Assembly: GCA_025055035.1 (NCBI GenBank) | Contig: JANWZB010000002.1 | Location: forward strand, 3,000 to 66,999 | From: Candidatus Kapaibacterium sp. | GTDB lineage: Bacteria > Bacteroidota > Ignavibacteria > Kapaibacteriales > UBA4661 | Reading direction: 5' to 3' | Length of the DNA stretch: 64,000 nucleotides | In this document: in pieces, positions 1-64,000 of the stretch | Position numbering within the stretch: the first letter of the stretch is position 1 | Layout of the letters: each line of letters opens with the position of its first letter | The notes under the pieces: generated by a model | What the model was told of the DNA's origin: nothing | Database searches by the model: none | Seen by the model: the letters and a program-made list of their open reading frames with translations, nothing else | Made by a program: the position numbers and the translations under genes

Positions 1-439
1 GAAGATTGCTTTCGGCTCCGACCATGCTGGCTTCCAATACAAGGAAGCGCTTATTCGCTATGTTACAGAAGCAGGACATGTTGCTCAAGACTACGGCACG
101 TACTCTCCTGACTCTGTAGACTACCCAGATTTCGCAGTTGCTGTGGGTAATGCTGTTGCGCAGCAGGAAGCCGATGTAGGTATTCTCATTTGTGGAAGCG
201 GTATAGGCGTTTCCATTACAGCCAACAAAATCGCTGGTGTACGTGCAGCGAACTGCTTGACAGTCGAAATGGCGCGCCTTGCTCGGCAGCATAATAACGC
301 GAATGTTCTTACTTTGGGAGAACGTCTGCTTTCTCTTGAGCTTGCACAAGCGGTAGTTCAAGCATTTCTTGAGACACCATTTGAAGGTGGAAGACATCAG
401 CGTCGCGTAGAAAAAATTCATGCTCTCACAGGCTGCTAA
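1..439 (+). CDS. rpiB: Ribose-5-phosphate isomerase B (RpiB/LacAB family), 5'-partial at window edge
   Basis: The frame-2 translation from nt 2 reads KIAFGSDHAGF...ILICGSGIGVSITANK...HQRRVEKI, a typical RpiB. The listed ORF 143..439 is only its C-terminal part. Stop is TAA at 437-439. Confidence 0.85.
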   Translation, partial: KIAFGSDHAGFQYKEALIRYVTEAGHVAQDYGTYSPDSVDYPDFAVAVGNAVAQQEADVGILICGSGIGVSITANKIAGVRAANCLTVEMARLARQHNNANVLTLGERLLSLELAQAVVQAFLETPFEGGRHQRRVEKIHALTGC

Positions 440-463
440 AAACTACCAAATACCATATACAGC

Positions 464-1015
464 TTAGCGTTGTGATGTACCACCAAAGAGCTTTCTCATC
501 ATTTCAACTTCAGCGCGCGAAACATGTGTTGGTTTGTCATATACAGCAAGGCGCTTTTCTTCAGGTGTACGTTTTACTCCAGACATAGAAGCTCGCACTT
601 CGCGCAAGAATGCTTCAGAGGATTGCACCTTGCAACCGCTTAGCTTGGCAAAATTATGCACCTCTGTATCCGAGGAAACAACAGTAACGACATGCGGTTT
701 TTCCTCATACCGTACGAGCTCTTTAATAACTTCATCAGCTTCTTGAAAGCGTTTGGTCTCTCTAATAATCACGTTTGTGCAAGGGCTTAGTACACCAGCA
801 TTTGTGCCATCGAACACCAAAGTATAGAGCACATCTGGACGTTTCTGCGCCAAGAATTCTACTATGCGCACAAGAACTTGCCGAGCGTCTACAAGGGAAG
901 TATCCATAAGGCGCTTCATTTCTGCATCCTTGTGCATAATGTTATGCGCATCAAGAATCACATGTTGCATAGCCCTAAACGGATTGTGGACTAACTTCTG
1001 CTTTTGTACACGCAC
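464..1015 (-). CDS. YacP-like NYN/PIN-domain putative RNA-binding protein
   Basis: 183 aa with the VFDG...VIIRE...VVSSD arrangement typical of YacP/NYN proteins. It converges on rpiB. Confidence 0.55.
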   Translation of the reverse strand: MRVQKQKLVHNPFRAMQHVILDAHNIMHKDAEMKRLMDTSLVDARQVLVRIVEFLAQKRPDVLYTLVFDGTNAGVLSPCTNVIIRETKRFQEADEVIKELVRYEEKPHVVTVVSSDTEVHNFAKLSGCKVQSSEAFLREVRASMSGVKRTPEEKRLAVYDKPTHVSRAEVEMMRKLFGGTSQR

Positions 1016-1022
1016 TACTCGT

Positions 1023-1634
1023 ATGATTATTGCTTTCTACAAACCATTCGGTGTTGTATCGCAGTTCACTAGCCAGCATCCTTCGCATACAACCCTTGCT
1101 CAATTCAAGTTCCCTAGCAACGTGTATCCAGTAGGTCGTTTAGACGCAGATTCCGAAGGACTGCTATTACTAACTAATGAGCCATCATGGATACCGTATC
1201 TACTTGAGCCTCGATATCGTCATCCACGGGAATATTGGGTGCAGGTTGAAGGAGCTATCACGCAAGAAGCACTCGAAAGTATGGAACGAGGCGTGCAAAT
1301 TCAAGGCTACCTCACACGACCCTGCTTAGCATCACTTCTCGATGATGCTGCAATTTCTATCCTTCCAGAGCGCATGCCACCTATCCGCTTTAGAAAGACT
1401 ATTCCCACTTCGTGGATTTCTATAGAGCTAACAGAAGGGAAAAATCGACAAGTACGCCGCATGACTGCCACTGTTGGATTTCCCACGCTCAGACTTATAC
1501 GTGTACGTATTGGCAATTTTCGTTTATCAGTGTTCCAGCCAGGTGTATGGTGGGAGCTTAATACAGAAGAACGCCAACATCTTCTCATGAACGACCAATA
1601 CCACACCCGTAAACTTAACATTACCAAATATTGA
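1023..1634 (+). CDS. rRNA pseudouridine synthase, RsuA/RluB/RluE family (RluE-like, no S4 domain)
   Basis: Motif VGRLDADSEGLLLLTNE plus KNRQVRRM. The MIIAFYKPFGV start at ATG 1023 avoids overlap with the upstream minus-strand gene. The longer listed ORF 864.. is probably over-extended. Confidence 0.75.
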   Translation: MIIAFYKPFGVVSQFTSQHPSHTTLAQFKFPSNVYPVGRLDADSEGLLLLTNEPSWIPYLLEPRYRHPREYWVQVEGAITQEALESMERGVQIQGYLTRPCLASLLDDAAISILPERMPPIRFRKTIPTSWISIELTEGKNRQVRRMTATVGFPTLRLIRVRIGNFRLSVFQPGVWWELNTEERQHLLMNDQYHTRKLNITKY

Positions 1635-2673
1635 CTTCGGGTACTAGATCTATTCCAAATCGCTCCCGAACACTCTGTTGGATTTGCTGCGATAACTCTA
1701 CGATTTCCTTTCCATGTGCACGACCATAATTTACAAGTACAAGGGATTGTCTATCATGCACAGCAGCATCGCTATGTGCGTGCAACCGTTTGCCTTTCCA
1801 ACCACATTGCTCAATCATCCATGCGGCAGGAACTTTTACACGAGTTCCCGACAGAATAAATCCGGGAATTTCTGGATAACGTGCTTGAAGAAGGCGATAG
1901 TGTTCTAGGGGTATGTCAGGATTTTTAAAAAAGCTTCCTGCATTTCCCACAGTCGTGGGGTCGGGAAGCTTAGAACGACGAATAGAACTCACAGCTTCTC
2001 GTACATGGCGAATCGTATAGCTATTGCGACTCACATGAGGAAACAAGCTGTGAAGCTCTTGCTCCACAGTACCATAGTGAAGGCGTAAATCGCCTAGCTG
2101 AGGGTTTTTACGAAGGCGTAGCACGAGCGACGTTATTATGGCCTCTTCTCGCAGTGCATGTTTGAAAATGCTATCTCTGTAGCCAAATAAACACTCAGCA
2201 TTGCTAAGCTCAAATATTTCACCGGTTGAGCGAGCAATGCACTTCACCGTGCGCACGTACTCGCAAAGCTCTACGCCATATGCACCAATATTCTGCACAG
2301 GAGCGGCACCGACCGTACCGGGAATGCACGAAAGATTTTCTATGCCTCCCCAATTACGTTGCACGGCATATCGCACAATGGTATCCCATTCTTCGCCAGC
2401 AGCAATTTCTATGTCTAGTGTTGTAGCACTTTCCTCAAGAACAGTTATGCCCTGTAATGCTATTTTGATAACAAGAGCATCAAGATCGCCAGTAAGAACA
2501 ATATTGCTTCCGCCACCCAAAATTTTCGTTGTAGCAAACTTTGGTGCTTGTACAGACAGGAGCATCTGTAACTCATCTATACTACGGGCATAAGCAAACG
2601 CCCTTGCAAAAGCATGAAGACCAAATGTGTTGTGCGGTTGTAGCGAGTAATTCCAACGTATAAGGTTGTGCAT
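1621..2673 (-). CDS. murB: UDP-N-acetylenolpyruvoylglucosamine reductase MurB
   Basis: FAD-binding N-terminus (KILGGGSNIVL) and a MurB C-terminal domain (PTTVGNAGSFFKNP...AAWMIEQCGWKG). Start taken at the internal Met (MHNLIRW). An upstream Met at 2712 is also possible. Confidence 0.8.
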   Translation of the reverse strand: MHNLIRWNYSLQPHNTFGLHAFARAFAYARSIDELQMLLSVQAPKFATTKILGGGSNIVLTGDLDALVIKIALQGITVLEESATTLDIEIAAGEEWDTIVRYAVQRNWGGIENLSCIPGTVGAAPVQNIGAYGVELCEYVRTVKCIARSTGEIFELSNAECLFGYRDSIFKHALREEAIITSLVLRLRKNPQLGDLRLHYGTVEQELHSLFPHVSRNSYTIRHVREAVSSIRRSKLPDPTTVGNAGSFFKNPDIPLEHYRLLQARYPEIPGFILSGTRVKVPAAWMIEQCGWKGKRLHAHSDAAVHDRQSLVLVNYGRAHGKEIVELSQQIQQSVRERFGIDLVPEVNIW

Positions 2674-2771
2674 ATCTAAGCCCAATATATATAAAAGAGA
2701 TGTGCACAACACTCTATACTCTGCCGATACCCCTAAGTATAAATATGCCCTTCGACAGCATACTCGTATCC

Positions 2772-3152
2772 CTAGAAAGGAATGTCATCATCATCGACAT
2801 CAAATGGCGGAGTAGCATCAACTGAAGCAGTAGAGCTTGTGTGATACGAAGCACCGGACTGTGCCTGACTACCAAGTCTTTCAATTTTCCACGCACCAAG
2901 ATTTGTAAAGTACGCTATAGAACCATCGCGCATTTTTGTCTCACGCCCCGATAGATTGAAAAGAACCTTGATCATGTCGCCCTTCCGAAAATCATTCAGC
3001 AGAGAACATCTGTCCTGTGTTAATTGGAATTTTACGTACTGCAGATAGTTACCATCTTCTATTTCGAGAACAAACTCACGTTTACGAAACTTTTCCGTTA
3101 CTTGTTGCTCATCGAAAATTGCATGAAGTTTGCCAGATGCTTCGTACGACAT
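2772..3152 (-). CDS. DUF3127-family protein with SSB-type acidic C-terminal tail (…DVDDDDIPF)
   Basis: Core KREFVLE...YPQYVKFQL...LLNDF..GD.IKV.FNL.GRE matches the DUF3127 pattern. An AAGGA SD sits 7 nt before ATG 3152. The C-terminus DDDDIPF-stop was read directly from the DNA. Confidence 0.65.
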   Translation of the reverse strand: MSYEASGKLHAIFDEQQVTEKFRKREFVLEIEDGNYLQYVKFQLTQDRCSLLNDFRKGDMIKVLFNLSGRETKMRDGSIAYFTNLGAWKIERLGSQAQSGASYHTSSTASVDATPPFDVDDDDIPF

Positions 3153-3337
3153 GGCACAGTCCTTGACAGAATATGATGCACGAAAAAAATTTGTACAACC
3201 ACAAAGATACAAATTATCGCGTTTACCCTAACAGACTTTTTCGCCAGAATGAGAACAGCTGCTCATAACGTACTGAAAGCACTCAATCACGAGCAGCTGT
3301 CGTACACCGAGATACTAGTTGTGTGCGTCGATTAGCA

Positions 3338-3790
3338 TTACAACTTAAACGCAACGCCTATACTTCCACCTGCGCCAACCCAAAAGTTTCCACGCACAGC
3401 AATTCCAATCTTGTCAGTAAAAAAGTAGCGACCAAGAATATTAATAGAAGGACTGATATACAGATTGCCAATTGGATACAAGTACAAACCCAGACCTGCC
3501 GCAAGGTCAAGCTGAGGTACTGATGGGATCTCGAAGTGGTAGTATGCTTCTGGTCCTAAAAATATCCCAAAACTAAACCACAGCGGCAGCCCAACTGTAC
3601 CACCAACACCAATACGACCCGGACCAATTTTATCTGATACACCATACTCCAGAGAGCCATACAAGCCCACCCCTGTTAAACCAACCTCGCCAATTAGCGC
3701 ACCCTTTGTAAAGACTTGACCGTAGGACTTTTGCACAGGTGCAAGAAACAGCACAACCCCTATAGCTAGAGCAGATAGCAGTGTACGCAT
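3338..3790 (-). CDS. Small outer-membrane beta-barrel protein (signal peptide, Gly/aromatic-rich, C-terminal F-K-L)
   Basis: Start MRTLLSALAIGVVLFLAPVQKSYGQ is a signal peptide. The protein shows an alternating hydrophobic pattern and ends ...VAFKL. A GAGG SD lies upstream of ATG 3790. Confidence 0.6.
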   Translation of the reverse strand: MRTLLSALAIGVVLFLAPVQKSYGQVFTKGALIGEVGLTGVGLYGSLEYGVSDKIGPGRIGVGGTVGLPLWFSFGIFLGPEAYYHFEIPSVPQLDLAAGLGLYLYPIGNLYISPSINILGRYFFTDKIGIAVRGNFWVGAGGSIGVAFKL

Positions 3791-3992
3791 AACAGTACCT
3801 CTCGTTAAATTATAAGAACAGTAATTACACACGGAAAATACAAAAGCTTTGGTCAATACAATAATGTTTTCTCTCCATGAGCGTTCACGCAGGTTTCATG
3901 AAAAGCTCTCTCAGGAAGTCATAGGTTTTTGTATCTTTGCGCTACCACTCTCCAACACAACGCATCTTACAGTTTCATTATGCATCTCTTGT

Positions 3993-6446
3993 ATGACTAT
4001 GATCATTTCTCAACGATGGCTTGGTGAATTTGTTGATATCTCAGTATCTCCAAAAGACGTCGCGCACATTCTTACGATGCTTGGATTGGAAGTAGAGAGT
4101 GTTCGATTTCCAGCAGAGCATCTGCAGAACATTGTTATTGGCGAAATTCTGACTAAAGAACAGCATCCTAATGCACATAAACTCTCTGTATGCCGTGTAG
4201 CTATCGACGATGGACATGCTCGTACAATTGTCTGCGGTGCTCCGAATGTTAGTCAAGGACAAAAAGTTCCTGTTGCTCTTCCGGGAGCTGTACTACCACG
4301 TGGTGGTTTGAGAATAGAAAAGCGTATACTGCGCGGGATAGAATCGGATGGCATGATTTGCAGTCAAGCAGAGCTTGGTTTCACTGAGAACAGCGACGGA
4401 ATCTGGGAACTTCCTAATGATGCACCTGTTGGCAAAGCACTTGCAGAGTATTTAGGAATGGATGACGTTTTGTACGAAATCTCCATAACACCCAATCGCC
4501 CAGATTGTCTCAGTCATATCGGCATTGCACGAGAACTTGCAGCATATTTTCATGCACCTCTTCGTCTCCCTAGAATCAGCATCCAAGAAGATACAACTCT
4601 TCACACTACCGACCTCATTCGTGTGTATATCGAGGATAGAGAAGGTTGCCATCGGTTTGCTGGTCGGATTATCATGGGCGTAACTGTTGCAGAATCCCCA
4701 CAGTGGATCAAAGACCGCATTACAGCATGTGGACTGCGTCCTATCAACAATGTCGTCGACATTACAAACTATGTTATGCTTGAGTGCGGTAAGCCAATTC
4801 ATGCTTTCGACCTGAACACTATTGCCGGAAACACCCTTATTATCAGGAAAGCACGAGATGGAGAAGAGTTCATAACACTCGATGGCAAAACTCGTATTCT
4901 CGATTCCTCGATGACTATGGTATGTGATGCAGAGCGAAGCAGCGCCATAGGAGGAGTGATGGGTGGGAAGCATAGTGAAATCTGTGCATCAACTGTGAAT
5001 GTTCTTATCGAATCAGCATATTTTCACCCTTCGTCTATTCGTCGAACAGCAAAGAAGCTTGGGATTACTAGCGATGCAGCTTATCGATTTGAGCGTGGGG
5101 TAGATATGGGAACTGTCGTGTTTGCAGCAGACCGTGCAGCAGAACTAATACAGCAGATAGCCGGCGGAAAGATTGCGCAAGGCATCGTAGATATCTATCC
5201 TATTCCTCACCCTGAAAAACAAGTACAGGTGCGGTATGAGCGTGTACGAAAGCATATCGGGATTAGTATTCCTAATGCAGACCAGCGTTCTATTCTTGAA
5301 CGGCTTGGGTTTTCCATACTTGAGCACGATGAAACCAGTGCGACGTATCGCATACCTTCGTATCGCATTGACGTTGACCATGAAGCCGATTGCATTGAGG
5401 AAATTGCTAGGCTACACGGATATGATAAGATTCCGTTATCACACGTATCCCGTGTGCAGCTTACAGATAGGCGCGTTCCCCCACAATATACTCCTTTGCC
5501 TTTTGCAGAAAAGCTTAGCAGCTTCTTGCGCGCAAACGGATGTACTGAGATCATTACGCAAACTATAATTGACCCAACGTCAGCTTTCTTCTTTACCTCA
5601 TCGCCCGTGCGTATTGCAAATCCTCTCGGAGAAGAGCTTTCTTGCATGCGTCCGTCGCTTCTTCCTTCGATGCTAAAAACAATAGAACGCAATCATCGCT
5701 ACGGTCGTAAAAATCTTCGATTATTTGAGCTAGGGACAGTATTTCATTCTGTTCCTCACACTCATAACACATGCATTAGTAGCATTGCGGAAGAACAGCA
5801 TTGTGTCATAGCTTTCACAGGCACATATATTCCCTACAAGATATGGAATTCCCAAGAGCGCGCAGTAGACTTCTATGATGCGAAGGGTCTACTTGAAAGC
5901 ATTACACATATACTTTGCCTAAAATCTGCTCTTCTCCAGCCTATATTAAATCCTGAGTCCTATCCAATGTTTTCAGTAAACACAGTAGAGCTTATAGTGC
6001 AAGGCAAGAGTGTCGGTTGTGCTGGTGAGCTTGACATCCCAACATTGAAAGCATTCAATATTGATATTCCTGTTATTGCTTGCATATTGAACATTTCTGC
6101 TCTTCATACATGTTCAAGTCAGCAGCACTCATATACCCCTGTATCGCCCTTTCCAACAGTAGTGCGCGATCTAGCATTTGTTGTGGACAATAGCGTTCAT
6201 GCTGAGCGTATCCGTGAGTGTATCATGCAGCGTGGCGGAGGCTACTTACGCACAGCGCGAGTTTTCGACGTATTTTCTGGTGAAGTAGCACAGAAAGTAC
6301 TTGGCAATGGAAAAAAGAGCATTGCCTTTAGCTTAGAATTTAATTCTTTCGAAAAAACTCTCGAAGACACAGAGATTGATAGTGCTATTTGCTCTATTGT
6401 TGAGCATGTTCAAAGTAGTGTAGGGGGAATACTACGCTCAGCATAA
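3993..6446 (+). CDS. pheT: Phenylalanine--tRNA ligase beta subunit (PheT), not adjacent to pheS
   Basis: N-terminus MTMIISQRWLGEFVDIS matches the PheT MKISxxWL start. tRNA-binding, B3/B4, B5 and FDX-ACB regions are present along its length. The listed ORF 3849 (TTG start) is probably over-extended. Confidence 0.85.
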   Translation: MTMIISQRWLGEFVDISVSPKDVAHILTMLGLEVESVRFPAEHLQNIVIGEILTKEQHPNAHKLSVCRVAIDDGHARTIVCGAPNVSQGQKVPVALPGAVLPRGGLRIEKRILRGIESDGMICSQAELGFTENSDGIWELPNDAPVGKALAEYLGMDDVLYEISITPNRPDCLSHIGIARELAAYFHAPLRLPRISIQEDTTLHTTDLIRVYIEDREGCHRFAGRIIMGVTVAESPQWIKDRITACGLRPINNVVDITNYVMLECGKPIHAFDLNTIAGNTLIIRKARDGEEFITLDGKTRILDSSMTMVCDAERSSAIGGVMGGKHSEICASTVNVLIESAYFHPSSIRRTAKKLGITSDAAYRFERGVDMGTVVFAADRAAELIQQIAGGKIAQGIVDIYPIPHPEKQVQVRYERVRKHIGISIPNADQRSILERLGFSILEHDETSATYRIPSYRIDVDHEADCIEEIARLHGYDKIPLSHVSRVQLTDRRVPPQYTPLPFAEKLSSFLRANGCTEIITQTIIDPTSAFFFTSSPVRIANPLGEELSCMRPSLLPSMLKTIERNHRYGRKNLRLFELGTVFHSVPHTHNTCISSIAEEQHCVIAFTGTYIPYKIWNSQERAVDFYDAKGLLESITHILCLKSALLQPILNPESYPMFSVNTVELIVQGKSVGCAGELDIPTLKAFNIDIPVIACILNISALHTCSSQQHSYTPVSPFPTVVRDLAFVVDNSVHAERIRECIMQRGGGYLRTARVFDVFSGEVAQKVLGNGKKSIAFSLEFNSFEKTLEDTEIDSAICSIVEHVQSSVGGILRSA

Positions 6447-6537
6447 TAATTCGCTGCACGAGCTTTGATGCAAATAAGCATTTACTTCAGCGGTTCATCT
6501 TATACACCAGATAACTATCCTTCTTGGAGAAAAAACA

Positions 6538-6852
6538 ATGATATGGAAAATACTTGCAGGTGTATGGCTTTCTATCGCTATAGCAATTATGAGTACATGG
6601 CTCGCTCATGGTTCTCATATTTTTACAAAAGATAAAGTACAAGTCGTAACAAAGCGCCTTAATCCTACGTTTGGCGTTGAAGAAGAAATTATTGAGTGGC
6701 AGCCACAATTTCGTTTAGGACTGGAATATGCAGCTCCATCAGCGGTCTTATGTGTAATAGTTGGAATCATATGTCTACGCATTGCCTGCCGTACAACACA
6801 AACCCTTCCTTCTAATCTGAAGAATCAAACAAAAACAACAAGTAGAATTTGA
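6538..6852 (+). CDS. Small hypothetical membrane protein (two predicted TM helices)
   Basis: 104 aa with a GGAG site upstream and hydrophobic N- and C-terminal segments. No recognisable family. Confidence 0.4.
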   Translation: MIWKILAGVWLSIAIAIMSTWLAHGSHIFTKDKVQVVTKRLNPTFGVEEEIIEWQPQFRLGLEYAAPSAVLCVIVGIICLRIACRTTQTLPSNLKNQTKTTSRI

Positions 6853-6896
6853 CGTTCAGCTCTACTTGCAATTTTTACTGCTTTGGAGGAAAACAT

Positions 6897-7556
6897 ATGC
6901 AAGCTACTCTCTATACACGACGCAGACTACACCATACTGCAACAGCAGTCGCTACTGCTGTAATTAGCACTGTACTGCCATACTTTATATATGCTACAGG
7001 CTTCCCTTTTGGAACAAAAGGAAATAAAACTATCAAGCTTGATAATAGGTACGGAAATAACCAAGTACAATTTCACAGTAAAGCACCGTTAGAAGAAATC
7101 AACGGCACGGCTAGCGTTACTGGCTCATTTTCCTTCGATCCATCGAATATAGAAGCAACTCATGGAAAAATTGTCGTCCCCGTTAACTCAATGCAGACTG
7201 GTATCGAGCTACGCAACAAGCATCTCATGAGCAAAGACTGGCTTGATGAAGAATCGTACAAAGAAATTGTGTTTGATGTTAAAAGCATCTCGTCCGTACA
7301 GATTGTCTCAAGTGCTCAAGGCAAAGGTGTAGCAAAAGGTATCGCAGAAGGTGTATTGTTCCTTCATGGTGTTTCTAAACAGATTTCGTGTCCGATTGAG
7401 CTTACATACATCGAAAAAGGCGATGTAGTGATGGTCAAGACCGAGATGTCAGTGTCATTAAGGGACTTTAACATTTCTGGAAAGCGCGGTATTGTTGGGA
7501 GCAAAGTAGCAGAAACGATTGCGGTCAAAGCTACGATGTTCGGCGCGGGTTCGTAG
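6897..7556 (+). CDS. YceI-like family periplasmic protein (Tat/Sec signal, TRRRL)
   Basis: GGAGGA SD sits 6 nt before ATG 6897. YceI-like pattern (FDPSNIEATHGKIVVPVNSMQTGIELRNKHLMSKDWLD...). N-terminal RRRLHH followed by a hydrophobic segment. Confidence 0.7.
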   Translation: MQATLYTRRRLHHTATAVATAVISTVLPYFIYATGFPFGTKGNKTIKLDNRYGNNQVQFHSKAPLEEINGTASVTGSFSFDPSNIEATHGKIVVPVNSMQTGIELRNKHLMSKDWLDEESYKEIVFDVKSISSVQIVSSAQGKGVAKGIAEGVLFLHGVSKQISCPIELTYIEKGDVVMVKTEMSVSLRDFNISGKRGIVGSKVAETIAVKATMFGAGS

Positions 7557-7560
7557 TTAG

Positions 7561-9855
7561 TTACTGCAGTAGCGCAGGAAGAGCAGATTCGTACACAGAA
7601 CGAAGTCTGTAAATAGATGTTTCCATATATCCAACGATCTTGAACACATCCTCTACAACAGTACCGATATGCTGTACAGACACTTCGTAGGCAGCACTAA
7701 GTCTCTCTAGCATGGGAATATTCGTGTGAGGCAGTGCTACAAGAATACGAGATTGTATCTCACCAAACATCATAGGTACAGTTGGTGTAGACTGCATATC
7801 TATAGTTACCCCAAGATTACCATAAGAGTTAATAGCCATTTCTGCCAGAGCAACTGCTAAACCGCCTTCGGAAATATCATGCACAGCATGAACTAGACGC
7901 TGACGAATAGCAGTAATAACCAAAGCTTGAAGGCGCTTTTCTGCTTCGATATCCAGAAATGGTGCATCTCCCGTAATGTAACCATGTATTTGCTTGACGT
8001 ATTCAGAACCGCCAAGTCCTAGATTTGGCAGATCGTTCTGAATAAATAGTAATACAACAGCATCTCCAGCGTTGGTAAATCCATTACCTGTTACCGTTGA
8101 AACATCATCAATCAGTCCTACCATACCAATTGTTGGTGTAGGGAATATTGTGCGTGGCTTGCCTCCAGTTCGCGCAGCAGCTCGTGATTCGTTGTGAAAG
8201 CTCACATTGCCTCCCGTTACAGGTGTGTTTAATGCACGGCAAGCATCACCCATACCACGCAGTGCTTCACGAAACTGCCAGTACACTTCAGGATTGTACG
8301 GATTACCAAAGTTCAAACAGTTGGTAACTGCAACAGGTTCTGCTCCCGTACATGCTACGTTGCGTCCTGCTTCGGCAACAGCGATCATCCCTCCCATATA
8401 AGGATTCAGATACACATAGCGGCTGTTACAATCTGTTGTAACGGCAATTGCTTTGCCCGGCAACTCCTTTATGCGCAAAACAGCAGCATCGGCACTTGCA
8501 CGCAGAATAGTGTTTGTCCCAACCTCGGCATCATATTGTTCATAAATCCAGCGCTTCGATGCTATGGTAGGGGATGAAAGAATTTTCCAAAATGCTTCTT
8601 CTGTTGGTCGAACATCCTGCAATGCACGAAAATCTTCTTTGCGTGTTTCGCTGATGTATGCAGCTTCCTTCCACTCACGCACATACACTGGCGCTCCGCC
8701 TCCTAGTACTAGAGATTGCGCAGGAACTTCGGCTACTTGCTTATCATTGTGGAAAATACGTACCACACCATCACCTGTTACTTCTCCAATTTGCGTTATC
8801 GGCACGTCCCATTTTTCGCAGATTCTCCGAGCTCTTTCTTCATGACCTCTTTGGACGACAACAAGCATACGCTCCTGAGATTCTGAAAGCAGAATTTCAT
8901 AAGCACTCATGCCTTCTTCGCGAAGCGGCACAAGATCTAAATTGATAACCATACCTGTTCCTGCCTTAGCACTCATCTCCGATGTAGAACAGCAAATTCC
9001 TGCTGCTCCCATGTCTTGCATGCCTACAACTACTCCTTCTGCAATAAGCTCCAAAGAGGCTTCTAGAAGCATTTTTTCAGCGAATGGATCGCCAACTTGA
9101 ACAGTAGGACGCATATCTTCTGGAGATTCTTCAAACTCTTTAGATGCCATCGAAGCTCCATGAATACCATCTCGTCCTGTACGACTGCCTAAAATAAAGA
9201 CAGGATTTCCAACGCCTGATGCAACGGCTGATGCCGTTTTACCAACCTCTACAATCCCTACTGCCATTGCATTAACAAGAGGATTCTCGGTGTAGCACTC
9301 GTCAAAATACACTTCACCGCCTACAGTTGGTACACCGAACGCATTACCATAGTGCGAAATACCATGAACGACTCCATTGACAAGGTACCGCGTCCGTGCA
9401 GCACATTCACCATCCAGATGACCAAATCGCAGAGAATTAAGAGCAGCTATAGGGCGTGCACCCATCGTAAAAATATCGCGCAGAATACCTCCGACACCGG
9501 TTGCTGCCCCTTGCACTGGCTCGATAGCCGAAGGATGATTATGGCTTTCGATTTTGAATGCTAGCGCCCAACGTTTCCCGTTATGATAGCCAATATCAAT
9601 AAGCCCAGCGTTCTCCTGACCAGCCTCCACAAGCATTCGCCCACCAGAACGTGGAAGCTTCTTAAGCTCAAGAATCGAATTCTTATATGAACAATGCTCA
9701 CTCCACATTACACTATACATACCCAGCTCAGTATATGTTGGTAGGCGACCAAGAATTTTCATAATCGCATCAAATTCATGATCATGTAAACCAAGCTCTC
9801 GTGCGGTCTCGTGTGTAACAATGATTTCAGAATACAGATGTGGAAGAATGTTCAT
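7561..9855 (-). CDS. purL: Phosphoribosylformylglycinamidine synthase subunit PurL (FGAM synthase II)
   Basis: 764 aa with a duplicated AIR-synthase-like fold. Motifs include [17 protein letters not shown] and GGSEY. No purS or purQ is adjacent. Confidence 0.85.
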
Positions 9856-10041
9856 ACGCCATCTTAGGAACTATCTACGAAACATCTTAGCACAAATCTA
9901 CAAACATTCATTTCAGTACAACATGAAAAACTTTCTTTGATACTCCAACCTATCTGCAATTTCTTATAGTATCCATCGTCGAGCACGATGTTATTTCACT
10001 TGATGTCTGCACTTTTTCAAATTTATCAAGAAAGGCTTCAT

Positions 10042-10524
10042 ATGTCATCTCTTCTTGGTCAGCAAGCACCTAAATTCATTGCGCTCACAGACAACGGAGA
10101 AACAATTTCTCTCGATAACCTTCGCGGACAAACTGTCGTGCTATACTTCTATCCCAAAGACAATACAAGTGGCTGTATAGCAGAAGCTTGCGACTTTCGA
10201 GATAATATGCAGAGCATTCGTGCTGCCGGGGCAATAGTCATAGGGATCAGCCCTGATAGTCCAGCATCCCACACTACGTTCAAAAACAAGCATCAGCTAA
10301 ACTTTGCACTGATTAGCGATCAACAACATGACATTTCTATGCTCTATGGCGTTTGGGTCGAAAAATCTCTGTACGGACGAAAGTACATGGGCATAGAACG
10401 CAGCACATTTATCATTAATCCTGAAGGTATTATCATACGCGAATGGCGGAAAGTCAAAGTTGCTGGTCATGTGCAGGCTGTGCTCCAAGCATTACTATGT
10501 CTTCCCAAACTGAATCCTGAATAA
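10042..10524 (+). CDS. bcp: Peroxiredoxin Bcp/PrxQ (thiol peroxidase)
   Basis: MSSLLGQQAPKF...VVLYFYPKDNTSGCIAEACDF, with peroxidatic Cys in the T/SxxC context. An AAAGG site lies upstream of ATG 10042. Confidence 0.85.
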   Translation: MSSLLGQQAPKFIALTDNGETISLDNLRGQTVVLYFYPKDNTSGCIAEACDFRDNMQSIRAAGAIVIGISPDSPASHTTFKNKHQLNFALISDQQHDISMLYGVWVEKSLYGRKYMGIERSTFIINPEGIIIREWRKVKVAGHVQAVLQALLCLPKLNPE

Positions 10525-10609
10525 TCCGATACAGTTTTTATGCAAAAAATTATAAATTGCCCATAGCAAATCTCTTGTGAAATCCTCGCTCAATGAGATT
10601 GAATTGGCT

Positions 10610-11236
10610 ATGAGGCTATACCTCTTTTTTGCTTCTCTTGTTCGCACACTCGTCATAGGTGGATTGGCACAGGTCCTTCTATCATGCAAGAATGAAAAAC
10701 TAGATTTAGTACCTTCTTCCAAGAAGCCTTGGAAAACTATCCCAAACGTTGCAGTACAAACGCTGAGTGGCGACACAATACATCTCTCAGCACTATGCAA
10801 GCTGCAACCTGTCCTGCTATCGGTATATCTTGGTACTGGTTGTCCTATGTGCGTAGTGTCTATGAAACAACTATCCCAGCATGCCTATCGCTATAGAAGT
10901 TATGGCTGGAGAGTGCTTGGTTTGAGCAATGATTCTCCAGAGAGCAATCGCCGAGCACTTGCTGAACCTCGTCTCGATAGTAGTTTTATACAACCGGGTG
11001 GTGAGTTTGAGGTGGAGCTTCTTTCAGATTTTGACCATAATGCTATGGAGGCTCTAGGCTGTTATCGGCGTCATCTCGATACAGAGCGGCATGGACTTTT
11101 CCTGATTGATACAGCAGGATATATTCGATTTGAATATATCGACAAACGCCCTTTTCAGAATTGGTCTGCACTTACAGACACTATGAAAGCAATCTTTTTT
11201 AAACTGCATTCCCCCCATCCTAGAACACCATCCTAG
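10610..11236 (+). CDS. Redoxin/AhpC-TSA-family thiol-disulfide oxidoreductase lipoprotein
   Basis: Lipoprotein signal (MRLYLFFASLVRTLVIGGLAQVLLSC) followed by a thioredoxin-fold region (LSVYLGTGCPMCV). Sits in tandem after bcp. Confidence 0.65.
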   Translation: MRLYLFFASLVRTLVIGGLAQVLLSCKNEKLDLVPSSKKPWKTIPNVAVQTLSGDTIHLSALCKLQPVLLSVYLGTGCPMCVVSMKQLSQHAYRYRSYGWRVLGLSNDSPESNRRALAEPRLDSSFIQPGGEFEVELLSDFDHNAMEALGCYRRHLDTERHGLFLIDTAGYIRFEYIDKRPFQNWSALTDTMKAIFFKLHSPHPRTPS

Positions 11237-11302
11237 AACAGTACATCACAGAGATTAGTAGCCTTTTGCATCATTTTGTGTTATTGAGGAGAACTAGTTA
11301 CC

Positions 11303-13891
11303 ATGACAAAACAGCTACGACCATCATCGAAGCGCTCCACTCAAAGTCGTCGCCGAATTACTTCACCACAGTCGCTTATACCGGAGCGATACCATACTGC
11401 AATCTATATTGCAATACTTGCTGCGTCAGTCTTATTGTTTCTTCGCGGCACGCTCTTCGGTAGTGGAGTTTTTTTCGCATCCGACAACATAGCTTCGGGA
11501 AGCTTTATCCCGTTTTTAGAAGCAGCAAAGAAAAGCGGGGAGTACCCTTTATGGATGCCATATATCTTTTCTGGGCTGCCAAGCTATGCAGCTCTCTTAA
11601 CCACTGGTGAACGCTGGTGGGACATCATTATGCTTGTGTTCAACACTCTCTCGCGGAGCTTTGGTGCACTATTTGGAAGTGATGCAGCGCGTGTAGGACT
11701 ATTTTACATCCTTTACGGCATTGGAATATACATACTCATGCGCAGCAAGGCACACAGCCGATTTGTCGCGTTTTTTGCAGCGTTCTCCGCCATATTCTCA
11801 ACGTTTATCATTGTGTGGGTTGTGATTGGTCATAATACAAAGCCTATGGCTCTCATGACCTTTCCATATATCTTGCTCTTTCTTGAAAAGCTGCGCGAAC
11901 GATTCTCTCTGTTATTCGCAGTTCTTCTCGTCATTGCTGTTCATATCCTTATTGAATCAACACACGTGCAAATGGTCTTTTATGGGCTATGCTGTGTAAG
12001 CTTATACCTTCTTATTGAAGCAATAAACCGCCTTGTCAATAAGCAATCGGTTGCTGGGGTCGCAAGGGCAGCAGGAGTCATGATTATTGCTGGCGGATTA
12101 TCTTTCGCTATGGCAGCAGACCGATACTTATCTGTCCTTGAGTATACACCCTATTCAACGCGCGGTACTGCACCAATAGAGAAAACAGCAGGTCAGAAGC
12201 AGGATGAGAGTGGAGGATTCGACTATGAATATGCAACGAATTGGTCTTTTAGTCCGCAAGAAATGATAACGTTTCTTGTTCCCAACTACTTTGGCTTTGG
12301 GAAAATGACAATTAATGGTGAAATGCAAAATACCTACTGGGGGCAAATGCCGTTTACCGACGCTGCAAACTATATGGGGATTGGTGTGCTCACTCTAGCA
12401 ATTTTCGGTGCGTGGTACTGGCGGCGTGATACGTTTGTCCAGTTCCTTGTCGTAATGGCAGTTTTTGCTCTACTTCTCTCTTTTGGGAAAAACATGCCTC
12501 TTGTGTATAACATGTTTTTCTACGGCATTCCAAACTTCAACAAATTCCGTGCTCCCCAAATGGCACTTGCTCTGACACAGTTTGCTGTACCTATTTTAGC
12601 AGGCTACGGGATAACTGGCATACTGCAGCAGCGATCCTTAAATGACCAGAAGCGGCAGCGTGTTATTCAGCAGCGATGGCTTGTAGTTGGTGTTGGCGGC
12701 GCAGTCCTGTTCTTGCTTATAGGCTTTACATTTAGCATAGTAGGCAAAGAACCTTATATCAATGCTGTTTCTGCAGCTACTACAGAGCAATATCAGGCAA
12801 TTCTCACACAAGTTCGTGATAACCCGCAGCAGCTAGCAGCATACAAAGAGCGTATTGCACAACTTGCTCGGGAACGGGGAAAACAAATCTACCAGCTCAT
12901 GATCGACGACTGGTACACAACAGCGCTACTCGGATTTTTTTTCATGCTAGCAGCTTGGCTTCTTGTTCGTGGTACTCTTTCTACTGCTGTTGCTTTCGTA
13001 GTATTTGGGATTCTTCTAGCTATAGACCTATGGCGAGTAGCAGTGCGTCCAATCGAGATATCATCGCAGCGCTATGAACAAACAGTGTTCCGTAAAACAG
13101 ATGTCATCTCTTTTCTCCAACAAGATACAACCCTCTTTCGCGTAGCAGATTTCAGCCAAGCACCCAACATCATGGCGTACTTTGGAATACAGCATGTGCA
13201 TGGTTATCATTCAGCGAAGCTCCGTGTATATCAAGATCTTCTCGATGTTGCTGGGAAGGGTGGAGGTTCTGTTATTGCCAATCCATTTCTGTGGAATCTC
13301 ATGAATGTAAAATACCTAGTTTCGGAGCGCCCAATACTTGAAGGCATGCAGCCTGTGTTCAAATCTCAAGAAACTCCGCTGCTTGTGTACGAAAATCCTT
13401 CTGTTTTACCTAGAGCTTTTTTCGTTAACCGCGTGGAAGTTGCTCCGCAAATAGCTATTTTGCACCACCTCAGAGATGGAGACTTTGCTCCCCTAGAACT
13501 CGCATACCTTGAGCAACCACTCACACAGCCTATAGATACTATACCCGGTGACATAATGGAGCACATTAATCGAGTGCAGCTTTTAAAATACAACAACCAA
13601 TATATTGCGTTCAAGGTCAATGCATCTGGTAATAATTTTCTCTTTGCAAGCGAGGTGTACTATCCAGCAGGTTGGAGAGCATATATTGATGGAAAAGAAA
13701 CACCTATTTTCAAAACAAACTATGCATTTCGTGGTGTCATTGTTCCTCAAGGTACACATACAGTCGAAATGCGCTTTTTCTCAGAGCGTTTTATCATTGG
13801 GAAGAATATAAGCCTTGCCTGCAACCTTTTTGTTCTTGCTCTACTAGGAGTAAGCATATGGCAGTGGAGAAAACATGACACTCTATACTGA
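11303..13891 (+). CDS. YfhO-family polytopic membrane protein (glycosyltransferase-like)
   Basis: 862 aa with many TM helices and a large C-terminal extracytoplasmic domain. GAGGAG SD upstream. Stop is TGA. Confidence 0.65.
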   Translation: MTKQLRPSSKRSTQSRRRITSPQSLIPERYHTAIYIAILAASVLLFLRGTLFGSGVFFASDNIASGSFIPFLEAAKKSGEYPLWMPYIFSGLPSYAALLTTGERWWDIIMLVFNTLSRSFGALFGSDAARVGLFYILYGIGIYILMRSKAHSRFVAFFAAFSAIFSTFIIVWVVIGHNTKPMALMTFPYILLFLEKLRERFSLLFAVLLVIAVHILIESTHVQMVFYGLCCVSLYLLIEAINRLVNKQSVAGVARAAGVMIIAGGLSFAMAADRYLSVLEYTPYSTRGTAPIEKTAGQKQDESGGFDYEYATNWSFSPQEMITFLVPNYFGFGKMTINGEMQNTYWGQMPFTDAANYMGIGVLTLAIFGAWYWRRDTFVQFLVVMAVFALLLSFGKNMPLVYNMFFYGIPNFNKFRAPQMALALTQFAVPILAGYGITGILQQRSLNDQKRQRVIQQRWLVVGVGGAVLFLLIGFTFSIVGKEPYINAVSAATTEQYQAILTQVRDNPQQLAAYKERIAQLARERGKQIYQLMIDDWYTTALLGFFFMLAAWLLVRGTLSTAVAFVVFGILLAIDLWRVAVRPIEISSQRYEQTVFRKTDVISFLQQDTTLFRVADFSQAPNIMAYFGIQHVHGYHSAKLRVYQDLLDVAGKGGGSVIANPFLWNLMNVKYLVSERPILEGMQPVFKSQETPLLVYENPSVLPRAFFVNRVEVAPQIAILHHLRDGDFAPLELAYLEQPLTQPIDTIPGDIMEHINRVQLLKYNNQYIAFKVNASGNNFLFASEVYYPAGWRAYIDGKETPIFKTNYAFRGVIVPQGTHTVEMRFFSERFIIGKNISLACNLFVLALLGVSIWQWRKHDTLY

Positions 13892-14537
13892 CCAATCAAG
13901 CTCTGAGTTTGTAAGCTTTTCTCTAGCTAACATTGAAAACAGGCGCGACTCAGGTACAGTAAGTTTCTAAGCCGACACTATTTCAGCTGGTTCGTTCCTA
14001 TAATGGATTTGACCAGCTACAGATGAAATTGAAATACTGTAGCTACACAGCATACAAAGTCAATCTAAGAATCATCTGAGTACAAAGCTATGATGAACTT
14101 CCTACTACCTATAGAGCTGTTCCTTTCAAGGTGTCGGCAGCTTCAGATTACAGCTATTGTTCTTATAATGTAGTATAGCTTTTTTAATCCTGGGTTCTTG
14201 TGCTATTGTGCAGCAGATCACAGGAATAGACATGCCGCCACCTGACAACTACCGGCCACGGTTTATTAAAGCAACACGCACATTTTCTTTGGACAATTTA
14301 GACGATGCAGTACTAGAAAATAAGCCGAATAGAACCCGTTGCCGCAACAAAAGTAAAAGTATACATGCATCTGATTGATTCCAACGGTACTACCTTACTG
14401 GCGCATGTTCAAACGCACACAAAAAGATATGGTGCGAAGTCATTGACCACGTCGATGGAGTTCACCAGACCATTAAAACATTTACCGTTCGTGAGTTCAG
14501 CAAAGCTGAGCGTAAGCCTCAGGCTATTGCCTTAGTA

Positions 14538-16214
14538 ATGGATTTTAGCGGTTCAATGGGTGAAGGTAGAGCAAATGCTGTCCAGCAGGCAGCATACAAC
14601 TTCATCACTCAAGTCAAGCAGCCTAACGATGCTGTTACTCTCATCAAGTATGATCACCAAGTGTCTATAGAAGCACCTTTGACAACAGACAACAAATTGC
14701 TCATCCAGAATCTTCTTGCAAAAAAGGGCTTAGAAGGATATGGTGGTCAAACAGCAACTTTCTCAGGAATTGCTCAAGGAATTCGTGAGTTAACAAAATC
14801 TACTCCTTCACAGCAGCGCGTTGTTATTGTCTTTACTGATGGCGATTACAACGCATCACAGGTTTCGAAAGACGATGTCATTCGTTTCGCTCGCGAGACA
14901 AATACGATTATCTGTGCAATCGATTTTGGATATAGCATTGGTACTAATCTACTAGAGGAAATATCACGTAAAACCAATGGCACATATCATCACATCTATA
15001 ACCGCTCAGAGTTTGATCTAGTGTTTAAAGACATTTACCGCCGATTTGAACAGTACTATCTTCTGGAGCTTGAACAATCGGACTTCGGAACTCACACTAT
15101 TTCCGTAAAGCTGTGCCCACCACAGCAAATCTCATCATCCTTTGCCAATATAAGAGCAACTGGATACTATGATAATACTCCATATCCGGGATCTGTCTCT
15201 CTTCTTAATGTGTTCTTCGATGCTGATAAATCAGTACTCAGACCAGAATCGGAAAAAGCTATTAACCAACTTCTAAACCTGATGCAACGCGACACTAGCA
15301 TAATTATAGAATTACGTGGTCATACTGACTCGCAGAATAGTACCAAAGACCCTCAGCATAACTTAAAACTATCACAGCGGAGAGCTGAGGCAGTACGCGA
15401 TGCTCTTATCAAGCAGGGCATCAGACCAGAACGTATCTTTGCAAAAGGATTCGGCGACTCTCAGCTCGTTGCAAGCAATGCAACGCCAGAAGGGCGTGCC
15501 CAAAACCGACGCACAGAGTTTGCTATTCTAGGACAAAGCTGCAGAGCCCGTATCGACTCATTGCTTAACTTACCCCCAAAACGTATTGAAGCCGGATTAA
15601 TACAGCCATACCCAAACAGCAATCTTTCCTCATTACCACTACCCTCTTGCAAACAAGAACCAGAATCTATTTCATCTTTTGAATACCAAGTATGGCAAGA
15701 AATCAATCTTGCTCGTACCAACCCAAAGAAATATGCCACTTATATCAAAGAGTACGCTCAGCAACTACACTATCCCTTACGCGAAGGACCAAGCATTATT
15801 GAAGAGGCAATTTCCTATATGGATACTATATCGCCTCGTCCGCCACTTCCCCTTGCAGGATGCTTATGCCTAGCTGCTCGCGACCATGTAAATGACACCG
15901 GACCCAAAGGTATTTGGGGACACTCTGGCTCCGATGGAAGCGATCCCTTATCTCGCTCAAAGCGTTATATAAATGGATATGCATGGGCTTGTGAGAACGT
16001 TTCGTATGGGCAGACTACTCCTCGTAATGTCGTTATTCAGCTCCTTGTGGATGACGGTGTCCCATCTCGTGGCCATCGGCAAAGCGTCATGTACCATCTC
16101 AATAAAGCTGTTGGCATTGCAGCTGGCACTCACTCTCAGTATGGAACAATGTGTGTAATAGTTTTTTCTCTACAGGAAATCAATGGTCTTAAAACACTCC
16201 CTATCAAAGACTAA
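14538..16214 (+). CDS. vWA–OmpA_C–CAP(SCP/PR-1) three-domain protein; N-terminus apparently disrupted
   Basis: vWA MIDAS LVMDFSGSM...TDGD. OmpA_C ELRGHTDSQNS...NRRTEF. CAP/YkwD-like C-terminus (GHRQSVMYHLNKAVGIAAG). No signal peptide follows ATG 14538. The upstream in-frame sequence continues the vWA beta-strand but carries a TGA at 14376. Confidence 0.75.
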   Translation: MDFSGSMGEGRANAVQQAAYNFITQVKQPNDAVTLIKYDHQVSIEAPLTTDNKLLIQNLLAKKGLEGYGGQTATFSGIAQGIRELTKSTPSQQRVVIVFTDGDYNASQVSKDDVIRFARETNTIICAIDFGYSIGTNLLEEISRKTNGTYHHIYNRSEFDLVFKDIYRRFEQYYLLELEQSDFGTHTISVKLCPPQQISSSFANIRATGYYDNTPYPGSVSLLNVFFDADKSVLRPESEKAINQLLNLMQRDTSIIIELRGHTDSQNSTKDPQHNLKLSQRRAEAVRDALIKQGIRPERIFAKGFGDSQLVASNATPEGRAQNRRTEFAILGQSCRARIDSLLNLPPKRIEAGLIQPYPNSNLSSLPLPSCKQEPESISSFEYQVWQEINLARTNPKKYATYIKEYAQQLHYPLREGPSIIEEAISYMDTISPRPPLPLAGCLCLAARDHVNDTGPKGIWGHSGSDGSDPLSRSKRYINGYAWACENVSYGQTTPRNVVIQLLVDDGVPSRGHRQSVMYHLNKAVGIAAGTHSQYGTMCVIVFSLQEINGLKTLPIKD

Positions 16215-16226
16215 TGCATCCGAAAC

Positions 16227-17621
16227 TTAGTACTTGTCAGAATGCCAAATTGAGGCAAGCTCCTTATAAAACAGAGCGGAAGCAAGAATTCCGCGGTACA
16301 AATTCTTAAGAGTGAAGTGTTCATCAGGTGAGTGAGGATTTTCGGTATTAAGACCTACACCCATAAGTACAACAGGAGCATTCAGAATATCTTGAAACAA
16401 CAGAACAATAGGAATAGATCCTCCCTCACGCGTTAAGAATGGCTTTTTGCCAAATGCTTGCTCCATAGCACGCATCGCCGCTTGTATTCCTTTGCTTCTA
16501 GTAGGCGTAATAACTGGACGACCACCATGCAGTGCTCGCACGCGCACGCGCACGGTTGGGGGAGCAATCTGGACTACATACTTTTCGAACTTGTGGGCAA
16601 TGTCCTGAGGATTTTGATTCGGAACAAGCCTCATGGACACTTTCGCATACGCCTTAGAGGGCAATACCGTTTTTGCTCCTTCTCCCGTGTATCCACCCCA
16701 TAGACCATTCACATCAAGCGAAGGGCGAGCAGAAGTTTTTTCGAGCGTAGAATACCCAAACTCACCATCAGTTGCTGGAATTTCTAACTCTCGGCAATAT
16801 TCCTCTTCATTATGAGGAAGGGAGCGATATTGCTCACGTTCTTCGTCTGTCAATGGTATAACATCGTCATAGAATCCGGGTATTGTGATACGACCGTAGC
16901 TATCCGTCAAAGCAGCAAGAATTTTCGCAAGAGCATTTGCAGGATTTGCTACAGCCCCCCCAAATACACCAGAATGCAGGTCTCTATTGGGTCCTGTCAC
17001 CTCTATTTCCATGTAGCACAGTCCTCGCAAGCCGTAGCATATAGAAGGCACCTCATCGGCAAACATTGCTGTGTCAGAAATTAAGACAGTATCAGCAGCT
17101 AGCATATGCAATTTCTCGCGAAGAAACTTTTCAAGGTGTACGCTTCCTATTTCCTCCTCTCCTTCAATTAGGACTTTGACATTCACAGGTAGTTCCCGTA
17201 TTACCTTTGTATGTATCTCCAAAGCTTTGAGCTGCATAAACACTTGTCCTTTATCGTCTACTGCACCACGAGCATATATTTTCCCATCACGTACGGTAGG
17301 TTCAAATGGTGGATTTGTCCATAGATTGAGAGGATCGGTAGGTTGGACATCATAGTGCCCATAAAAAAGGACTGTCGGAGCATTGTCGCCTGCATGAATA
17401 TAGTCGCCATAGACCACAGGGTGACCTTCTGTGGGAAAGATTTGTACGTTTTCCAAACCAACTGCTTTCGCTGCGTGAGCAAGCCACTCGGCACACTGGT
17501 AAACATCATTCGCATGCTGCGGTGAGGTACTAATGCTCGAAATACGCAAAAACTCCTTGAGCTCTTCAATGTATCTTGTTTGCTGCTGTTCAATGTATTG
17601 TTGTAGTGCTGCGTTATCCAT
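16227..17621 (-). CDS. M20-family metallopeptidase (dipeptidase / ArgE-DapE-CPG2 clan)
   Basis: 464 aa with HYDVQP, GAVDDKGQ and EGEEEIGS motifs typical of M20 metal-binding residues. Confidence 0.8.
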   Translation of the reverse strand: MDNAALQQYIEQQQTRYIEELKEFLRISSISTSPQHANDVYQCAEWLAHAAKAVGLENVQIFPTEGHPVVYGDYIHAGDNAPTVLFYGHYDVQPTDPLNLWTNPPFEPTVRDGKIYARGAVDDKGQVFMQLKALEIHTKVIRELPVNVKVLIEGEEEIGSVHLEKFLREKLHMLAADTVLISDTAMFADEVPSICYGLRGLCYMEIEVTGPNRDLHSGVFGGAVANPANALAKILAALTDSYGRITIPGFYDDVIPLTDEEREQYRSLPHNEEEYCRELEIPATDGEFGYSTLEKTSARPSLDVNGLWGGYTGEGAKTVLPSKAYAKVSMRLVPNQNPQDIAHKFEKYVVQIAPPTVRVRVRALHGGRPVITPTRSKGIQAAMRAMEQAFGKKPFLTREGGSIPIVLLFQDILNAPVVLMGVGLNTENPHSPDEHFTLKNLYRGILASALFYKELASIWHSDKY

Positions 17622-17642
17622 GACTTACTTGTAGCAAGAAGA

Positions 17643-18143
17643 TGTGGAAAACTTGGTGAAAAACTTCTATTCTTGTGGAAAAGTTAAGGTGATTAACGAT
17701 TACCACTTCTTTTTCTTTCAAATGTTTCCTGTGCTAACTTACTATCTTATGTTCGCTATGCTCTTATCACATTGTGTAAGCATCGGAGTGCAAGATACTT
17801 CTATGCCAGTGAATAACCAAGATGAGTTTTACACATATCTCTATAGCTACGTTTTCCACATATTTTCCACCTATGTGAAAAACTTTGTGGATATACGGCA
17901 GGAAAGCTTTTGAAAAACTTCGGACTTTTTCTGGCAAAATCAATCTGATGTCTATTTTTCAACTTTCCATGAGCATAACTTTCACTCTAATTAACATTAT
18001 ACACACAACCTTCACTACGCTTTGCTACGCTATAAGTTTCTGTTATGTATTAGCTATTAGGAAGTTTACACAGCGTTTTCCACTTTTCCACAGTGTAAAC
18101 TTTTAGTACAATGTCTCATATATGCTTATATCATATATGCTTA
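17643..18143. promoter_or_regulatory. AT-rich intergenic region with seven DnaA-box-like 9-mers and a tandem 13-mer repeat (candidate oriC-like/DnaA-regulated element)
   Basis: TGTGGAAAA at 17643 and 17674. TTTTCCACA at 17852. TTTTCCACC at 17863. TGTGGATAT at 17886. TTTTCCACT at 18076. TTTTCCACA at 18084. Tandem TCATATATGCTTA at 18116-18128 and 18131-18143. Only low-complexity short ORFs here. Confidence 0.5.
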
Positions 18144-18282
18144 GACATACCAACATGTGCAATGCTTTTCTAGGCAGAATCTGACTAGAGGAACTGCTAA
18201 ATCTTGTATTTTTGCAGTAAAACAGCCCCAATTATTATACTACATACCACGCTGTATCACAATTCTACAACTTTACAACACT

Positions 18283-19668
18283 ATGGGAGAAGTATCCATA
18301 AGAGTAGTACTATTCTTTGTGATTGTTGGAGCAGTGCAGCTACTTCTAGATTGCATTGTATTATACTCATGGCGGTTGTACATACAACGCAAGCGCTGGT
18401 CTTCGCTGCTGTACACACTGCCAACACTTGTCGGAGTAGCAATGTTTATCCTATTTCCCGTGACAGTCTATTTGCGTTATACTGAGCTTCATCCAAGTCC
18501 TCTCAACAAGGCTCTACACAAACTGCTAGCAGTATGGTATGTACCCAAAGTACCTATTGCACTATTCATTCTTGGTTACTTCGGTGCACAAGCACTTCTC
18601 AATCGCTGGGGTGCAAAGATCGTTGCAGCACTTGAGTACCTGATAGAGAATACTCGAGCTGTTTCATTATTGCTAGTGCATCGCCTACATATGCACCGAG
18701 TAATAGCTTCGAAGGAACAGAAGCAGCGCAATCAGATACATAGCATAGAACGGCGTAAACTCCTAACATCATGTGTTCGCATAGGTACGTACGCTATAGC
18801 ATCTTCACCGCTAGTTGTGATAGGAAGAGATGCCATCAGCCTAGTTTATGACTTTGATGTCCAGCGTGTTACAATTCCTATACGCAACCTTCCCTCACAA
18901 TGGGAGGGCGTAACAATAGCTCAGATATCTGATATTCATGCTGGTTCCTTTTTCTCTGATAAGCCTATACAGGAAGTTTGTCGTATCATTGAGTCTCTTC
19001 GACCTGATGTGGTTGTTGTTACAGGAGATTGGGTAAATTGGAGAGCTTCTGAACTAAAGCTATTGTACCCTCACATTCAGCGTTTGTGCCGCTTTGCTCA
19101 GTCTTCTGCTCGGCTAGGATTGTGGGGTTGTCTAGGTAACCACGATCATTACTCTCATGGAGCTCAGCACCAAGCTCTGTTGAGCACTCTGCACTCTATG
19201 GGAGTAAAACTCCTTATTAACCAAAACGTTACATTAAAAGTTGATGGAGCGAAATTACAACTTGCTGGAATTGATAATATTGGGTTACGGCAAAATTACG
19301 GTCGGCTAGACAAAGCGCTAGAAGGCTTAGCACCAGACTTCCCAACTATACTGATGGCACATGATCCAACGTTTTGGGATGGCTATATTTGTGCAAAGCC
19401 TTTTTGTACAGAAACTGGAGAAATTCTTGTTGACGTGACGCTATCGGGACATACACATGGTGGTCAAATAGGGGTAAATGTATTGGGCAATAGTATCACA
19501 CCAGTACACTTCCTATATAAGTATTGCGCTGGGTTGTACAGCGATGAACATGGTTTGGGACAGCACATTTATGTCAATCGTGGGATAGGAACAACTGGGA
19601 TTCCAGTACGTATCGGTATCGCCCCAGAAATTACTCTGATAACCCTGAAAAAATTAGCAAGCACATAA
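18283..19668 (+). CDS. Membrane-anchored calcineurin-like metallophosphoesterase (YkuE-like)
   Basis: N-terminal TM helices, then DIHAG...GDWVN...GNHD...GHTHGG phosphoesterase motifs. Start taken at the internal Met (MGEVSIRVV). Confidence 0.7.
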   Translation: MGEVSIRVVLFFVIVGAVQLLLDCIVLYSWRLYIQRKRWSSLLYTLPTLVGVAMFILFPVTVYLRYTELHPSPLNKALHKLLAVWYVPKVPIALFILGYFGAQALLNRWGAKIVAALEYLIENTRAVSLLLVHRLHMHRVIASKEQKQRNQIHSIERRKLLTSCVRIGTYAIASSPLVVIGRDAISLVYDFDVQRVTIPIRNLPSQWEGVTIAQISDIHAGSFFSDKPIQEVCRIIESLRPDVVVVTGDWVNWRASELKLLYPHIQRLCRFAQSSARLGLWGCLGNHDHYSHGAQHQALLSTLHSMGVKLLINQNVTLKVDGAKLQLAGIDNIGLRQNYGRLDKALEGLAPDFPTILMAHDPTFWDGYICAKPFCTETGEILVDVTLSGHTHGGQIGVNVLGNSITPVHFLYKYCAGLYSDEHGLGQHIYVNRGIGTTGIPVRIGIAPEITLITLKKLAST

Positions 19669-19697
19669 TTTTGTGTCTTTAATATAAAAATGCAAAA

Positions 19698-19724
19698 CTG
19701 CTTCTAGTTTTTTCCTAGAAGCAG
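19698..19724. terminator. Bidirectional rho-independent terminator hairpin (10-bp perfect stem CTGCTTCTAG/CTAGAAGCAG)
   Basis: Lies between the convergent phosphoesterase gene and tRNA-Asn. A U-tract follows on the minus-strand side. Confidence 0.6.
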
Positions 19725-19749
19725 TTCGGTTATATAATGTTCCAGCAAG

Positions 19750-19823
19750 CTCCGGAAGCAGGGCTTGAACCTGCGACCCTCTGATTAACAGTCAGATGCT
19801 CTAACCAGCTGAGCTATTCCGGA
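19750..19823 (-). tRNA. tRNA-Asn (anticodon GTT)
   Basis: Reverse complement is TCCGGAATAGCTCAGCTGGTTAGAGCATCTGACTGTTAATCAGAGGGTCGCAGGTTCAAGCCCTGCTTCCGGAG. It forms a perfect 7-bp acceptor and an anticodon loop CUGUUAA. CCA is not encoded. Confidence 0.9.
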
Positions 19824-19893
19824 AAATAGCGCGTACTGTACACATAGCCCACAAATATATGCCTTTTCTATAGCAAAGTCAAGAACTTTTTTG

Positions 19894-20541
19894 CTATGGC
19901 AACATGTGCTGTTTGATAGATGGATCGGTGGACGGTGGATAAGATGTACTGCCTCGGATAGTTCCTAGGTCTTTTTGCATAAACCCAAAAATACTTCCAC
20001 AAATACCACCTAGAATATGAGCAAACTGTGATACATTGTCAGCTTTCAGCGAATTATATACCTCTCGTCCTAAATATAAGACTAGGACAATAACAAATGT
20101 TAGGGGAATGTATCCCTGTCGCAGATTAGCGAAAGAGCTGAGCAAAATCATCATAAACACAATCCCACTTGCTCCCATAAGTCCTGTTGTGAACAGAAGA
20201 TTATTCAAAACAGCTGTAACGACAGCAGTGGTGATAATCATGACAAGCATTGATTGAGAGCTGTATTTTTCCTCTAAGAGAGGTCCGATAAGCAAAATAA
20301 CAGAGAGATTTCCAAACAAATGTTCCCAGCTAGCATGACCGAATATGTGGGAAAATAATCGGAAATAAGTCATGATATCAGTCCACGAGGAATGAGGATA
20401 CGTTGCAAAAAACATTTGTCCGAGAGTACCACCTGTAAAATTACTTGCAATCATAACCCCAGCAGAGACTAGGGCAAAAGTCAGGACAACAGGGGAATTA
20501 TAATCAAGTTTCATGAACCTTACACTCAGCTGAAATGGCAC
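19894..20541 (-). CDS. Rhomboid-family intramembrane serine protease
   Basis: Six to seven TM helices. A GASG (GxSG) serine motif and a His in a later helix (AHILGG). Confidence 0.75.
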   Translation of the reverse strand: MPFQLSVRFMKLDYNSPVVLTFALVSAGVMIASNFTGGTLGQMFFATYPHSSWTDIMTYFRLFSHIFGHASWEHLFGNLSVILLIGPLLEEKYSSQSMLVMIITTAVVTAVLNNLLFTTGLMGASGIVFMMILLSSFANLRQGYIPLTFVIVLVLYLGREVYNSLKADNVSQFAHILGGICGSIFGFMQKDLGTIRGSTSYPPSTDPSIKQHMLP

Positions 20542-20552
20542 AAAATTAAAAA

Positions 20553-21224
20553 TTACACAATTTGTGGCATAAAAGGCAAGCTAGACTTTAGAAATAGTAG
20601 GAAAGAGCCAGAATGTAGATAAATCGTTACAGTATGATGGCGAGCTTGGTTTCTCGCGCCTTCTCGCTTGCCGAGAGCGAGAGTTTCGTTCGACAGATTC
20701 CACATTAGACCGTGAGTCGTAAGAGTAGCTTCCGGTTGTGGAATAAGGGAAAGCATTTCTCCAGGCTGTACTGAAAACTGTACCGATTCGTATACAGGAA
20801 GAGCAGTGGTACCGTTGTCGTATATAGCTATGCGCATAGTTTTCCCATAGCGCATAAGAATACTCCAGTTGTTTAAAGTATGGTCAAATTCTCCTCCGTG
20901 AAGACCAATCACTATAATTGACGAATATCCACGAGAGCGTACAAAATCAAGCGTTTTCTCGAAGTCAGTAGTATCTTGACTCGATTGTTCTTCTATAAAA
21001 ACGTGCTCACATTGTTCCCAATATATACGTTCTTGTGCCACGGAGTCTAAATCTCCAACAATGTACTGAGGAATGATACCTATATCTCGAAGTTTCAGAG
21101 ATGCACCGTCAGCTGCAGCTATAGGAAGTAAACGTAGGCATTCAAAATCTTCCTGATGCGGTAAGGTACCGTTTAGACAGACTACGATATCAGGTACAAC
21201 AAGCTTGAGGGTCTTTACAGACAT
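20553..21224 (-). CDS. Thiamine pyrophosphokinase
   Basis: N-terminal catalytic domain with the IVGDLDS signature, plus a C-terminal thiamine-binding domain. 223 aa. Confidence 0.7.
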   Translation of the reverse strand: MSVKTLKLVVPDIVVCLNGTLPHQEDFECLRLLPIAAADGASLKLRDIGIIPQYIVGDLDSVAQERIYWEQCEHVFIEEQSSQDTTDFEKTLDFVRSRGYSSIIVIGLHGGEFDHTLNNWSILMRYGKTMRIAIYDNGTTALPVYESVQFSVQPGEMLSLIPQPEATLTTHGLMWNLSNETLALGKREGARNQARHHTVTIYLHSGSFLLFLKSSLPFMPQIV

Positions 21225-21251
21225 GATGAATAATGTTTCACGTGAAACATT

Positions 21252-21309
21252 TGTGGAGTTTCCACAAGATTATCCACAAGATTGTATATTTTCCACAATG
21301 TTATCCACA
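21252..21309. promoter_or_regulatory. Array of five DnaA-box-like 9-mers (two perfect TTATCCACA) in the promoter region of the thiamine pyrophosphokinase gene
   Basis: TGTGGAG (rc) at 21252. GTTTCCACA at 21258. TTATCCACA at 21270. TTTTCCACA at 21289. TTATCCACA at 21301. The four head-to-tail boxes are spaced 12, 19 and 12 bp apart. Confidence 0.55.
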
Positions 21310-21318
21310 GTAAGTGGT

Positions 21319-23040
21319 TTAAATTTTGGTTGCTGATTTTGTGCAAGATGCATGCTCAGTGCAGCAGAGCACAAGCATTGTGATGTCATCTGACTGAGGT
21401 TGTTTACCAGCGTGGCGCTGTACTTCTTCAACAACAGCAGAAATGAGAGTTTGAGCAGATTGGTCAGAATAGGTGTGTAAGACTGCTTCAAGGCGCTGTT
21501 CTGTGAATTCTTCGTAGTGTTCGTTGAGCGCTTCTGAGACCCCATCGGTGTAGCATACAAGGATATCTCCTTTATCAAGAAAGATAGTCCGTTCTTCGTA
21601 TGGTATTACTGCTTCCATAACACCAAGTATTAAGCCACCCTCTGAGAGACGCTCTATCGTTCCGTTAGCACGTCGTACAAGGGGTGGATTGTGTCCCGCA
21701 TTACAAAATGTTAAGGTATGGTTCCGAGCATTGAGCTTCGCACAAAACAGTGTAATAAACTTATCTGCGCTTGTATTCGCAACAAGTAGCGTGTTGATTC
21801 GATTGACCAAAGATGAAAGTGGTAAATTTATCGGCGCTAAAGCTCGTAGAGCTGCTTGGATATTCGCCATTAGTAGAGCAGCAGGGGTGCCCTTGCCCGA
21901 AACGTCAGCAATCACAAGCAGCCATTCATCGTTGCCAAGAGAAATGACATCATAATAATCACCGCCTATCTGCTTTGATGAAATACTAATACCCATGATG
22001 TCAAATTCTGCTATAGTAGGTAGCTGCTGAGGAAGAAGACCTTGTTGAATTGTTCGGGCGAGGTTGAGCTCATCTTCGAGGCGCTTTTTCTCTAGTTCTT
22101 CATGAAATAACCGCGCATTCTCAAGAGCGATCATTGCTATTCCCCCAAGTGCTTCAAGAAAGTTACGCTCTTCAGTAGTAAAAGGTCGTCCATTCATCCT
22201 CGGTCCAACTAGTAGTAACCCTTTTACTTCGTTTTGTGTTTTCATCGGTACAGCAACAGCACAGTCATGTATGATATGCGAACATTCTTCTAGCACGTGG
22301 GGATTGCTGTAATATGCTGCGCTCAAGCGCTCGACGTCTTCGAGAGTAATATTCATTCGATTGATAGAAACCTCAAAGCTTGCACTATTGCGAAGGTTCT
22401 TTATGAGAACAGCAAACTTACTAACCGCCAGCTGTCCCATAAGGTGTAAGCTGAGAAACTTTAAGATATCCTCTTTGCGCAGGAGTGCAGTAAACTCTCG
22501 GTTAATTTCAAAGAGCGTCGTCAGAAGTTGATTTTTCCGCTCAAGATATATCCCTGTTTCCCGCAATGCTCGCAGGTTGCGGGCATTGAGTACGGCGTTG
22601 GCTGTGATGCTACTCACAAGCGAAGTGTACTGATACTCTTCTTCTGTGTATGGTTGTTGAGTAATGTTAGCACCAAAACATAGAAGACCAATACACTGTG
22701 GTTGCATATCGTTGATAGAAATGCATACTGCTTGGCACAGCTCAATACCAGCTGAAGTAATGACGTCATGGTGTATGGTGATATGACCGTTATTTTGAAA
22801 TTGAACAGGAATTTCAAGCGGCTCGTTTGGCAAAATAATGCCTTTCGCCACAATGCATCGCCAAATACTCAGATTCGATGTAAATACTGGTACAAGAGCA
22901 CAGGCTTTAACTGTACGCAGTTTCCCCATGACACTAAGAAGAGCGGTATTAAAGATAAAAGATTCATCGTCAGAGGAGTTCAGCGCGGCACTTAAATCGA
23001 TGAGTGATTGGAGATTGATAAGCGTTGTCGATGAAAGCAT
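21319..23040 (-). CDS. Tandem-GAF – PP2C (SpoIIE/RsbU-type) serine phosphatase
   Basis: C-terminal PP2C motifs (GGDYYDV, ADVSGKG, CNAGHNPP, DGVSEA, SDDITMLV). The N-terminal approx. 330 aa are GAF-like. Confidence 0.75.
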   Translation of the reverse strand: MLSSTTLINLQSLIDLSAALNSSDDESFIFNTALLSVMGKLRTVKACALVPVFTSNLSIWRCIVAKGIILPNEPLEIPVQFQNNGHITIHHDVITSAGIELCQAVCISINDMQPQCIGLLCFGANITQQPYTEEEYQYTSLVSSITANAVLNARNLRALRETGIYLERKNQLLTTLFEINREFTALLRKEDILKFLSLHLMGQLAVSKFAVLIKNLRNSASFEVSINRMNITLEDVERLSAAYYSNPHVLEECSHIIHDCAVAVPMKTQNEVKGLLLVGPRMNGRPFTTEERNFLEALGGIAMIALENARLFHEELEKKRLEDELNLARTIQQGLLPQQLPTIAEFDIMGISISSKQIGGDYYDVISLGNDEWLLVIADVSGKGTPAALLMANIQAALRALAPINLPLSSLVNRINTLLVANTSADKFITLFCAKLNARNHTLTFCNAGHNPPLVRRANGTIERLSEGGLILGVMEAVIPYEERTIFLDKGDILVCYTDGVSEALNEHYEEFTEQRLEAVLHTYSDQSAQTLISAVVEEVQRHAGKQPQSDDITMLVLCCTEHASCTKSATKI

Positions 23041-23064
23041 GATTTTGGTAAGGTTGCTATCCTT

Positions 23065-24363
23065 CTATGAAATTCCGCATCGTGCGAAAATTGCATCAAT
23101 ATTGCTAAGAAAGGACATTGGAATGCTAAAAATTTCTTCTAAATCCCTATGTGACAAGAATCGAGTAACATCTGCATCTTGTCTAAGGTGTTCTAAAAAT
23201 GGCTTACGGTCTTTCCATGTACGCATAGCGTTGCGCTGTACCATTGCATAGGCATCTTCTCGAGAAACACCTCGCTTGACAAGCTCTAGTAGAACAGTTT
23301 GCGAGAATATAAGTCCGCAAGTTGCATGTAGGTTCTTTTGCATGGTTTCTGGGTACACGAGCAAATTCCTAAGTAAATTGTTCGTGAGATGGAGCATGTA
23401 ATCCAGTATGATTGTAGAGTCGGGAATAACGATGCGTTCAACACTGCTATGAGAAATATCTCTCTCATGCCACAATCCAACATTTTCCATTGCAGCAATT
23501 GCATTTCCGCGAAGGACGCGAGCAAGTCCACAAATACGTTCGGACATAATAGGATTGCGCTTATGAGGCATAGCCGAACTACCTTTTTGTCCTGCTGAGA
23601 AGTATTCTTCCACTTCGAGTACTTCTGTACGTTGCAAGTGACGGACTTCGAGGGCGATTTTTTCCAGAGATGCGCCAATAAGAGCAAGCACCAATAGAAA
23701 CTCGGCGTGGCGGTCGCGTTGAATAATTTGAGTAGTTATAGGGTCTGGTTTTAAGCCGAGCTTCCGAGCCACGTATTCTTCAACTTTCATAGAAATGTGC
23801 TCATACGTTCCTACAGCGCCGCTAATCATGGCTACTGATACACTGTCAATTGCTTGGGTAAGTCGTCGTATATTGCGTTTAGTTTCCTCATGCCACAAAA
23901 GAAATTTTAATCCAAACGTTGTTGGTTCTGCATGGATACCATGGGTTCGACCAATACATATAGTATACTTGAATTCTTGAGCACGTTGAGCGGTAATATC
24001 ACGCAAGCGCTGTAGTCCTTCTAACAACAGCTCGCCTGCCTGCTTCATTTGAATAGATAAACATGTATCGAGAATATCGCTCGAAGTCATTCCCAGATGA
24101 ATATAGCGAGCAGATTCACCAACATATTCAGCCACGTTTGTTAGAAAGGCAATAACATCATGTTTTGTTGTCTCTTCAATTTCAAGTATTCGCTGAACGT
24201 CAAATTGTGCTTTAGCTTTAATATTGTCGAGATCTGCCTGTGGAACAATCCCAAGAAGAGCTTGTGCTTCAACGGCTGCTATTTCGATGTCTAGCCAGAT
24301 GCGATACTTGTTTTCGTCGCACCAGATTGACCCCATTTCAGGACGAGTATATCGTGCAATCAT
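23065..24363 (-). CDS. purB: Adenylosuccinate lyase PurB
   Basis: 432 aa. Start MIARYTRPEMGSIW, then the fumarate-lyase signature (GSSAMPHKRNP) and a C-terminal ADSL domain. Confidence 0.85.
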   Translation of the reverse strand: MIARYTRPEMGSIWCDENKYRIWLDIEIAAVEAQALLGIVPQADLDNIKAKAQFDVQRILEIEETTKHDVIAFLTNVAEYVGESARYIHLGMTSSDILDTCLSIQMKQAGELLLEGLQRLRDITAQRAQEFKYTICIGRTHGIHAEPTTFGLKFLLWHEETKRNIRRLTQAIDSVSVAMISGAVGTYEHISMKVEEYVARKLGLKPDPITTQIIQRDRHAEFLLVLALIGASLEKIALEVRHLQRTEVLEVEEYFSAGQKGSSAMPHKRNPIMSERICGLARVLRGNAIAAMENVGLWHERDISHSSVERIVIPDSTIILDYMLHLTNNLLRNLLVYPETMQKNLHATCGLIFSQTVLLELVKRGVSREDAYAMVQRNAMRTWKDRKPFLEHLRQDADVTRFLSHRDLEEIFSIPMSFLSNIDAIFARCGIS

Positions 24364-24417
24364 AGGTGTTGAGTAAAATACCCAAAATACCTTAGGTTCA
24401 CAAACTAGAAACTAAAA

Positions 24418-24891
24418 CTAGAGGACTTCATCGCATTCTATAGTGTACATAATGTCAGCAAATTCATCAGTAACATTCGTATTCACTATCAATTTGCCAC
24501 GTACTCGCACAATACCACCTTTGTATTGTGTTACCTTTCCTTTCCTCATCTGGACAAAGATGACTTCATTAACACGAAGAGGCGGATGACAAAAACAATT
24601 CATTGGTGGTGATGAAGCTAAAACAAACTCATCGATATCTTCGAGCTGAGTAAGAGCAGCCATAAACCCTATAATTTCAACGTTTTTACCGTTAAATTCA
24701 AGTACCTCTTGCGGTGGCTTTTTACCAGGTATATATAGACGCAAGGTGCGAAACGATAGTGTCTGGTACGAAGTCGCATAATGTGCAGCGTGTAATGGCA
24801 GCGAAGTATAGACTACAGAAGTAGCGTATGATGAAAAATATGTCATAGAGATACACAATCCGAGAGAGAAAAATGCAATAGTGAGGTACAT
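24418..24891 (-). CDS. Secreted hypothetical protein (DUF3299-like)
   Basis: Signal peptide, then a conserved CxCHPP region (NCFCHPPLRVNEVIFV). 157 aa. Confidence 0.45.
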   Translation of the reverse strand: MYLTIAFFSLGLCISMTYFSSYATSVVYTSLPLHAAHYATSYQTLSFRTLRLYIPGKKPPQEVLEFNGKNVEIIGFMAALTQLEDIDEFVLASSPPMNCFCHPPLRVNEVIFVQMRKGKVTQYKGGIVRVRGKLIVNTNVTDEFADIMYTIECDEVL

Positions 24892-25178
24892 ACGCTTTTA
24901 GGGAAGTTGAGTAAAAAACATACGCATATAGTAGAGTAGCTGTAAAATAAAAATAAACGATGCAGACTAAATACGCAAGAGTTTGAGGCGTAATGTTCTA
25001 ATGCTCCAAATGGAAGAGCAATGTTTCACGTGGAACATTCCTGCCAAAAGCTTGAGGTTCTTACATGCTTCCTAGTTGATCTGATAGTACCATGTACTGC
25101 ATCTAACAAAAACTTGACTATTAGGTGGTATCTTAGTATTTTCTACTTGCACTCGTGTACCAATCGTATCCGAAAAAG

Positions 25179-26132
25179 ATGAGTAGGCAAATAAAGCAGC
25201 ATGACGAATTGCGGCTCCTCATTACAGGTGCAGGTAGTAAGGTGGCAGAAGCTATCGCGCGCATTCTTCTTATGTCTCCGCTTAGGCACAATCTATATTT
25301 TACTACTTCAGGAATCTCTGGGTTTGCTCATCCTGATGGAGAAAAAATTATTGTATGTGATGTCAGCAACCGAAAACACCTGAAAGAGCTATGTTTATAT
25401 ATCCAGCCACATGTGATTATTAACACTGCGGCATACACTAATGTTGATAGAGCGGAAATTGAGCGCCAGCAAGCATGGAAAGCAAATGTGTGTATTGTAG
25501 AGAATTTAGTCGCTGTTTGTCGTTTAGTAGATGCTCATTTGATTCATTTTTCTACGGATTATGTATTCGACGGCGAGCACGGCCCGTATGTCGAGACAGA
25601 TACGCCTAATCCCCTTGGATATTATGCAAAAACAAAGCTTGCAGGGGAAAATGTATGTATTGGAGGGAATATTGATTATACGATTATCCGCACGAACGTC
25701 TTGTATGGATACACTGAGCAAAAAAAACATGATTTCGTATCATGGACATTGCATCAATTGGATAAGGGAAAGCCGTTTTATGTAGTATCTGACCAGTTTT
25801 CTAATCCAACGCTTATAGATGACGTTGGATACATGGTAGAAAAGATCATACGAAAGCGTGCGCAGGGAATATTTCATGCTGGCGGTGCAGATTGGGTTTC
25901 TCGGTATGACTTTGCACGGGCAATCGCGCGCATATTCCGCCTGCCCGAAGATCTTGTTCAGCCAATTTCAACACGAGAACTGCGCCAGCTTGCTCCACGA
26001 CCCATGCGTGGGGGTGTAATTGCTTACAAGGCAGAAGCTCTCTTTGGTATGAAATTCTGCGGTATAGAAAGTGGTCTCTTGACAATGAAGCGCCAACTCC
26101 AATCTGCTGGCTGTCATGCATGGATACTCTAA
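25179..26132 (+). CDS. rfbD: dTDP-4-dehydrorhamnose reductase (RmlD/RfbD)
   Basis: GAGS...STDYVFDG...YAKTK RmlD signature (YxxxK). Solitary, with no rmlABC adjacent. A start at 25155 is an alternative. Confidence 0.75.
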   Translation: MSRQIKQHDELRLLITGAGSKVAEAIARILLMSPLRHNLYFTTSGISGFAHPDGEKIIVCDVSNRKHLKELCLYIQPHVIINTAAYTNVDRAEIERQQAWKANVCIVENLVAVCRLVDAHLIHFSTDYVFDGEHGPYVETDTPNPLGYYAKTKLAGENVCIGGNIDYTIIRTNVLYGYTEQKKHDFVSWTLHQLDKGKPFYVVSDQFSNPTLIDDVGYMVEKIIRKRAQGIFHAGGADWVSRYDFARAIARIFRLPEDLVQPISTRELRQLAPRPMRGGVIAYKAEALFGMKFCGIESGLLTMKRQLQSAGCHAWIL

Positions 26133-26671
26133 AGTCAGAGCATATGGATAAGACAATACATGTTCGGCCACTTGAAGAGGAGGATTTTACAGCATTTGTT
26201 CGTTTGCGAGAAGAAGCATTGCGTAATGAACCCGAAGCATTTGGTCCAGACTATGATTCCTATAGCACAGCGCCTCTTCTAGACAAAGAGCATTACTTTG
26301 AGAGAATTTTGAAATACCCGTTTAGCTTTTCATTAGGAGCGTTCGCCAGTGATGGTACTCTTATAGGTATGGGTTGCTTTACATGCCCTTATACCATGAT
26401 AAAGCGACGGCACAAAGGAATTATGTGGGGAATGTATGTGAAGCCAGAGTACAGAGGGCGCGGGATTGGTAAAAAAATTGCTGAACTTATCTTGTTGGCG
26501 GCAAAAGAAGATGCAGGATGTGAGCAAGTGCTCATTACTGTTACACCTCCGGGCTCACCAGCACATAAGTTTTACGAAAGCTTGGGTTTTATCCAATATG
26601 GTATTGAGTATCAAGCTCTGAAGCTTGAAACAGGCTATATTGATGAAGTGCTCATGATGAAGATCTTGTAG
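26120..26671 (+). CDS. GNAT-family N-acetyltransferase
   Basis: Acetyl-CoA-binding motif RGRGIGKKIAELIL and a GNAT fold. Overlaps the rfbD stop by 13 nt. An alternative start is at 26144. Confidence 0.7.
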   Translation: MDTLKSEHMDKTIHVRPLEEEDFTAFVRLREEALRNEPEAFGPDYDSYSTAPLLDKEHYFERILKYPFSFSLGAFASDGTLIGMGCFTCPYTMIKRRHKGIMWGMYVKPEYRGRGIGKKIAELILLAAKEDAGCEQVLITVTPPGSPAHKFYESLGFIQYGIEYQALKLETGYIDEVLMMKIL

Positions 26672-26751
26672 TTCTGTGTAAAACTTAGCATGTGCATATA
26701 TTGCCCGTATGTGTACAAAAGGGAGTGAAAAGAACAATTAAGGTGAAAGCA

Positions 26752-27996
26752 TTACGAGGCTTTGTAGGATCGCTTCCCAAATTCTTGCAGTAGCTCTCGA
26801 ATCTCGGAAGCACTGATGCTTGTGGTGCTTCCTGTGTCAGGTATTGAACCAATTTGTAGGGCACGGATAGGCATAGGCATAGTGATTCCAGCATCCTTGA
26901 ACGTGTAGTAAATCTGTTTCATAACGTTGCTTCGCGCCTCAAATTGTAAGTCAAAGTGGCTGATGGCGATGAGTAAGCGGAAGTTCAGTGTGTACTCTCC
27001 AAACTCGCGAAAGCGCACAAGAGGCTCTGGGTTGTACAGTAAACCCCGTATCTTGCCAGACAAATTGGGATTACCAGAAGGTACAGCGAAGGCTTCTTCG
27101 CGTGTAGCAGAGCCGTACTGATAAACCATTTTGAGAAGAACATCTTCCACAAGCTGAGGGTCGGTATTATAGTGTACACCAAACGTCAGAAGCAAGTACT
27201 GTATTTCTGTAGGAAGGTTATAGTTAATAACAATTGCTTGAGCAAGTTTGTTATTGGGAATAAGAACACAGTTCATTTCTAGCATTTCGATAACAGTGTT
27301 ACGCCAGCCAATATCGCGCACATAGCCTTCGAATCCGTCGCTTGTGCGGATATAGTCGCCAACGCATATTTGCCGTGCTAGTGTGATATAGATTCCTGCG
27401 AAAAGGTTAGAGAGTGTGTCCTGAAGTGCCAGAGCAACTGCCAATCCTCCCACACCAAGTGCTGTAACAATCGGCGCAATATCAACACCAAAAGACCGAA
27501 GTACCATAACAAAAGCGACTGTATATACTACGATCTCTATTGCTCGACGGGTGAGCGAAACAGCTGCTACACGGCTGTGCTCATTTTCTGCTTGAATACG
27601 AACAAGCATTTTGAGCACCTTTGTTAGTATGTAGGCGAGTAATAGGATAAAGCTAGCTGTTAGTACAGGTCTTGCATACGGCATGATTACTTTCGCATGT
27701 GGTAACTCCCGTAGAGCAATGTTAATCCCTGTTAGTATAACGACATACAAAATACTGCGCCGTAGTGCATCGACAAGAATGTCGTCATACTGATTTTCAC
27801 TTTGTGCGGCTATACGCACAAGCCATCGTCCTGTTATCCATCGTAAGATGATACCAATAATAACCGAACCACAGACAATAGCAGCAGAGGGAAGGTACGG
27901 GTTCGCAAGGTGAGGAGAAATAACATCATAAAGCTGGTCGAGCATAGGTATGATGATTTGTGAAGCACAGGGAAGTTGAGACATCAATCGTTGCAA
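26752..27996 (-). CDS. MscS-family mechanosensitive channel
   Basis: Pore helix with the conserved [22 protein letters not shown] motif, followed by beta and C-terminal domains. 414 aa. Confidence 0.8.
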   Translation of the reverse strand: MQRLMSQLPCASQIIIPMLDQLYDVISPHLANPYLPSAAIVCGSVIIGIILRWITGRWLVRIAAQSENQYDDILVDALRRSILYVVILTGINIALRELPHAKVIMPYARPVLTASFILLLAYILTKVLKMLVRIQAENEHSRVAAVSLTRRAIEIVVYTVAFVMVLRSFGVDIAPIVTALGVGGLAVALALQDTLSNLFAGIYITLARQICVGDYIRTSDGFEGYVRDIGWRNTVIEMLEMNCVLIPNNKLAQAIVINYNLPTEIQYLLLTFGVHYNTDPQLVEDVLLKMVYQYGSATREEAFAVPSGNPNLSGKIRGLLYNPEPLVRFREFGEYTLNFRLLIAISHFDLQFEARSNVMKQIYYTFKDAGITMPMPIRALQIGSIPDTGSTTSISASEIRELLQEFGKRSYKAS

Positions 27997-28173
27997 ATAT
28001 ATTGAAGTTTGTCGTGAGCTGCCAAAGTGATATTTTTATGGGCTTAATTCTTGTCGCAATACTTTCAAATAGTGCCCTTCGCTATGATGTTGTGTGCTGT
28101 GCGTTGCTTCCATATGCTGCGTTGTGTGTGGAAAACATCATTGAAAACAGCATGTTGTAGCATAATGTTGCTG

Positions 28174-31100
28174 ATGTGCCAGAACCTGCAACGACTACAC
28201 ATCTCGCAATGCGGAGGAACTCTTCTAGTGTTGCTGCTCTCATCTGTACATGTATTGTACACGCAATCTTTAACGCTTTTTGATGTCAATGCTTCGGCGT
28301 TTCCTGTGGTCCGAGCAAAGTTTTTTGCTCTCGATGCTGACGGAAAACCGCTAACTGATATATCTGCTCGTGATGTTGTTGTGCGAGAGCATGGGGTCCC
28401 CCGAACTGTAACAGCTGTTGTGTGTTCTCCACAGCAGAGCACAGTGCGGTCTCTCTCTGTTGTTTTGACAATTGATGTTTCAGGTTCAATGAAAGAAGGA
28501 ACTTCGGGCGTTTCGCATTTGTCCTTAGCACAAGCAGCTGCACGTGCATGGGTGCAGGCTATGCCTGAAGAAAATGTCGAATGTGCAATTACAAGTTACG
28601 ACCACATAAGCTATCTCAACCAAGATTTTACACAAGACCGTAAGCGTCTCCTTAAAGCTATCGCTAATTTGAAGCCTCAAGGGGGAACAGATTATGATGC
28701 AGGACTTCTCAGACCGCAAGGAGGAAGCTTGTTCGTGATGCAAAATGCTAAGTATAGTCGCCGTATCGTCATTTTTCTTACAGATGGACAAGGCGGAGGA
28801 ACTGAAGAGCAAATAATTGAAGTAGCAAAAAGCGATGGCGTGAGCATATACTGTATTGCTGTTGGTATGCCTGCACCCGAAATTCTACGCAATATTGCAC
28901 GCCAGACAGGAGGAGAGTGCTTCGATAATATTACAACAGTTCAACAAGCTGAGCAAATCTACCGTATTCTGTTACAATTTGCTCTTGGGAGTAAGCCATG
29001 CGAAGTATCATGGCTCAGCGAGCAGACATGTAGTGTCAGCCGTGTGCAAGCAACACTATCGCTCCCTGCACGCCTACTCTCCCATGCGTTTACCTACGAG
29101 ATTCCCGCAAAAGCTGTCAAGGCGCTAGAATTTTCGAGCGAAAACATTACCTTTGGTGGAGTTCCTCCGGGAAAGTCGCGAGAGATGCGTTTAGTTCTAC
29201 GTGCACGTAATAGTGCGTTTACCGTTAATAGTATTGAGAGTTCAGATGAACGATTTAGTGTAACACCGACGTACTTTACCCTGAAGTCTGGACAGCGTAA
29301 AGTCGTTACTGTAAAATATACTCCTACAGATTCAGGATATGCCTTTGCGACACTAACAGTGAACGATAATGTATGTGGGAACCACACTCTGTATGTCAGT
29401 GCAGGATTCCCTGGAAAAAAGCCTCAGCAATCCACATTGAAGTTGTTAGAGCCAAATGGTGGTGAGCAGTATGTTGCTGGGTGTGATACGGTGATTCGTT
29501 GGCAGGGAATTACGCCATCGGAGGCTGTCAGTATTGAGTTCAGCGATGATAATGGTGCATCGTGGCAGAAAATCATTCCTGCTACAAGTGGTCTGCGAAC
29601 AGATTGGCAGATACCCAAAACTTCAACAACTAGAGCACTTGTTCGTCTAAGGCAGCTTCAATCGCCTACATTTTCTCATTTCAAAGACCTCATGACAAGT
29701 GCTGTCTTTCTGCCCGATAATCGTACAGCTGTAACACTTGGTTCAGGAGGAGTTGCGCGAGCATGGAATCTCGATAAAGGTACAATGGGGCAAATATACT
29801 TTAGCAACCAGTTTGGTCAGCGTAAGAGCACCCTACTTCCCGGTAAGCTTGTCGTAACACCGCAGGGCGAATACGTTATTGGCGGATTTGATGAAGGTAC
29901 TGTGCGAATTTGGGACGCTGCAAGTGGCGACTTAGTGGATGTATACTACGATCATGCCGATGCAATTACTGCATTGCGGTTCTTCCCGAGTGATGGGAGC
30001 CGTGTAAGCCGTGTTCTTACCGCAAGCCTCGACAGTACTGCACGAGTATGGTACATAGAGAACGCAGAAACTGCACTTGTGCTTAAGCATAACGGCCCTG
30101 TATACGATGCTGTTGTTTCACCTGATGGTTCTCTTATCGCGACAGCTGGTGGTGATAGTGTTGCTATGCTGTGGGATGCGAAAACAGGCGAGTTACTCTA
30201 CAGGTGCGAAGGACATACGGATGTTGTCCTAAGCGCTGCATTTTCGCCGGACAGTAAGAAGCTTTTGACAACAAGTGCTGATGGAACAGCACGAATCTGG
30301 GATACACGCAAAGGAACACAGCTGGAACGATTCACAGGACATAGAAGTGTTGTATATATGGGAATCTTCTCGCCCGACGGGGAGCGTGTTGTGACGTGTA
30401 GCGCTGATAGTACTATCAAGGTATGGAGTGGCAAAGGTGGAGGATGGATCCAAAATCTACGAGGGCACCAGGGTATTGTAAGAAAAATTATGTTTGTACC
30501 TAATAGTTCAGCGATACTTTCAAGTGTGAGTTCTGATAGAACAGCAAGAATATGGGATTTATCTGCAGGTCGTACAGTCCAAATTCTTGGAGGTGTTGAA
30601 GCACGCAGCAAATCCAGCGTTGGAAGTGGAATAGGCATAGCTGATGGGCATACTGGTGCAGTGTACGATATGGTATTTTCTCCTAATGGTGCGTATGCAG
30701 CTACAGTAGGCACTGACCATAAAGTGTATTTTTGGAGAATAAATACAACAGCATCAGTCTCTGCTGGAAGTATTTTTCGATCTAGCCCTTTAATTTGGGC
30801 GCTTGACACCACTGCTGTACAAGAAGCTATCTCTGCTGCTCCATTTACTATTACTCAGCCTCGTTTTTCTGTTAAAAGCATTGATATGGGGCGGCAACTG
30901 CGTGGGGACAGCAAGGATTCTGTTATTGTAGCTTGTATCCAAAATGAGGATAATACTCCTTTGCGCATTGATGAGTTGTCATTTCTTGGTAGTGCGGCAC
31001 AGGACTATAGTATTGTGTCAGGCGGAGCGCCGTGTATCGTACCCCCAAAAGGTTCTCGTAATCTGGAAGTACGCTTTAAGCCGTGCTGCGTGGGCGGGAG

Positions 31101-32907
31101 ACCAGCACAGCTTCGGATTGTCTCTCAGTCAGATGTGCGATATGTATCTGTGACAGGAGCAGGTGTATCGCCACTTATCGTTGTTATGAATCGTAGTGTA
31201 GATTTTGAAGAGGTGAAAATTAGGCAATACCGTGATACTGTAGTTACTGTGTTAAAAAACATTAGCCTACAGCCTGTTATTATTACTGGTATTTCGTTCA
31301 TTGGTCCTAATACAACGGATTTTCGCCTTGTGGGGAATGCATCGCAAATTATTCGTACAGATACATCATATATTTTGTACCCAAATGCTACACTGTCGTT
31401 GCGCCTACGGTTTAAGCCTACAAATAGTGGGCGTACTTCTTGTCAGATGAATATTGAGTATAGTGGATTAGGTAGTCCTGCAACAGTTCAACTGTTTGGT
31501 ACAGGGAATTCAGCACTCTCTGCATATATTCAGCCATTTGGTGTAAAGCCTCATCCAAGCTCTAGCCGTAAGGATAGCGTTGAATATCCAATACAAGCTT
31601 TACGCGTGGAGGAATTCCTTGCAACAACTATGCATCCACTCTTGAACTATATATTCTTTGACAACAACTCATTTACTCTTCCACGCCGTTATAATCAGCT
31701 TACACCAGAGCAAGCACGTCGCTTGATAGAGACGAAACAAGCATTTGAGAAAGTTCTTTCTGCACAATCGACGCTTGATGTGTACAGGAATGTGCTCAAC
31801 ATTATTGGTAGCCGCATGCTCCTTTATCCTTCCTCAATGCTGACGATTGTTGGGTGCAAATCAGGAAAAGAAAAGTTCGTAATTCCGGCCACACAGGCGC
31901 GAGTACTTGCATTATCAGCAAGCAATGCTCAAACAATTACAACAACGCAGGCAAATATGGTACCAGCAACAACTTCTCAGTTGACGCTAGTTGAGCACGC
32001 AAGTATCTTACAAAAGCTTACGGCTCAAGATGATATGCGCCTTTCAGAAGCACGAGCCCTAGCAGTGCGTGAGTATCTTCACACAGTATGGGGAATTCCT
32101 GAGGAACGCATGCCGATTCAATTCCGAGGGCTACCAGAAAAGTTCTCTAATGAGCAAATACCTGATGGCATAGCAGAAAACCGCCGCGTCGAATTGATTC
32201 CTTCTATACCAGAGCTTACGGCAACGGTTCTTGCTCAAGATACGCTAAGGGTTGTCGTGCCACCTGTTGTACGCTTTCGCACAAATGCACTCTCGCAAGC
32301 AAATCTTACTACATGGAATGTTGCAGTAGTACAAAGCACCGGTTCTAGGTCCCGAAAAACAACTCAAATCCTCAAAACTGTTTCTGGTACGGGAAAACCG
32401 CAGGAGCGCATAGAATGGAATACAGAGCGAGAGGTATCAACAGCGCCAAAGCTTACCGTTCCTGTGCAATATAGTTTGAGTGTAAATGATGATAGTGGTG
32501 CAAATACTATAGCTTCGGGTAGTTTACCGCTGGAGCTTATCTCGATTTCTAAAAAGCGTGCGGCGAAGGCTGCAGATAAGGAGGTCAATACGTTTGGTTT
32601 GCTACTGTTTGATTTCAATAGAGCAGAGATTACGGGTCAAAATGCCAATGTACTGGAATTTGTTCGTAAACAAATACTTCCCGAATCTCGTGTGAGTATT
32701 GTAGGCTACACAGATCGCACTGGTAGTAGTCTCCTAAATAAGTCTTTGTCTCTTCAGCGAGCAAAGGCAGCAGCAAGCGCACTCAGTCGTCCTGATGCTC
32801 TTGTGCAGGGGCGTGGGAGCGACGGTTTGCTGCATGATAATACGACACCAGAGGGAAGGTTCTACTGCCGAACGGTAAACATTGTTGTAGAAAATGCTAT
32901 ACGCTAA
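28174..32907 (+). CDS. Giant exported multidomain protein: signal peptide – vWA – Ig-like – WD40 beta-propeller – Ig-like – 2x OmpA_C-like
   Basis: vWA MIDAS TIDVSGSM...TDGQGGG. At least six WD40 blades (GHTDVVLSAAFSPD...ARIWD, KVWSG, ARIWDLS...). Two C-terminal OmpA-like domains (...NRRVELIPS and VGYTDRTGSSLLNKSLSLQRAKA). Start taken at MCQNLQRL... (28174), a plausible signal peptide. The listed ORF start 28051 is probably over-extended. Confidence 0.75.
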   Translation: MCQNLQRLHISQCGGTLLVLLLSSVHVLYTQSLTLFDVNASAFPVVRAKFFALDADGKPLTDISARDVVVREHGVPRTVTAVVCSPQQSTVRSLSVVLTIDVSGSMKEGTSGVSHLSLAQAAARAWVQAMPEENVECAITSYDHISYLNQDFTQDRKRLLKAIANLKPQGGTDYDAGLLRPQGGSLFVMQNAKYSRRIVIFLTDGQGGGTEEQIIEVAKSDGVSIYCIAVGMPAPEILRNIARQTGGECFDNITTVQQAEQIYRILLQFALGSKPCEVSWLSEQTCSVSRVQATLSLPARLLSHAFTYEIPAKAVKALEFSSENITFGGVPPGKSREMRLVLRARNSAFTVNSIESSDERFSVTPTYFTLKSGQRKVVTVKYTPTDSGYAFATLTVNDNVCGNHTLYVSAGFPGKKPQQSTLKLLEPNGGEQYVAGCDTVIRWQGITPSEAVSIEFSDDNGASWQKIIPATSGLRTDWQIPKTSTTRALVRLRQLQSPTFSHFKDLMTSAVFLPDNRTAVTLGSGGVARAWNLDKGTMGQIYFSNQFGQRKSTLLPGKLVVTPQGEYVIGGFDEGTVRIWDAASGDLVDVYYDHADAITALRFFPSDGSRVSRVLTASLDSTARVWYIENAETALVLKHNGPVYDAVVSPDGSLIATAGGDSVAMLWDAKTGELLYRCEGHTDVVLSAAFSPDSKKLLTTSADGTARIWDTRKGTQLERFTGHRSVVYMGIFSPDGERVVTCSADSTIKVWSGKGGGWIQNLRGHQGIVRKIMFVPNSSAILSSVSSDRTARIWDLSAGRTVQILGGVEARSKSSVGSGIGIADGHTGAVYDMVFSPNGAYAATVGTDHKVYFWRINTTASVSAGSIFRSSPLIWALDTTAVQEAISAAPFTITQPRFSVKSIDMGRQLRGDSKDSVIVACIQNEDNTPLRIDELSFLGSAAQDYSIVSGGAPCIVPPKGSRNLEVRFKPCCVGGRPAQLRIVSQSDVRYVSVTGAGVSPLIVVMNRSVDFEEVKIRQYRDTVVTVLKNISLQPVIITGISFIGPNTTDFRLVGNASQIIRTDTSYILYPNATLSLRLRFKPTNSGRTSCQMNIEYSGLGSPATVQLFGTGNSALSAYIQPFGVKPHPSSSRKDSVEYPIQALRVEEFLATTMHPLLNYIFFDNNSFTLPRRYNQLTPEQARRLIETKQAFEKVLSAQSTLDVYRNVLNIIGSRMLLYPSSMLTIVGCKSGKEKFVIPATQARVLALSASNAQTITTTQANMVPATTSQLTLVEHASILQKLTAQDDMRLSEARALAVREYLHTVWGIPEERMPIQFRGLPEKFSNEQIPDGIAENRRVELIPSIPELTATVLAQDTLRVVVPPVVRFRTNALSQANLTTWNVAVVQSTGSRSRKTTQILKTVSGTGKPQERIEWNTEREVSTAPKLTVPVQYSLSVNDDSGANTIASGSLPLELISISKKRAAKAADKEVNTFGLLLFDFNRAEITGQNANVLEFVRKQILPESRVSIVGYTDRTGSSLLNKSLSLQRAKAAASALSRPDALVQGRGSDGLLHDNTTPEGRFYCRTVNIVVENAIR

Positions 32908-32924
32908 GTACGTATCAGGCGGAT

Positions 32925-33353
32925 ATGAGATACTGGCTTATTAAATCTGAACCAGAAGCATACTCATGGTCTGATTTTCAGCGCGACTGTATAACGTCCT
33001 GGGATGGTGTGCGAAACTATCAAGCACGAAATAATCTTCGAGCGATGAGTGTTGGAGACAGAGCGTTATTCTATCATAGCGGGTCAGAAAGAGCTGTCGT
33101 AGGAATTGCAGAAGTAGTGCAAACAGCGTATCAAGATCCTACAACCAATGACCCATCATGGGTATGTGTTGACGTCCGACCGCTGCAGCAATTCAAAAAG
33201 CCTGTTCGGTTGAAAACTATCAAGGCTACTCCACAGCTTGTTAGAATTGGGCTACTCAAGCAGCCAAGGTTATCGGTTGTTTCTCTGTCGGAGGAGGAAT
33301 TTAAGACGCTCTGTGAGCTTGGCGAGAGCTGCTCGGACTCAAACAATAGTTAA
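32925..33353 (+). CDS. EVE-domain (PUA-like) protein
   Basis: Opens MRYWLIKSEPEAYSWSDF and shows EVE fold conservation. 142 aa. Confidence 0.7.
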   Translation: MRYWLIKSEPEAYSWSDFQRDCITSWDGVRNYQARNNLRAMSVGDRALFYHSGSERAVVGIAEVVQTAYQDPTTNDPSWVCVDVRPLQQFKKPVRLKTIKATPQLVRIGLLKQPRLSVVSLSEEEFKTLCELGESCSDSNNS

Positions 33354-33356
33354 GAA

Positions 33357-34760
33357 TCAGTTCAGAAGCTCTCGCACATCAGCTACTTTGCCTACAATTG
33401 CCGATGCAGCAGCAGTCAGTGGGGAGGCTAAAAGCGTGCGAGCTCCTTTGCCCTGGCGACCTTCAAAGTTGCGGTTTGATGTGCTCACACAGTATTCACC
33501 TGCCTTAACATCGTCGCCATTCATTGCAATACACATCGAACAGCCTGCTGAACGCCATTCCGCACCAGCTTCACGGAAAATTTTGTCTAGTCCTTCTGCT
33601 TCTGCCTGACGCTTTACTTGCTCAGAGCCAGGAACAACAAGCATACGTATTCCTTCTGCAATTTTACGCCCTCGTAGTATCGAGGCAGCTTGACGTAAAT
33701 CTGAAATGCGAGCGTTTGTACAGGAACCAATAAACACAACGTTGATTGGATGCCCCAGAATTCGTTCTCCTGGACGCAGATTCATGTATGCGAGAGCTTT
33801 TTCCAGAGCTACTTTTTCATTTGCGGAACTAGCATGTGCAGGGTCTGGTATCCTTTGTGTAATGCCCATCCCCATGCCAGGGTTTGTTCCATAGGTGATC
33901 ATGGGCTCAAGTGCGCTTGCATCAAGCGTGATAGTATGATCGAAGACTGCTCCTTCATCTGTAGGTAAAGTTTTCCAATAGGCAAGTGCTTTGTCCCATG
34001 CTGCACCCTGAGGAGCAAACTCTCGCCCAGCAATGTATTCAAATGTTGTATCGTCTGGCGCAACCATGCCTGCCCGTGCTCCTCCTTCAATGCTCATGTT
34101 CGAGATGGTCATGCGCCCTTCCATCGAAAGAGACCGAATTGCCGATCCTGCATATTCATACACATACCCTGTGCCGCCTTCTGTTCCTGTTTTTGCAATG
34201 AGTGCCAGAATAATATCTTTTGCTGTGACACCCTTTCTCAATGTGCCGTCAATCTGCACAAGGCAAGTTTTGGGCTTGCGCTGCAAAAGGCATTGTGTGG
34301 CTAAGACATGAGCAACTTCACTTGTTCCAATGCCAAAGGCAAGTGCTCCAAACGCACCATGCGTCGATGTGTGGCTATCTCCACATACGATAGTCATGCC
34401 CGGTTGTGTTAGACCAAGCTCAGGTCCAATCGTATGAACAATTCCCTGCTTATCACTCGAGAGGTCGTATAGCCTAATTCCATGTTCTCGTGCGTTAGCA
34501 TATAGAATTTGCACTTGCTTTGCAGCTAATGCGTCGGCAAATGCTAGGTCGCGTGACACTGTGGGAGTGGAATGGTCACATGTTGCAATGGTGCGATCGG
34601 GTCGGCGTACTTTGAGTCCGCGTGCCCTCAATTCTGCGAAGGCTTGCGGAGAAGTAACCTCGTGAATTAAGTGCAAGTCGATGTACAGTATAGCAGGGCA
34701 ATTAGGTTCTTGGACGACAACATGCTTGTCCCAGACTTTTTCAAACAGAGTTTTTGGCAT
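33357..34760 (-). CDS. leuC: 3-isopropylmalate dehydratase large subunit LeuC (no adjacent leuD)
   Basis: Near-colinear with E. coli LeuC ([15 protein letters not shown]...[29 protein letters not shown]...CSMCIAMN). Confidence 0.85.
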
Positions 34761-35036
34761 AGAGCAAGAGAGTGTTTGTGATGAGATCTATGTATGATGG
34801 ATACTACACTAGGAATCTGAATGTGCTGCAAGTAGAACATGTGAAGTACAAGTATCTACTAAATTAGTGGCAAAAACAGCATTTTTCAAATACATCTTCA
34901 AAAGGTACTAGATATTGAGAAAAATATAGTGCTGAGGAAAAAACAGTTGCATACAATTCTTAAAAGTTTTATGTTTGCGGTGCTATTTTCTTAAACAATT
35001 ATGGATTATTTTAAATTCTCGAAGGGAGTGGTTTGC

Positions 35037-35549
35037 ATGGCAGGACTATCAACACTGAATGAAACAGACAAGATTATCTGTGATGTTCTTCAGAGAAATG
35101 GGCGTGCTCATTTTAACGAACTCGCCGAGATTGTCGATTTGTCTGTTCCGGCGGTTAGTGAACGCGTACGTAAGCTGGAAGAGCGAGGTATCATTCAAGG
35201 ATATTTTGCCAAACTTCAGCCTGAAGCGTTCGGCTTGCATATTGCTGCATTTATCCTTGTAACAGTAGAAGGTAGTCACAACTACAAAAAGTTTCTGGAA
35301 AATTGTGATAAAGAGCCAGAAATCATGGAATGCCATGCGGTAACAGGTGATGCTTCGCACATTCTCAAAGTTCGCACAAGCAGTCCCGGTTCTTTAGAGC
35401 AGCTTCTTTCGCGTATTCAAGAATGGAGTGGAGTCAAAAAAACATTAACAAACATTATCCTTTCAACACATCATGAGTCGTTAGCTATTAACACAGGGAT
35501 ACGTTCAGTACCAGCAGTAGTGAATGGGAAAACACGGCACAGACACTAA
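35037..35549 (+). CDS. Lrp/AsnC-family transcriptional regulator
   Basis: N-terminal HTH ([43 protein letters not shown]) plus a RAM/ACT domain. Confidence 0.8.
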
Positions 35550-35608
35550 ACAACACTTTTCTACTCATACACCTTTTCGTTATTTTAAATTTTTCAGAGA
35601 GTAGCTAT

Positions 35609-37798
35609 ATGGTACACACACCGTCTCGTCGTTATGATGTTGTAGCAGCAGCGCGCAAATTTCCATCTAATGGACATACCAATAGTCCAGAGAAGCGCCC
35701 TACAGCCGATGAAATTTTTGGCGAGCACACTTTCAGTATTGAGGTAATGCGCCAAAAATTGCCTAAAGATGTTTACAATGCTTTGATAGCAACGATTGAG
35801 CTCGGCAAGCCTATAGATCCGAAGATTGCCGATATTGTTGCTGTAGCAATGAAAGACTGGGCAATTGAGCATGGTGCAACGCACTTTACGCACTGGTTCC
35901 AGCCACTTACAGGGTCAACAGCAGAAAAGCATGATAGCTTTATTACACCCAATGCTGGAGGAGGCGCTATTGCTCGCTTCTCAGGAAAAGAGCTCATACA
36001 AGGTGAGCCGGATGCTTCCTCATTTCCTTCTGGAGGAATACGTGCTACGTTCGAGGCACGAGGCTATACTGCGTGGGATGTAACATCGCCAGCCTTCATC
36101 ATGAAAAATCCTCGTGGTGCAACGCTGTGCATACCGACAGCGTTTGCTTCGTGGACAGGAGAAGCACTCGACCACAAAATCCCTCTTCTGCGTTCAATGG
36201 AAGCTGTCAGCAAAGCAGCCGTTCGAGCACTGAAGATTTTTGATGTCCATGTTACAAAAGTGTATTCGACCGTTGGCGCTGAGCAGGAGTATTTCTTGAT
36301 TGACGAAGACTTCGCGTATAATCGTCCAGACCTTTTATTATGCGGTCGCACATTATTTGGTGCGAAGCCTCCTCGTGGTCAAGAGCTTGAAGACCACTAT
36401 TTTGGCTCAATCCCTGATAGAGTGCTTGCGTACATGACTGATGTAGAAGAGCAACTATATCGGCTTGGCGTACCCGTTAAAACACGGCACAATGAAGTAG
36501 CACCAGCACAGTATGAAATTGCACCAATTTTTGAAAATAGTAACGTTGCTGCTGATCATCAGCAGCTTATCATGCAAACGCTTCGCTCTACTGCCCGCAA
36601 ATATGGCATGTATTGCATCTTGCATGAGAAGCCATTTGCTGGTGTGAACGGTAGCGGAAAGCATACAAACTGGTCGCTTTCGACCGATACAGGTATGAAC
36701 CTGCTTGAGCCGGGCGAGACGCCGCATGATAATATGCAATTCCTCTTTTTCTGTGCAGCAATTATCAAAGCTGTTGATAAGCATCAGGATCTGCTGCGAT
36801 TGAGCGTTGCTACAGCAGCCAATGATCATCGGCTTGGTGCAAACGAAGCACCGCCAGCGATTATGTCGATTTTCTTGGGAGAGCAGTTAGAGAAAATTTT
36901 TATGCAGCTTGAAAAGGGTAAAGTGAAGAAGTCCGATACTAAAGGGCTTTTAGGCTTAGGAACACCTGTACTGCCTCCAATTCCTCTTCATGCTGGTGAT
37001 CGGAATCGTACTTCACCATTTGCCTTTACTGGCAATAAGTTTGAGTTTCGTGCTGTTGGTTCGAGTCAGTCTATATCTTTCCCTCTTGTTGTGCTCAATA
37101 CTATTGCTGCTGAGGCAATTGATGAACTTGCCGACGAGGTAGAAAAGCACATGCGGTCGAGAAAATCTCTTGAAGAGGCTTTGCAAGTGGTGCTGCAAAA
37201 TACTATTAAGCAGCATAAGCGGATCATCTTTGGTGGCGACGGCTATAGCGAAGAATGGAAAGAAGAAGCGAAAAGACGCGGATTGTACATTAAGAATACT
37301 TCGCTAGAAGCATTTGAGGCATTCCATGACAAGAAAAACATTACTCTTTTCAGCAAGTATGGTGTGCTCAATGAGCGCGAATGGTTTGCTCGCGAAGAAG
37401 TACTGCTTGACCAGTATTTTAAAACCATCAACATCGAAGGAGAAACAACAGCATCTATTGCGCAGCGTAGCATTCTTCCTGCTGCTACTCGGTATGTGCG
37501 TAGTCTTGCTGAAACAGTAACCTCACTTAAAGCTGCTGGAATGCAATCTAAAGCAGTAGAGCAGTCGCTCAAAGAAGCATCGGCACTACTTGATGGGTTC
37601 AAAGATGCTCTGAGCAAGCTTATTGCAGTCAATGCTGACGAGGGAGGAGATGCTATACAAAGCAAAGCAAAGCATATGCACTCCAAAGTGATTCCAGCAA
37701 TGGCAAAAGTTCGGGAATTTGCTGACAAGCTAGAAAAAATTATTCCCGACGATCTTTGGCCTCTACCCACATATCAAGAGATGCTCTTTGTGAAGTAG
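35609..37798 (+). CDS. glnN: Glutamine synthetase type III (GlnN)
   Basis: 729 aa GSIII architecture with a long N-terminal domain and a catalytic GS core ([11 protein letters not shown]...). Confidence 0.8.
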
Positions 37799-37828
37799 TT
37801 GCATAAGCATGTAGTTTCGTGGCTTCTC

Positions 37829-37876
37829 AGGCTGTATTATCGCTGAGATGGTACAGCCTTCTGTTGTTTGTTTTGT
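37829..37876 (+). terminator. Rho-independent terminator after glnN (8-bp stem AGGCTGTA/TACAGCCT then T-rich tract)
   Basis: Stem at 37829-37836 and 37852-37859, followed by TCTGTTGTTTGTTTTGTG. Confidence 0.55.
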
Positions 37877-38000
37877 GTAGCTGTACGTGCATATATGTTA
37901 GAACTTTTTTGTAAGTTGAAGTGGGCAACCAGTAGAGTATCTCTGTTCCTCATCCTCAAAGTTTGAAACTGAAAACACTTTCGTCTGAGGTGTCATCACT

Positions 38001-39581
38001 ATGACTTCTTGTCAGCAATGTTCTGTATTGCGCCGAACTGTTGTGGAAAAGCAAAGTGCATATCAACAAGATCATGAAGTTTGCAACAGTATTGAAGACA
38101 AGCCTCGTGCTAATTGTGGTGTTGTAGGAGTATTTAATCATCCACAAGCAGCTCTGATGAGTTACTACGCCCTTCATGCACTGCAGCATCGTGGTCAAGA
38201 GGCTGCAGGTATTGTTGCTTCACGTATCGATGCAGATGGTCGTGCTCGTTTTGCTGCTCACAAAGGCGAGGGGTTGGTACTCGATGTCTTTTCCCAGCCA
38301 GGTATTCTTACAGAGCATCTAGCAGGCACAGCGTCTATTGGGCACAACCGCTACTCAACAACGGGCAGTTCCAAAGCCGCCAATATTCAGCCTTTCTGGA
38401 TTAAATATCGTGCTGGGAACATTGCCCTTGCACACAATGGTAATCTAACAAATACACGAACCCTACGCGAGCAGCTGCAAAATGATGGTGCTATTTTTCA
38501 AACAACAACGGACAGCGAATTGTTTTTGCACTTGATTGCTCGCAGCAAGGCAAAAACACAAATCGCGCAAATTCGTGATTCCCTGCAAACAGCGAAAGGT
38601 GCATATTCTCTAGTACTTTTAACAGAACATGCACTCTATGCCGCTAGAGACCCACATGGATTTCGGCCCCTGTGTATTGGACGTAAAAAGGTGCATATCA
38701 ATGGAAACGAGGAGTACGCGTATTTCGTTGTATCTGAAACATGTGCTCTAGATATTGTAAGTGCCGAATTTGTACGGGAAGTAGGGCACAATGAGATTAT
38801 CATGATAGACCGGGAGACAATAGAAACTGGTACAATACACTCATGTGTGATAGACAAAATAACGCCACAATCCCATCACTGTATCTTTGAATACATTTAT
38901 TTTTCGCGTCCCGATAGCCGTATTTTTGGGCACAACGTGGATAAGGTACGTCGTAAGCTTGGTAAGGCTCTTGCTGAAGAGCATCCTGTAATGCCAGACA
39001 ATGACGATGAGCCTGTACGTGCAATTGCTGTGCCTGATAGCGCGAACACAGCAACAATTGGTTTCGCACAGAATGCGACAAAGCTTGGCATTCCAACGCG
39101 GTATGAGATTGGGCTTATCCGTAGCCACTATGTGGGCAGAACGTTTATTGCTCCCGGGCAAGATCAGCGAGAATTCAAGGTAAAGGCGAAGTTCAACATT
39201 GTGCGTGGAGTGCTTCATAATCGCAAAGTGGTAGTTGTCGATGATTCGATTGTTCGTGGAACAACCTCCCGCTCAATTGTGCGATTAATACGTGAAGCAC
39301 AGCCGCGTGAAGTGCACTTGCGTATATCGTCCCCTCCTATTACCCATCCCTGCAAGTACGGTATGGATTTTCCAGATCGAGAGGAACTGGTTGCAAATCA
39401 GTATAACAATGAGGAAGAGATTGCTAGAGCGGTAGAAGCCGACTCCGTTCGGTATTTATCGGTGGAAAAGCTTCTATCGGCTGTACCCCAAGATGCTGGC
39501 TATTGTACAGCGTGTTTTACTGGAAAGTATCCCGTGCCAATAGATACTAGCGGAAATAAGTTTTCAATAGAAGAGGTATAG
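38001..39581 (+). CDS. purF: Amidophosphoribosyltransferase PurF (with N-terminal propeptide)
   Basis: Catalytic CGVVGVF...ALQHRGQEAAGI Ntn-hydrolase start, a PRTase domain (VVVDDSIVRGTTS) and a C-terminal Cys cluster. No start codon immediately precedes the catalytic Cys. The nearest ATG leaves a 37-aa leader. Confidence 0.8.
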   Translation: MTSCQQCSVLRRTVVEKQSAYQQDHEVCNSIEDKPRANCGVVGVFNHPQAALMSYYALHALQHRGQEAAGIVASRIDADGRARFAAHKGEGLVLDVFSQPGILTEHLAGTASIGHNRYSTTGSSKAANIQPFWIKYRAGNIALAHNGNLTNTRTLREQLQNDGAIFQTTTDSELFLHLIARSKAKTQIAQIRDSLQTAKGAYSLVLLTEHALYAARDPHGFRPLCIGRKKVHINGNEEYAYFVVSETCALDIVSAEFVREVGHNEIIMIDRETIETGTIHSCVIDKITPQSHHCIFEYIYFSRPDSRIFGHNVDKVRRKLGKALAEEHPVMPDNDDEPVRAIAVPDSANTATIGFAQNATKLGIPTRYEIGLIRSHYVGRTFIAPGQDQREFKVKAKFNIVRGVLHNRKVVVVDDSIVRGTTSRSIVRLIREAQPREVHLRISSPPITHPCKYGMDFPDREELVANQYNNEEEIARAVEADSVRYLSVEKLLSAVPQDAGYCTACFTGKYPVPIDTSGNKFSIEEV

Positions 39582-39612
39582 CTATATCGGGCAAAAGACC
39601 AGTCGAATACGT

Positions 39613-41025
39613 CTATTCCTCATCATTTACCGAAAGACCATACTGCTCTATTCGGGCCTTGAGAGCAGCACGAGTAATGCCAAGCATTTTCGCTGCTTGC
39701 GTTTGGTTGCCTTGAGTAAGGCGTAGAGTCTGTTCCAAAAGGTCGCGTACGACACTTTCCAACTTTGCTCCTTGCTTGGAAATTGTCAAGGTATGCTGCC
39801 CGCTAGCAAGCTGCGGCGATGAGGAAATAGAAGTTCCCATTCCTACGCGCAAGAAACGAATAGAGTCTTTTGTAATCATTTCGCCGGATTCAAGCAAGGT
39901 AATGCGCTCAATAGCATTACGTAGTTCGCGAACATTACCTTTCCATTCGTAGGATTCTAAAGCCTCGATAGCATCGGGTGTAAAGCCAGCAATCCGCTTA
40001 CCAAACTTTTTGTTGAATTCGTTCAAAAATGCCGTTGCCAGTAACATGATATCACCCGGACGCTCTCGTAGTGGAGGCATCATGATTGTTCCTACATTCA
40101 GTCGGAAATATAAGTCCTCGCGAAATTTTCCTTCTTCAACCATTTTTTCAAGGTTACGATTTGTTGCAGCAATGACTCGCACATTAACAGAGACTTCTTT
40201 GCTCCCGCCCAGACGATAAAAAGAGCGCTCCTGTAGCACGCGGAGAAGCTTAATTTGCATTTCATAACTCAACTCACCCACTTCGTCGAGAAGTATTGTA
40301 CCTCGATGTGCCATTTCAAAGCGCCCCGGCTTAACTTTTTCGGTCGCTCCTGTGAATGCTCCTCGTTCATATCCAAAAAGCTCATTTTCTGCTAACTCAC
40401 GTGGAATCGCACCACAATTGACAGAAACAAAAGGACCACTAGCACGTGGTGAGCGTCGGTGAATATAACGTGCCATAAGTTCCTTGCCCGTGCCAGACTC
40501 ACCGAGAATGAGAATTGTGGTATCATCTGTTTGAGCGAAAATATCTGCGAATTGCTTGACCTGACGCATAGTTTCCGAGTTTCCGAGTAGCTCATTTTGT
40601 TCTTCTTCTTGAAGGCGTTCCTGAAGCACATCCATTTGACGGCGTAAGTCGTAATTCCGCAATGCGCGCTGAACAGCTGATTCCACCTGAATCGGGTCGA
40701 GGGGTTTAACAATGAAGTCTTCTGCTCCAGACTTGAGAGCATGAACAGCAATGCGTATATCTGATGAGCCAGTCATAATGATAACTGGTATTTTAATGCC
40801 TCGCTCGTGAAGCATATCGAGGGCATCGAAGCACATTTTATCTCCCATGTAAACATCGAGCAATACGAGGTCGGGGCGCAGTTTTTCGACATCAGCAAAT
40901 GCTTTGCTGTAATCAGGTTCACTAAAAAATATGACCCTATCGTAATGCTCGCCAAGAGCGCTACATACTACTTGTACTGCTGGGTCATCATCTATGACAA
41001 GAATTGTGTATTTCTGCTTAGCCAT
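39613..41025 (-). CDS. Sigma-54-dependent response regulator (NtrC/Fis family enhancer-binding protein), orphan
   Basis: REC domain (ILVIDDD...LVLLDVYM). AAA+ sigma-54 activator with Walker A (GESGTGKE), a GAFTGA loop (ERGAFTGA) and ESELFGH-like region. C-terminal Fis-type HTH. No histidine kinase is adjacent. Confidence 0.8.
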   Translation of the reverse strand: MAKQKYTILVIDDDPAVQVVCSALGEHYDRVIFFSEPDYSKAFADVEKLRPDLVLLDVYMGDKMCFDALDMLHERGIKIPVIIMTGSSDIRIAVHALKSGAEDFIVKPLDPIQVESAVQRALRNYDLRRQMDVLQERLQEEEQNELLGNSETMRQVKQFADIFAQTDDTTILILGESGTGKELMARYIHRRSPRASGPFVSVNCGAIPRELAENELFGYERGAFTGATEKVKPGRFEMAHRGTILLDEVGELSYEMQIKLLRVLQERSFYRLGGSKEVSVNVRVIAATNRNLEKMVEEGKFREDLYFRLNVGTIMMPPLRERPGDIMLLATAFLNEFNKKFGKRIAGFTPDAIEALESYEWKGNVRELRNAIERITLLESGEMITKDSIRFLRVGMGTSISSSPQLASGQHTLTISKQGAKLESVVRDLLEQTLRLTQGNQTQAAKMLGITRAALKARIEQYGLSVNDEE

Positions 41026-41549
41026 ACTATACGTAATGAAGCTCATACAATCTTGCATGCAACCTGTGGCAACACATCAATAGGTACAAGGCTGCAATCA
41101 GCAATGTTTGTGCTAAATCATTGCACAGGTATACATAAGCAAATATACGTAATTCACTTGTGGATTATGTGAACTTTCTACAGGTGAATTTGTACGAGGT
41201 AGTGTGTAGAAAAATCGGATAGTTGATATATCAACAGCGTAAAAAATAAAAAATTTCGCTTAAAGAAAATTTTCGCTTTTGGATCAATTGTCGTTTGCAT
41301 ATTTTTATGCTTGTGTGGTATGTGTATCCTTTCGACAGTATACTGCATCGAGTGGTGGAAATGTGTGTAAGTGTAGCGAAATATAGACCACCGAGCTGTG
41401 TATATTTTGAAGTACTGAGGCTGGAGAAGGAATCCTACACGTTACGCTGTGCACAACGTTTCATAGCGAAGTAGATAGCCTAGTGTCAGGGTCGTATTGC
41501 CACAGTTATAATTCTCTCTATCATTATTACCATCACATGGAGTAGTATC

Positions 41550-42833
41550 ATGAAAACAGCAGAGCAACTCGCACAGGAATGGCGTGCAAACGATCGATGG
41601 AGCGGTATTATTCGCTCATACTCGGCGGAAAGTGTTGTGAAGCTACGGGGCAGAGTAGATATACGATACTCGATTGCCGAGCAAGGGTCAGAGCGGTTAT
41701 GGAAGCTTATGACAGCAGAGGACTATGTCCACGCTTTGGGCGCACTTACTGGGAATCAGGCAATGCAAATGGTAAAAGCTGGTCTCAAAGCAATCTATGT
41801 TTCAGGGTGGCAGGTTGCTGCTGATGCTAACGTAGGAGGGCAGATGTATCCTGACCAGAGCCTTTATCCCATGAATAGCGTTCCCGACCTTGTGCGAAGG
41901 ATAAACAACACATTGCGCCGAGCAGATCAAATTGCTTTTTCTGAAGGCGATACTTCTGTGCACTGGATGGCACCTATTGTTGCCGATGCTGAAGCGGGTT
42001 TTGGTGGTCCGCTAAATGCTTTTGAATTAATGAAGCTCATGATAGAAGCTGGAGCAGCGGCAGTTCATTTTGAAGACCAGCTTGCATCTGAGAAGAAATG
42101 TGGTCATTTAGGAGGCAAAGTACTTGTGCCAACATCGCATTTTATTCGAACACTCACTGCTGCTCGCCTTGCAGCAGACATCTGTGGCGTACCGACAATT
42201 CTGATTGCTCGTACGGATGCAAATGCTGCAGAATTGCTCACAAGCGATATTGATGATAGAGATAAAGAGTTCTGCACAGGAGAACGCACTGTTGAAGGAT
42301 TTTACCGCTTACGTCCGGGTATTGATGCAGCAATAGCTCGTGCGCTGAGCTATGCTCCGTATGCAGATGTTCTATGGTGCGAGACAGCAACACCCGATAT
42401 GCAAGAAGCGAAGAAATTCGCCGAAGCAGTGCATGCACACTTTCCCAATAAGCTTCTTGCATACAATTGCTCGCCGTCGTTTAATTGGAAGCGTAACTTG
42501 ACACTGGGAGAAATTGCTGTGTTCCAGCGTGAGCTTGGTGCAATCGGATACAAATTTCAGTTCGTTACATTGGCGGGATTCCATGCGCTAAACTTTTCAA
42601 TGTTTAATCTTGCCAGTGGGTATCGTGATAGGGGAATGGCTGCATACTCAGAGCTTCAGGAGGCAGAGTTCGCTGCTGAAGCACAGGGCTATACGGCAGT
42701 GAAACATCAACGCGAAGTAGGTACAGGATATTTTGATATGATAGCGGAGACTATTAGTGGTGGTCGGTCCTCTACAACAGCACTTTCTGGCTCTACTGAG
42801 AGCCAGCAATTTCATGATGAGCCTATATCATAA
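41550..42833 (+). CDS. aceA: Isocitrate lyase AceA
   Basis: 427 aa with the ICL signature [20 protein letters not shown] sits 8 nt upstream. No malate synthase is adjacent. Confidence 0.85.
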
Positions 42834-42951
42834 AACTTGGGTGCTAGTGGGCACTATCTCGAATGCTGGTGGGGTAAGAGATATCGCCTCTTTACCCCAC
42901 ACTAGTTTATAACTTTGTGTTTGTAGATACTGTGTACATAAGAATTCCTAT

Positions 42952-44787
42952 CTACCTAGCCAGCCAATACTCCAGGAGAGCCTGTTGGTCGGGGGTGGCG
43001 TCCTCTCTAACAACGAGGACACGTTCCAGCAGTGGTGTTGGTTTCAAGTACACAGTTGTAAGAGTATAATCCGATGCAATTAGAATTTCAGATGACTCTC
43101 CAATGCCTTTTTGAGCAAGTGCTGTCTCAAATTCTTCAACACAGGTACAACGCATACCATTGACGCAAAGAATTTCATCATCGACACCTATAGCTGCATC
43201 ATATGCGGGAGAATATGCCTCTACTTGTGCTACAAATAGCCGACCTTGTTCAGCTCTCAGTGTTAGCCCTGTAAAGGGTTTCTTATGCAGGGGCATGCTG
43301 GGAATGCCTTCGCCTATGACAGCAGGCGAAGTGCTGCTAGATTCCTTCCATTCAATCCCAACGCGCTTAAAAAGCTGTTCTATTGGTAGTTCATCACCTC
43401 TCCCGCTAAGCCATTGTGTAAGGGCATCACGAATAGGAACATGGGTTGCGTCTTCCATAAGAACAATAAACTCTTCTTCCGTTATTCCTCGCTCGGGGTG
43501 TTCTTTGTAGCGTTTCCAAAGAGCGCGAAACCCATCATCAAGACGCTTTTTTCCACCTGACTCACTAATAATCCACAGCTCAAGGCAAAGAAATATAAGC
43601 CCACCATGAAGATAGTACGACACATTGCGGTTTATTGAGTCATCGTGTGGCAGGTAGAGCTTGACCCATGCTTGAAAGCTGTTATCACGAATGCTTGCTT
43701 CGTTACGTCCAGGTTGACGAAAAAAAGGGGTAAGGTGATCTCTAGACAGTATCGTAAGGTATTCGTCGCGTGTGTAGAAGCCACAACGATACGACAAAAA
43801 ATCATCGTAGTATGAAGTAGCTCCCTCAACAAGCCACAGCATACGAGTGTAATTTTCTTTGTTGTAGTTAAACGGTCCGAGCTCTAATGGTCGAATCCTC
43901 TTGCCATTCCACACGTGGAAAAATTCGTGAACAAGAAGTGAGAGTAGACGGTGGAGCTTTGTTGTATCGTTCCAGCTGTCTATAGCATTGACAGAGGAGC
44001 GTGCATGCTCTAAACCGCCGCCGCGCATACCCGGAATCAAATGGATGATACAAACATAGCGGTCGAAAGGTAGCTCTCCAAAGATGCGAGCCTCACATTC
44101 GACAATTGTTTGCATACGCTCTGCAAGCCATGCAGGGTTGCAATTTCCCCTGTACACTATAGCGGTTTCTATCAATGAGCCCTGATATTCAAATCGTGCA
44201 ATAAAGTGATTACCAATTTCAATCGGTGAATCAACAAGAATGTCATAATTCAACGCGCCGAGAACAAGAGGCTCTGATGAAGAAAATTCTTTCTTTATTG
44301 GAGAAAGAGCTGTGGAGATATGTCTCCACTGTGTGCGGTCGTGATGAAAGTAGCAGTGATGGATTTCATACTCTCGACCTTCCACAAACATGCAGCACGT
44401 TACAGGATTAAGAAAAGCATGTGTTCGTGTAACATGGGAAGAGCGTATAGTACTGTCTTTTTCATAGGCGTAGAATACATACTCTATCCGTACAGTTCCA
44501 CGATGTGCTTGAATTTGCAGGCGGTTTTTCGCAATCCATTCCCATTGTAGTGCTATACCATCGTGATTGACTATCGTAAAGCTGCCGAGAGTGGAGATGT
44601 AATCACGAATTTTGTAGCTTCCCGGAATCCAAACTGGCAAACCTAATACTAGTGCTCCATCGCGCTCGGTATCAACTTCCATGACGATGCGGACAATATG
44701 TCGATGTGCATGCTCAAAGTGCAGATGGTAGCGGATATGTGCAGTTGTTCCAAGAAGCTGTCTGTCGGTTTGCTCCAATGAATACAT
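42952..44787 (-). CDS. M61-family glycyl aminopeptidase with C-terminal PDZ domain
   Basis: Zinc motif LLVHEFFHVWNGKRIRP (HEFFH) and a typical M61 N-terminus. 611 aa. Confidence 0.8.
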   Translation of the reverse strand: MYSLEQTDRQLLGTTAHIRYHLHFEHAHRHIVRIVMEVDTERDGALVLGLPVWIPGSYKIRDYISTLGSFTIVNHDGIALQWEWIAKNRLQIQAHRGTVRIEYVFYAYEKDSTIRSSHVTRTHAFLNPVTCCMFVEGREYEIHHCYFHHDRTQWRHISTALSPIKKEFSSSEPLVLGALNYDILVDSPIEIGNHFIARFEYQGSLIETAIVYRGNCNPAWLAERMQTIVECEARIFGELPFDRYVCIIHLIPGMRGGGLEHARSSVNAIDSWNDTTKLHRLLSLLVHEFFHVWNGKRIRPLELGPFNYNKENYTRMLWLVEGATSYYDDFLSYRCGFYTRDEYLTILSRDHLTPFFRQPGRNEASIRDNSFQAWVKLYLPHDDSINRNVSYYLHGGLIFLCLELWIISESGGKKRLDDGFRALWKRYKEHPERGITEEEFIVLMEDATHVPIRDALTQWLSGRGDELPIEQLFKRVGIEWKESSSTSPAVIGEGIPSMPLHKKPFTGLTLRAEQGRLFVAQVEAYSPAYDAAIGVDDEILCVNGMRCTCVEEFETALAQKGIGESSEILIASDYTLTTVYLKPTPLLERVLVVREDATPDQQALLEYWLAR

Positions 44788-44832
44788 GTGGCACAGTGTG
44801 TAGTTAAGGTGTGATACAAATAGCGTGATATC

Positions 44833-46734
44833 TTACTCTTCAAGATATGTGTATCCATATAGACCAGAGCGGTACATTGCAAGAAACTCTTTGCCTTGCG
44901 CAAGAGTGATTTTAGATTCTTTGACGGATGCGCTTACCCATTTCTCCATCGTACGCACAAGCTCTTTTGGATTAAATTGCACATATTCAAGGACGTCAGC
45001 AACTGTTTCCCCTTCGATAATCTGGGCGACTTCAAATTCTCCTTGTGCATTCAGAGTTACATGTACGGCGTTCGTATCACCAAAGAGATTGTGTAAATCG
45101 CCAAGAATTTCCTGATATGCTCCCACAAGAAAAACGGCGATATAGTAGGGCTCACCTTCCCGTAGGGGGTGAACTGGAAGAAATGAGGGATAGTCGTACA
45201 TCCCAATATACTTCTCAATTTTGCCGTCGGAGTCGCACGTTACATCTTGCAATGTAGCTTCTTGTGTAGGGCGTTCTGTGAGACGATGAATAGGCATGAT
45301 AGGGAATAATTGGTCAATAGCCCATGCATCTGGAAGAGATTGAAAGAGTGAGAAGTTACAGAAATACTTATCAGCGAGAACCTTTTGAAGTTGCTCAAAC
45401 TCGTCGGGAACATTTTTCATCTTAGAAGCAATCTTCCGAACAGAACGAGCTATCGTCCAAAAAAGCTTTTCAGTTTTAGCGCGAGTTGGTAGGTCAAGAA
45501 GTCCAAGCGAAAACATATTCAAAGCTTCTTCTTTAAGTTGCTGGGCATCATGCCAGTTTTCTCCTACGTTACGTGGCGAAAGATGCTTATAGATGGCGTA
45601 CATGTCCTGAACAATCTGATGGTCATTCGGTGTAACGGTATCTTTGTCATCGTCCCACATAGGGAGGCTCGTTGCTTCAAGAACATTGAGTACAAGCACG
45701 GAATGGTGTGCTGTGAGTGCACGACCAGATTCTGTAATGAGGTTAGGGTGAGGCAAGTTATACTTTTTGCATGCTTCGCATAGCATATACACAGCGTCAT
45801 CGGCATATTCTTGCATGGAGTAGTTCATGCTGCTAGCAGCAAGAGAAGAAGAGCCGTCATAATCTACGCCTAATCCGCCACCAATATCAACAAACTGAAT
45901 ATTGCAGCCAAGATGGCGAAGCTGTGCATAGAAATGCGAGACTTCACGAAGACCTGCTTTAATCCGACGGATATTCGTGATTTGGCTTCCGAGATGAAAG
46001 TGAATCATGGTAATGCAGTCGAGCAAAAGGTGTTCTCGTGCATACTCGATTGCCTCTAAAAGCTCTGATGCGTTTAAGCCAAACTTGCTCTGGTCGCCGC
46101 CTGATTCTTCCCACTTGCCACTACCAGAGTTTGTTAGTTTGATACGTATTCCGATATTTGGTCGTACGTTATTACGCTCAGCAACAGTCTTAATAAGCTT
46201 AAGCTCATTGAGCTTCTCTACTACAAGAAAAATTTCCTTCCCCATCTTTTGAGCAAGAAGCGCAAGCTCGATAAACTCCTCATCTTTGTAGCCATTGCAG
46301 ACAATAATGCTTTCGGGATTATCCATAATCGCTAGCACTGCCTGGAGCTCAGGCTTTGAGCCCGCTTCCAGACCTATATTGAACTCTCGTCCGTAACGAA
46401 CAATTTCCTCGACAACATGCTTTTGCTGATTCACTTTGATTGGATACACTCCAAAATATCGTCCTTTGTAGCCGTACTCTTGTGCAGCAGTCTGGAAGCA
46501 TTGAGAAATTTGTGCTATACGGTCGCCGATAATGTCAGAAAATCGCACAAGAATGGGTAAAGAAATATCTTTGAGAAGTAAGTCATCAACGAGTTCCTTC
46601 AAATCTATGGCAGGAGTTTCTGTACGCCGGGGCTTAACAATAACATGCCCTTTCTGGTTGATTCCAAAATATCCAGAACCCCAGCCTCCCATGTTGTAGA
46701 GCTCGTAGGAGTCATCTATAGACCATGTTCTCAT
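44833..46734 (-). CDS. speA: Biosynthetic arginine decarboxylase SpeA
   Basis: 633 aa PLP-dependent fold-III decarboxylase colinear with SpeA (MRTWSIDDSYELYNM...). Confidence 0.85.
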   Translation of the reverse strand: MRTWSIDDSYELYNMGGWGSGYFGINQKGHVIVKPRRTETPAIDLKELVDDLLLKDISLPILVRFSDIIGDRIAQISQCFQTAAQEYGYKGRYFGVYPIKVNQQKHVVEEIVRYGREFNIGLEAGSKPELQAVLAIMDNPESIIVCNGYKDEEFIELALLAQKMGKEIFLVVEKLNELKLIKTVAERNNVRPNIGIRIKLTNSGSGKWEESGGDQSKFGLNASELLEAIEYAREHLLLDCITMIHFHLGSQITNIRRIKAGLREVSHFYAQLRHLGCNIQFVDIGGGLGVDYDGSSSLAASSMNYSMQEYADDAVYMLCEACKKYNLPHPNLITESGRALTAHHSVLVLNVLEATSLPMWDDDKDTVTPNDHQIVQDMYAIYKHLSPRNVGENWHDAQQLKEEALNMFSLGLLDLPTRAKTEKLFWTIARSVRKIASKMKNVPDEFEQLQKVLADKYFCNFSLFQSLPDAWAIDQLFPIMPIHRLTERPTQEATLQDVTCDSDGKIEKYIGMYDYPSFLPVHPLREGEPYYIAVFLVGAYQEILGDLHNLFGDTNAVHVTLNAQGEFEVAQIIEGETVADVLEYVQFNPKELVRTMEKWVSASVKESKITLAQGKEFLAMYRSGLYGYTYLEE

Positions 46735-47000
46735 AAGTGGAGCAGCAATAGCAAGCAGTAACAGGTAAGCGGAATATGTGGCAAATGAAGTAGTATAGCG
46801 TTGAAGAGATGCAAAAATATTCAGATTCTTCTAATTTTTGCAGAGTTTTTGAGGGAATTGATTTCGATTTTGCGAAGTATTTTGATAATTTTACACTTCA
46901 AAAACACTTGCTGTACTTGTAAAGGTAAAGTGTAGAATTCATGTATGTTAAGTTTGTATGGGTAGTGCATGCAGTAACTGTATAACCTCCCCCAGTGATT

Positions 47001-47570
47001 ATGAAGACAAGTCCTTCTCTTTCATTACCGATTGTTACTCCCTGTGATGAGAATTGCGCAAGTGGCGGTACTGCAGCGGCGCAAAGCTCAGACCGAGGGA
47101 AGAGTACTGCTAGTAGCACCGACGCTGAACGCATTAAGGAGCGCTTTGCACAATTTCTTCGCGAGAAGAAGTATCGAAATACTCAAGAACGATACTACGT
47201 ACTCGAAGGTGTTTTGCAATGTCAAGAACATTTCAGTGCTGATGAGCTATACTTGGCGTTGCGTACAAAGAATGTTCAGGTTTCTCGTGCTACAGTGTAT
47301 TCAACGCTAGATCTTCTAACACGCTGTAACATTCTTGTCAAGCACCGCTTTCAAGGCGATAGCGCTCGATTTGAGCTGGCTGATAAAATGCCAAATCACG
47401 ACCATTTGATATGTACTGAGTGCGGGTATATTGTCGAGTTTCAAGAAGAAATATTGAGTGAAATTCAAAACCGCATTGCAGCCAAGAATGGCTTCAAGCC
47501 TCTGAATCATTCTCTCCAAATATTTGCCATTTGCCAAGATTCCAGTACATGTGAGCATAACCGCTCCTAA
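47001..47570 (+). CDS. Fur-family metalloregulator with unusual ~40-aa Ser/Ala-rich, Cys-containing N-terminal extension
   Basis: DNA-binding and dimerisation core (VYSTLDLL...HDHLICTECGYIVEF...HSLQIFAICQ) with HHDH-like and CxxC motifs. The extension MKTSPSLSLPIVTPCDENCASGG... has no in-frame internal alternative start. Confidence 0.75.
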   Translation: MKTSPSLSLPIVTPCDENCASGGTAAAQSSDRGKSTASSTDAERIKERFAQFLREKKYRNTQERYYVLEGVLQCQEHFSADELYLALRTKNVQVSRATVYSTLDLLTRCNILVKHRFQGDSARFELADKMPNHDHLICTECGYIVEFQEEILSEIQNRIAAKNGFKPLNHSLQIFAICQDSSTCEHNRS

Positions 47571-47640
47571 GCGTAGAAGCTTTAATGTGTGCTAATGACC
47601 CTCTAGCACTCGGGGATATGAAGAGCTGAACCACCGAAGA

Positions 47641-49056
47641 GTGAGTATGATCCGCGTCAGTATGTACATTCTACGTGCTCACTTAGCACCTTTTCTATTT
47701 GGGGTTTTTACAGTAGTGTTTATCTTTCTGCTCAACTTTCTGATTATTTTTTTACCGCAAATGGTGGGGAAAGGCTTGGGGACATCGATTATTCTAGAAC
47801 TTATCATCCTTAATATGGCATGGATGATAACTCTTGCTGTACCGCTTGGTGTGCTAGTAGCAACGCTGATGGCGTTTGGAACACTAGTTTCTACACACGA
47901 GGTTACAATTATCAAGGCAAGTGGAGTGAGTCTAGTGCGTATGATGCGTCCAGTACTGCTTGCAAGTGGTATCCTCTCTTTGTGGCTATTTTGGTTTAAT
48001 GACTCTGTGCTTCCTGACGCAAACTATCGTGCACAAATGCTCATGATAGATATACAACGCAAAAAGCCAACATTTATTCTGAATAAAGGACAGTTTTCCT
48101 CGCAAATAGAAGGTTATACCATTTTGGCACGCGATATAGATACGGCACGAGGGGTCATGCTAGGAGTAACATTGTACGACAATACCTCATTTGATGTCGT
48201 GAGTGTTGTATCCGCTGATACAGGAGTTATCAATTTTTCAACAGATTACAAAAAAGCCGTGCTTATACTTTATCGTGGGGAGCTTCATCAAACTAACCAA
48301 CACGGGATAGGCGATTATAAACGTGTGCAGTTTCAGCAGCATCAAGTAATTATGGATGCAAGCGGTTTTGCGTTTACTTATAGCGACGCAAGTCTTCATG
48401 CGCGAGGAGATCGCACAATGCGCATAGCTGACATGCAACAGGTAGTGAATGACAATCTGAACAAGATAACAAGTTCTCGCCAGGCTATTCATCGATATGT
48501 TACTCAACAGCTTGATTTTGTCGTAGGACCAGACACTACCATACAAGAGATTCAGGCTAGCAGACGTGAAACATCGCGACAAGATTCTGCTGTACAACCT
48601 AGTACGAGAAAGGATGCTGCATGGCGCTCTGAAAGCCGAATTACGGGCGTAATGTCGATGCTTGAAAGTGAAATATTCAACGTGCGCGACAAGACGATGA
48701 CAGCGAACAAGTATCTTGTGGAGATACATAAGAAGTATGCAATTCCAGCGATATGCTTTATTTTTGCATTTGTAGGCTGTCCGCTTGGCGTTATCACAAA
48801 GCGGGGAAACTTTGGCATCAGTGGTGCGATTACACTGGTGTTCTACGTCATATACTGGATATTTTTGCTCACAGGTGAGCGGCTTGCTGATAGAGGTCTC
48901 ATGGCTCCATGGCTTGCCATGTGGCTTGGTGATATTGTACTAGGAGTAGTTGGTGGTATTCTTGTGTGGCAGGTATCGCAGGGCGTATCAGTAGGAGAAA
49001 AGGTGCGGAATAGGATAGCAGTACAAACACTGCGCAATAGAGCCACAGTGAAATAG
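47641..49056 (+). CDS. LptF/LptG-family (YjgP/YjgQ) LPS-export permease
   Basis: N-terminal ILRAHLAPFLFGVFTVVFIFLLN helix, a periplasmic beta-jellyroll region, then three C-terminal TM helices. Confidence 0.75.
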   Translation: MSMIRVSMYILRAHLAPFLFGVFTVVFIFLLNFLIIFLPQMVGKGLGTSIILELIILNMAWMITLAVPLGVLVATLMAFGTLVSTHEVTIIKASGVSLVRMMRPVLLASGILSLWLFWFNDSVLPDANYRAQMLMIDIQRKKPTFILNKGQFSSQIEGYTILARDIDTARGVMLGVTLYDNTSFDVVSVVSADTGVINFSTDYKKAVLILYRGELHQTNQHGIGDYKRVQFQQHQVIMDASGFAFTYSDASLHARGDRTMRIADMQQVVNDNLNKITSSRQAIHRYVTQQLDFVVGPDTTIQEIQASRRETSRQDSAVQPSTRKDAAWRSESRITGVMSMLESEIFNVRDKTMTANKYLVEIHKKYAIPAICFIFAFVGCPLGVITKRGNFGISGAITLVFYVIYWIFLLTGERLADRGLMAPWLAMWLGDIVLGVVGGILVWQVSQGVSVGEKVRNRIAVQTLRNRATVK

Positions 49057-49120
49057 GATTAGTACATAGAGATTTTGCTAGGAATAAAGCCAAATCTCAC
49101 TATAGTACGTTGTCTATCAT

Positions 49121-50623
49121 CTACTTTCTTGTGAAGAGTGCCTGCTCTTCTTCCCTAAAGAAGCCCAGACCAGCTAGTGCTAGAGGATATGTTAGAATCC
49201 ATGCAACTTTTGCTGTAAACCGTAGTATAGTGCTCATCCCTTCGGTAGTATAGTGAGCAGCACCAAAAATAAGAATGCACAATAGCACTGCTGTTAGTAT
49301 GCGCTTCCACTCATACCGTAGTGGATAAATGCGCCGTGTAATACAGTACATAAGAATGGCACTGAGCATGTATGCACCAAGTGTTGCCCATGCTGCTCCC
49401 CAAATTCCACATAGTGGAATGAGAGCAAGATTGAGAGCAATGTTGGCAAGTGCAGATGCACCAGTAACCCTTGGAAGATACCTTGTGCGTTTACGTATAT
49501 AAACACTTGCGGCGAAGTTGATATACAACCCATTGCAAAAGTACCCGCCAAGAACAATTGGTACAAGGGAGAGTCCTGACCAGTACGATGGGTGAATGAA
49601 CCGTCCGCCAACAAATGGCATACGAACGGCAAACTCTATAAGTAATCCTGCTACGAGAAACACTATTCCGCAAGCAATAGTAAAGTACGTTAGTATGCGA
49701 GAAAGCAGAGAATATGCAATGTGTCGCTGCTTGCGGGTTCTTGCTCCTGAAGTTTCTCGAAGATAAAATGGCTTCCATGCATACTCAAAAATAGTTACAG
49801 CCATCATCATAGGAATACCCAGACGGTAGTTAGCTTGGTATAAACCAACAGCAGCGCTGTCAACGAACAGTTTGAGAATCGGTCTGTCAATTACTTGTAG
49901 CATAATTGCTGAAACAGCAGCAGGTATAGTCGGTAAGCCAAACTGTAGTAATTCTCGAAAAAGTCTTCGGTCAAGTCGTATTCTGTGTGTAAACAGGTAT
50001 CGTTTGAACTCGGGTACAAGAAGAACAATACCAGCAAAAGAGGAGAATGTTCCGGCGAGAAATATTCCACGTATTCCCATGCGCATGTATACAACAAGTA
50101 CAAGGTTTGCTACAACATTTAAAGCAATCACACTGAGCTTGAGTAAGCCAAAGCGTTTTGAGCGCGATTCCATTCGTAGTGCCGCGAAGGGTACAACAGC
50201 ACAGGCATCGAAGAATGCTATAAGAGCTGCATACACAATAATCGAAGCAGAAGCTTCGTCTAAGCGTAAGAGCTGCGCGATAGTCGAAGGCATAATACAT
50301 ATACACAAAGTGAGTAAAGAGCTTAGGCTCACGATGCCCATATGTGCATGAGCGAATATACTGCAGTTGTATTCTTTATACTTGTTATCTAAGCTTGTTG
50401 AGAAACGAAAGTACTTGAAGAATGCTGAGTCGAGCCCACATGAATACAGGACATTAATGAATGCTATGAGTGAGTACAAATAAGCTGTATCGCCTAGTGC
50501 TGATTTACTCACATAGTTTGTATAGAGTGGTGTGAGCAAAAATGTCAGAAAGCGTCCTACAACAGTGCTAACGCCGTATATCAGGGTATCAGAAGCAAAT
50601 ACGCGTAGTTTATTGAAAATCAT
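49121..50623 (-). CDS. MOP-superfamily polysaccharide/oligosaccharide flippase (Wzx/PST-like)
   Basis: 500 aa with 12-14 TM helices and the PST-family pattern at the N-terminus. Confidence 0.65.
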   Translation of the reverse strand: MIFNKLRVFASDTLIYGVSTVVGRFLTFLLTPLYTNYVSKSALGDTAYLYSLIAFINVLYSCGLDSAFFKYFRFSTSLDNKYKEYNCSIFAHAHMGIVSLSSLLTLCICIMPSTIAQLLRLDEASASIIVYAALIAFFDACAVVPFAALRMESRSKRFGLLKLSVIALNVVANLVLVVYMRMGIRGIFLAGTFSSFAGIVLLVPEFKRYLFTHRIRLDRRLFRELLQFGLPTIPAAVSAIMLQVIDRPILKLFVDSAAVGLYQANYRLGIPMMMAVTIFEYAWKPFYLRETSGARTRKQRHIAYSLLSRILTYFTIACGIVFLVAGLLIEFAVRMPFVGGRFIHPSYWSGLSLVPIVLGGYFCNGLYINFAASVYIRKRTRYLPRVTGASALANIALNLALIPLCGIWGAAWATLGAYMLSAILMYCITRRIYPLRYEWKRILTAVLLCILIFGAAHYTTEGMSTILRFTAKVAWILTYPLALAGLGFFREEEQALFTRK

Positions 50624-50760
50624 GCCAAGAAGTCAAAAGAGAATGGTGTTGGGCGAACTTCCAAACTGTCGTCCAAATTAGGTGTAGCACGTACTATACA
50701 GTGCATGAATATATAACTTTTGTGCGAGAATACTACCAGTGAGCATGTGCTTAGCTTAGT

Positions 50761-51471
50761 ATGAAGATTGGTCTCTCCAAGGCAAGTGGATCACCTAACT
50801 ATGCTCGCTATGAAGAATGGCTACGTGCAGTAGATCCTCTGATCACGTGTGTCGATTTGTCACTTGTGTCAAACCAGCAAGCAGTAAAGCTGCTGGAATC
50901 ATGCTCAGCTCTTGTACTGACAGGCGGTCCGGACATTCATCCGTCTCGGTATGGCAAGGCTTCAGAACTCAGCCGTTGCTACACTGACGAGGATCGTGAT
51001 GATCTAGAGTTTGCACTATATGCTCGTGCGAGAGAAATGACCATGCCCATTCTTGCAATTTGCCGTGGTGCTCAGCTGGTGAATGTTGCCGAGGGTGGAA
51101 CGCTTATTGTAGATATTGCTGCGGACACACAAGTACATCAGACACATACACAAATTGATGATCAAGATAGTGAGCATGCTCTACATGTTGAGCCAGGCTC
51201 TCTCCTTATGAAGATTACTGGCGAAATTGACGGTGTAGTGAATAGCGCACATCATCAAGCTATTGAGCGTCTTGGGAATGGTTTATGTGTTAGTGCTTTT
51301 TCCGATGATGGTATCAAAGAGGCAATTGAATGGAACGACGCTACGGGGAAATCATTCTTATTAGGTGTACAATGGCATCCAGAACGCATGAATTTTGTAA
51401 ACCCATTCTCACGTATGCTTGCACAACATTTTATCTTTGAAGCGGAATCTTTTCAAATGCTGCTACGATAA
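50761..51471 (+). CDS. Class-I glutamine amidotransferase-like gamma-glutamyl hydrolase (peptidase C26 / PuuD-like)
   Basis: Nucleophile context MPILAICRGAQLVN and His in GVQWHPE. Confidence 0.75.
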   Translation: MKIGLSKASGSPNYARYEEWLRAVDPLITCVDLSLVSNQQAVKLLESCSALVLTGGPDIHPSRYGKASELSRCYTDEDRDDLEFALYARAREMTMPILAICRGAQLVNVAEGGTLIVDIAADTQVHQTHTQIDDQDSEHALHVEPGSLLMKITGEIDGVVNSAHHQAIERLGNGLCVSAFSDDGIKEAIEWNDATGKSFLLGVQWHPERMNFVNPFSRMLAQHFIFEAESFQMLLR

Positions 51472-51531
51472 TTTCTCCATACAGCACTAACCAAGGGTAT
51501 CTGCTCCACCGTCCTAATTCTTACAAACATA

Positions 51532-52302
51532 GTGTGTTGTTTGAGAATGAAAATTCTCAAAGCGAGACGAACTTTTCCATTTGACTGGAGACTTTGTGGA
51601 AAACTGTCAGAACAATCTTACAGTCATGCAATGGAGTGTCAGAAAAAATTAACACCTACACGCTCGAAAAGCACTTCAGGCCTTGCTGGAACACGATTTG
51701 GCACAAGATTTGGGAAGATAAGAAGAGTTTTTCAGTCGGAGACAGATGTCATGATCAATACAAAGCCAAAATTGCCCTTAGACACAGCATCACGCAAACA
51801 AATTATCACATTACCACGCGTTATTGTAGGTATTGTTATTCTCTGTCTTGTGTTCCAAATTCAACGGAGCAAGTCAGTAGAGCTGCCCAAATACACGTTG
51901 CCAGAGTACGTCAAACAAAGTATTCTCGAACGTGTCAATAACCATCGTGCTTCTGTGCGGGTTCGTGAGCTGATTCTGAACGATTCGCTTTCTGCAGAAG
52001 CATATCGATACTGCGAGATGATTGCAAAAGGCAATCTTCAAGCGAATCTTTCCGCGACGCTGAGTACCGAAGATGTGGATGCATGGGACAAGAAGCGGGG
52101 AATAACAAGAAACGTTGTAGTTTTTGAGCCAGCGAGTACAAGCCCAGCGTTCGATGCTATGCGGATGTGGCTCAAGCACAACGATGCAGCAAATAATCTT
52201 GAGAGTGCCAGTGCATCCCTGACGGGAATAGGTGTAGTCAAACGAGGAAACGTATATGTTATTTGTCAAATATTTGCTTCAGCATCATATGCTCGATGGT
52301 AA
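51532..52302 (+). CDS. Membrane-anchored CAP/SCP (YkwD-like) domain protein; start uncertain
   Basis: C-terminal CAP fold (VNNHRASVRVRELILNDSLSAEAYRYCEM...). A TM/signal-anchor segment (ITLPRVIVGIVILCLVF) follows internal Met 51754. The upstream 74 codons are of doubtful coding value. Confidence 0.55.
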   Translation: MCCLRMKILKARRTFPFDWRLCGKLSEQSYSHAMECQKKLTPTRSKSTSGLAGTRFGTRFGKIRRVFQSETDVMINTKPKLPLDTASRKQIITLPRVIVGIVILCLVFQIQRSKSVELPKYTLPEYVKQSILERVNNHRASVRVRELILNDSLSAEAYRYCEMIAKGNLQANLSATLSTEDVDAWDKKRGITRNVVVFEPASTSPAFDAMRMWLKHNDAANNLESASASLTGIGVVKRGNVYVICQIFASASYARW

Positions 52303-52467
52303 CGAACAAGCATTTTGGAGATTGCTGCATTGATTGTTGGATTAATTGATTTGATTATGTGCTTGCTTACCTGTAAATTCGCAAGTGTAGCACGTAGCAC
52401 TAAACGATCACGTGGCACTAAACAACTTTGTGCGATTCGACTATACTTATTCTAAAAGGAGTACATA

Positions 52468-52578
52468 ATGAGAACAGCCCGAGCAATATTACTTGGCGCT
52501 TATATAGCAGCTTTCGTCAGTATAGCAACTACATATGCATATGCTGGCGGAGATAATTGTAAAGACAAGAGCTGTTGA
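52468..52578 (+). CDS. Small secreted peptide precursor (36 aa; predicted mature GGDNCKDKSC)
   Basis: Strong SD AAAGGAG 8 nt upstream. Signal peptide MRTARAILLGAYIAAFVSIATTYAYA, with an AxA cleavage site. TGA stop is immediately followed by an A10 tract. Confidence 0.45.
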   Translation: MRTARAILLGAYIAAFVSIATTYAYAGGDNCKDKSC

Positions 52579-52693
52579 AAAAAAAAAGTGACGAAAACGG
52601 CGAAGAAGGCAAAAACTGAAAACCAGTCCAGTGAAGCGAAAAAATCCTAAAACCATAAAAACCTCTTTAGTAGTTACATAAACATTAGAGTAG

Positions 52694-52728
52694 GGCTTCT
52701 TTTCTCTCCTAGAGAAGAGAAGCCCTTA
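52694..52728. terminator. Bidirectional terminator hairpin (15-bp stem, 1 mismatch) between small-peptide gene and pruA
   Basis: GGGCTTCTTTTCTCT cctag AGAGAAGAGAAGCCC. Confidence 0.55.
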
Positions 52729-52750
52729 TCGTATTAGGTGTGTAATCCTG

Positions 52751-54304
52751 CTAAGGAAGCTTGCGGGTCACAGATTTCCCTTGTAGAAAAAGCATAAGGT
52801 AATCTCGGCTTCCAGCCTTGGAGTCTGTACCGCTCATATTGAATCCCCCAAATGGGTGAACATCGACGATTGCTCCTGTGCACTTACGATTTAGATAGAG
52901 ATTACCAACAAAGAACTCTCTACGAGCACGCTCAAGCCGTCCGGGACTTGTACTGTAAACAGCACCAGTGAGGCCATACTTCGTTCCGTTTGCTATTTCT
53001 AGCGCATGATTGAAGTCCTTCGCTCGTATAACAGCTAGTACGGGACCGAATATTTCCTCCTGAGCTATACGAGCCGTTGGAGCAACATCGTCGAAAATGG
53101 TTGGTTCAATATAATATCCATTGAGGTGAGGAACTTTTTTACCGCCGACAAGCAGCTTCCCCTCTGTTTTGCCAATTTCAATGTACTCCAAAATCTTATT
53201 TTCTGCTTTCTGTGATGATACAGGACCGATTGAGGCGTTGTCTTTGGGATTACCAATAGTAAGTTCCTGCGTTGCGGCAACGAGCTTCGTGACAAATTCA
53301 TCATGAATACATTCATCAACTATCACACGAGAGCATGCTGAACATTTTTGCCCTTGAAAGCCGAAGGCCGAAGCAACTGTCCCACGAACCGCATCATCAA
53401 TATCTGCATCATCAGCAACGATAATAGCATCTTTACCACCCATTTCTGCTATAACACGCTTAATCCAGAGTTGTTCGGGCTGTGGTTGAGCAGCGAGCTG
53501 GTTAATACGCAGACCTACATGCATTGAGCCGGTGAAAGAGATAAAGCGAGTTTTGGGGTGTTGTACAAGAAAATCGCCCACATCGAGTGGGTCAGCAGAG
53601 ATAAAGTTCAACACACCGGGGGGCAAACCTACTTCCCGCATGATATCAGCGAAAATCCAGCCCATCATTGGGGTTTCCATAGCTGGTTTAAGAACAACTG
53701 TGTTTCCTGCAGCGATGGGAGCTGCACTTGTTCCCACAAGGATAGCAAAAGGAAAATTCCAAGGAGTAACGACAAATCCAGCGCCAAGTGGAATGTAGAA
53801 GTATGAATTGTCCTCGCCCGGTATACGCGTCAAGGGTTGGGGCTGTGCATATCGTAATGCTTCGCGCCCGTAAAATTCGAGAAAATCAATTGCTTCACAT
53901 GTGTCAGCATCCGCTTCTGGATAATTTTTACCAGCTTCAGAAATCATCCATGCGTTAATCTCTAGGCGGCGCTGGCGCACAATATCGGCAGCCCTAAAAA
54001 GATACTCGGCGCGTTGTTCTGCTGGAACATCTTTCCATGTTTCAAACCCTTTCCATGCACTCTGAAGTGCACGTTCGGCATCGGACTGTGTAGCACTTTG
54101 AAATATACCAATAGTCTCACTGATGTCAGCAGGATTGATAGAGACAACTTTTTTGTCTGTAAATACTTCTTCACCATAGATAATATTGGGATACTCTTTG
54201 CCAAACATGCTTCGCACCTTCTCAAGAGCAGCTCGTTGCTGAGCAACAATAGATGTGTCAGAAAAATCCAAATACTGTTCTGGTCTATAGGGAGGTCTAT
54301 TCAT
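52751..54304 (-). CDS. pruA: L-glutamate gamma-semialdehyde (1-pyrroline-5-carboxylate) dehydrogenase PruA/RocA
   Basis: ALDH superfamily with catalytic Cys in FGFQGQKCSACSR, glutamate in ELGGKD... and the P5CDH-type N-terminus. A start at 54328 is also possible. Confidence 0.8.
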   Translation of the reverse strand: MNRPPYRPEQYLDFSDTSIVAQQRAALEKVRSMFGKEYPNIIYGEEVFTDKKVVSINPADISETIGIFQSATQSDAERALQSAWKGFETWKDVPAEQRAEYLFRAADIVRQRRLEINAWMISEAGKNYPEADADTCEAIDFLEFYGREALRYAQPQPLTRIPGEDNSYFYIPLGAGFVVTPWNFPFAILVGTSAAPIAAGNTVVLKPAMETPMMGWIFADIMREVGLPPGVLNFISADPLDVGDFLVQHPKTRFISFTGSMHVGLRINQLAAQPQPEQLWIKRVIAEMGGKDAIIVADDADIDDAVRGTVASAFGFQGQKCSACSRVIVDECIHDEFVTKLVAATQELTIGNPKDNASIGPVSSQKAENKILEYIEIGKTEGKLLVGGKKVPHLNGYYIEPTIFDDVAPTARIAQEEIFGPVLAVIRAKDFNHALEIANGTKYGLTGAVYSTSPGRLERARREFFVGNLYLNRKCTGAIVDVHPFGGFNMSGTDSKAGSRDYLMLFLQGKSVTRKLP

Positions 54305-54583
54305 GACAATATTACATAAATGGAACAAGTTGGTATAGCAGTTACCATGGCTTTATGAGTTGAAATCTAACCGAAGCATAGTAGTACTATGAGTACTATG
54401 CAAGTATAGCACAAATCTAGCAGAATTTACGAGGACGCACAACTCAATTTCGCTTGGAGCGAAAATATGTATGCTTGCACATTGTTCTCAAAACTTGCCT
54501 GAATGCTTTTGAAGTAAAAAAGAAAAACCCTTGCATTACATACAAAAAAGTAGTATTTTTGCTGCTCGCAAAACTTAGCAAAC

Positions 54584-54660
54584 CGCGGGGTGGAGCAATT
54601 GGTAGCTCGTTGGGCTCATAACCCAGAGGTTGCAGGTTCAAGTCCTGTCCCCGCTACATA
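54584..54660 (+). tRNA. Initiator tRNA-fMet (anticodon CAT)
   Basis: CGCGGGGTGGAGCAATTGGTAGCTCGTTGGGCTCATAACCCAGAGGTTGCAGGTTCAAGTCCTGTCCCCGCTA. Three consecutive G:C pairs close the anticodon stem. Positions 1:72 are unpaired (C·U). The 5' half closely resembles the E. coli initiator (CGCGGGGTGGAGCAG...). Confidence 0.85.
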
Positions 54661-54745
54661 TACACCCTGTAAAAATGCCGCTTGGTTTTGATATGAGCCA
54701 AGCGGCATTGTTGTTTGTTGAAGGGTAAAGATTGCTATTGTTCTC

Positions 54746-55399
54746 TCAAGAAAACGATGATTGGGAAAAATCTAGAGAAGAAGCAGCAGCGCGTCTTCGG
54801 AAAAATCGTATGATCAGCCAGACAATAAGACCTATAATAGCTATCCCAAGGAACAAACGAAAGAATGAGAATGTTGGAGGGTAAACTTCTGTCGTTCCAT
54901 CAGGATTTGTGACATACACAGGACGAGAATAGTAAAACGCAGGATGAAATGGCATGTACCAAAGTGCAGAGGTCTGCCCCATAAGATAACCCATCATGAG
55001 CCCATCAGCAAAGCCGCCATAGCTATGGACAATGTATGGCGAAGATGCTCCAGGTACGCTAACAGGCGTACTCTGGCGTGGTATGCCATAGGAGCGGCGA
55101 TAGTTCGATGCTGCTGGAGCCATGCTCCGTGTTCCTCCAAAGCTTGTTGTACCGCTGCGTTGCAGCGAAGAGCTTGCAGAAGGTGCTGCAGGACTTGGTG
55201 TATAGCGATAACTTTGGGATGGCATGGCAGGTCGGCTTGGTGCATATGAAGGAGAACTTCGAAATCCTCCAAAGCTACTGCGGCCGCCGCGGCGCTGTGC
55301 CTCAGCTTCCAGAGAAGAAAGTAGTAATATCGCTAATGCTGCAAGTGTCGCAGAAACACACATGAGCAGAGAGTGTGGCTTGAAAGAGAGTCTATTCAT
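54746..55399 (-). CDS. Hypothetical secreted, C-terminally membrane-anchored Ser/Pro/Arg-rich protein
   Basis: Signal peptide, then a low-complexity region (RRGGRSSFGGFRSSPSYAPSRP...), a conserved-looking GGFADGLMMGYLMGQ segment and a C-terminal TM helix plus RRR tail. Confidence 0.45.
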   Translation of the reverse strand: MNRLSFKPHSLLMCVSATLAALAILLLSSLEAEAQRRGGRSSFGGFRSSPSYAPSRPAMPSQSYRYTPSPAAPSASSSLQRSGTTSFGGTRSMAPAASNYRRSYGIPRQSTPVSVPGASSPYIVHSYGGFADGLMMGYLMGQTSALWYMPFHPAFYYSRPVYVTNPDGTTEVYPPTFSFFRLFLGIAIIGLIVWLIIRFFRRRAAASSLDFSQSSFS

Positions 55400-55435
55400 A
55401 GGAGTTATTCAGAAATGCAATGTGGAAGAATAGTT

Positions 55436-55921
55436 TTATCCAAAAATGAGCTCTGTCGAGATAGACTCATCAGGATTGCGGTATCGAATTTCGGCACGGA
55501 ATATTGCTTGTTCGCCGTATCCTTGTTGTTTTTTGAATATCGAAGTGAAGCCGCTGCTCTGAGCTGGTGAACCGCGTTGAATTTGCACAAGTAAATCAAC
55601 AATACCGTCCTGTGGCTCTTCGTTAATGTACACCATAGTATTTTCGAGTAAGCCATCACTTGTGATTGTGAGTAGCCGTAAGAATTGTGCTTCCTCTTCA
55701 GTAAATGTAGGAGGAACTTTTTTAATGTTGTCCAAATAGTCGGTAAATATGTTTTTCGTGTACATTTGCTTGTCAGTACCCTCATAGACGATAATGGTAT
55801 CGAAATCACCATCTTCGCTGATGTGAAGCATAATCTGATGAATGCCGCCTACTTGTTCACCATTGATATACACCGCTGTTTTTTCGAGGCTGCCATTGCT
55901 CTCGATAGAAATCTCACGCAT
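55436..55921 (-). CDS. Hypothetical protein with internal duplication
   Basis: Two similar modules (LEKTAVYINGEQVGGIHQIM... and LENTMVYINEEPQDGIVDLL...). No known family recognised. Confidence 0.4.
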   Translation of the reverse strand: MREISIESNGSLEKTAVYINGEQVGGIHQIMLHISEDGDFDTIIVYEGTDKQMYTKNIFTDYLDNIKKVPPTFTEEEAQFLRLLTITSDGLLENTMVYINEEPQDGIVDLLVQIQRGSPAQSSGFTSIFKKQQGYGEQAIFRAEIRYRNPDESISTELIFG

Positions 55922-56032
55922 GAGCTGTCCTTTCTTCTACAAAAAGTTCCAAAAAATGCTGACGCAAATAGAAAGAAAAAGTTACAGTGCTATCAAACTC
56001 AGTGTAGTACTGTTATTTGTCAGTTAGGAGCT

Positions 56033-56812
56033 TTACGCATGTTTGTTCATAAGCCGCTCCACTGCATAGTGATGCAAGAGCCTGCAGGGGCTGTATCTGT
56101 TACTGTTGTATTCAGCATATAAGGCCTCTAATATTGCAAAAATAACGTCGAAGCCAATATTTTCAGCCCACTCTAGGGGTCCGTAAGGATAATTTGTCCC
56201 AAGTTTCATTGCTGTATCAATTTCGCTGGGAGTTGATATGTTCTCAAGAACTGCAAACGCTGCTTCATTAACAAGCATTGCAACAATGCGTGGCACAACA
56301 AATCCCACAATGTCGTCTATTGTTTCGGTGCGTAGCCCTACACTGCGAAATAGCGTTTCTGCTAGTAACAGAGCTTCGGCGGAAAGTGTACGGGAATACG
56401 CAAGCTCAATTACTGTCATTTCTGGAAAAAATCCTGCCAAAAGATTAGCTCGAATAGTATTTGGTGCATTTATCACCTTTGCAAGATATGCCGCAGTAAG
56501 GGTGGGTGTAGAGAATACAAACAGTGCAGTGGGGTTTTGGTTGCAAAGAAATGTTAGTATGGCGTGATGTACTTGGTCAGGATATAATGAAAAGTCAACA
56601 ATAATGTCTGGACGAAATGACAACTCTGAAGTGTTTGCCACAATTTTCTCCGCAAACGAAGCAAGGTGGGTATCTGGTGCACCATTAAGAATAATCTGAA
56701 ACTGAATAGAACATTTATGAAGCAGTGCAGCAAAGGCGTGTATGCTTCGTTGGTCATGCTGTTCTGAAATAAGGAGTACACAAGGCTGAGATATTGCTGC
56801 GTGGTTGTCCAT
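56033..56812 (-). CDS. 3-hydroxyacyl-CoA dehydrogenase-fold protein lacking NAD-binding GxGxxG and catalytic His (putative pseudoenzyme)
   Basis: Colinear with 3HCDH (ANTSEL as ATNTSSL, AGFFPEMTVIEL as GHFFNPxxVMxLVE, GFVVPRI as GFxVNR, IDTAMKLGTNYPYGPLEWAENIGFDV as the C-terminal domain). The Rossmann glycine motif is absent, and His in HFFNP is replaced (AGFFPE). Confidence 0.55.
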   Translation of the reverse strand: MDNHAAISQPCVLLISEQHDQRSIHAFAALLHKCSIQFQIILNGAPDTHLASFAEKIVANTSELSFRPDIIVDFSLYPDQVHHAILTFLCNQNPTALFVFSTPTLTAAYLAKVINAPNTIRANLLAGFFPEMTVIELAYSRTLSAEALLLAETLFRSVGLRTETIDDIVGFVVPRIVAMLVNEAAFAVLENISTPSEIDTAMKLGTNYPYGPLEWAENIGFDVIFAILEALYAEYNSNRYSPCRLLHHYAVERLMNKHA

Positions 56813-56865
56813 AGAGTTCTAGGGCAGGAAGTAGAAGAGCACGTCTCTAGCACGCGAAACATTGT

Positions 56866-59800
56866 TCATTTGTGTTGGAATAGTTTGGTTATGCGTAGCG
56901 TAGTATCGAGCAAGCGTTCTCGCACACTCAGTAGACCCAACGATAAAAGCACGGTGAAGATTGTCATGCATATCAAAACAACCGCATTATAGCAGACAGT
57001 CGGCACGTACTTCTGGGAAAAGAACATACGCTTCTCATGAATTAGCATTGGATAGTCGAAAAGTCCGATGTGCGCTTGGGTCATTACTCCGCCAGTGCTA
57101 TCAAGGGCTTGTAGCATAGCGTGGAGCTTATCCTGTGCTTCGAGCACCTGACGGTGGATTTCTTGATTTCCATACTTATCTTGAAACTGTAAGCGGTGCT
57201 GCTCGACCGCAGAATCGAGAGAAGCCTTGTTTTGTTCATAAGCGTCAATTTCTCGCTCTGCTCTTTCAATACTTTGATTGAGTTGTACAAGTTTAGTCTG
57301 CAGTTCGGCGCTTAGTGTGGAGGAGTCGGCTTGAGCAAGGAGAGAGTTACGTTCTTGTAGTGCCGCGTCACGTTCATCGTAAACACGTAGAATATTTTTT
57401 GCTGGCGCCTGCAGTTCATCATCCCTACTTTGGAAACGATTATACCTATCTTGCATCGTTATTAAGCCTTCGTATGCCCAGCGTGCTGGGATAAGCTGGC
57501 AAATCTCTGGGATTTCGCGTGTAGTGTTGAACTTTAAGTGAGTCATCTCGCTGTATGGAATAAGAGCGCCCCCAAAGATGATTTGGGGAATGAGAACAAG
57601 GGGTACAATGTTAAATGCTGCTTTTGCTGACAGGTTCGGTAGCGCTGATATAAGGAGTCCAGTTGCTATACCAACAATCGAAACAAGAGTAAGAAATAGT
57701 AGGTACGCAGCATGAAGTTCTTGGAGCTGCAGTATCGGAAAAGCAGCTATGATAAAGAGAGCGTTTTGCAGCAATGCAAAGACAACGAGCGTAATGAACT
57801 TCGATGCATAGTAGCTGAGGTTGCCAATATTCAGCATCCGTTCTCGCAGAAGAACAGCAGCGTCTTTGATGATTTCATCTATACTATTGGTAATTGCTAG
57901 AAATGTTGCAATGATAACTGCCAAAAATATGAAGATGGCAAGGTTGTCGTTTTGAAAGAGATTGTATTCGGCATCGATGTCGGCTGCATGCCGCAAAATG
58001 AAGCTTACAGCAAGAGCAAGAGCTGGTGCTTCAAAAAATGTAATAATGAGATTAGAGCGGTCGCGAAACTTGTTGACAAAGTTCCGTTGTAAGAGAGTAG
58101 TAAATTGTCGCCACTTTTCGCGCAAAGAGAGTTCACGAGGCTGTGGAAGTGAGACGCGTTCGGAGTCTTCTATTGTTAGGCGGTGTACAGAAGCACGAAA
58201 ATCCAGAAACTTTTCCTTCCAGTACATTGGTGTGTATTTACGCTGAGACAGGGGCACACCATCAATATCCCGCAAGGGTTCTTCGAGCGTTTCGAGCAGC
58301 AAATCCGGTTCAACGTTTTTACATACAGGACACTCAACCATTTCAGCAGCAACTTCGGGGTTTACAGGCGAAGCAGAAACGTGAGACTCAAGAGAATGAG
58401 TTTTAAAGTATGCTAGTGCTGCCATTGTGTCGCCAAAAAATGCAGTTTTTCCTCCTTTGTCTAGGAACAAAATCTTATTGAACATCTTGTATATCTTGGA
58501 GCTTGGCTGATGAATAACCACAAAAACAATCTTACCTTTGAGTGTTAAGCGCTGGAGTAATTCAATAATTTTTTCCGAATCTTTTGATGATAAGCCTGAT
58601 GTTGGCTCGTCAAGAAAGTATACATCTGCATCAGCTAAAAGCTCTAAGCCAATATTCAAGCGCTTACGCTGTCCTCCTGAAAGAGTTCGTTGTGTTGGGC
58701 TTCCGACCTTGACGTTGCGCTTCTCTACAAGATCGATATCTACAAGTGTTTGCTCGACAAGAGTACAGATTTCTTCATCGGACATATCGGGATGTCGAAG
58801 TCGAGCGTTATACATCAAGTTTTCATAAACTGTTAGATTTTCAAACAATAAATCATCTTGCGGTACATACCCTAGATAGTCTTTAAGTGCTTGGTAGTCG
58901 TGGTGAAGATCGTAGGCATTGATTTCGATATTACCGTCATTTGGTTTATTGTAGCCATTCATAATATTTAGCAATGTAGATTTCCCGCACCCTGAAGGAC
59001 CCATAACGGCGACAAGGTCTCCATAGTCAATCTCAAACGAGATATCATCGAGGGCAAGAGTGTTATCTTGGAAAGAGTAACGAACATTTCGAGCGATAAA
59101 ATCGCGGAAGCGAAATGGTTCGGAGCGTACTACACCTCCCAAGAACGAGCAATGGAAGACTTGCTTGGAGATAAAAATGTGGCACTCGGCAGGAAGAATT
59201 TGGGGCTTCTTTACTGCTTTCCCATTGTAGCCGATGCGATGAGGACAACCACGCGGGTCAAGAATATACTCTGCCGAGCTAGCATGATCCTTGCGAGTAA
59301 CGGTGATGTGCCACTGTTTTGAAAGACCATCATGAAAGATAGCATCGCATTCCGCATGATTTCCAAACGTGAACGATGGCTTTTTGGGATCGAACGTGAA
59401 GACTTCACTTTCGAGACCATATTGAAACGCAAGCTTACGGAGGTTAATTGGGCAGTTTCCAATTAGAACGCTGTCATTCAAGTTAACATATACTTGTGTT
59501 TCTACAGGGCGTCCGTTCACAACAAGCTGATTGGCAAGCTTTCCCAAGTCGGAATCTGTAACACCAAGCGGTGTCAGAATAATAAAGAGCTTGGTAAATT
59601 CGATGAGCAAGACGTCGTCCATACTAGGCATTTGCGAGAGAACAAACTCTGTTGTTCTACGTTCGGGGTTGATTCGACGCGATACGAATAGAGCAAATCC
59701 GAGTAGGGTTTTTGTTTTAAGGTGAAAGTAGTAGCTTAGGTCTTCGAAATTGATAGTATAGCTATCAATCGAAATGGACTGATTGTGCTGAATTTTCGTT

Positions 59801-60447
59801 GCATTGAGCAAATTTCGCGATGTCTTGCCAGCAATAGGAACGTTGCCAACTTTCACAAGATGTTTGTCATTCTTTTGAAGAATGATGTAGATACTGCGGA
59901 TTTTGAATATTTCTACGTCAAGGAGCGGAAAGGGCAATACAATATCGAACAGCTGCGGGTCGTCGCCAATAGTGATAGAAATTATCTCAGACTGTTTTGC
60001 TATTTCTAGTGTTTCTGTAGAAGGTAGGTCGTAGATGCTTTCTACTTTGCATATGTCGGGGTCAGTCAATCCTATCATGCGTCCAATTCTCCGTGCCGTT
60101 TCGCGTTCTACATCGTCCATCGTATCCGAAGCCGCAAGCTCATAAACTTTCATCAGGATAAATACACGGTTTTCGTAGGAAAATCCCGTACGAATTTGAG
60201 CTGCTGCTTGCTCTGCATCAATATTTTCCGAGAGAAAGTACTCAAATTGCTTGTAGAGATACTCTGCAACAGGAGCATGATAAATGGACGTGAGATAAAA
60301 TCGCACGTAGTCACGCTCTGCCTGCGAAACACTGCTATCCGCTTTAGCAAGCAAGCTAAATAGCTTGACAGTGTTGATAAGAAGCGAATTACCTAAGCTC
60401 TCTTTGAGCGTAGAGGCTTGAGAAGTATCATGAGCGTGAGAAATCAT
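56866..60447 (-). CDS. TerB-like – FHA – FHA – ABC ATPase – ABC-2 permease fusion (ABCG/White-type half transporter, Rv1747-like architecture) with C-terminal coiled coil
   Basis: N-terminal TerB-like repeats (KADSSVSQAERDYVRFYL / ASDTMDDVERETARRIGRMIGL). FHA-like segments (FTFGNHAECDAIFHD..LSKQWHITV...NGKAV). NBD with Walker A GPSGCGKST, signature LSGGQRKRL, Walker B VYFLDEPTSGL and H-loop VIHQPS. Six TM helices, then a coiled-coil region and a terminal TM helix. Confidence 0.8.
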   Translation of the reverse strand: MISHAHDTSQASTLKESLGNSLLINTVKLFSLLAKADSSVSQAERDYVRFYLTSIYHAPVAEYLYKQFEYFLSENIDAEQAAAQIRTGFSYENRVFILMKVYELAASDTMDDVERETARRIGRMIGLTDPDICKVESIYDLPSTETLEIAKQSEIISITIGDDPQLFDIVLPFPLLDVEIFKIRSIYIILQKNDKHLVKVGNVPIAGKTSRNLLNATKIQHNQSISIDSYTINFEDLSYYFHLKTKTLLGFALFVSRRINPERRTTEFVLSQMPSMDDVLLIEFTKLFIILTPLGVTDSDLGKLANQLVVNGRPVETQVYVNLNDSVLIGNCPINLRKLAFQYGLESEVFTFDPKKPSFTFGNHAECDAIFHDGLSKQWHITVTRKDHASSAEYILDPRGCPHRIGYNGKAVKKPQILPAECHIFISKQVFHCSFLGGVVRSEPFRFRDFIARNVRYSFQDNTLALDDISFEIDYGDLVAVMGPSGCGKSTLLNIMNGYNKPNDGNIEINAYDLHHDYQALKDYLGYVPQDDLLFENLTVYENLMYNARLRHPDMSDEEICTLVEQTLVDIDLVEKRNVKVGSPTQRTLSGGQRKRLNIGLELLADADVYFLDEPTSGLSSKDSEKIIELLQRLTLKGKIVFVVIHQPSSKIYKMFNKILFLDKGGKTAFFGDTMAALAYFKTHSLESHVSASPVNPEVAAEMVECPVCKNVEPDLLLETLEEPLRDIDGVPLSQRKYTPMYWKEKFLDFRASVHRLTIEDSERVSLPQPRELSLREKWRQFTTLLQRNFVNKFRDRSNLIITFFEAPALALAVSFILRHAADIDAEYNLFQNDNLAIFIFLAVIIATFLAITNSIDEIIKDAAVLLRERMLNIGNLSYYASKFITLVVFALLQNALFIIAAFPILQLQELHAAYLLFLTLVSIVGIATGLLISALPNLSAKAAFNIVPLVLIPQIIFGGALIPYSEMTHLKFNTTREIPEICQLIPARWAYEGLITMQDRYNRFQSRDDELQAPAKNILRVYDERDAALQERNSLLAQADSSTLSAELQTKLVQLNQSIERAEREIDAYEQNKASLDSAVEQHRLQFQDKYGNQEIHRQVLEAQDKLHAMLQALDSTGGVMTQAHIGLFDYPMLIHEKRMFFSQKYVPTVCYNAVVLICMTIFTVLLSLGLLSVRERLLDTTLRITKLFQHK

Positions 60448-60633
60448 TGGGATACAAGATACTTATAAAACAATTATGTATAACCGTACCTCCAAGTATA
60501 ACGTACACAATCCACACAAGCAAATTTCTTTTTCGCAATAGCCCGAAAAATGTTAGACGGTGTTGTGTAATATCTCTAAGAAAGGCTATGGATTAGGTAG
60601 GCACGGAACTAGGCTTGACAAATACAAAGAGAC

Positions 60634-60665
60634 CTGCTTCGGACTAGAAAGAAGCAGGTCTGGCG
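60634..60665 (-). terminator. Perfect 11-bp hairpin (AGACCTGCTTC / GAAGCAGGTCT), terminator-like, immediately 3' (minus strand) of the tRNA-like element
   Basis: Stem at 60634-60644 and 60655-60665. On the minus strand it is followed by CTTTGTATTTGT. Confidence 0.5.
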
Positions 60666-60678
60666 GATGTTTGAGGGG

Positions 60679-60798
60679 CTGTAGGAGAAGGAGTCGAACC
60701 TTCACGGAGGGCTTAGGAACTGCTTTGTGGGCAGACTTTATCGCTGAACTCCACCGTCGGGACTGGACGGCACGGCTGCCTGTTTCGTCATCCTACAG
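60679..60798 (-). ncRNA. tRNA-like structured element (8-bp acceptor-like helix + canonical T-arm GAAGG-TTCGACT-CCTTC), unclassified
   Basis: Minus strand reads 5'-CTGTAGGA...GAAGGTTCGACTCCTTC-TCCTACAG-3'. The 11-mer GGTTCGACTCC equals the tRNA/tmRNA T-arm consensus. The 120-nt length fits neither a standard tRNA nor tmRNA. Confidence 0.4.
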
Positions 60799-60964
60799 TG
60801 TGGAAGGAACTACAAGCAATACAGGTTATGCTGCATATTTGATGATGCAAAGATATAAAATAGCGATTCTTGATGCAAATTTATTTGTAAATTCTGAAAA
60901 AAAATACATACTTTGCAAAAAAAAACGCTAAAATTATAGAGTTTATAATTCATCGCTACGTGTT

Positions 60965-61444
60965 ATGAGGCAAATTATCGATATTGATGATCTTGACATT
61001 AAGATACTAACAATGCTTTTGCATAATGCTCGGCTACCATTTACCGATATTGCTCATGAGGTTCATACTTCATCGGGTACCGTGCATGTGCGTATGAAAA
61101 AGCTGGAGGCAGCAGGAGTAGTTAAAGGTTCACAATTATTGATTTCACCAGCAAAACTGGGATACGATATTTGTGCTTTTCTAGGAATATACCTTGAAAA
61201 AGGCTCGCTGTACAAAAGGGTAGTTAAAGAGCTGGAACTAATTCCAGAGATTATTGAGCTCCACTATACTACTGGCAACTACAATATTCTCGCTAAAATC
61301 ATTTGTCGAGACACGCAGCACCTACGAGAGGTTCTGAATGACAAAATCCAAGCGATAGAGGGTATAGAACGCACTGAAACGTTTATTTCGCTCGAAGAAA
61401 GCCTGCATCGTCCTTTGTCGCTTGAGGAGACATTTAATCCATAG
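60965..61444 (+). CDS. Lrp/AsnC-family transcriptional regulator (second copy)
   Basis: HTH (LDIKILTMLLHNARLPFTDIAHEVHTSSGTVHVRMKKLEAAGVV) plus a RAM domain. 159 aa. Confidence 0.8.
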   Translation: MRQIIDIDDLDIKILTMLLHNARLPFTDIAHEVHTSSGTVHVRMKKLEAAGVVKGSQLLISPAKLGYDICAFLGIYLEKGSLYKRVVKELELIPEIIELHYTTGNYNILAKIICRDTQHLREVLNDKIQAIEGIERTETFISLEESLHRPLSLEETFNP

Positions 61445-61886
61445 TAGCCCTTCGATACCAATAGCACATTAGGCCTACGCTGAATGCAGCGCCTATGCAA
61501 TCCGTCATAACGTCCTGTATACGTGCATGCCGACCGGGAACGTATGATTGATGCAACTCATCAAAAATAGCAAGAAGTAGAACAACAATAAGAGTAGAGA
61601 AATAGTAGTACTGTGTGAATCTGTAGGAATGAGCCTGTGCTGCATACAGTAAGAGACCCAAGATGCCAAAAACAACAATATGGGCGTACCACCGTAGAAC
61701 GGAATTGAGTATATCGCTGCCTCCAACAAGCTCAGCTGTTGAACTGCTTGTAGCGGAAGGAGTATGAGACAAGTATGAAATGAATCCGTACCATGCGGCA
61801 GCATAACACCAAAGTGTAAATCGAGATGTACGCTGTATGCACTGCTCTACTACTAGTATGAAAGAACTACAAGTCATCATCGGCAC
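61434..61886 (-). CDS. VanZ-like family membrane protein
   Basis: Four TM helices and the VanZ motif LAIFDELHQSYVPGRHARIQDVMTDCIGA. Confidence 0.7.
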   Translation of the reverse strand: MPMMTCSSFILVVEQCIQRTSRFTLWCYAAAWYGFISYLSHTPSATSSSTAELVGGSDILNSVLRWYAHIVVFGILGLLLYAAQAHSYRFTQYYYFSTLIVVLLLAIFDELHQSYVPGRHARIQDVMTDCIGAAFSVGLMCYWYRRATMD

Positions 61887-61908
61887 ATTCGTTCCTTATT
61901 TAGAGGTA

Positions 61909-62562
61909 CTAATTCCAATCCAGAACATCAGATATATCCTCGCGCGAGGAGGCATGGCGCAGAAGACCATCGTCTACGAATTCTATAATCATTTGCTTGA
62001 CTTCTGCAACGGGTAAGCGGTAGAAATATGCAAAGCGCCAAATATCAATAGGAGCACGGCGTATTTCCATAAGCAAGATCTCTTTCATAGAGAGTTCATG
62101 CTTGTCTTCTATGCGCTGCAATATAGCATCAATAACAGGCTTAATTTCTTCCGCATTGAAGCTTTTGATAGAGAAGAAAAAGTTTGTTTGGGTTATGAGG
62201 TCGCAAATTGGAAATCCACGGGATTCATGTACCATTTCGGGCAATAAGCCTAAACTCACAAGATACGGCTCATTGCTTTCGCCTTCAGGAATGTCAGTAT
62301 CCCAAAGATCGCTCCAAACGTCATAGTCAACATGTTTGAGCCATTCAAAAAAGTGGCATTCCGACTCTGGAAGTCGTAAGAATACAGATGCGCCAAAGTG
62401 AGCAACTATCTCCTGCGCTTGCGTGCGAGTAATTCTCCAAAATACTTCATCAGGAATCGAAACAACACTGCGCGACGTGCCGGGTAGTATTTCAATACGC
62501 TGTTGAATATATTCGCAAAGCTCTTGTACTGTCATAGTGTTAAAAAAGAGAATCCGTGACAA
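61909..62562 (-). CDS. Hypothetical protein
   Basis: 217 aa ORF with no recognisable motifs. Sits in the same orientation, between the VanZ and TPR genes. Confidence 0.4.
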   Translation of the reverse strand: MSRILFFNTMTVQELCEYIQQRIEILPGTSRSVVSIPDEVFWRITRTQAQEIVAHFGASVFLRLPESECHFFEWLKHVDYDVWSDLWDTDIPEGESNEPYLVSLGLLPEMVHESRGFPICDLITQTNFFFSIKSFNAEEIKPVIDAILQRIEDKHELSMKEILLMEIRRAPIDIWRFAYFYRLPVAEVKQMIIEFVDDGLLRHASSREDISDVLDWN

Positions 62563-62585
62563 GAATGCTAAGGACTACAACTATG

Positions 62586-64000
62586 CTAGAGCTTCATGAG
62601 TCTTTCGAGTCGTTGCTGAGCAGTCTTAGAGAAATCGTCGCTGCTGCGCTGAGCTATGATAAGTCTATACATCTCTTTTGCTGCATCAAATTGCTTCGTT
62701 GCTTCATAGCATAACCCTAAGTTCAGAAGAGCAAGAGTATACCAATCTTCGATGCCAGCAAAGGTACTTTTGTTTTTCAGAAAAGCTCGAATTGCTTCAT
62801 CATATCTCTTTTCACGTTGATACAGTTCACCAATGCGATACTGTGCTTCGGCAGCCAGGTCGTCGGTACGAGCTGCAACGATTTCTTCAAGATGTGCGCG
62901 GGCGCTGTCGTACAGAGCATGCTGACGAAAGAACATTGCAATGCGGTATCGGCAGCGGTCTCCATAGTCTGAGCCTTTGTATCGGTCTGCTACGTAGCGA
63001 TAGTGCTGCAGTGCACCCGTCGTGTCACCGTGTAGCTCGCGCAAGACAGCACGCTCGAATGCTGCACGGATAGCAGCATCGTCACCCGGATACAGATGTT
63101 CTACATGAGCAAATGCGCTATCTACGTGCGCAAAACGCTGTTGTATCGGTGAGGTCGTAGCAGATACAAAGTTCTGAGGAGGTATTGAAGAAAAACGCCG
63201 AGCATCACGTGCAAGAGAAACGCCATCTTTGGATTTATTAGCTAAGAGTGCCTCTCGAAGAGCAAGGGCAAGTTCCAGTGCTGCACGCGGAGCAACAGAA
63301 CTGCTAGGATACTCTTTTTCAATACGCCGAAAAGCAGCAAAAGCTCTTGCAGTGTCCTCAAGCGCAATATAGCTGCGACCAAGCTGATATAGTGCCTCAG
63401 CCGTGCGCGGATTATGGCGGTTTTTCCCGATAAAGTCTTCAAATTCAGCAGCAGCTGTTGAGAACTTTCCTGCATTGAAGAGGGTTTCAGCTTTCTTGAA
63501 CTTGAGTTCTTGCGAAAATGTCGAGCTAGGGCTTGCGCGAATGTATCGGTCAGTGATAAGGGATGCTGAGTCTTCCTTTCCCTGCAGTAAGTAACAGTAT
63601 TGCATGGCACTCACAGCTTCAGGGGCAAGCGGGTGCAGAGGGAAGATATCTATAACTGCCCGGTAGGCTTGAACAGCTGCATCGTACTGTTCCAGATTAA
63701 AATAACTGTCTCCTAGAGCGTAGTATGCACGCGGCGCTGACGAACCTTGTGGGTAGATATCGAGAAGAGCACGAAACTCCTGTGCAGCATCGGCAAAACG
63801 GCGTTGCTGAAAAGCAATCCATGCCGCTCCGTAAAGAGCGTCGTCAGCAAGCGGTGAGTTTGGATATGTTCGTGCAAATGCTTGCATAGACTCGATAGCT
63901 CGCTCATAATCCTGTAGCCGATACAATGCTTGCCCGGCTTGAAATGCTGCATACTCACCAAGCTCTGAATGAGGTTGTAGTAAAGCCGCTTGCTGATATG
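62586..64000 (-). CDS. Tetratricopeptide-repeat protein, 5'-partial (continues beyond window end)
   Basis: At least ten TPR-like 34-mers (W/LG..Y......A...F). The frame stays open upstream of the TTG at 63926 to nt 64000 (…YQQAALLQPHSELGEYAAFQAGQALYRL…). Confidence 0.7.
   Translation of the reverse strand, partial: YQQAALLQPHSELGEYAAFQAGQALYRLQDYERAIESMQAFARTYPNSPLADDALYGAAWIAFQQRRFADAAQEFRALLDIYPQGSSAPRAYYALGDSYFNLEQYDAAVQAYRAVIDIFPLHPLAPEAVSAMQYCYLLQGKEDSASLITDRYIRASPSSTFSQELKFKKAETLFNAGKFSTAAAEFEDFIGKNRHNPRTAEALYQLGRSYIALEDTARAFAAFRRIEKEYPSSSVAPRAALELALALREALLANKSKDGVSLARDARRFSSIPPQNFVSATTSPIQQRFAHVDSAFAHVEHLYPGDDAAIRAAFERAVLRELHGDTTGALQHYRYVADRYKGSDYGDRCRYRIAMFFRQHALYDSARAHLEEIVAARTDDLAAEAQYRIGELYQREKRYDEAIRAFLKNKSTFAGIEDWYTLALLNLGLCYEATKQFDAAKEMYRLIIAQRSSDDFSKTAQQRLERLMKL

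Follow-up and report, generated by a model that had tools for sequence, protein, structure and literature searches.

A small gene of the DUF3127 family lies in the 64-kb stretch of DNA analyzed here (hereafter the window), and its product ends in an acidic tip resembling that of bacterial single-strand DNA-binding protein (SSB). This raises the question of whether the tip is a genuine SSB-type tip or a chance ending, what kind of domain carries it, and what the protein would do in the cell.

The DUF3127 gene and its product

Translation of the window places the gene on the minus strand at 2772..3152, with an ATG start codon at 3152, 126 codons and a TAG stop codon at 2774..2772. The predicted protein begins with MSYEASGKLH and its C-terminus is TPPFDVDDDDIPF, with DVDDDDIPF as the final residues before the stop. 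A longer reading frame from an upstream TTG at 3212, present in the mechanical ORF list, was rejected; ATG 3152 was taken as the start because the N-termini of homologs line up with it and not with the TTG. An identical protein (P0001) is found in NCBI under the name 'MAG: DUF3127 domain-containing protein [Bacteroidota bacterium]'. Residues 4-91 match the Pfam profile of DUF3127 (PF11325) over positions 1-85 of 85, with an E-value of 2.6e-23 and a score of 82.4 bits (cut-off 27), and this match, which lies above the gathering score and covers the whole profile, agrees with the family assignment made in the first-pass annotation. The following features were assigned:

2772..3152, minus strand: complete coding sequence of the DUF3127 / SSB-like protein, 126 aa (translation and Pfam)
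2877..3152, minus strand: predicted SSB-type OB-fold domain, residues 1-92, β1-β2-β3-helix-β4-β5 (AlphaFold2 and Foldseek)
2802..2876, minus strand: predicted disordered low-complexity linker, residues 93-117, rich in S, T, A, G and Q (low pLDDT, variable among homologs)
2775..2801, minus strand: acidic tip of the SSB C-terminus type, residues 118-126, DVDDDDIPF (conservation)
3202..3209, minus strand: TATCTTTG, a match to the Bacteroidota -7 promoter element TAnnTTTG (weak evidence, a lead only)

The TATCTTTG box is located 50 nt upstream of ATG 3152. The TAnnTTTG motif is not enriched in the window, where 65 occurrences were found against 51 ± 7.6 expected.

Predicted fold and kinship to SSB

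The structure predicted by AlphaFold2 on a 40-sequence alignment has block-mean pLDDT values of 80-93 for residues 1-90, with a core of about 90, and shows OB topology, comprising β1 (residues 2-12), β2 (23-33), β3 (36-45), a helix (46-54), β4 (60-68) and β5 (84-92). Beyond about residue 93 confidence declines: pLDDT is below 50 for residues 95-108, and block means are 43-62 from about residue 100. When the model was compared with the PDB by Foldseek, all of the 50 best matches were bacterial SSB, PriB or mitochondrial SSB, with a probability of 1.00 and a target TM of 0.53-0.75; PriB was found at rank 10 (1woc) and rank 43 (2ccz), and SsbB of S. aureus was also among the structural matches. 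Among predicted viral structures (BFVD), the best matches were DUF3127 proteins, followed by annotated SSBs. These AlphaFold2, Foldseek and BFVD results point to an SSB-type OB fold, and the β-rich, OB-like fold that had earlier been read from the translation is thus supported.

Sequence comparisons lead to the same superfamily. In PHROGs, the protein matches phrog_4932, named 'single strand DNA binding protein', over its full length (E 3e-23), and a second SSB family, phrog_44, over residues 51-126 (E 1.7e-7). As a single sequence it matches the SSB of Deinococcus radiodurans (1se8) in the PDB at an E-value of 0.011, and a profile built from 129 diverse members matches the same protein at 8e-6, other SSBs being marginal. 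RNase A also appeared in the profile search (E 0.002-0.8), and these matches were set aside as spurious, the RNase A fold being unrelated and no other evidence pointing to it. By hhalign, residues 55-86 align with residues 72-103 of E. coli SSB. Furthermore, a Pfam scan of the 129 members returned SSB (PF00436) as the only recurrent family besides DUF3127, in five of them at E <= 0.01, and P0122, a two-domain protein outside this set, scored 27.1 bits against the SSB gathering cut-off of 26.

Many DUF3127 members keep the SSB motif G-R-x-W-T-x-x-G-x-x-x-Y, whose R-x-W-T-x-x-G-x-x-x-Y part is common to these and to canonical SSB. Compared with LRTRKWTDQSGQDRY of E. coli, a Flavobacterium phage has LRGRLWTNPEGVEKC, a Bacteroides element has LQGRSWTNQVGELKR and P0132 has LEGRRWTDSNGKTIY, the motif being nearly literal in divergent members. 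The window protein itself did not match Pfam PF00436 at E <= 1 and matched the NCBIfam SSB model at E 0.81 only, and is accordingly not recognized by a curated SSB sequence model.

The first-pass annotation had stated that the protein apart from its tail is 'not SSB'. Given the SSB-type fold and the sequence links, namely the Foldseek and PHROGs matches, the profile match to 1se8 and the members that score with Pfam SSB, this claim does not hold. Judged by its sequence and its predicted structure, the window protein belongs to the bacterial SSB superfamily as a shortened and divergent member, and it lies outside the Pfam SSB family as currently delimited.

The window protein was aligned by MAFFT with a sequence that we take to be that of E. 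coli SSB, which ends in DDDIPF, as do the last six residues of the window protein. In this alignment, at about 21% identity, Y36 and F42 of the window protein are paired with the base-stacking W54 and F60 of E. coli SSB. Three other features differ from E. coli SSB: the β2-β3 loop with W40 is missing from the window protein and retained in a Bacteroides member; the tetramer-interface His55 is aligned with Leu37; and the W88 position is occupied by Thr72 and is non-aromatic in the close homologs of the 40-sequence alignment. Across 125 diverse members, the position equivalent to W88 of E. coli SSB is W, Y, F or H in 95. Residues F22, K24, R25, E26, F27, K41, F42, F65, Y81 and W88 of the window protein are invariant among the close homologs (40-sequence alignment).

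The overall architecture, an OB domain, a disordered linker and an acidic tip, is SSB-like. Canonical SSBs (PF00436; E. coli SSB, FpsSSB and PtoSSB) likewise have a single N-terminal OB domain, a disordered linker and an acidic tip ending in [ILV]PF. The OB domain of the window protein, of about 92 residues, is nonetheless some 15-20 residues shorter than the 105-110 residues of published one-domain SSBs, two Bacteroidota proteins included (PMC3991886).

The best sequence-level match in the PDB was to the Deinococcus-Thermus SSBs (1se8, 2fxq), and only the second half of the OB fold shows the similarity. The Deinococcus-Thermus SSB has two OB folds per chain, whereas the window protein has one. 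Natural tandem fusions of two DUF3127 domains were found in four proteins (P0122, P0132, P0141 and P0202), two with a single tip and two without, suggesting that the OB folds work in pairs; P0122 and P0132, with two OB domains and one tail, mirror the Deinococcus layout. A single-sequence AlphaFold2 prediction of the P0132 tandem gave a pLDDT of 36.8.

Conservation of the acidic tip

Across all six frames of the 64-kb window, the DUF3127 gene is the sole ORF of at least 60 aa that ends in an acidic residue followed by [ILVMF]PF. By a rough estimate from composition, which is not a tool output, an ending of four acidic residues and [ILV]PF is expected about 1e-7 times per protein.

Homologs were surveyed in four samples. 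Among the 120 best of 1,504 relatives obtained by a word-indexed protein search, 119 end in an acidic residue and [ILV]PF, and the single exception looks truncated. A HMMER search of representatives of 50%-identity clusters returned at least 6,381 clusters at E <= 1e-3, and an [ILVMF]PF ending was found in 141 of the best 150, which were inspected; among the remaining nine are sequences that look truncated or extended at the C-terminus, tandem forms without a tail, and variant endings. Relatives are encoded in at least 591 stretches of species-representative genomes, from which 80 loci were taken, and a simple script recovered 75 ORFs from them (74 complete and one running off its contig); 72 of the 75 end in [ILV]PF and two others in DDLPFF. 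Finally, the tip is kept in 73 of the best 80 of at least 530 viral contigs, with DLPW in two.

In the 40-sequence alignment of close homologs, P125 and F126 are invariant, and the 25-55 residues that precede them are of low complexity and variable length. The linker differs among homologs in both sequence and length, which results in proteins of 116-154 aa. The flavor of the tip varies with lineage. The closest Kapaibacteria relatives end in DDDDIPF and Hymenobacteraceae in DNDLPF; IDEVPF or FDDVPF is found in MAGs that carry the label Chlorobiota, Ignavibacteria or Kapaibacterium, and DDLPF or DSLPF in viral contigs.

Since the tip is conserved in all four samples, it is not a chance ending, and that explanation was rejected. 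The window protein, which ends in DVDDDDIPF directly before the stop, thus has the linker followed by an acidic D-[ILV]-P-F tip that is typical of the bacterial SSB superfamily, as the first-pass annotation had maintained in calling the DDDDIPF tail genuine; the lack of the tip in related genomes, named there as grounds for giving up this view, was not what the homologs showed.

Conservation of the tip also bears on a comparison with other small OB proteins. PriB evolved from SSB, and neither PriB nor B. subtilis SsbB is known to have an acidic tip. SsbB of B. subtilis and S. aureus, SsbC of S. aureus, SsbB of Streptomyces and PriB resemble the DUF3127 proteins in being small SSB-derived OB proteins, whereas the tip that PriB and B. 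subtilis SsbB lack is near-universal in the DUF3127 family. The DUF3127 protein could be imagined as a specialized accessory OB protein, either a PriB-like restart factor or a chaperone for RNA or structured DNA. PriB, itself derived from SSB, ranks high among the structural matches, the DUF3127 protein is small, and the two-domain fusions P0122, P0132, P0141 and P0202 suggest paired OB folds. The match to PriB is at the level of the fold only, however, and the tip-less state of PriB is not that of the window protein or of a family that conserves the tip almost without exception. Moreover, no gene neighborhood linking DUF3127 to priA or dnaB was found, and the phage contexts described below fit a general SSB role. 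We regard an accessory role of this kind as highly improbable.

Homologs in phages and plasmids

The DUF3127 family occurs across the FCB group (Bacteroidota, Kapaibacteria, Ignavibacteria and Chlorobiota) and also in phages of these bacteria. Relatives, mostly tip-bearing, are encoded by at least 97 sequenced phages (of Flavobacterium, Polaribacter, Nonlabens, Cellulophaga, Tenacibaculum and Bacteroides) and by at least 530 IMG/VR contigs. In Flavobacterium phage mymlan6-1, the gene order is an HNH endonuclease, DUF3127 (ending in SGLPF), a few small ORFs, a helicase and a primase, and the homolog's annotation as SSB rests on PF11325. In F. psychrophilum phage Fpv5, a DUF3127 protein ending in HDDLPF is encoded between a DnaC-like loader with RusA on one side and a polymerase exonuclease subunit on the other, and the neighborhood also includes a replication initiator. 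A phage-like plasmid of B. thetaiotaomicron (NZ_CP103284.1; extracted locus 10375..12894) encodes, in order, a Sak4-like annealing protein, a hypothetical protein, DUF3127 (ending in KDDLPF) and NinB/Orf. A recombination module with Sak4-like and NinB-type proteins is of the kind in which an SSB partner is expected. These observations show that the DUF3127 homologs of phages and phage-like elements sit in replication or recombination modules. The hypothetical protein between the Sak4-like and DUF3127 genes of NZ_CP103284.1, 246 aa long, had no Pfam or PHROG match and may be a member of the module.

Using tblastn with two canonical SSB queries, the OB domains of what we take to be the sequences of E. 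coli SSB and B. subtilis SsbA, we found no other SSB-like gene in mymlan6-1, in Fpv5 or in the 24-kb plasmid region, apart from one negligible match. Nor was a canonical SSB found within 6 kb in the 80 viral contigs with E. coli SSB as the tblastn query.

The family is rare on plasmids, with 2 of 72,556 records. A different arrangement was found on the conjugative plasmid NZ_CP053909.1 of Hymenobacter sp. BRD128 (extracted locus 1088..8700), which encodes a tail-less DUF3127 protein of 115 aa ending in RQPNAQL. This copy adjoins an ArdC-type anti-restriction protein (ArdcN plus a zincin-like peptidase), and a 1,144-aa Toprim/DUF3991 protein is encoded two genes off, next to TraK and TraM. The arrangement resembles the SSB-containing leading regions of conjugative plasmids.

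These contexts help to choose between the two functional readings offered in the first-pass annotation, a non-canonical ssDNA-binding protein and a decoy or competitor in the SSB interactome. As a decoy, the protein would keep the tip, bind ssDNA little or not at all, and titrate or regulate the partners of SSB. Such a reading would fit the loss of the aromatic equivalent to E. coli W88 (Thr72) in the window protein and its closest relatives, the family-wide absence of the W40 loop, apart from the Bacteroides member that retains a loop there, and an OB domain shorter by about 15-20 residues than the canonical one (compare PMC3991886). On the other hand, the SSB-type OB fold is strongly conserved, including K24, R25, F27, Y36, K41, F42, F65 and W88 of the window protein, and a pure decoy would not need such basic and aromatic residues. 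In addition, phage homologs fill the SSB slot of replication and recombination modules in which no other SSB-like gene was found. Tail-less copies also exist, on the Hymenobacter conjugative plasmid and in two tandem forms, indicating a function of the OB domain that is independent of the tail. Because a family member is the only SSB-like gene found in two complete phage genomes, the decoy reading has little in its favor and we consider it very unlikely, and the non-canonical ssDNA-binding protein is the better supported of the two.

Chromosomal setting of the window gene

In the window, the gene order is rpiB, NYN/YacP, a pseudouridine synthase, murB and DUF3127, followed on the other side by a 172-aa protein and pheT. 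The block from rpiB to DUF3127 is also present in related Kapaibacteria contigs, and no terminator-like site was found between the DUF3127 gene and murB. Directly upstream of the DUF3127 gene, the 172-aa ORF (3338..3856, minus strand) encodes a protein without a Pfam match that is rich in glycine and looks hydrophobic or membrane-associated; in related Kapaibacteria, an EVE-domain gene takes its place.

Although the protein matches the phage SSBs of phrog_4932 and phrog_44, its gene is chromosomal, and no phage genes were found near it. A prophage or other mobile origin of this copy was rejected in view of the housekeeping neighbors, a gene order common to Kapaibacteria, the lack of phage genes nearby and the rarity of the family on plasmids; the gene is a chromosomal housekeeping-type gene adjoining murB. 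Elsewhere the neighbors change: a further Kapaibacterium MAG has alaS and purD, and Adhaeribacter has an asparaginase and an HrpB-type helicase. A conserved functional operon for the cellular DUF3127 genes was rejected on the grounds that the neighbors differ between clades, and no replication or repair genes were seen next to them at the loci examined.

We also considered whether the DUF3127 protein is the main or only replicative SSB of its lineage, the canonical PF00436 gene having been lost. Searches by tblastn of the 64-kb window and of about 90 related loci (about 0.9 Mb) revealed no canonical SSB, an absence that is uninformative because the sample is a tiny and biased part of each genome. 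Every architectural element of a replicative SSB is present in the window protein, and the DUF3127 type is the sole SSB-like gene found in the two complete phage genomes. Against this reading, canonical SSBs are documented in Bacteroidota: FpsSSB of F. psychrophilum is a characterized tetramer, and both FpsSSB and PtoSSB end in DLPF (PMC3991886). B. finegoldii likewise encodes a canonical SSB, ending in ADDLPF, within a mutY-ssb-gldE locus, and bacterial SSB has been described as essential and ubiquitous (PMC9505508). We consider it unlikely that the DUF3127 protein serves as the main or sole replicative SSB. The B. finegoldii locus lies on a 93-kb PLSDB record named 'plasmid 13' (NZ_OY725915.1; extracted locus 352..3324) with chromosomal-looking HU, mutY, ssb and gldE genes, and this record may be a chromosome fragment and not a plasmid.

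Proposed function

Starting from what the analysis shows, namely the sequence features, the predicted fold, the conservation of the tip and the placement of homologs in phage modules, we propose that the window protein is probably a short member of the SSB superfamily that binds ssDNA and uses its linker and tip to recruit the partner proteins of SSB. In this proposal, the 92-residue OB domain would bind ssDNA, probably as a homo-oligomer like other SSBs, and the flexible linker would present the DDDDIPF tip to the SSB-C-terminus pocket of genome-maintenance proteins. The E. coli proteins with such a pocket include PriA, RecO, RecQ, exonuclease I, the chi subunit and primase. Docking of the tip would bring such partners to ssDNA, and the protein would work alongside a canonical SSB, not as its replacement. 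The nine-residue tip of E. coli SSB recruits at least 17 partners (PMC7145534).

How the proposed protein would share its work with a canonical SSB can be put more specifically, though only tentatively. Small SSB-derived OB paralogs are described as coexisting with the main SSB and having specialized roles (PMC5945547, PMC3616714). In FCB bacteria, a second SSB might be inherited vertically, one without the W40 loop and the His55 interface that bears the same tip and has a distinct job, for example the recruitment of partners specific to gaps or restart, or a different DNA-binding mode or oligomer; phages would have acquired it too. We hold this to be possible, if rather doubtful. Under the same doubtful reading, it may even have taken the place of the canonical SSB in some lineages, such as the Kapaibacteria here.

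Prior annotation and implications

The SSB identity of the family is already in use in several databases. IMG names many members 'single-strand DNA-binding protein', as do PHROGs and the RefSeq phage records, the latter citing PF11325, while Pfam and the NCBI annotation still label the family DUF3127. The first-pass annotation had offered a concrete functional hypothesis for an uncharacterized family, and in view of these names its novelty was overstated: DUF3127 is a divergent SSB subfamily whose identity is already visible with standard tools. In the literature searched, DUF3127 appears only in connection with a Pantoea phage SSB that matches both the SSB and the DUF3127 CDD models, where the family is not characterized; that literature contained no mention of PF11325, no description of a short Bacteroidota SSB and no experimental characterization of DUF3127.

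The advance is incremental: in fold, architecture and tip the family follows SSB, and it already goes by that name in several databases. It nonetheless gives a concrete and testable function to a Pfam DUF with at least 6,381 clusters at 50% identity, present in at least 591 FCB species genomes and at least 530 viral contigs. Should the protein coexist with a canonical SSB bearing the same tip, the two would compete for one set of partners, which raises the question of how labor is divided between them. For phage biology, the family points to the SSB of many Flavobacteriia and Bacteroides phages, and it is of relevance for pairing phage recombinases, Sak4-like proteins among them, with a cognate SSB in the genome engineering of Bacteroidota.

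Other ORFs in the window

Two large ORFs of the window were noted in passing. One, at 28051..32907 on the plus strand and 25 kb from the DUF3127 gene, encodes a 1,618-aa protein with VWA, WD40 β-propellers, a Cep192-D4-like region and a C-terminal OmpA domain; a related Kapaibacteria contig (2654..7393) encodes a 1,579-aa VWA/WD40 β-propeller protein two genes upstream of DUF3127. The other, at 56866..60447 on the minus strand, encodes a 1,193-aa protein that combines an N-terminal TerB (tellurite-resistance) domain with an ABC ATPase and an ABC-2 membrane domain, an unusual combination.

Follow-up and report, generated by a model that had tools for sequence, protein, structure and literature searches.

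Why should a protein built of domains that belong outside the cytoplasm be recorded as starting inside the first of those domains? At the locus studied here, in a window of 64,000 nt (the whole stretch of DNA that was analysed), the only ORF with a canonical start is a 558-aa frame at 14538-16214 (+), which GenBank carries in two records as a plain CDS named 'OmpA family protein'. The first-pass annotation of this DNA had described an exported VWA-OmpA-CAP protein whose 5' end is disrupted and which, as recorded, has no signal peptide. Pfam confirms all three domains, each above its gathering score: VWA with 67.6 bits (cut-off 23.8), OmpA-like with 79.8 (cut-off 27.2) and CAP with 32.4 (cut-off 21.1). 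The first-pass annotation had also placed ATG 14538 within the VWA domain's first beta-strand, and indeed the Pfam match begins 3 residues before that Met. The residue is the conserved internal Met of 'ALVMD', kept in 91% of 119 homologues, and it falls in strand beta-1 (strand E126-133) of the AlphaFold model of homologue P0002. With strand beta-1 upstream of its start, the annotated product does not contain a complete VWA fold. The DFSGS motif, read from the sequence at 14541-14555, has D and S residues that are invariant across the aligned homologues.

Upstream of this start, the frame of the ORF (frame A) stays open for 53 codons, from 14379 to 14537, and holds no ATG, GTG or TTG. Before it come a TGA at 14376-14378 and a short frame-A ORF that runs into that TGA (14208/14232-14378), all as previously described. 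What did not survive comparison with homologues is the idea that the TGA is the lesion. The intact homologues P0002-P0006 are lipoproteins of 491-506 aa, 55-64% identical to the repaired protein, and their first ~135 residues match the window in frame A, then frame B, then frame A again: frame A over 14172-14318, the +1 frame (B) over 14320-14388, and frame A once more from 14388. Because intact homologues match in these shifting frames, we conclude that the window carries one extra A in 14317-14320 and lacks one base at 14388/14389, a pair of indels 70 nt apart.

Both one-base length changes were located by protein alignment and by DNA alignment. At the upstream site, the DNA alignment with the P0002 gene shows a 1-base gap independently of the protein alignment; at the downstream site, it shows a 1-base gap in the window, after which the frame is back to A. 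A profile built from the 119 homologues matches frame B at 14308-14430 (i-E 6e-7), and by hand count on the alignment 18 of the 23 residues of the middle segment are identical to P0004, the invariant R, Y and H among those it carries. Of the flanking frame-A segments, the upstream one has the family-invariant Cys, D, PP, Y and P, and the downstream one keeps the invariant W and C together with all columns conserved at 90% or more. Scored against the same profile, the repaired protein reaches 640.6 bits, the frame-A read-through 595.7 and the annotated ORF 493.0, so the 5' homology signal is far more than chance would produce. Every column conserved at 90% or more upstream of ATG 14538 is kept in the repaired protein. 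No repeats or paralogous DNA were found within the 64-kb window. An earlier suggestion that the pre-VWA segment resembles that of a 1618-aa protein encoded at 28051-32907 held up poorly: a single BLASTP alignment joins the two (24% identity, E 2e-8), and it owes its score to the VWA domain, reaching the pre-VWA segment only by extension.

The 5' end shows a further break. The lipobox-like segment without a start codon noted earlier is present as SIAFLILGSC at 14172-14201. The Cys of ILGSC, encoded by TGT at 14199-14201, aligns with the family-invariant Cys; a frame-A TAA (14166-14168) lies 10 codons upstream, with no start codon between. Ahead of the lipobox, just one hydrophobic stretch starts with an ATG; it begins at 14090 in frame C and probably belongs to the lipobox. 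A third +1 shift probably cuts this stretch from the lipobox; bracketed by the TAA of frame A on one side and the TAG of frame C (14171-14173) on the other, it would have to fall near 14168-14172. A nonsense mutation or a lost start codon are alternatives to this third shift. In the homologues, the parts of a lipoprotein N terminus (an SPase II substrate), from the start codon through a positively charged n-region and a hydrophobic h-region to the lipobox Cys, share one reading frame, which is not the case here. Signal peptides are too variable for alignment. The features of the locus are collected in Table 1.

Table 1. Reading-frame segments, lesions and domains at the VWA-OmpA-CAP locus (positions in the window).
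Feature	Position	Strand	Basis or remark
Probable original ATG ATG start, followed by the n-region and initial half of the h-region of the lipoprotein signal peptide, frame C: MMNFLLPIELFLSRCRQLQITAIVLIM	14090..14173	+	Ends at TAG 14171-14173
Putative third lesion: one extra base, frame C to A	14168..14172	+	Inferred
Frame-A segment SIAFLILGSC AIVQQITGIDMPPPDNYRPRFIKATRTFSLDNLDDAVLE, start of N-terminal beta-sandwich	14172..14318	+	Gapless alignment to P0002-P0006
Lesion 1: AAAA where intact relatives imply AAA, frame +1	14317..14320	+	Protein alignment needs L-E-I-S-R
Middle segment, 23 codons, homologous only in frame B: ISRIEPVAATKVKVYMHLIDSNG	14320..14388	+	119-homologue profile
'In-frame TGA': last base of ATT (Ile) and first two of GAT (Asp)	14376..14378	+	Out-of-frame artefact
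Lesion 2: one base lost after GGT (Gly) and before AC, the remainder of a Tyr codon; intact form would be GGN TAC	14388..14389	+	Alignments
Frame-A segment YYLTGACSNAHKKIWCEV...ERKPQAIALV: remainder of the N-terminal domain, then the larger part of VWA strand beta-1	14388..14537	+	Homologue alignment, profile
VWA domain with DxSxS signature (DFSGS) of candidate MIDAS metal site	14526..15038	+	Pfam PF00092, 2.1e-18
558-aa ORF, start at conserved internal Met	14538..16214	+	GenBank MDW8218958.1 / MCS6807261.1
OmpA-like peptidoglycan-binding domain	15213..15509	+	Pfam PF00691, 2e-22
YkwD-type CAP domain, in-frame C-terminal fusion	15840..16160 (Pfam coordinates)	+	PF00188, 1.8e-7

The TGA is a by-product of reading the middle segment out of frame, and TGA recoding is therefore no issue at this locus. 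The intact P0002 gene has the same CTGATTGAT string over the site. A role for TGA as a sense codon is rejected: in the homologous frame the triplet straddles the codons ATT and GAT, and TGA serves as an ordinary stop in this genome, ending 6 of the 48 ORFs, including the upstream YfhO-family gene. The recoding option raised in the first-pass annotation was set aside on these grounds. More generally, a +1/-1 indel pair in conserved sequence can create the semblance of an in-frame stop that is nothing but an out-of-frame reading, and comparing the remaining frames with homologues settles such a stop at once.

Programmed recoding could also be imagined at the indels themselves, with ribosomes shifting +1 at 14316-14320 and then -1 at 14386-14389 to make a full-length lipoprotein, or else by read-through or recoding of the TGA. 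We consider this extremely improbable. Its sole support is that the two shifts compensate and that the 23 codons between them stay perfectly conserved in the +1 frame. Against it, there is no slippery heptamer (at neither site, CUA GAA AAU or AAC GGU ACU, could a tRNA re-pair once the frame has changed), no stable RNA fold downstream (z-scores of 0.43, -0.62, -1.12 and 0.75 versus shuffled controls) and no Rfam match in the 5' region. All homologues examined use a single frame, transcriptional slippage would call for a longer run than A4, and the signal peptide is severed from its start as well. Genes with programmed frameshifts, such as prfB (+1) and dnaX (-1), likewise change frame within conserved coding sequence; unlike them, this locus has neither slippery site nor stimulator, its relatives are unshifted, and it combines two opposite shifts with a third break. 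If the lesions were real and an exported full-length lipoprotein were made all the same, two opposite ribosomal shifts would be needed (+1 at GAA-A, -1 at GGU-A), together with one more event, at the signal peptide. That is scarcely credible; if true, it would amount to a multi-site recoding switch governing a surface protein.

The 558-aa ORF might instead be the functional gene, encoding a VWA-OmpA-CAP protein that is cytoplasmic or otherwise routed. In favour of this are its length, an undamaged frame and well-conserved domains, and both records annotate it as a CDS. Yet it begins at a conserved internal Met, without VWA strand beta-1 and the N-terminal half of the beta-sandwich, and it joins three domains of extracytoplasmic type with no signal peptide. 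Comparison with orthologues, which had been proposed as a check for an intact signal-peptide-bearing N terminus, points the same way: all homologues have a lipoprotein signal peptide and about 100 residues upstream, and none starts at the equivalent of ATG 14538. The upstream region is present in 12 of 12 aligned homologues and is covered by the 119-homologue profile. As the upstream 450 nt still encode the N-terminal region perfectly, they were part of the gene until very recently, and we regard a functional truncated ORF as very unlikely.

These data indicate that the gene is an ordinary dead or mis-recorded gene, entered in GenBank as a normal, shorter protein. Since every strongly conserved residue is present after repair, the damage is either very recent or not real. 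Of these, we lean towards real and very recent inactivating mutations in the hot-spring population, so that the locus would be a young pseudogene, carried in GenBank as an ordinary CDS; the lesions are most likely present in the DNA and not in the consensus only. A gene for an envelope lipoprotein of the family type would have acquired single-base length changes in its first ~300 nt, namely the extra A, the missing base and probably the extra base near the lipobox. As recorded, it can make no exported full-length protein; the 558-aa product would come without a signal peptide or strand beta-1 and with only half of the beta-sandwich, and would presumably be non-functional. We favour a pseudogene over a consensus error because a second GenBank MAG, from 2022, has the identical truncated protein. 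The same 558-aa product appears in MCS6807261.1 (2022) and MDW8218958.1 (2023), on two contigs of at least 50 kb with the same neighbours, and from the identical truncated protein call we infer that the second contig shares the lesions.

The alternative is that the gene is intact and that the two or three one-base length changes were introduced locally during assembly, for example by a few Nanopore reads in a MEGAHIT hybrid assembly, and kept through reassembly. We consider this unlikely, though a real possibility, and several observations weigh on its side. The window's MAG, 'GB_hybrid_bin.87.strict' (contig JAVQWN010000002.1, whose coordinates are those of the window plus 2,999), comes from a hybrid Illumina and Nanopore R10.4 assembly of a Malaysian hot-spring biofilm; Nanopore reads entered that assembly. 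According to the source paper, only Illumina reads went into the reassembly that gave the final '.strict' bin, which argues against such an error. Cover of the organism is thin in at least one Illumina run, where the Logan contigs measure just 1.9-3.4 kb. Reassembly in metaWRAP hands the original contigs to SPAdes as untrusted contigs, so sequence derived from long reads could persist in places with few short reads. Each of the two sure lesions has a short homopolymer context (A4, and TT to T), a typical site of sequencing error. The damage consists of 2-3 single-base indels within ~220 nt, is nearly length-neutral (+1/-1) and comes with no substitution damage and no lost conserved residue beside an intact 1.7-kb ORF; such clustering is unexpected under neutral decay and resembles a local consensus error. 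The second MAG, which counts against an error by carrying the same truncated call, is not an independent sample, as the two assemblies were probably built on the same Illumina libraries. Placeholder names in the source paper's table (SKYG9, SKYB132; sp02505xxxx) indicate that the 2022 series of MAGs came from this spring too, as a previous deposit.

Uniform indel noise across the assembly is rejected. Outside the locus, coding sequence makes up 90% of the window, which has 48 ORFs of at least 100 aa and no other split or frameshifted gene in its 64 kb, and two Logan contigs assembled separately from run SRR15826902 align to 5.2 kb of it with a single mismatch and no gap. Both findings also speak against a consensus error. 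Logan look-ups with the small frame-A ORFs over the lesion gave no match, and the contigs of this strain in that run lie elsewhere. For the same species, GTDB representative genomes yielded no confirmed match and JGI metagenomes only two distant OmpA matches, and a protein search with the repaired N terminus returned no fragment near 100% identity. If the young-pseudogene reading is right, it is conceivable, though very improbable, that the clustered inactivating indels were fixed because loss of the surface protein was advantageous, for instance as a phage or predator receptor. Either way, a 558-aa 'OmpA family protein' that starts inside a beta-strand merits a frameshifted-pseudogene flag or a sequence correction. 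The locus poses no challenge to current understanding.

Judged by its sequence, the locus falls into a large family of predicted envelope lipoproteins, as yet uncharacterised, from Kapabacteria and Ignavibacteria. Their common plan is a signal peptide with lipobox Cys, a ~100-aa N-terminal beta-sandwich, a VWA domain with a MIDAS motif and an OmpA-like peptidoglycan-binding domain. The repaired protein is colinear with VWA-OmpA lipoproteins of Kapabacteria, Ignavibacteria and Bacteroidota (P0002-P0006, for example) from the lipobox Cys to the OmpA-like domain; it differs from them in the frameshifted 5' end and in an extra C-terminal CAP region of ~175 aa. The gene neighbourhood is also unlike that of P0002 or P0003. 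The VWA-OmpA homologues go by names such as 'OmpA family protein' and 'OmpA-like peptidoglycan-associated protein/Mg-chelatase subunit ChlD'. Assignment to a named NCBIfam family failed, with all matches under cut-off (best YiaD, 96.9 bits versus 175).

Among proteins of known type, Pal, YiaD, YfiB and the C-terminal domain of OprF share the OmpA-like C-terminal domain and the lipoprotein anchor but lack the large VWA module found here. Solved OmpA-like domains match homologue P0002 at 1e-21 to 1e-13, among them the C-terminal domain of OprF (PDB 5u1h) at 1.3e-21. The P0002 model (pLDDT 89.9) consists of N-terminal strands, the VWA domain and then more strands. Its best fold match is inter-alpha-inhibitor heavy chain 1 (ITIH1, 6fpy), a VWA domain with a beta-sandwich (E 3.9e-12 over 369 columns), and archaeal ArnB (5a8j, 8s05), whose VWA domain is likewise embedded in a beta-sandwich, is also among the best. 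With 11-14% identity and global TM-scores of 0.28-0.34, the resemblance of either to the model is one of fold alone.

The C-terminal CAP fusion appears to be unique to this VWA-OmpA protein. Among the matches listed, none of the 119 other homologues has a CAP domain, and the best ten multi-domain matches checked, from a search of 1.84 billion cluster representatives, included no OmpA-CAP fusion and were CAP repeats. This lineage would have added a YkwD-type CAP domain to the end of the family plan, and the beta-sandwich-VWA-OmpA lipoprotein family with its CAP fusion may merit study if the gene is intact or was lost recently. Stand-alone bacterial CAP proteins (YkwD-like, ~200-240 aa, PF00188) are 40-47% identical to the C-terminal 175 aa, whereas the CAP domain of this protein follows an OmpA-like one in a fusion. 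The similarity runs from the linker just 5' of the Pfam start nearly to the stop codon; the invariant His, Asp, Glu and Cys columns of the CAP domain are kept, and 40 invariant columns are held in common with 8 stand-alone CAP proteins.

At this locus no ORF but the 558-aa frame at 14538-16214 (frame A) has a canonical start, and Pfam detects VWA, OmpA and CAP domains in it. The VWA match reaches three residues upstream of the Met encoded by ATG 14538, which is the conserved Met of 'ALVMD' (in 91% of homologues) and lies inside strand beta-1. Upstream of 14538, frame A runs on without a stop for 53 codons, back to a TGA at 14376-14378, with no ATG, GTG or TTG in that interval. This TGA closes a short frame-A ORF (start at GTG 14208 or ATG 14232), and a lipobox segment, SIAFLILGSC (14172-14201), is preceded by a TAA (14166-14168) and has no start codon. 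On re-reading the sequence, we found the first-pass annotation's description of these features to be accurate. In GenBank (MDW8218958.1 and MCS6807261.1) the shortened ORF is entered as a normal CDS for an 'OmpA family protein', not as a frameshifted pseudogene; its neighbors are a YfhO-family gene on one side and an M20 peptidase gene on the other.

Querying with the 611-aa translation yielded 1,330 relatives, the best of which, besides the annotated protein itself, were VWA-OmpA proteins of 491-506 aa. Comparison with orthologues, as the first-pass annotation had suggested, revealed an intact N-terminus in all five closest relatives (P0002-P0006): a Cys-terminated lipoprotein signal peptide, followed by about 100 further residues before VWA. 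The whole of this pre-VWA region is encoded in the window, but as three pieces (see table). With one A removed from the run at 14317-14320 and a base inserted behind 14388, the protein alignment to the homologues became gapless. The repaired protein is 55-64% identical to the five closest relatives over its full length and retains the invariant residues (C, D, PP, Y, P, R, Y, H, W, C) as well as, upstream of the ATG, every column with at least 90% conservation. The +1 frame was matched at 14308-14430 by a profile built from 119 homologues (i-E 6e-7), and profile scores were 640.6 bits for the repaired protein, 595.7 for the frame-A read-through and 493.0 for the annotated ORF. Plain DNA alignment against the gene for P0002 put a gap of one base at each of the two repair sites.

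Features of the locus and of other window genes
Feature	Coordinates	Strand	Description
Piece 1	14172-14318	+	frame A, ends ...LDDAVLE
Piece 2	14320-14388	+	+1 frame, reads ISRIEPVAATKVKVYMHLIDSNG
Piece 3	from 14388	+	frame A again, reads YYLTGACSNAHKKIWCEV...
CAP region	15588-16211		YkwD-type, in-frame behind OmpA-like domain
1618-aa ORF	28051-32907	+	N-terminal VWA, WD40 beta-propellers, Cep192-D4-like domain, C-terminal OmpA-like domains
1193-aa protein	56866-60447	-	N-terminal TerB fused to ABC transporter ATPase and ABC-2 membrane domains

The TGA straddles two codons, taking its T from the end of ATT (Ile) and its GA from the start of GAT (Asp), and the string CTGATTGAT is also found in the intact P0002 gene. 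As these codons are conserved and the string is common to an intact gene, the TGA is not a mutation but frame A's reading of conserved codons. Thus, the first-pass annotation was right that the gene is broken, but the in-frame TGA it blamed is not the lesion: the frames shift instead, the homologous frame there being +1, and the recoding it had considered is unnecessary. As recorded, the locus is an unremarkable case of a frameshifted gene, and its annotation is in error.

No start codon precedes the lipobox in frame A. A hydrophobic stretch led by an ATG occurs solely in another frame (frame C); it begins at ATG 14090, reads MMNFLLPIELFLSRCRQLQITAIVLIM and stops at TAG 14171-14173, and it can be joined to frame A only within 14169-14171. 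The join would give a lipoprotein signal peptide of 37 residues, which is long; some family members (P0006, P0035, P0084) have 30-32 residues before the Cys. We infer a putative third lesion at the signal peptide, an extra base near 14168-14172; alternatively, there may be a nonsense mutation, or the start codon may have been lost. A sigma-70-like site, TTCAGA-16-TATAAT (14142-14169, plus strand, 10 of 12 matches), lies within the broken signal-peptide region, its TATAAT overlapping the frame-A TAA stop and adjoining the putative third lesion. Bacteroidota-group promoters differ from this consensus, and the site may be due to chance.

The window is positions 3,000-66,999 of JAVQWN010000002.1 (assembly GCA_033578975.1). 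From the accession range and from Table S1 (PMC11071339), this is the MAG 'GB_hybrid_bin.87.strict', which GTDB assigns to Kapabacteriales (family UBA4661, genus PH2015, species sp025055035). The 25 'GB_hybrid' MAGs were assembled with MEGAHIT from Illumina NovaSeq and Nanopore R10.4 reads, and the '.strict' suffix denotes metaWRAP reassembly with Illumina reads only (PMC11071339). We lean towards a real, very recent pseudogene. A consensus error, with length changes that are not in the real DNA, is the less likely reading, although Nanopore reads went into the hybrid assembly, the lesions are single-base, clustered, nearly length-neutral and in short homopolymer contexts, and the gene is without other decay. 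Such an error could also have come through the reassembly, as metaWRAP gives SPAdes the original contigs as untrusted input. However, reassembly of the '.strict' bin used Illumina reads (PMC11071339), and the same 558-aa product was already present in a 2022 record. The identical product stands under two accessions, MCS6807261.1 (2022) and MDW8218958.1 (2023), each on a contig of at least 50 kb with the same neighbors; as an intact upstream region would give a longer gene call, the truncated call counts toward a real lesion. Table S1 carries the placeholder genera SKYG9 and SKYB132 and species 'sp02505xxxx' (PMC11071339), names suggesting that the 2022 series came from the same spring and was deposited earlier; probably it is the Illumina-only MAG set.

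Recoding, whether ribosomal or at the TGA, is not supported: neither site has a slippery sequence, four stretches fold no better than shuffled controls (z-scores 0.43, -0.62, -1.12 and 0.75), the only Rfam matches in the window are two tRNAs, and every homologue examined is in a single frame. TGA also stops 6 of the 48 ORFs, including the upstream YfhO-family gene.

General sequence noise was rejected: coding sequence fills 90% of the window, which has 48 ORFs of at least 100 aa and no other split gene, and two Logan contigs (run SRR15826902) aligned to 5.2 kb of it gaplessly, with a single mismatch. Of the gaps in the window, the one at this locus (646 nt) is the largest; the non-coding gaps at 52303-52750 (448 nt) and 17622-18156 (535 nt) gave no match to a tRNA or to Rfam.

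An AlphaFold model of P0002 (m244eb0b89100; 68-sequence alignment, pLDDT 89.9, pTM 0.86) comprises, in order, a signal helix, seven strands at 43-118, VWA (beta-1 at 126-133), three strands at 304-340 and the OmpA-like domain, so that beta-strands flank VWA on both sides. Its closest folds combine VWA with a beta-sandwich, as in ITIH1 (6fpy, E 3.9e-12) and ArnB, followed by single-domain VWA and OmpA-like matches. A product from ATG 14538 would be without the export signal, the N-terminal strands and beta-1, and we infer that it would neither fold nor reach the envelope.

The C-terminal ~175 residues are 40-47% identical to YkwD-like CAP proteins (~200-240 aa), with conserved columns kept; while those proteins are CAP alone, here CAP is fused behind the OmpA-like domain, continuously in one frame. 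All 119 other listed VWA-OmpA homologues lack CAP, and when the OmpA-plus-CAP portion was searched against 1.84 billion cluster representatives, CAP repeats rather than OmpA-CAP fusions made up the best multi-stretch hits checked. The VWA-OmpA-CAP architecture appears specific to this lineage. No NCBIfam model reached its own cut-off, leaving the family without assigned function; domain content predicts a likely role as a peptidoglycan-tethered, metal-dependent cell-envelope binding protein.

The family (P0002-P0120) is large and uncharacterized, its hits falling in Kapabacteria, Ignavibacteria and Bacteroidota. Gene neighborhood is not conserved among the closest homologues (regions L011 4675-7485 and L002 1960-3435): P0003 is directly 3' of a 441-aa OmpA gene, and the P0002 gene comes after a CUB/Por_Secre_tail protein, with another VWA-OmpA gene 3 kb off. 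Within the window, the 1618-aa ORF has an unusual envelope architecture. The pre-VWA resemblance to this giant paralogue noted in the first-pass annotation is real but weak: identity to the repaired protein is 24% (E 2e-8), driven by VWA, with the alignment extending into the pre-VWA segment.

Follow-up and report, generated by a model that had tools for sequence, protein, structure and literature searches.

Does this locus contain a chromosome origin, and if so, are its two DnaA-box clusters the halves of one bipartite oriC? A sequence-only reading had taken it for a candidate bipartite, oriC-like region, and the features described there are all present where they had been placed. We scanned the window, i.e., the whole 64-kb stretch of DNA analyzed, for DnaA boxes, G-C skew, duplex stability and parS sites, and compared the two clusters with their counterparts in related genomes.

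Gene Context of the Two Clusters

The intergenic region that holds cluster 1 and the genes around it are:

16227-17621, minus strand: M20 dipeptidase gene (Pfam assignment)
17622-18282: candidate oriC core (cluster 1), intergenic between the M20 dipeptidase gene (minus strand) and the phosphoesterase gene (plus strand), proposed on boxes, A+T content and conservation
18283-19668, plus strand: phosphoesterase gene (Metallophos), between the clusters
19749-19823, minus strand: tRNA-Asn, between the clusters
19894-20514, minus strand: rhomboid gene, between the clusters
20553-21224, minus strand: thiamine pyrophosphokinase (TPK) gene, between the clusters

The inter-cluster block (18283-21224) thus consists of the phosphoesterase, tRNA-Asn, rhomboid and TPK genes, as had been stated, and this arrangement is kept in none of the relatives compared. 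None of dnaA, dnaN, gyrB, recF, parAB, gidA and rpmH was found in the 64-kb window, nor was a ParB gene. The earlier remark that dnaA and dnaN are missing holds for the window: neither gene turned up in the 17 kb left of cluster 1 or the 42 kb right of it. Nor was any of the classic origin genes (dnaA, dnaN, gyrB, recF, parAB, gidA and rpmH) found in the relatives within ∼10 kb of their arrays.

Cluster 1 Is a DnaA-Box Array Linked to the M20 Dipeptidase Gene

The main elements of cluster 1 are:

17643-17651 and 17674-17682, minus strand: two exact TTTTCCACA boxes, 31 bp apart, adjoining the M20 start codon
between these two boxes: a weaker TTTTTCACC-type box
17812-17826: AATAACCAAGATGAG block, the best conserved part of the array, not a canonical DnaA box
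17827-17894: central box group, with TTTTACACA at 17827, TTTTCCACA at 17852 and TTTTCCACC at 17863 on the plus strand, and TTTTTCACA at 17874 and ATATCCACA at 17886 on the minus strand
18076-18092, plus strand: overlapping tandem DnaA-box pair, TTTTCCAC and TTTTCCACA at an 8-bp offset, pointing toward the AT-rich segment

The A+T content of this 661-bp region is 65% vs. 56% for the whole window. Counting TTWTCCACA with one mismatch allowed, we found 10 DnaA boxes in the 661 bp, where 0.64 were expected (Poisson P ∼2e-9). The seven boxes listed in the sequence-only reading are real, but that count was too low; the 10 include the overlapping pair at 18076-18092. The window has 11 exact copies of TTWTCCACA vs. 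1.42 expected from shuffles, four of them in 17643-18092 and three in 21270-21309. Apart from clusters 1 and 2, no further 661-bp stretch of the 64-kb window holds at least four boxes. A 10-bp inverted repeat (18062-18071 and 18093-18102) brackets the tandem pair.

One could take the TTWTCCACA repeats for sites of another transcription factor and not of DnaA, and the favored variant here is indeed TTTTCCACA, not TTATCCACA. This is hardly credible, however, as the motif falls inside the accepted DnaA-box family, is concentrated where the skew switches and an unwinding-type element adjoins (see below), and is not arrayed at any other promoter of the window.

An array orthologous to cluster 1 was detected upstream of the M20 gene in five related metagenomic genomes (L027, L104, L105, L106, and L112). 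Box positions and orientation are kept in all five, whereas the spacers vary and no flanking gene other than the M20 dipeptidase gene has kept its linkage to the array. The 31-bp box pair recurs with equal spacing and orientation in L027 (6200/6231), L105 (9920/9951), and L106 (10051/10082), and the 8-bp-offset tandem pair keeps its orientation to M20 in each of the five (in L112 at 9573/9581). In alignment A1, the box positions of the central group are conserved, and TCATCTTGGTTATT, the 17812-17826 block as read on the M20-sense strand, is invariant in 5/5 aligned genomes; the block gave no Rfam match. Array-bearing M20 orthologs share 76-80% identity. Three other M20 orthologs, in L111 (77%), L107 (73%), and L020 (61%), have no array upstream, which indicates that the array is not an intrinsic feature of the M20 promoter. 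Extra box clusters are also seen in the relatives, intragenic ones among them.

A Candidate Unwinding Element Beside the Tandem Pair

18096-18145: candidate DNA unwinding element, of low duplex stability, holding both 13-mers

This segment is the third least stable 50-mer in the 64 kb (z = 3.25). The 13-mer TCATATATGCTTA is present in exact tandem copies at 18116-18128 and 18131-18143, just as had been reported. In 5/5 orthologous regions analyzed, the tandem box pair has the least stable 50-mer on this side as well. As the earlier reading had suggested, the AT-rich segment with the 13-mers is a credible candidate for unwinding. The 13-mer repeat is specific to this genome and is not conserved in the relatives (alignment A1). 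By the published DnaA-trio search rule (at least three NAN trios, 0-16 bp from a DnaA box with up to two mismatches), three NAN trios were detected 7 bp from the tandem pair, a rule that by our estimate ∼1 in 3 AT-rich sites meets by chance. The trio motifs beside the pair show no excess over chance, and their placement is inconsistent in alignment A1.

Cluster 2 Adjoins a parS Site

21234-21249: parS site 1, TGTTTCACGTGAAACA, a perfect palindrome that precedes the TPK start codon by 9 nt
21251-21309, plus strand: DnaA-box array abutting parS, with GTTTCCACA at 21258, TTATCCACA at 21270, TTTTCCACA at 21289 and TTATCCACA at 21301
25022-25037, read on the minus strand: parS site 2, TGTTCCACGTGAAACA, flanked by the DUF3299 and RmlD-like genes

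The 94-bp spacer that holds cluster 2 (21225-21318) contains four boxes vs. 0.09 expected, one mismatch allowed (P ∼3e-6). Their spacing of 12, 19, and 12 bp had been given correctly, and the array consists of a two-box unit duplicated in tandem at 31 bp (21251-21278 and 21282-21309). Both parS sites match the 16-bp palindrome TGTTNCACGTGAAACA (PMC7022226) with 0 mismatches and are the only two in the window, where chance would give 0.25 matches even with two mismatches allowed. parS sites are found mostly in the origin domain (PMC7022226), and for the two sites here the distance to cluster 1 is 3.1 and 6.9 kb.

parS site 1 is present at the orthologous place upstream of TPK in L024, L026, L108, L109, and L110, and an ortholog of site 2 lies upstream of the RmlD-like gene in L026, L108, L109, and L110. 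The box nearest to parS keeps a fixed offset of 17-18 bp in 6/6 TPK orthologs, and the spacer sequence differs. The fallback explanation offered in the sequence-only reading, a DnaA-titration or DnaA-regulated site, came nearer the mark for cluster 2 than the split origin did, but it overlooked the parS site at 21234-21249 adjoining the array.

G-C Skew Switches Beside Cluster 1

18300-19200: G-C skew switch (2-lnL support interval), with the cumulative G-C minimum at 18898

Within the 64-kb window the maximum-likelihood skew change point is at 18,900 (support 18,300-19,200), from negative to positive. G-C skew is −0.07 on the left of the switch and +0.054 on the right. Third-codon-position skew is negative in 11 of the 12 genes on the left and positive in 31 of the 34 on the right, and the side effect is independent of gene strand (t = 7.7 with strand allowed for). 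The origin-like character claimed for the region is supported by this switch at 18.3-19.2 kb beside cluster 1. A skew switch lying elsewhere had been named as a point against it; within the 64-kb window, the switch adjoins cluster 1. Gene orientation counts against an origin, since only 20 of 46 genes are co-oriented with forks leaving 18 kb (no preference) and tRNA-Asn is head-on. Skew at the M20-linked arrays of the relatives is weak or mixed (∼10 kb read on each side): L027 and L106 switch nearby, and the skew near the array is unconvincing in L105, L104, and L112.

The switch may be an artifact, either a chimeric MAG join or a recent inversion breakpoint, that coincides by chance with the box clusters. 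The contig is metagenome-assembled, cluster 1 has its phosphoesterase flank in this genome only, and the orientation of the TPK block relative to the skew is opposite to that in the relatives. We nevertheless regard an artifact as very improbable: a second contig of 50-200 kb is on record with the neighboring genes mostly shared, the junction between M20 and cluster 1 is conserved in five other assemblies, and it is very unlikely that chance placed a switch, both box clusters and both parS sites together within 7 kb, the window holding no others of either kind.

Cluster 1 might otherwise be a DnaA-titration or DnaA-regulated locus serving the M20 and phosphoesterase genes, with oriC located by dnaA on another contig. 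The oriC of Melioribacter roseus is dnaA-linked (PMC3534657), B. subtilis has box clusters outside oriC (PMC3245932), and the weak skew in the relatives would fit as well. Against this stand the skew switch within ∼1 kb of cluster 1 with otherwise uniform skew on each side (64 kb), the AT-rich low-stability element conserved beside correctly oriented tandem boxes, and the two parS sites nearby. The M20 orthologs without an array argue further that M20 expression does not depend on one. We consider such a locus quite unlikely; very probably, cluster 1 is where the chromosome of this uncultured Kapabacteria bacterium has its real origin, beside a dipeptidase gene and not beside dnaA.

The Two Clusters Are Not Inherited as One Unit

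In a true bipartite origin both clusters would be required, with DnaA bridging them by looping out the 3.1-kb block. Such origins are known (PMC3479198). Two significant clusters do lie 3.1 kb apart here with the skew switch between them, and two box sub-regions are present (17643-18092 and 21258-21309). Moreover, in L106 (13793-14298) and L104 (7325-7366) the M20-linked array is accompanied by another box cluster at a distance of 4-5 kb. These second clusters are, however, at non-orthologous places, and none was found in the flanks read of L027 (5.6 kb and 3 kb) or L105 (∼10 kb on each side). There is no dnaA between the two sub-regions. The support interval of the skew change point does not reach cluster 2, whose 94-bp spacer is too small for an unwinding element.

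The split origin of the sequence-only reading finds no support in inheritance, as the clusters do not travel together in the relatives: cluster 1 goes with M20, and cluster 2 with parS and TPK. In MAG GCA_049241505.1 the M20-linked array and the TPK-parS element are on different contigs. Cluster 2 is orthologous to a TPK/parS element that is found far from any M20-linked array; in five relatives with this element, no such array was detected in the 6-10 kb of flank read on each side. L110 has a TPK-proximal array of four to five boxes in a stretch where the skew is monotonic, with no switch. Because cluster 2 is kept with TPK/parS without an M20-linked array, and because the L110 array has no skew switch, the term bipartite oriC is unsupported and a bipartite origin appears unlikely. 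We concluded that cluster 2, judged from its sequence and that of its orthologs, is a centromere-linked DnaA-box cluster and not the second half of an origin.

Proposed Function of the Origin Domain

It is likely that the window represents an origin domain, in which cluster 1 would be a DnaA-dependent oriC and cluster 2 a box array fused to parS rather than a half-origin. At sequence level, boxes are enriched, the skew switches, duplex stability is low, positions are conserved in the relatives and the parS consensus is matched; from this we infer binding by DnaA and ParB, the place of unwinding and any regulatory effect of the clusters. DnaA would occupy the approximately ten boxes of cluster 1. 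The tandem pair at 18076-18092 faces the unstable segment 18096-18145, where a DnaA oligomer would open the duplex, and this opening would permit helicase loading. Forks departing both ways from cluster 1 would give rise to the skew switch at 18.3-19.2 kb. ParB, bound at 21234-21249 and 25022-25037, would organize and segregate the origin region. The boxes of cluster 2 may place DnaA at the centromere, either for initiator titration near oriC or for coupling of initiation to segregation, and they could also influence TPK transcription.

Comparison With Known Systems

In E. coli oriC, the 13-mers are located beside box R1, a TTATCCACA box reading toward the AT-rich repeats. Cluster 1 resembles this layout in being a monopartite DnaA-box array away from dnaA, in having repeated AT-rich 13-mers at one edge, and in the orientation of its nearest box toward the candidate unwinding element, as in R1. 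It differs in its flanking genes (M20 dipeptidase and phosphoesterase vs. gidA/mioC), in having two 13-mers of unrelated sequence instead of three, and in lacking GATC clusters. Furthermore, the box nearest to the candidate unwinding element is an overlapping tandem pair, and the 13-mers here are not conserved even within the clade.

The basal unwinding system of B. subtilis consists of tandem DnaA boxes, DnaA-trios and an AT-rich region (PMC8287927, PMC6669920). Similarly, the tandem pair of cluster 1 adjoins the least stable segment with its orientation kept in six genomes, and the run of three NAN trios 7 bp from the pair fits the rule, though at chance level for AT-rich DNA. The trio run is short and inconsistently placed in the relatives, and no GC-rich spacer is evident, unlike in B. 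subtilis. The bipartite origins of B. subtilis and Helicobacter pylori (PMC3479198) share with this region two box clusters a few kb apart, of which just one has an unwinding element (here a candidate). They differ in that the DNA between the clusters here is not dnaA, the clusters are not co-inherited, and cluster 2 is part of a parS/TPK module.

Melioribacter roseus, of a related lineage in the Bacteroidetes/Chlorobi group, has its oriC in a 303-bp dnaA-dnaN spacer (PMC3534657). Standard-type DnaA boxes at a skew switch are common to both, whereas dnaA and dnaN flank the M. roseus origin and neither gene is in the 64-kb window here. Cluster 2 is comparable to the oriC-proximal clusters of B. 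subtilis and to E. coli datA (PMC3245932) as a short dense array of putative high-affinity boxes near but outside the origin, partly in promoter regions and with similar extra clusters in relatives. Unlike those, it is physically fused to parS.

In Caulobacter crescentus the parS region is ∼8 kb from Cori. DnaA boxes have been found within this parS region (Mera et al., 2014, reviewed in PMC6399470). The putative system described here belongs to another phylum (Bacteroidota/Chlorobiota group); its box is fixed at 17-18 bp from parS, a 31-bp duplication has given four strong boxes, and the element precedes the TPK start codon by 9 nt. As in the C. crescentus centromere, the boxes of cluster 2 directly adjoin a consensus parS, the probable origin is a few kb away, and the DnaA-box motif is shared by origin and centromere.

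Box clusters and the skew switch

The window contains 11 copies of the motif TTWTCCACA (1.42 expected), seven of them in two spacers. With up to one mismatch allowed, the spacer of cluster 1 contains 10 boxes (0.64 expected) and that of cluster 2 contains four (0.09 expected), and no further 661-bp stretch of the window has four or more. The surrounding genes are arranged as follows.

16227-17621, - strand: M20 dipeptidase gene, left border of the cluster 1 spacer
17622-18282: spacer of 661 bp with cluster 1, between the M20 and Metallophos phosphoesterase genes
18283-19668, + strand: Metallophos phosphoesterase gene, right border of the cluster 1 spacer
19749-19823, - strand: tRNA-Asn, downstream of the phosphoesterase gene
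between tRNA-Asn and TPK: rhomboid gene
20553-21224, - strand: thiamine pyrophosphokinase (TPK) gene
21225-21318: spacer of 94 bp with cluster 2, TPK on one side and a GAF-SpoIIE phosphatase gene on the other

A sequence-only reading had proposed a bipartite, oriC-like region here, without dnaA. Its dense box clusters at the two spacers are borne out by these counts, and its tandem 13-mer proved to be an exact repeat (18116-18128 and 18131-18143); the 12/19/12-bp spacing of cluster 2 was likewise recovered. The absence of dnaA and dnaN was confirmed: no dnaA, dnaN, gyrB, recF, gidA or parAB turned up when essentially every ORF of at least 120 aa in the 64-kb window was scanned with Pfam, and DnaA signature motifs were absent from the window (all six frames) and from 107 loci (1.34 Mb). 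In an Rfam scan of 16000-23500 the tRNA-Asn was the sole match, and neither spacer showed a structured RNA. Two proteins of unusual architecture, with no relation to the origin finding, are also encoded in the window: a 1618-aa protein with VWA, multiple WD40 propellers, Cep192-like Ig domains and a C-terminal OmpA domain (28051-32907), and a 558-aa VWA-OmpA-CAP protein (14538-16214).

The cumulative G-C curve of the 64-kb window has one minimum, at 18898, with a skew of about -0.07 to its left and +0.054 to its right. When third-codon-position skew is taken gene by gene on the + strand, 11 of the 12 left-hand genes have a negative value and 31 of the 34 right-hand genes a positive one; a linear model gave t = 7.7 for the effect of side and a small effect of gene strand. 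By a two-segment likelihood scan the skew changes at 18,900 (support 18,300-19,200). The switch adjoins cluster 1, cluster 2 lies outside it, and the polarity at ∼18.9 kb is that of an origin, not a terminus. The sequence-only reading had staked its origin on the position of this switch, and over the 64 kb examined the switch does not refute an origin here. Only 20 of the 46 genes in the window gene table are co-oriented with forks leaving ∼18 kb, so that co-direction is not favoured, and the tRNA-Asn is head-on relative to the predicted origin.

Anatomy of cluster 1

Within the cluster 1 spacer we distinguished the following elements.

beside the M20 start: two exact TTTTCCACA boxes, 31 bp apart
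17812-17826: conserved non-box block AATAACCAAGATGAG (TCATCTTGGTTATT on the M20-sense strand)
central group: five boxes
18076-18092: overlapping tandem pair, TTTTCCAC and TTTTCCACA, within a 10-bp inverted repeat
18096-18145: unstable segment directly past the tandem pair, including both 13-mers

Only two 50-mers of the window are less stable than 18096-18145 (z = 3.25), and the TTWTCCACA orientation of the tandem pair points to this AT-rich DNA. Box R1 of E. coli has the same orientation toward its unwinding element, as has the box pair of the B. subtilis basal unwinding system. At a distance of 7 bp from the tandem pair, three successive NAN triplets fit the published search rule for DnaA-trios, at a frequency not above chance. 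No stretch of the origin array is more conserved across five genomes than the block at 17812-17826. It differs from a DnaA box and gave no Rfam match, and may be bound by a second protein that recognises the origin or belong to a promoter.

Cluster 1 in related genomes

The genomes closest to that of the window are Kapaibacterium and Ignavibacteria MAGs, and a residue-for-residue identical TPK protein is encoded on the 69-kb contig JAVQWN010000002.1 of MAG GCA_033578975.1. The proteins carry the label Candidatus Kapabacteria / Bacteroidota in their sources. The productive routes to relatives were the SpoIIE-like gene and the M20 gene. The phosphoesterase was rejected as the conserved partner of the origin: among its 21 relatives (35-57% identity) neither common neighbours nor box clusters were seen.

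Upstream of M20, 9-11 boxes in a 450-650-bp spacer were found in five metagenomic or MAG loci (L027, L104, L105, L106, and L112), whose M20 protein is 76-80% identical to that of the window. Alignment of cluster 1 with its counterparts in the first four of these loci showed that box positions and orientations are conserved and the spacers diverged. Among the features retained are the 31-bp pair beside M20 and the tandem pair with its 8-bp offset, which is present in L112 (outside the alignment) as well. Seen from M20, the 50-mer of lowest stability lies beyond the tandem pair in each of the five regions aligned. The far flank of the array is occupied by the phosphoesterase in the window, by UvrA in L027 and by other genes elsewhere, the gene after M20 is different in every array-bearing locus, and none of the five loci has dnaA within ∼10 kb of the array. 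Skew switches near the array in L027 and L106 and is weak or ambiguous in L104, L105, and L112; with ∼10 kb on each side these profiles are low-powered, and they were not counted as positive evidence.

The array could also be regarded as a mere M20 promoter. This was rejected, because M20 orthologs at three further loci, L111 (77%), L107 (73%), and L020 (61%), are without an array, so that the promoter does not require one. Taken together, the comparison appears to show that in this clade oriC is separated from dnaA and moves with the dipeptidase gene, the remaining surroundings being reshuffled.

The array-less M20 spacer of L111 carries a long GC-rich palindromic element (CCCCCTTGATAAAGGGGGAACGGGGGATT ... 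AATCCCCCGTTCCCCCTTTATCAAGGGGG; 9640-9770), which could be a repeat-element insertion, and one TGTGGAAAA box is left at 9499-9507. Boxes were also seen inside genes. In L106, five or six with ∼12-bp spacing (14260-14330, wider cluster 13793-14298) fall within an RmlD-like epimerase reading frame, ∼4 kb from the M20-linked array, and also encode a peptide insert; in L104, three exact TTTTCCACA boxes lie in 42 bp (7325-7366) of a DNA polymerase III gamma/tau (dnaX-like) gene, ∼5 kb from the array. A phosphoesterase ortholog directly follows M20 on the same strand in L112 (10001-12815), whereas in the window both genes diverge from the origin spacer, a further sign of rearrangement at the origin.

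Cluster 2 and the parS sites

Chromosomal parS sites have the consensus TGTTNCACGTGAAACA and are located mainly in the origin domain (PMC7022226). Exact matches to this consensus occur in the window at two places only.

21234-21249: parS site 1, TGTTTCACGTGAAACA, a palindrome adjoining the cluster 2 array
25022-25037, - strand: parS site 2, TGTTCCACGTGAAACA, between the DUF3299 and RmlD-like genes

In the cluster 2 array a unit of two boxes is duplicated in tandem (31 bp). TPK orthologs (56-62% identity) were found in five other genomes (loci L024, L026, L108, L109, and L110); in all five, the TPK start is closely preceded by parS, and parS in turn, at exactly 18 bp, by a DnaA box, the intervening 9-12 nt being variable. 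A counterpart of parS site 2 upstream of the RmlD-like gene is kept in all but L024, and in the relatives both parS sites share the extended flank TGTGAAT-parS-TT. The gene upstream of TPK/parS varies, being SpoIIE/DinB-like in some relatives and GNAT in others. L110 has three further boxes at 12-bp spacing, and its skew is monotonic.

None of the five TPK loci has an M20-linked array in the 6-10 kb of flank read, and in MAG GCA_049241505.1 the M20 array (L104) and TPK-parS (L108) are on separate contigs. Since parS and its fixed box are conserved at TPK without the M20 array, the skew of L110 is monotonic and the contigs are separate, cluster 2 is, as judged from the sequences compared, an expanded form of a conserved TPK/parS-associated DnaA-box site and not a half-origin. 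The split origin of the sequence-only reading is therefore not supported. In the relatives cluster 2 follows TPK/parS, and its 3-kb distance from the predicted oriC is peculiar to the genome of the window. The TPK block is oriented relative to the skew in the opposite way to L024, L026, L109, and L110, consistent with an inversion across the origin. In L024 (1905-2600), L026 (11684-12343), and L109 (7023-7499) a DinB-family ORF (∼158 aa) separates the SpoIIE-like gene from TPK; it is absent from the window, where the DnaA-box array occupies the shortened spacer 21225-21318.

A scan for sigma-70-like promoters gave 14 sites against 10.4 expected, an uninformative result, and the array may or may not cover the TPK -35/-10 region as the sequence-only reading had it. 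The end of parS is 9 nt from the TPK start codon, and the gene upstream has the orientation of TPK in all the genomes, so that read-through transcription of TPK is equally possible.

Proposed mechanism and comparison with known systems

The mechanism proposed here draws on sequence-level features: the box arrays and their conservation, the skew switch, low duplex stability and the parS consensus sites. DnaA would fill the array of cluster 1, and the tandem pair would steer the DnaA oligomer onto 18096-18145, which would open; helicase loading would follow, with forks moving outward both ways. ParB would load at both parS sites, and its spreading would organise an origin domain that includes oriC. 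The parS-adjacent DnaA may serve as a buffer of initiator near the origin or may link initiation to segregation.

To our knowledge, coupling of DnaA to the centromere has so far been shown in Caulobacter only. In Kapabacteria the DnaA box is fixed 17-18 bp from parS, and here it has been expanded into four strong boxes that lie 3 kb from the predicted oriC. We regard it as a rather unlikely, though tangible, prospect that DnaA acts directly at the centromere, licensing or timing ParB/SMC-dependent origin segregation, or, the other way round, that the supply of available DnaA is gated by ParB spreading. If true, coupling of this sort would be ancient or would have evolved repeatedly outside Proteobacteria.

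The result is a map of origin and centromere, with good support, in a candidate lineage that has been met in metagenomes only, and it can serve coverage-based replication-rate estimates, genome finishing and coordinate anchoring. Nothing in it is new in kind: the oriC and parS families gain a member in an uncultured lineage. An origin that lies apart from dnaA is a familiar arrangement, E. coli being the standard example (PMC8287927), and bipartite origins have also been described (PMC3479198). For Melioribacter roseus, a related organism, the origin was placed between dnaA and dnaN (PMC3534657), whereas the Kapabacteria array lies beside the M20 dipeptidase gene, which points to relocation of the origin in the Kapabacteria clade.

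The least ordinary element is the conserved fixed-distance DnaA-box/parS composite, which provides a second, phylogenetically remote system for asking whether the initiator acts at the centromere. If DnaA at the parS-side boxes buffers initiator, they would resemble the B. subtilis DnaA-box clusters and E. coli datA, which do so near the origin (PMC3245932). If it links initiation to segregation, the likeness would be to Caulobacter, where DnaA binds boxes of the parS region and such a link has been reported (reviewed in PMC6399470).

Follow-up and report, generated by a model that had tools for sequence, protein, structure and literature searches.

The pilus adhesin PilY1 combines a von Willebrand-type VWA domain with a propeller that is not of the WD40 type, and the propeller of PorE is five-bladed. 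PorE (PG1058), from Porphyromonas gingivalis, is a periplasmic component of the type IX system, and its OmpA_C-like domain binds a peptidoglycan fragment, with residues D576, N584, and R591 contacting diaminopimelate (PMC7192894). A literature search covering VWA with WD40, OmpA, and T9SS, PorE, and Kapabacteria returned papers on PorE, on type IX secretion, and on TolB/VWA force transducers, but none on the family of the giant protein described here, and no full-length relative was found in the PDB. The statement of the first-pass annotation, that no characterized prototype with this domain order is known, was therefore upheld within these searches.

The giant protein is encoded at 28174..32907 on the forward (+) strand of the 64-kb window (the whole stretch of DNA that was analyzed), as are all other features given below. 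The open frame spans 28051-32907 (+) and the ATG at 28174 yields 1,577 aa plus the stop, in agreement with the ~1580 aa originally proposed; other in-frame starts lie 5′ of 28174, as far as 28051. An identical protein is already in NCBI (P0001), where it is named “choice-of-anchor D domain-containing protein” and begins at a start that gives 1,550 aa, with which the signal peptide would be lost. Collinear full-length orthologs with 55-70% identity were found in at least 16 independent MAGs of Kapaibacteria/Ignavibacteria. Two AlphaFold2 models of the protein (pLDDT 88 and 83) contained soluble folds only. The giant protein is a genuine, conserved, and probably exported protein of uncultured Kapaibacteria.

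The first 30 residues, MCQNLQRLHISQCGGTLLVLLLSSVHVLYT (28174..28263), form a probable Sec signal peptide that would be cut before QSLT. The call was made by inspecting the ortholog alignment by eye: the QSLT mature N-terminus is kept, and in the orthologs it is preceded by a hydrophobic stretch and an A-x-A-like site, which bears out the signal peptide claimed at first reading. In this genome, cleavage is predicted at LYT|QS, which departs from the canonical pattern, and more than one start codon could be used. The protein is probably exported by Sec. No lipobox was seen in the alignment of the protein and its orthologs, and the predicted mature end, QSLT, carries no Cys.

The mature protein begins with a β-strand unit (aa 31-90; 28264..28443; strands E2-53 in the N-terminal AlphaFold2 model), followed by a VWA domain in which all of the MIDAS is present (28444..28983). 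Pfam VWA_2 matched aa 96-206 with an E-value of 5e-15 and 56 bits (cutoff 27), Pfam VWA scored 44 bits, and the TIGR03436 acidobact_VWFA model matched aa 45-258. The MIDAS residues, D101-x-S103-x-S105, T172, and D204, are invariant across 16 orthologs, and the proposed vWA/MIDAS domain was thus confirmed. The VWA is also the most conserved domain of the protein, with 53% of its columns invariant among orthologs, and its α/β fold was modeled by AlphaFold2 at pLDDT above 90. Its nearest solved sequence relative is the VWA domain of Mfa5 (E 9e-5), and the alignment includes the MIDAS region. The conservation of the domain and its invariant MIDAS fit one constant partner, which is probably endogenous, better than they fit external ligands that vary. 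Membership in the BatA family was considered and rejected, as the score fell far below the cutoff.

Downstream of the VWA, Pfam and AlphaFold2 delineated a post-VWA β unit, an Ig domain of the ASH type (aa ~317-412), and, at aa ~420-497, a small β-sandwich similar to BNR/Asp-box, together at 28984..29664; Pfam ASH matched this region with an E-value of 5e-10, and the matches to Cep192_D4, the Reelin subrepeat, and BNR were weak. These units lead into a WD40 β-propeller (aa 505-858; 29686..30747), which Pfam matched in 6 stretches with 158 bits and an E-value of 1.8e-47. The propeller had been described as seven-bladed. The WD40 assignment stands, but the blade count is eight: the AlphaFold2 model comprises 31 strands arranged in eight WD repeats, and the best Foldseek matches, ODA16, Rsa4, and Tako8 (the last with TM 0.92 and rmsd 2.0), are eight-bladed. 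The loop ahead of blade 8 carries an insert of variable length. The propeller is followed by two choice-of-anchor D/ASH-type Ig domains (aa 896-998 and 1000-1098; 30859..31467), identified by NF012200, Cep192_D4, and AlphaFold2. With 82.2 bits against a cutoff of 45 (E 3e-23, in three stretches), the protein belongs to the NF012200 choice-of-anchor D family, and Foldseek matched these β-sandwiches to Hydin and CEP192 SPD-2. When the pre- and post-VWA β elements, the ASH-type Ig, the BNR-like sandwich, the two choice-of-anchor D domains, and the small β unit and inter-OmpA Ig of the C-terminal tail are counted, domain searches and AlphaFold2 give ~6-7 β-sandwich units in total, and the earlier count of two Ig-like segments does not hold.

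The C-terminal tail had been predicted to contain two OmpA domains that anchor the protein to peptidoglycan. Both domains are OmpA-like, but the Asp/Asn/Arg triad is kept in the second only. The tail opens with a small β unit (aa ~1101-1162) and a non-canonical OmpA-like domain 1 (aa ~1163-1345), together at 31474..32208, which were assigned from partial OmpA/MotB matches and AlphaFold2. The OmpA/MotB models match only the C-terminal half of domain 1 (aa 1285-1342), and more weakly than they match domain 2. Domain 1 has GCKSGKEK where GxTD is expected and an Asp at the Asn position, so that the Arg alone (in LSEARA) is retained; the AlphaFold2 α/β order appears OmpA-like and the binding site is degenerate. 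An insert at aa ~1250-1283 is variable and disordered, with low pLDDT and 19% conservation. An Ig-like β-sandwich (aa 1350-1457; 32221..32544; strands E493-597 in the C-terminal AlphaFold2 model), which is conserved in the cassette family, separates domain 1 from a canonical OmpA_C-like domain 2 (aa 1458-1577; 32545..32904). Pfam OmpA matched aa 1478-1562 of domain 2, and a profile search of the PDB identified Rv0899, YiaD, and Omp38 as solved relatives (E 1e-8). The triad residues of domain 2, D1514, N1522, and R1529, show the same +8/+7 spacing as D576, N584, and R591 of PorE and are invariant in the orthologs, as are 43% of the domain 2 columns. Domain 2 thus has the features that define the OmpA_C-like peptidoglycan-binding family, and is predicted to be a binder. 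In a Foldseek search with the C-terminal model, most matches were to ASH Ig domains in tandem (Hydin, CEP192), and nothing was returned for the OmpA cassette.

The head of the protein has homologs with a different predicted destination. About 68 of the 104 remoter homologs with the same head carry a type IX sorting domain at the C-terminus, as detected with an HMM that was built locally from 10 homolog tails. In P0079 and P0106, Pfam identified the segment matched by this HMM as Por_Secre_tail. The sorting-domain proteins of Ignavibacteria/Kapaibacteria (e.g., P0017-P0028, P0079, P0106) are 30-43% identical to the giant protein over ~70% of the query, and share its order of signal peptide, VWA, ASH Ig, BNR-like sandwich, propeller, and choice-of-anchor D, although in some of them the propeller is PQQ/BamB-like or SBBP rather than WD40. 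Because their tail is a Por_Secre_tail, secretion or attachment to the surface is expected of them, whereas the giant protein ends in the OmpA cassette: the sorting-domain HMM gave no match in the 16 orthologs (P0001-P0016), and Pfam PF18962 is absent from the giant protein. No type IX cargo was found in the 64-kb window, and a literature search found no experimental study of the sorting-domain relatives. In a neighbor-joining tree of the head, which was not bootstrapped and whose deep branches are long and unsupported, OmpA-tailed sequences fell in at least two clades among those with sorting-domain tails. The tree is suggestive of a tail exchange that was either repeated or ancient; neither its direction nor the number of events is concluded from it.

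The tail is found on another set of proteins. At E <= 1e-30, it matched 913 representative clusters, mostly of 650-730 aa among the matches listed, and the tail, of ~460 residues, shares ~40-45% identity over ~290 aa with the C-terminal part of this ~700-aa family. In these proteins (e.g., P0241, P0250), the homology runs from a VEEFL...LLNYIFF segment to the C-terminal PEGRFYCRTV motif, and includes the inter-OmpA Ig and the GCxSG form of OmpA domain 1, whose binding site is degenerate there too. In place of the 1,100-aa soluble head, they carry an N-terminal region of ~250 aa that is probably an outer-membrane β-barrel: OMP β-barrel models, at sub-threshold Pfam scores, matched five of the ten N-termini (best E 6e-7), and a PDB profile search with the N-terminus returned only noise, lending no support to a barrel. 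Because the N-terminus is probably an outer-membrane β-barrel, the tail of the ~700-aa proteins should face the periplasm. Judged by its sequence, the giant protein is a domain-shuffled chimera of a secreted-adhesin-type head and an anchor tail, each of which is found separately in the same group.

A VWA-OmpA protein encoded at 14538 had been taken as a paralog of the giant protein. The VWA, OmpA, and CAP domains reported there are present (Pfam; intact ORF 14538-16214), but the gene (14150..16214) is disrupted in its 5′ part (~14150-14537) and does not belong to a close paralogous family. The ORF begins at the MIDAS motif itself; the sequence 5′ of it encodes the N-terminal domain and a lipoprotein signal peptide, and is broken by one in-frame stop along with two frameshifts that compensate each other, as frame analysis revealed. 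In a tblastn search with the ortholog P0122, the stop fell within the signal peptide, and a frame-shifted patch was also detected. Its product is 25% identical to the giant protein, and in the VWA domain only. The orthologs of the 14538 gene (>1,000 matches in the search) are lipoproteins of ~460-490 aa with an LTGC lipobox and no CAP domain, the CAP fusion being found in this genome only. They contain one canonical OmpA domain and lack the propeller and the Ig array, but follow the same VWA-to-OmpA logic as the giant protein. The alignments thus identify the 14538 gene as a damaged member of a separate VWA-OmpA lipoprotein family, and the close-paralog assignment was rejected. The broader theme of VWA joined to OmpA held up, as it recurs in Kapaibacteria/Ignavibacteria. 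No conserved partner gene was found beside the giant gene in the window or at the loci of its relatives: an MscS gene adjoins it only in the closest clade (L001, L003, L005, L009), an EVE gene lies 3′ of it only in L001 and L009, and the clade with 57-58% identity has other neighbors.

The giant protein is predicted to be a periplasmic, wall-tethered scaffold because barrel, sorting domain, and lipobox are all absent from it. Neither Pfam models nor AlphaFold2 revealed a membrane β-barrel (only sandwiches, the propeller, and α/β folds were modeled), and the protein is therefore not an OmpA of the classical type. In the proposed model, the Sec-exported protein would be soluble, ~170 kDa in size, and held in the periplasm non-covalently on peptidoglycan through its last OmpA-like domain. 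The head (aa 31 to ~1100) would present the VWA, two Ig domains, the eight-bladed WD40 propeller, and the two choice-of-anchor D domains, and the tail (aa ~1115-1577) would comprise the small β unit, the non-canonical OmpA-like domain, an Ig domain, and the canonical OmpA-like domain, which would dock onto a diaminopimelate-containing stem peptide. The Ig domains might serve as spacers, the metal ion of the VWA could capture an acidic side chain of a partner, and the propeller may offer a second face for protein binding, so that the whole would be a wall-anchored platform for one or more envelope proteins. The data show the domains, the motifs, the orthologs, the sharing of modules, and the lack of other targeting signals; from these we infer where the protein resides, that it binds peptidoglycan, that it captures a ligand through its metal ion, and that it has an endogenous partner. 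The wall-tethered scaffold of the first-pass annotation is consistent with the signal peptide, the MIDAS-containing VWA, the propeller, the Ig spacers, and the terminal OmpA domain with its triad; we regard the whole model as evenly poised between right and wrong.

Several points count against the model. A head of this kind is usual in adhesins and in cargo secreted by type IX, which points to action outside the cell. In addition, ~12 domains, if fully extended, are estimated to exceed the usual width of the periplasm, so that the protein would need to run parallel to the wall or double back. The non-canonical cleavage site and ambiguous start, the sub-threshold barrel matches of the ~700-aa family, and the lack of a conserved neighboring gene that could point to a partner weigh on the same side.

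The original annotation had left the choice between an adhesin-like protein and a periplasmic platform, and the VWA-propeller head might indeed be displayed outside the outer membrane, which it would reach independently of a sorting domain, with the OmpA cassette acting as a trans-envelope anchor or a binder of surface polymers. About two-thirds of the remoter homologs with this head are type IX cargo, choice-of-anchor D by definition belongs to surface-sorted proteins, the nearest solved VWA sequence is that of a fimbrial tip adhesin, and the layout of VWA plus propeller recurs in PilY1. However, the orthologs lack any sorting domain, barrel, lipobox, or autotransporter-like segment, the tail is common to proteins in which it should be periplasmic, and the VWA is highly conserved, unlike that of many host- or substrate-facing adhesins. 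The evidence, including the homology of the tail to that of the probable barrel proteins, favors the periplasmic platform, and a surface adhesin is considered unlikely.

A periplasmic protein might instead be a wall-anchored accessory of an outer-membrane machine, similar to PorE, which anchors the type IX system, or to TolB-Pal, which joins membrane and wall. The propeller, β-sandwich, and OmpA_C domains would then do a PorE-like job and the VWA would add a contact. PorE likewise consists of TPR, a β-propeller, a β-sandwich (CRD), and an OmpA_C-like domain, and is periplasmic and peptidoglycan-bound (PMC7192894, PMC5053529, PMC12773672). The relatives of this organism carry type IX parts or cargo (weak T9SS_plug and weak Por_Secre_tail matches), and as proteins with this head are themselves cargo of type IX secretion, a copy in the periplasm could contact that system. 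Such a role is nevertheless rather improbable: T9SS_PorE (NF052230) is not among the 25 NCBIfam matches of the giant protein at E <= 0.1, the protein has no TPR, no lipobox, and no mature Cys, the TolB model (TIGR02800) reached 17.9 bits against a cutoff of 343 and was local to two blades, and no secretion or Tol-Pal gene adjoins the giant gene in the window or in its relatives. TolB itself pairs an N-terminal TolA-binding domain with a six-bladed propeller.

A further proposal, to which we likewise give a small chance, is that the same head operates on both sides of the outer membrane. The type IX copies would act outside, and the OmpA-tailed copy would be a periplasmic, wall-anchored receptor or chaperone-like dock for the same partner or for secreted copies in transit; alternatively, the OmpA cassette would be a new way to attach a large adhesin, across the envelope or onto it, without a sorting domain.

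That the giant gene is an artefact of assembly or annotation, with genes joined by error, or a decaying pseudogene, is effectively already refuted and has next to no likelihood: the stop and frameshifts in the nearby small VWA-OmpA gene do reveal local damage or error on the contig, but the 4.7-kb frame of the giant gene is uninterrupted, every domain was confidently modeled by AlphaFold2, and the fusion artefact that the first reading had asked about is contradicted by the independent MAGs with collinear orthologs of 1,550-1,650 aa, which come from many separate studies and are conserved end to end.

All parts of the giant protein are known domains, its sequence was already public, and the sequence supports no mechanism beyond that of a “tethered binding platform”; the protein addresses no long-standing open question. 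If the wall-tethered scaffold is correct, the family would represent a natural experiment in which one 1,100-residue head goes to the surface or to the wall by exchange of its tail. It would provide a handle on the ligands of VWA-propeller proteins in Ignavibacteria/Kapaibacteria, a group of which little has been cultured and whose envelope biology is practically a blank, and would draw attention to a widespread, unstudied tandem-OmpA cassette with a GCxSG-variant first domain.

Among the known systems, the likeness to Mfa5 (the minor fimbrium tip subunit of P. gingivalis), CglB, and PilY1 lies in the use of a VWA as an adhesion module and is confined to the VWA domain; these proteins reside on pili or the cell surface and are without an OmpA-like anchor. 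PorE differs in being a lipoprotein with TPR repeats, a single OmpA-like domain, and no VWA. Its likeness to the giant protein extends over the succession of β-propeller, β-sandwich, and OmpA_C-like domain, and includes the Asp, Asn, and Arg contacts, which are also present in OmpA domain 2 of the giant protein.

The giant protein is encoded by a single open frame at positions 28051-32907 of the plus strand, which gives 1,577 residues when read from the ATG at 28174. The identical protein deposited at NCBI (P0001; 1,550 aa) has a shorter start, a TTG near 28255, so that it begins with MYTQSLT and the entire signal peptide (28174-28263) is lost. End-to-end alignment with 15 further proteins (1,550-1,651 aa, 55-70% identical to the giant protein) supports a start at 28174 or farther upstream. 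When one genome per species was scanned, collinear copies turned up in MAGs from many independent studies, named Candidatus Kapaibacterium, Ignavibacteria, Chlorobiota, or Bacteroidota. The proposal that the ORF is a single gene was thus borne out; relatives in which frameshifts split the gene were looked for, and the copies proved collinear and full length. The gene is genuine. At L002, the locus of a 58%-identity orthologue, a LexA-like repressor gene (9252-10004; LexA_DNA_bind and Peptidase_S24) extends 4 bases past the start that was called for the giant gene, and that start is probably too far upstream. Downstream, an EVE-domain gene (32925-33353) begins 18 bases past the stop, and overlaps the gene's end in the closest relative (L001); it is missing downstream of the gene in the more distant orthologue clade, so its position probably reflects synteny rather than function.

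A signal-peptide-like leader (aa 1-30), without a cysteine for lipidation, precedes the mature ends, which align at an invariant QSLT; in the orthologues, this motif comes after a hydrophobic segment and a site of A-x-A type. A short β unit (aa 31-90) leads into a VWA domain (aa 91-270; Pfam VWA_2, E = 5e-15; VWA, E = 3.5e-11), whose MIDAS motif is complete (D101, S103, S105, T172, and D204) and invariant across the orthologues. Among solved structures, the closest to it in sequence is the VWA domain of Mfa5, a fimbrial tip protein (E = 9e-5). Next come a β unit, an ASH-type Ig domain (E = 5e-10), and a small BNR/Asp-box-like sandwich (together aa ~271-497), a WD40 propeller (aa 505-858; Pfam E = 1.8e-47), and two choice-of-anchor D/ASH Ig domains (aa 896-1098; NF012200, 82 bits against a cutoff of 45). 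The first-pass annotation was right about the WD40 propeller but gave it seven blades; eight are indicated by the eight repeats in the sequence, the 31 strands of the AlphaFold2 model (mean pLDDT 88), and the best Foldseek matches, all of them eight-bladed (ODA16, Rsa4/Nle1, Fbw7, and the designed Tako8, the last with TM 0.92 and rmsd 2.0 Å).

The tail (aa ~1101-1577) was modeled separately with AlphaFold2 (pLDDT 83); in the model, a small β unit is followed by two α/β domains, the first with a disordered insert, and a β-sandwich lies between them. The second α/β domain is a canonical OmpA_C-like domain (Pfam), with PDB relatives Rv0899, YiaD, and Omp38. In the crystal structure of PorE with a peptidoglycan fragment, diaminopimelate is held by Asp576, Asn584, and Arg591 (PMC7192894); D1514, N1522, and R1529 of the giant protein have the same spacing and are invariant in all orthologues. 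Only half of the first α/β domain (aa 1285-1342) is recognized by OmpA/MotB models, GCKSGKEK occupies the GxTD position, and the arginine alone is kept from the triad; the low-complexity insert is 19% conserved. Two peptidoglycan-anchoring OmpA-like domains had been claimed, of which the second retains its triad, whereas the first is treated here as an OmpA-like fold with a degenerate peptidoglycan site. Conservation among the orthologues peaks in the VWA domain (53% invariant columns), followed by the small β unit and OmpA domain 2 (43% each), and is lowest in propeller blades 5-8 (17%).

The main new result of this analysis is that the head and the tail have separate sources. The head is common to 104 remoter homologues from the whole-protein search (30-43% identity), in some of which a PQQ/BamB-like or SBBP propeller replaces WD40 (Pfam). 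A local sorting-domain HMM, built from ten C-termini bearing precomputed Por_Secre_tail annotation, matched about 68 of the 104, and Pfam confirmed Por_Secre_tail in two test cases; about 19 of the 104 end in OmpA by local HMMs, and none of the 16 orthologues matched the sorting-domain HMM. These matches indicate that the head normally travels as the passenger part of cargo for type IX secretion. In an unbootstrapped neighbor-joining tree of the head, OmpA-tailed sequences fall into at least two clades among sorting-domain-tailed ones, and pairs of OmpA-tailed full-length paralogues, ~30% identical, coexist in one genome (loci L005/L033 and L003/L063). The tails were therefore exchanged either long ago or more than once.

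A search with the tail (aa 1083-1577) against 1.84 billion representative proteins returned 913 matches at E ≤ 1e-30. Nearly all of those listed are 650-730 aa long, and align over their last ~290 residues (~40-45% identity), with a weaker second stretch upstream. In the two relatives that were read, homology runs from a VEEFL...LLNYIFF segment through a GCxSG motif and an inter-domain Ig to a terminal PEGRFYCRTV motif. The N-terminal ~250 residues of these relatives match outer-membrane β-barrel models in five of ten sequences (best E = 6e-7, with scores under the Pfam cutoff); this region had no match in a PDB profile search. If these proteins resemble E. coli OmpA in joining a barrel to OmpA, their tail would be periplasmic. 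On these homologies, with head relatives mostly type IX cargo and tail relatives barrel-OmpA-like, the giant protein appears to join the head of a secreted adhesin to a periplasmic anchor as its tail. The tail relatives themselves (P0241-P0389) lie outside the window, and form a large, apparently unstudied family of 913 representative clusters, mostly ~700 aa among the matches listed, in which a tandem OmpA cassette comes after a probable β-barrel. In its first OmpA-like domain, GCxSG replaces the GxTD peptidoglycan-contact motif. It is likely that Ignavibacteria/Kapaibacteria have their main OmpA-type protein in this family.

A smaller VWA-OmpA paralog fused to CAP had been described at 14538. 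The ORF (14538-16214) does contain VWA (E = 1e-16), OmpA (E = 2e-22), and CAP (E = 1.6e-7) domains, but its identity to the giant protein is only 25% across the VWA domain, with short matches in OmpA besides, which suggests common domain families and no recent common ancestry. VWA plus OmpA recurs in this lineage, a second example (660 aa) being present at locus L068. The small ORF opens directly at the MIDAS motif; it is most closely related to lipoproteins of ~490 aa (67% identical; N-terminus MQKILFLLLAAAAIALTGC), within a family of more than 1,000 matches, typically ~460 aa. Its upstream part is present but damaged at 14150-14537, with an in-frame TAA inside the expected lipoprotein signal peptide (..LFL*CSIAFLILGSC..) and a ~25-codon patch in another frame, bounded by two compensating shifts near A-rich runs. 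This broken 5′ end reflects either a decaying gene (pseudogene) or a local assembly error. All 119 of the other homologues listed lack the CAP (cysteine-rich secretory protein) domain seen at the C-terminus (15650-16214); in a related genome, a PIN-domain gene lies downstream instead. The stretch SLPLPSC just ahead of CAP could be the remnant lipobox of a separate lipoprotein, in which case two genes would have been fused by a deletion.

The remainder of the window is ordinary chromosomal housekeeping DNA (pheT, purL, murB, leuC, glutamine synthetase, adenylosuccinate lyase, and others). Cumulative GC skew has a minimum at ~18000-20500, adjoining tRNA-Asn (19749-19823, minus strand) and a rhomboid gene, and then rises steadily to the window end; the minimum may be a replication origin or terminus, and no dnaA was seen within the window. 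On the minus strand, a 1,193-aa ORF (56866-60447) joins an N-terminal TerB domain, an ABC ATPase, and an ABC-2 membrane domain in a single polypeptide, an unusual fusion.

The orthologues have a signal peptide but show no visible means of crossing the outer membrane, neither a sorting domain nor a barrel, a lipobox, or anything else of the kind. The giant protein is therefore most simply read as periplasmic and anchored on the sacculus by OmpA domain 2, a model to which we give an even chance. In it, the Ig domains would serve as spacers, and the VWA MIDAS site and the propeller would each present a face for protein binding. That the VWA domain is so highly conserved suggests a partner that is fixed and probably endogenous. 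The ancestry of the head would also suit a surface adhesin, although such a protein would need some further route to the surface where none is visible, and we consider this unlikely. Less probable still is a PorE/TolB-like accessory of an outer-membrane machine: the layout is like that of PorE, but PorE and TolB models fail to match the giant protein, and no secretion or Tol genes were found near its gene. An artefact or pseudogene, for which the local damage in the small VWA-OmpA gene would speak, is highly improbable given the intact frame and the many collinear orthologues.

The first-pass annotation knew of no characterized prototype, and the searches agree: PDB searches found no solved structure of any full-length relative, and literature searches found no paper on the family, which is confined to uncultured Kapaibacteria and their relatives. 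By homology, the nearest proteins appear to be two uncharacterized groups, type IX cargo for the head and barrel-OmpA proteins for the tail. The VWA adhesins Mfa5, CglB, and PilY1 resemble the head in the VWA domain only. The architecture is uncommon, and the exchange between head and tail is neat and testable, although an envelope specialist would not be greatly surprised by anything here. The giant protein is put together from known domains as a modular, putatively wall-anchored protein of the envelope. It falls outside the PorE family, yet PorE, with its propeller, β-sandwich, and peptidoglycan-binding OmpA_C domain, is by logic its nearest characterized analogue.
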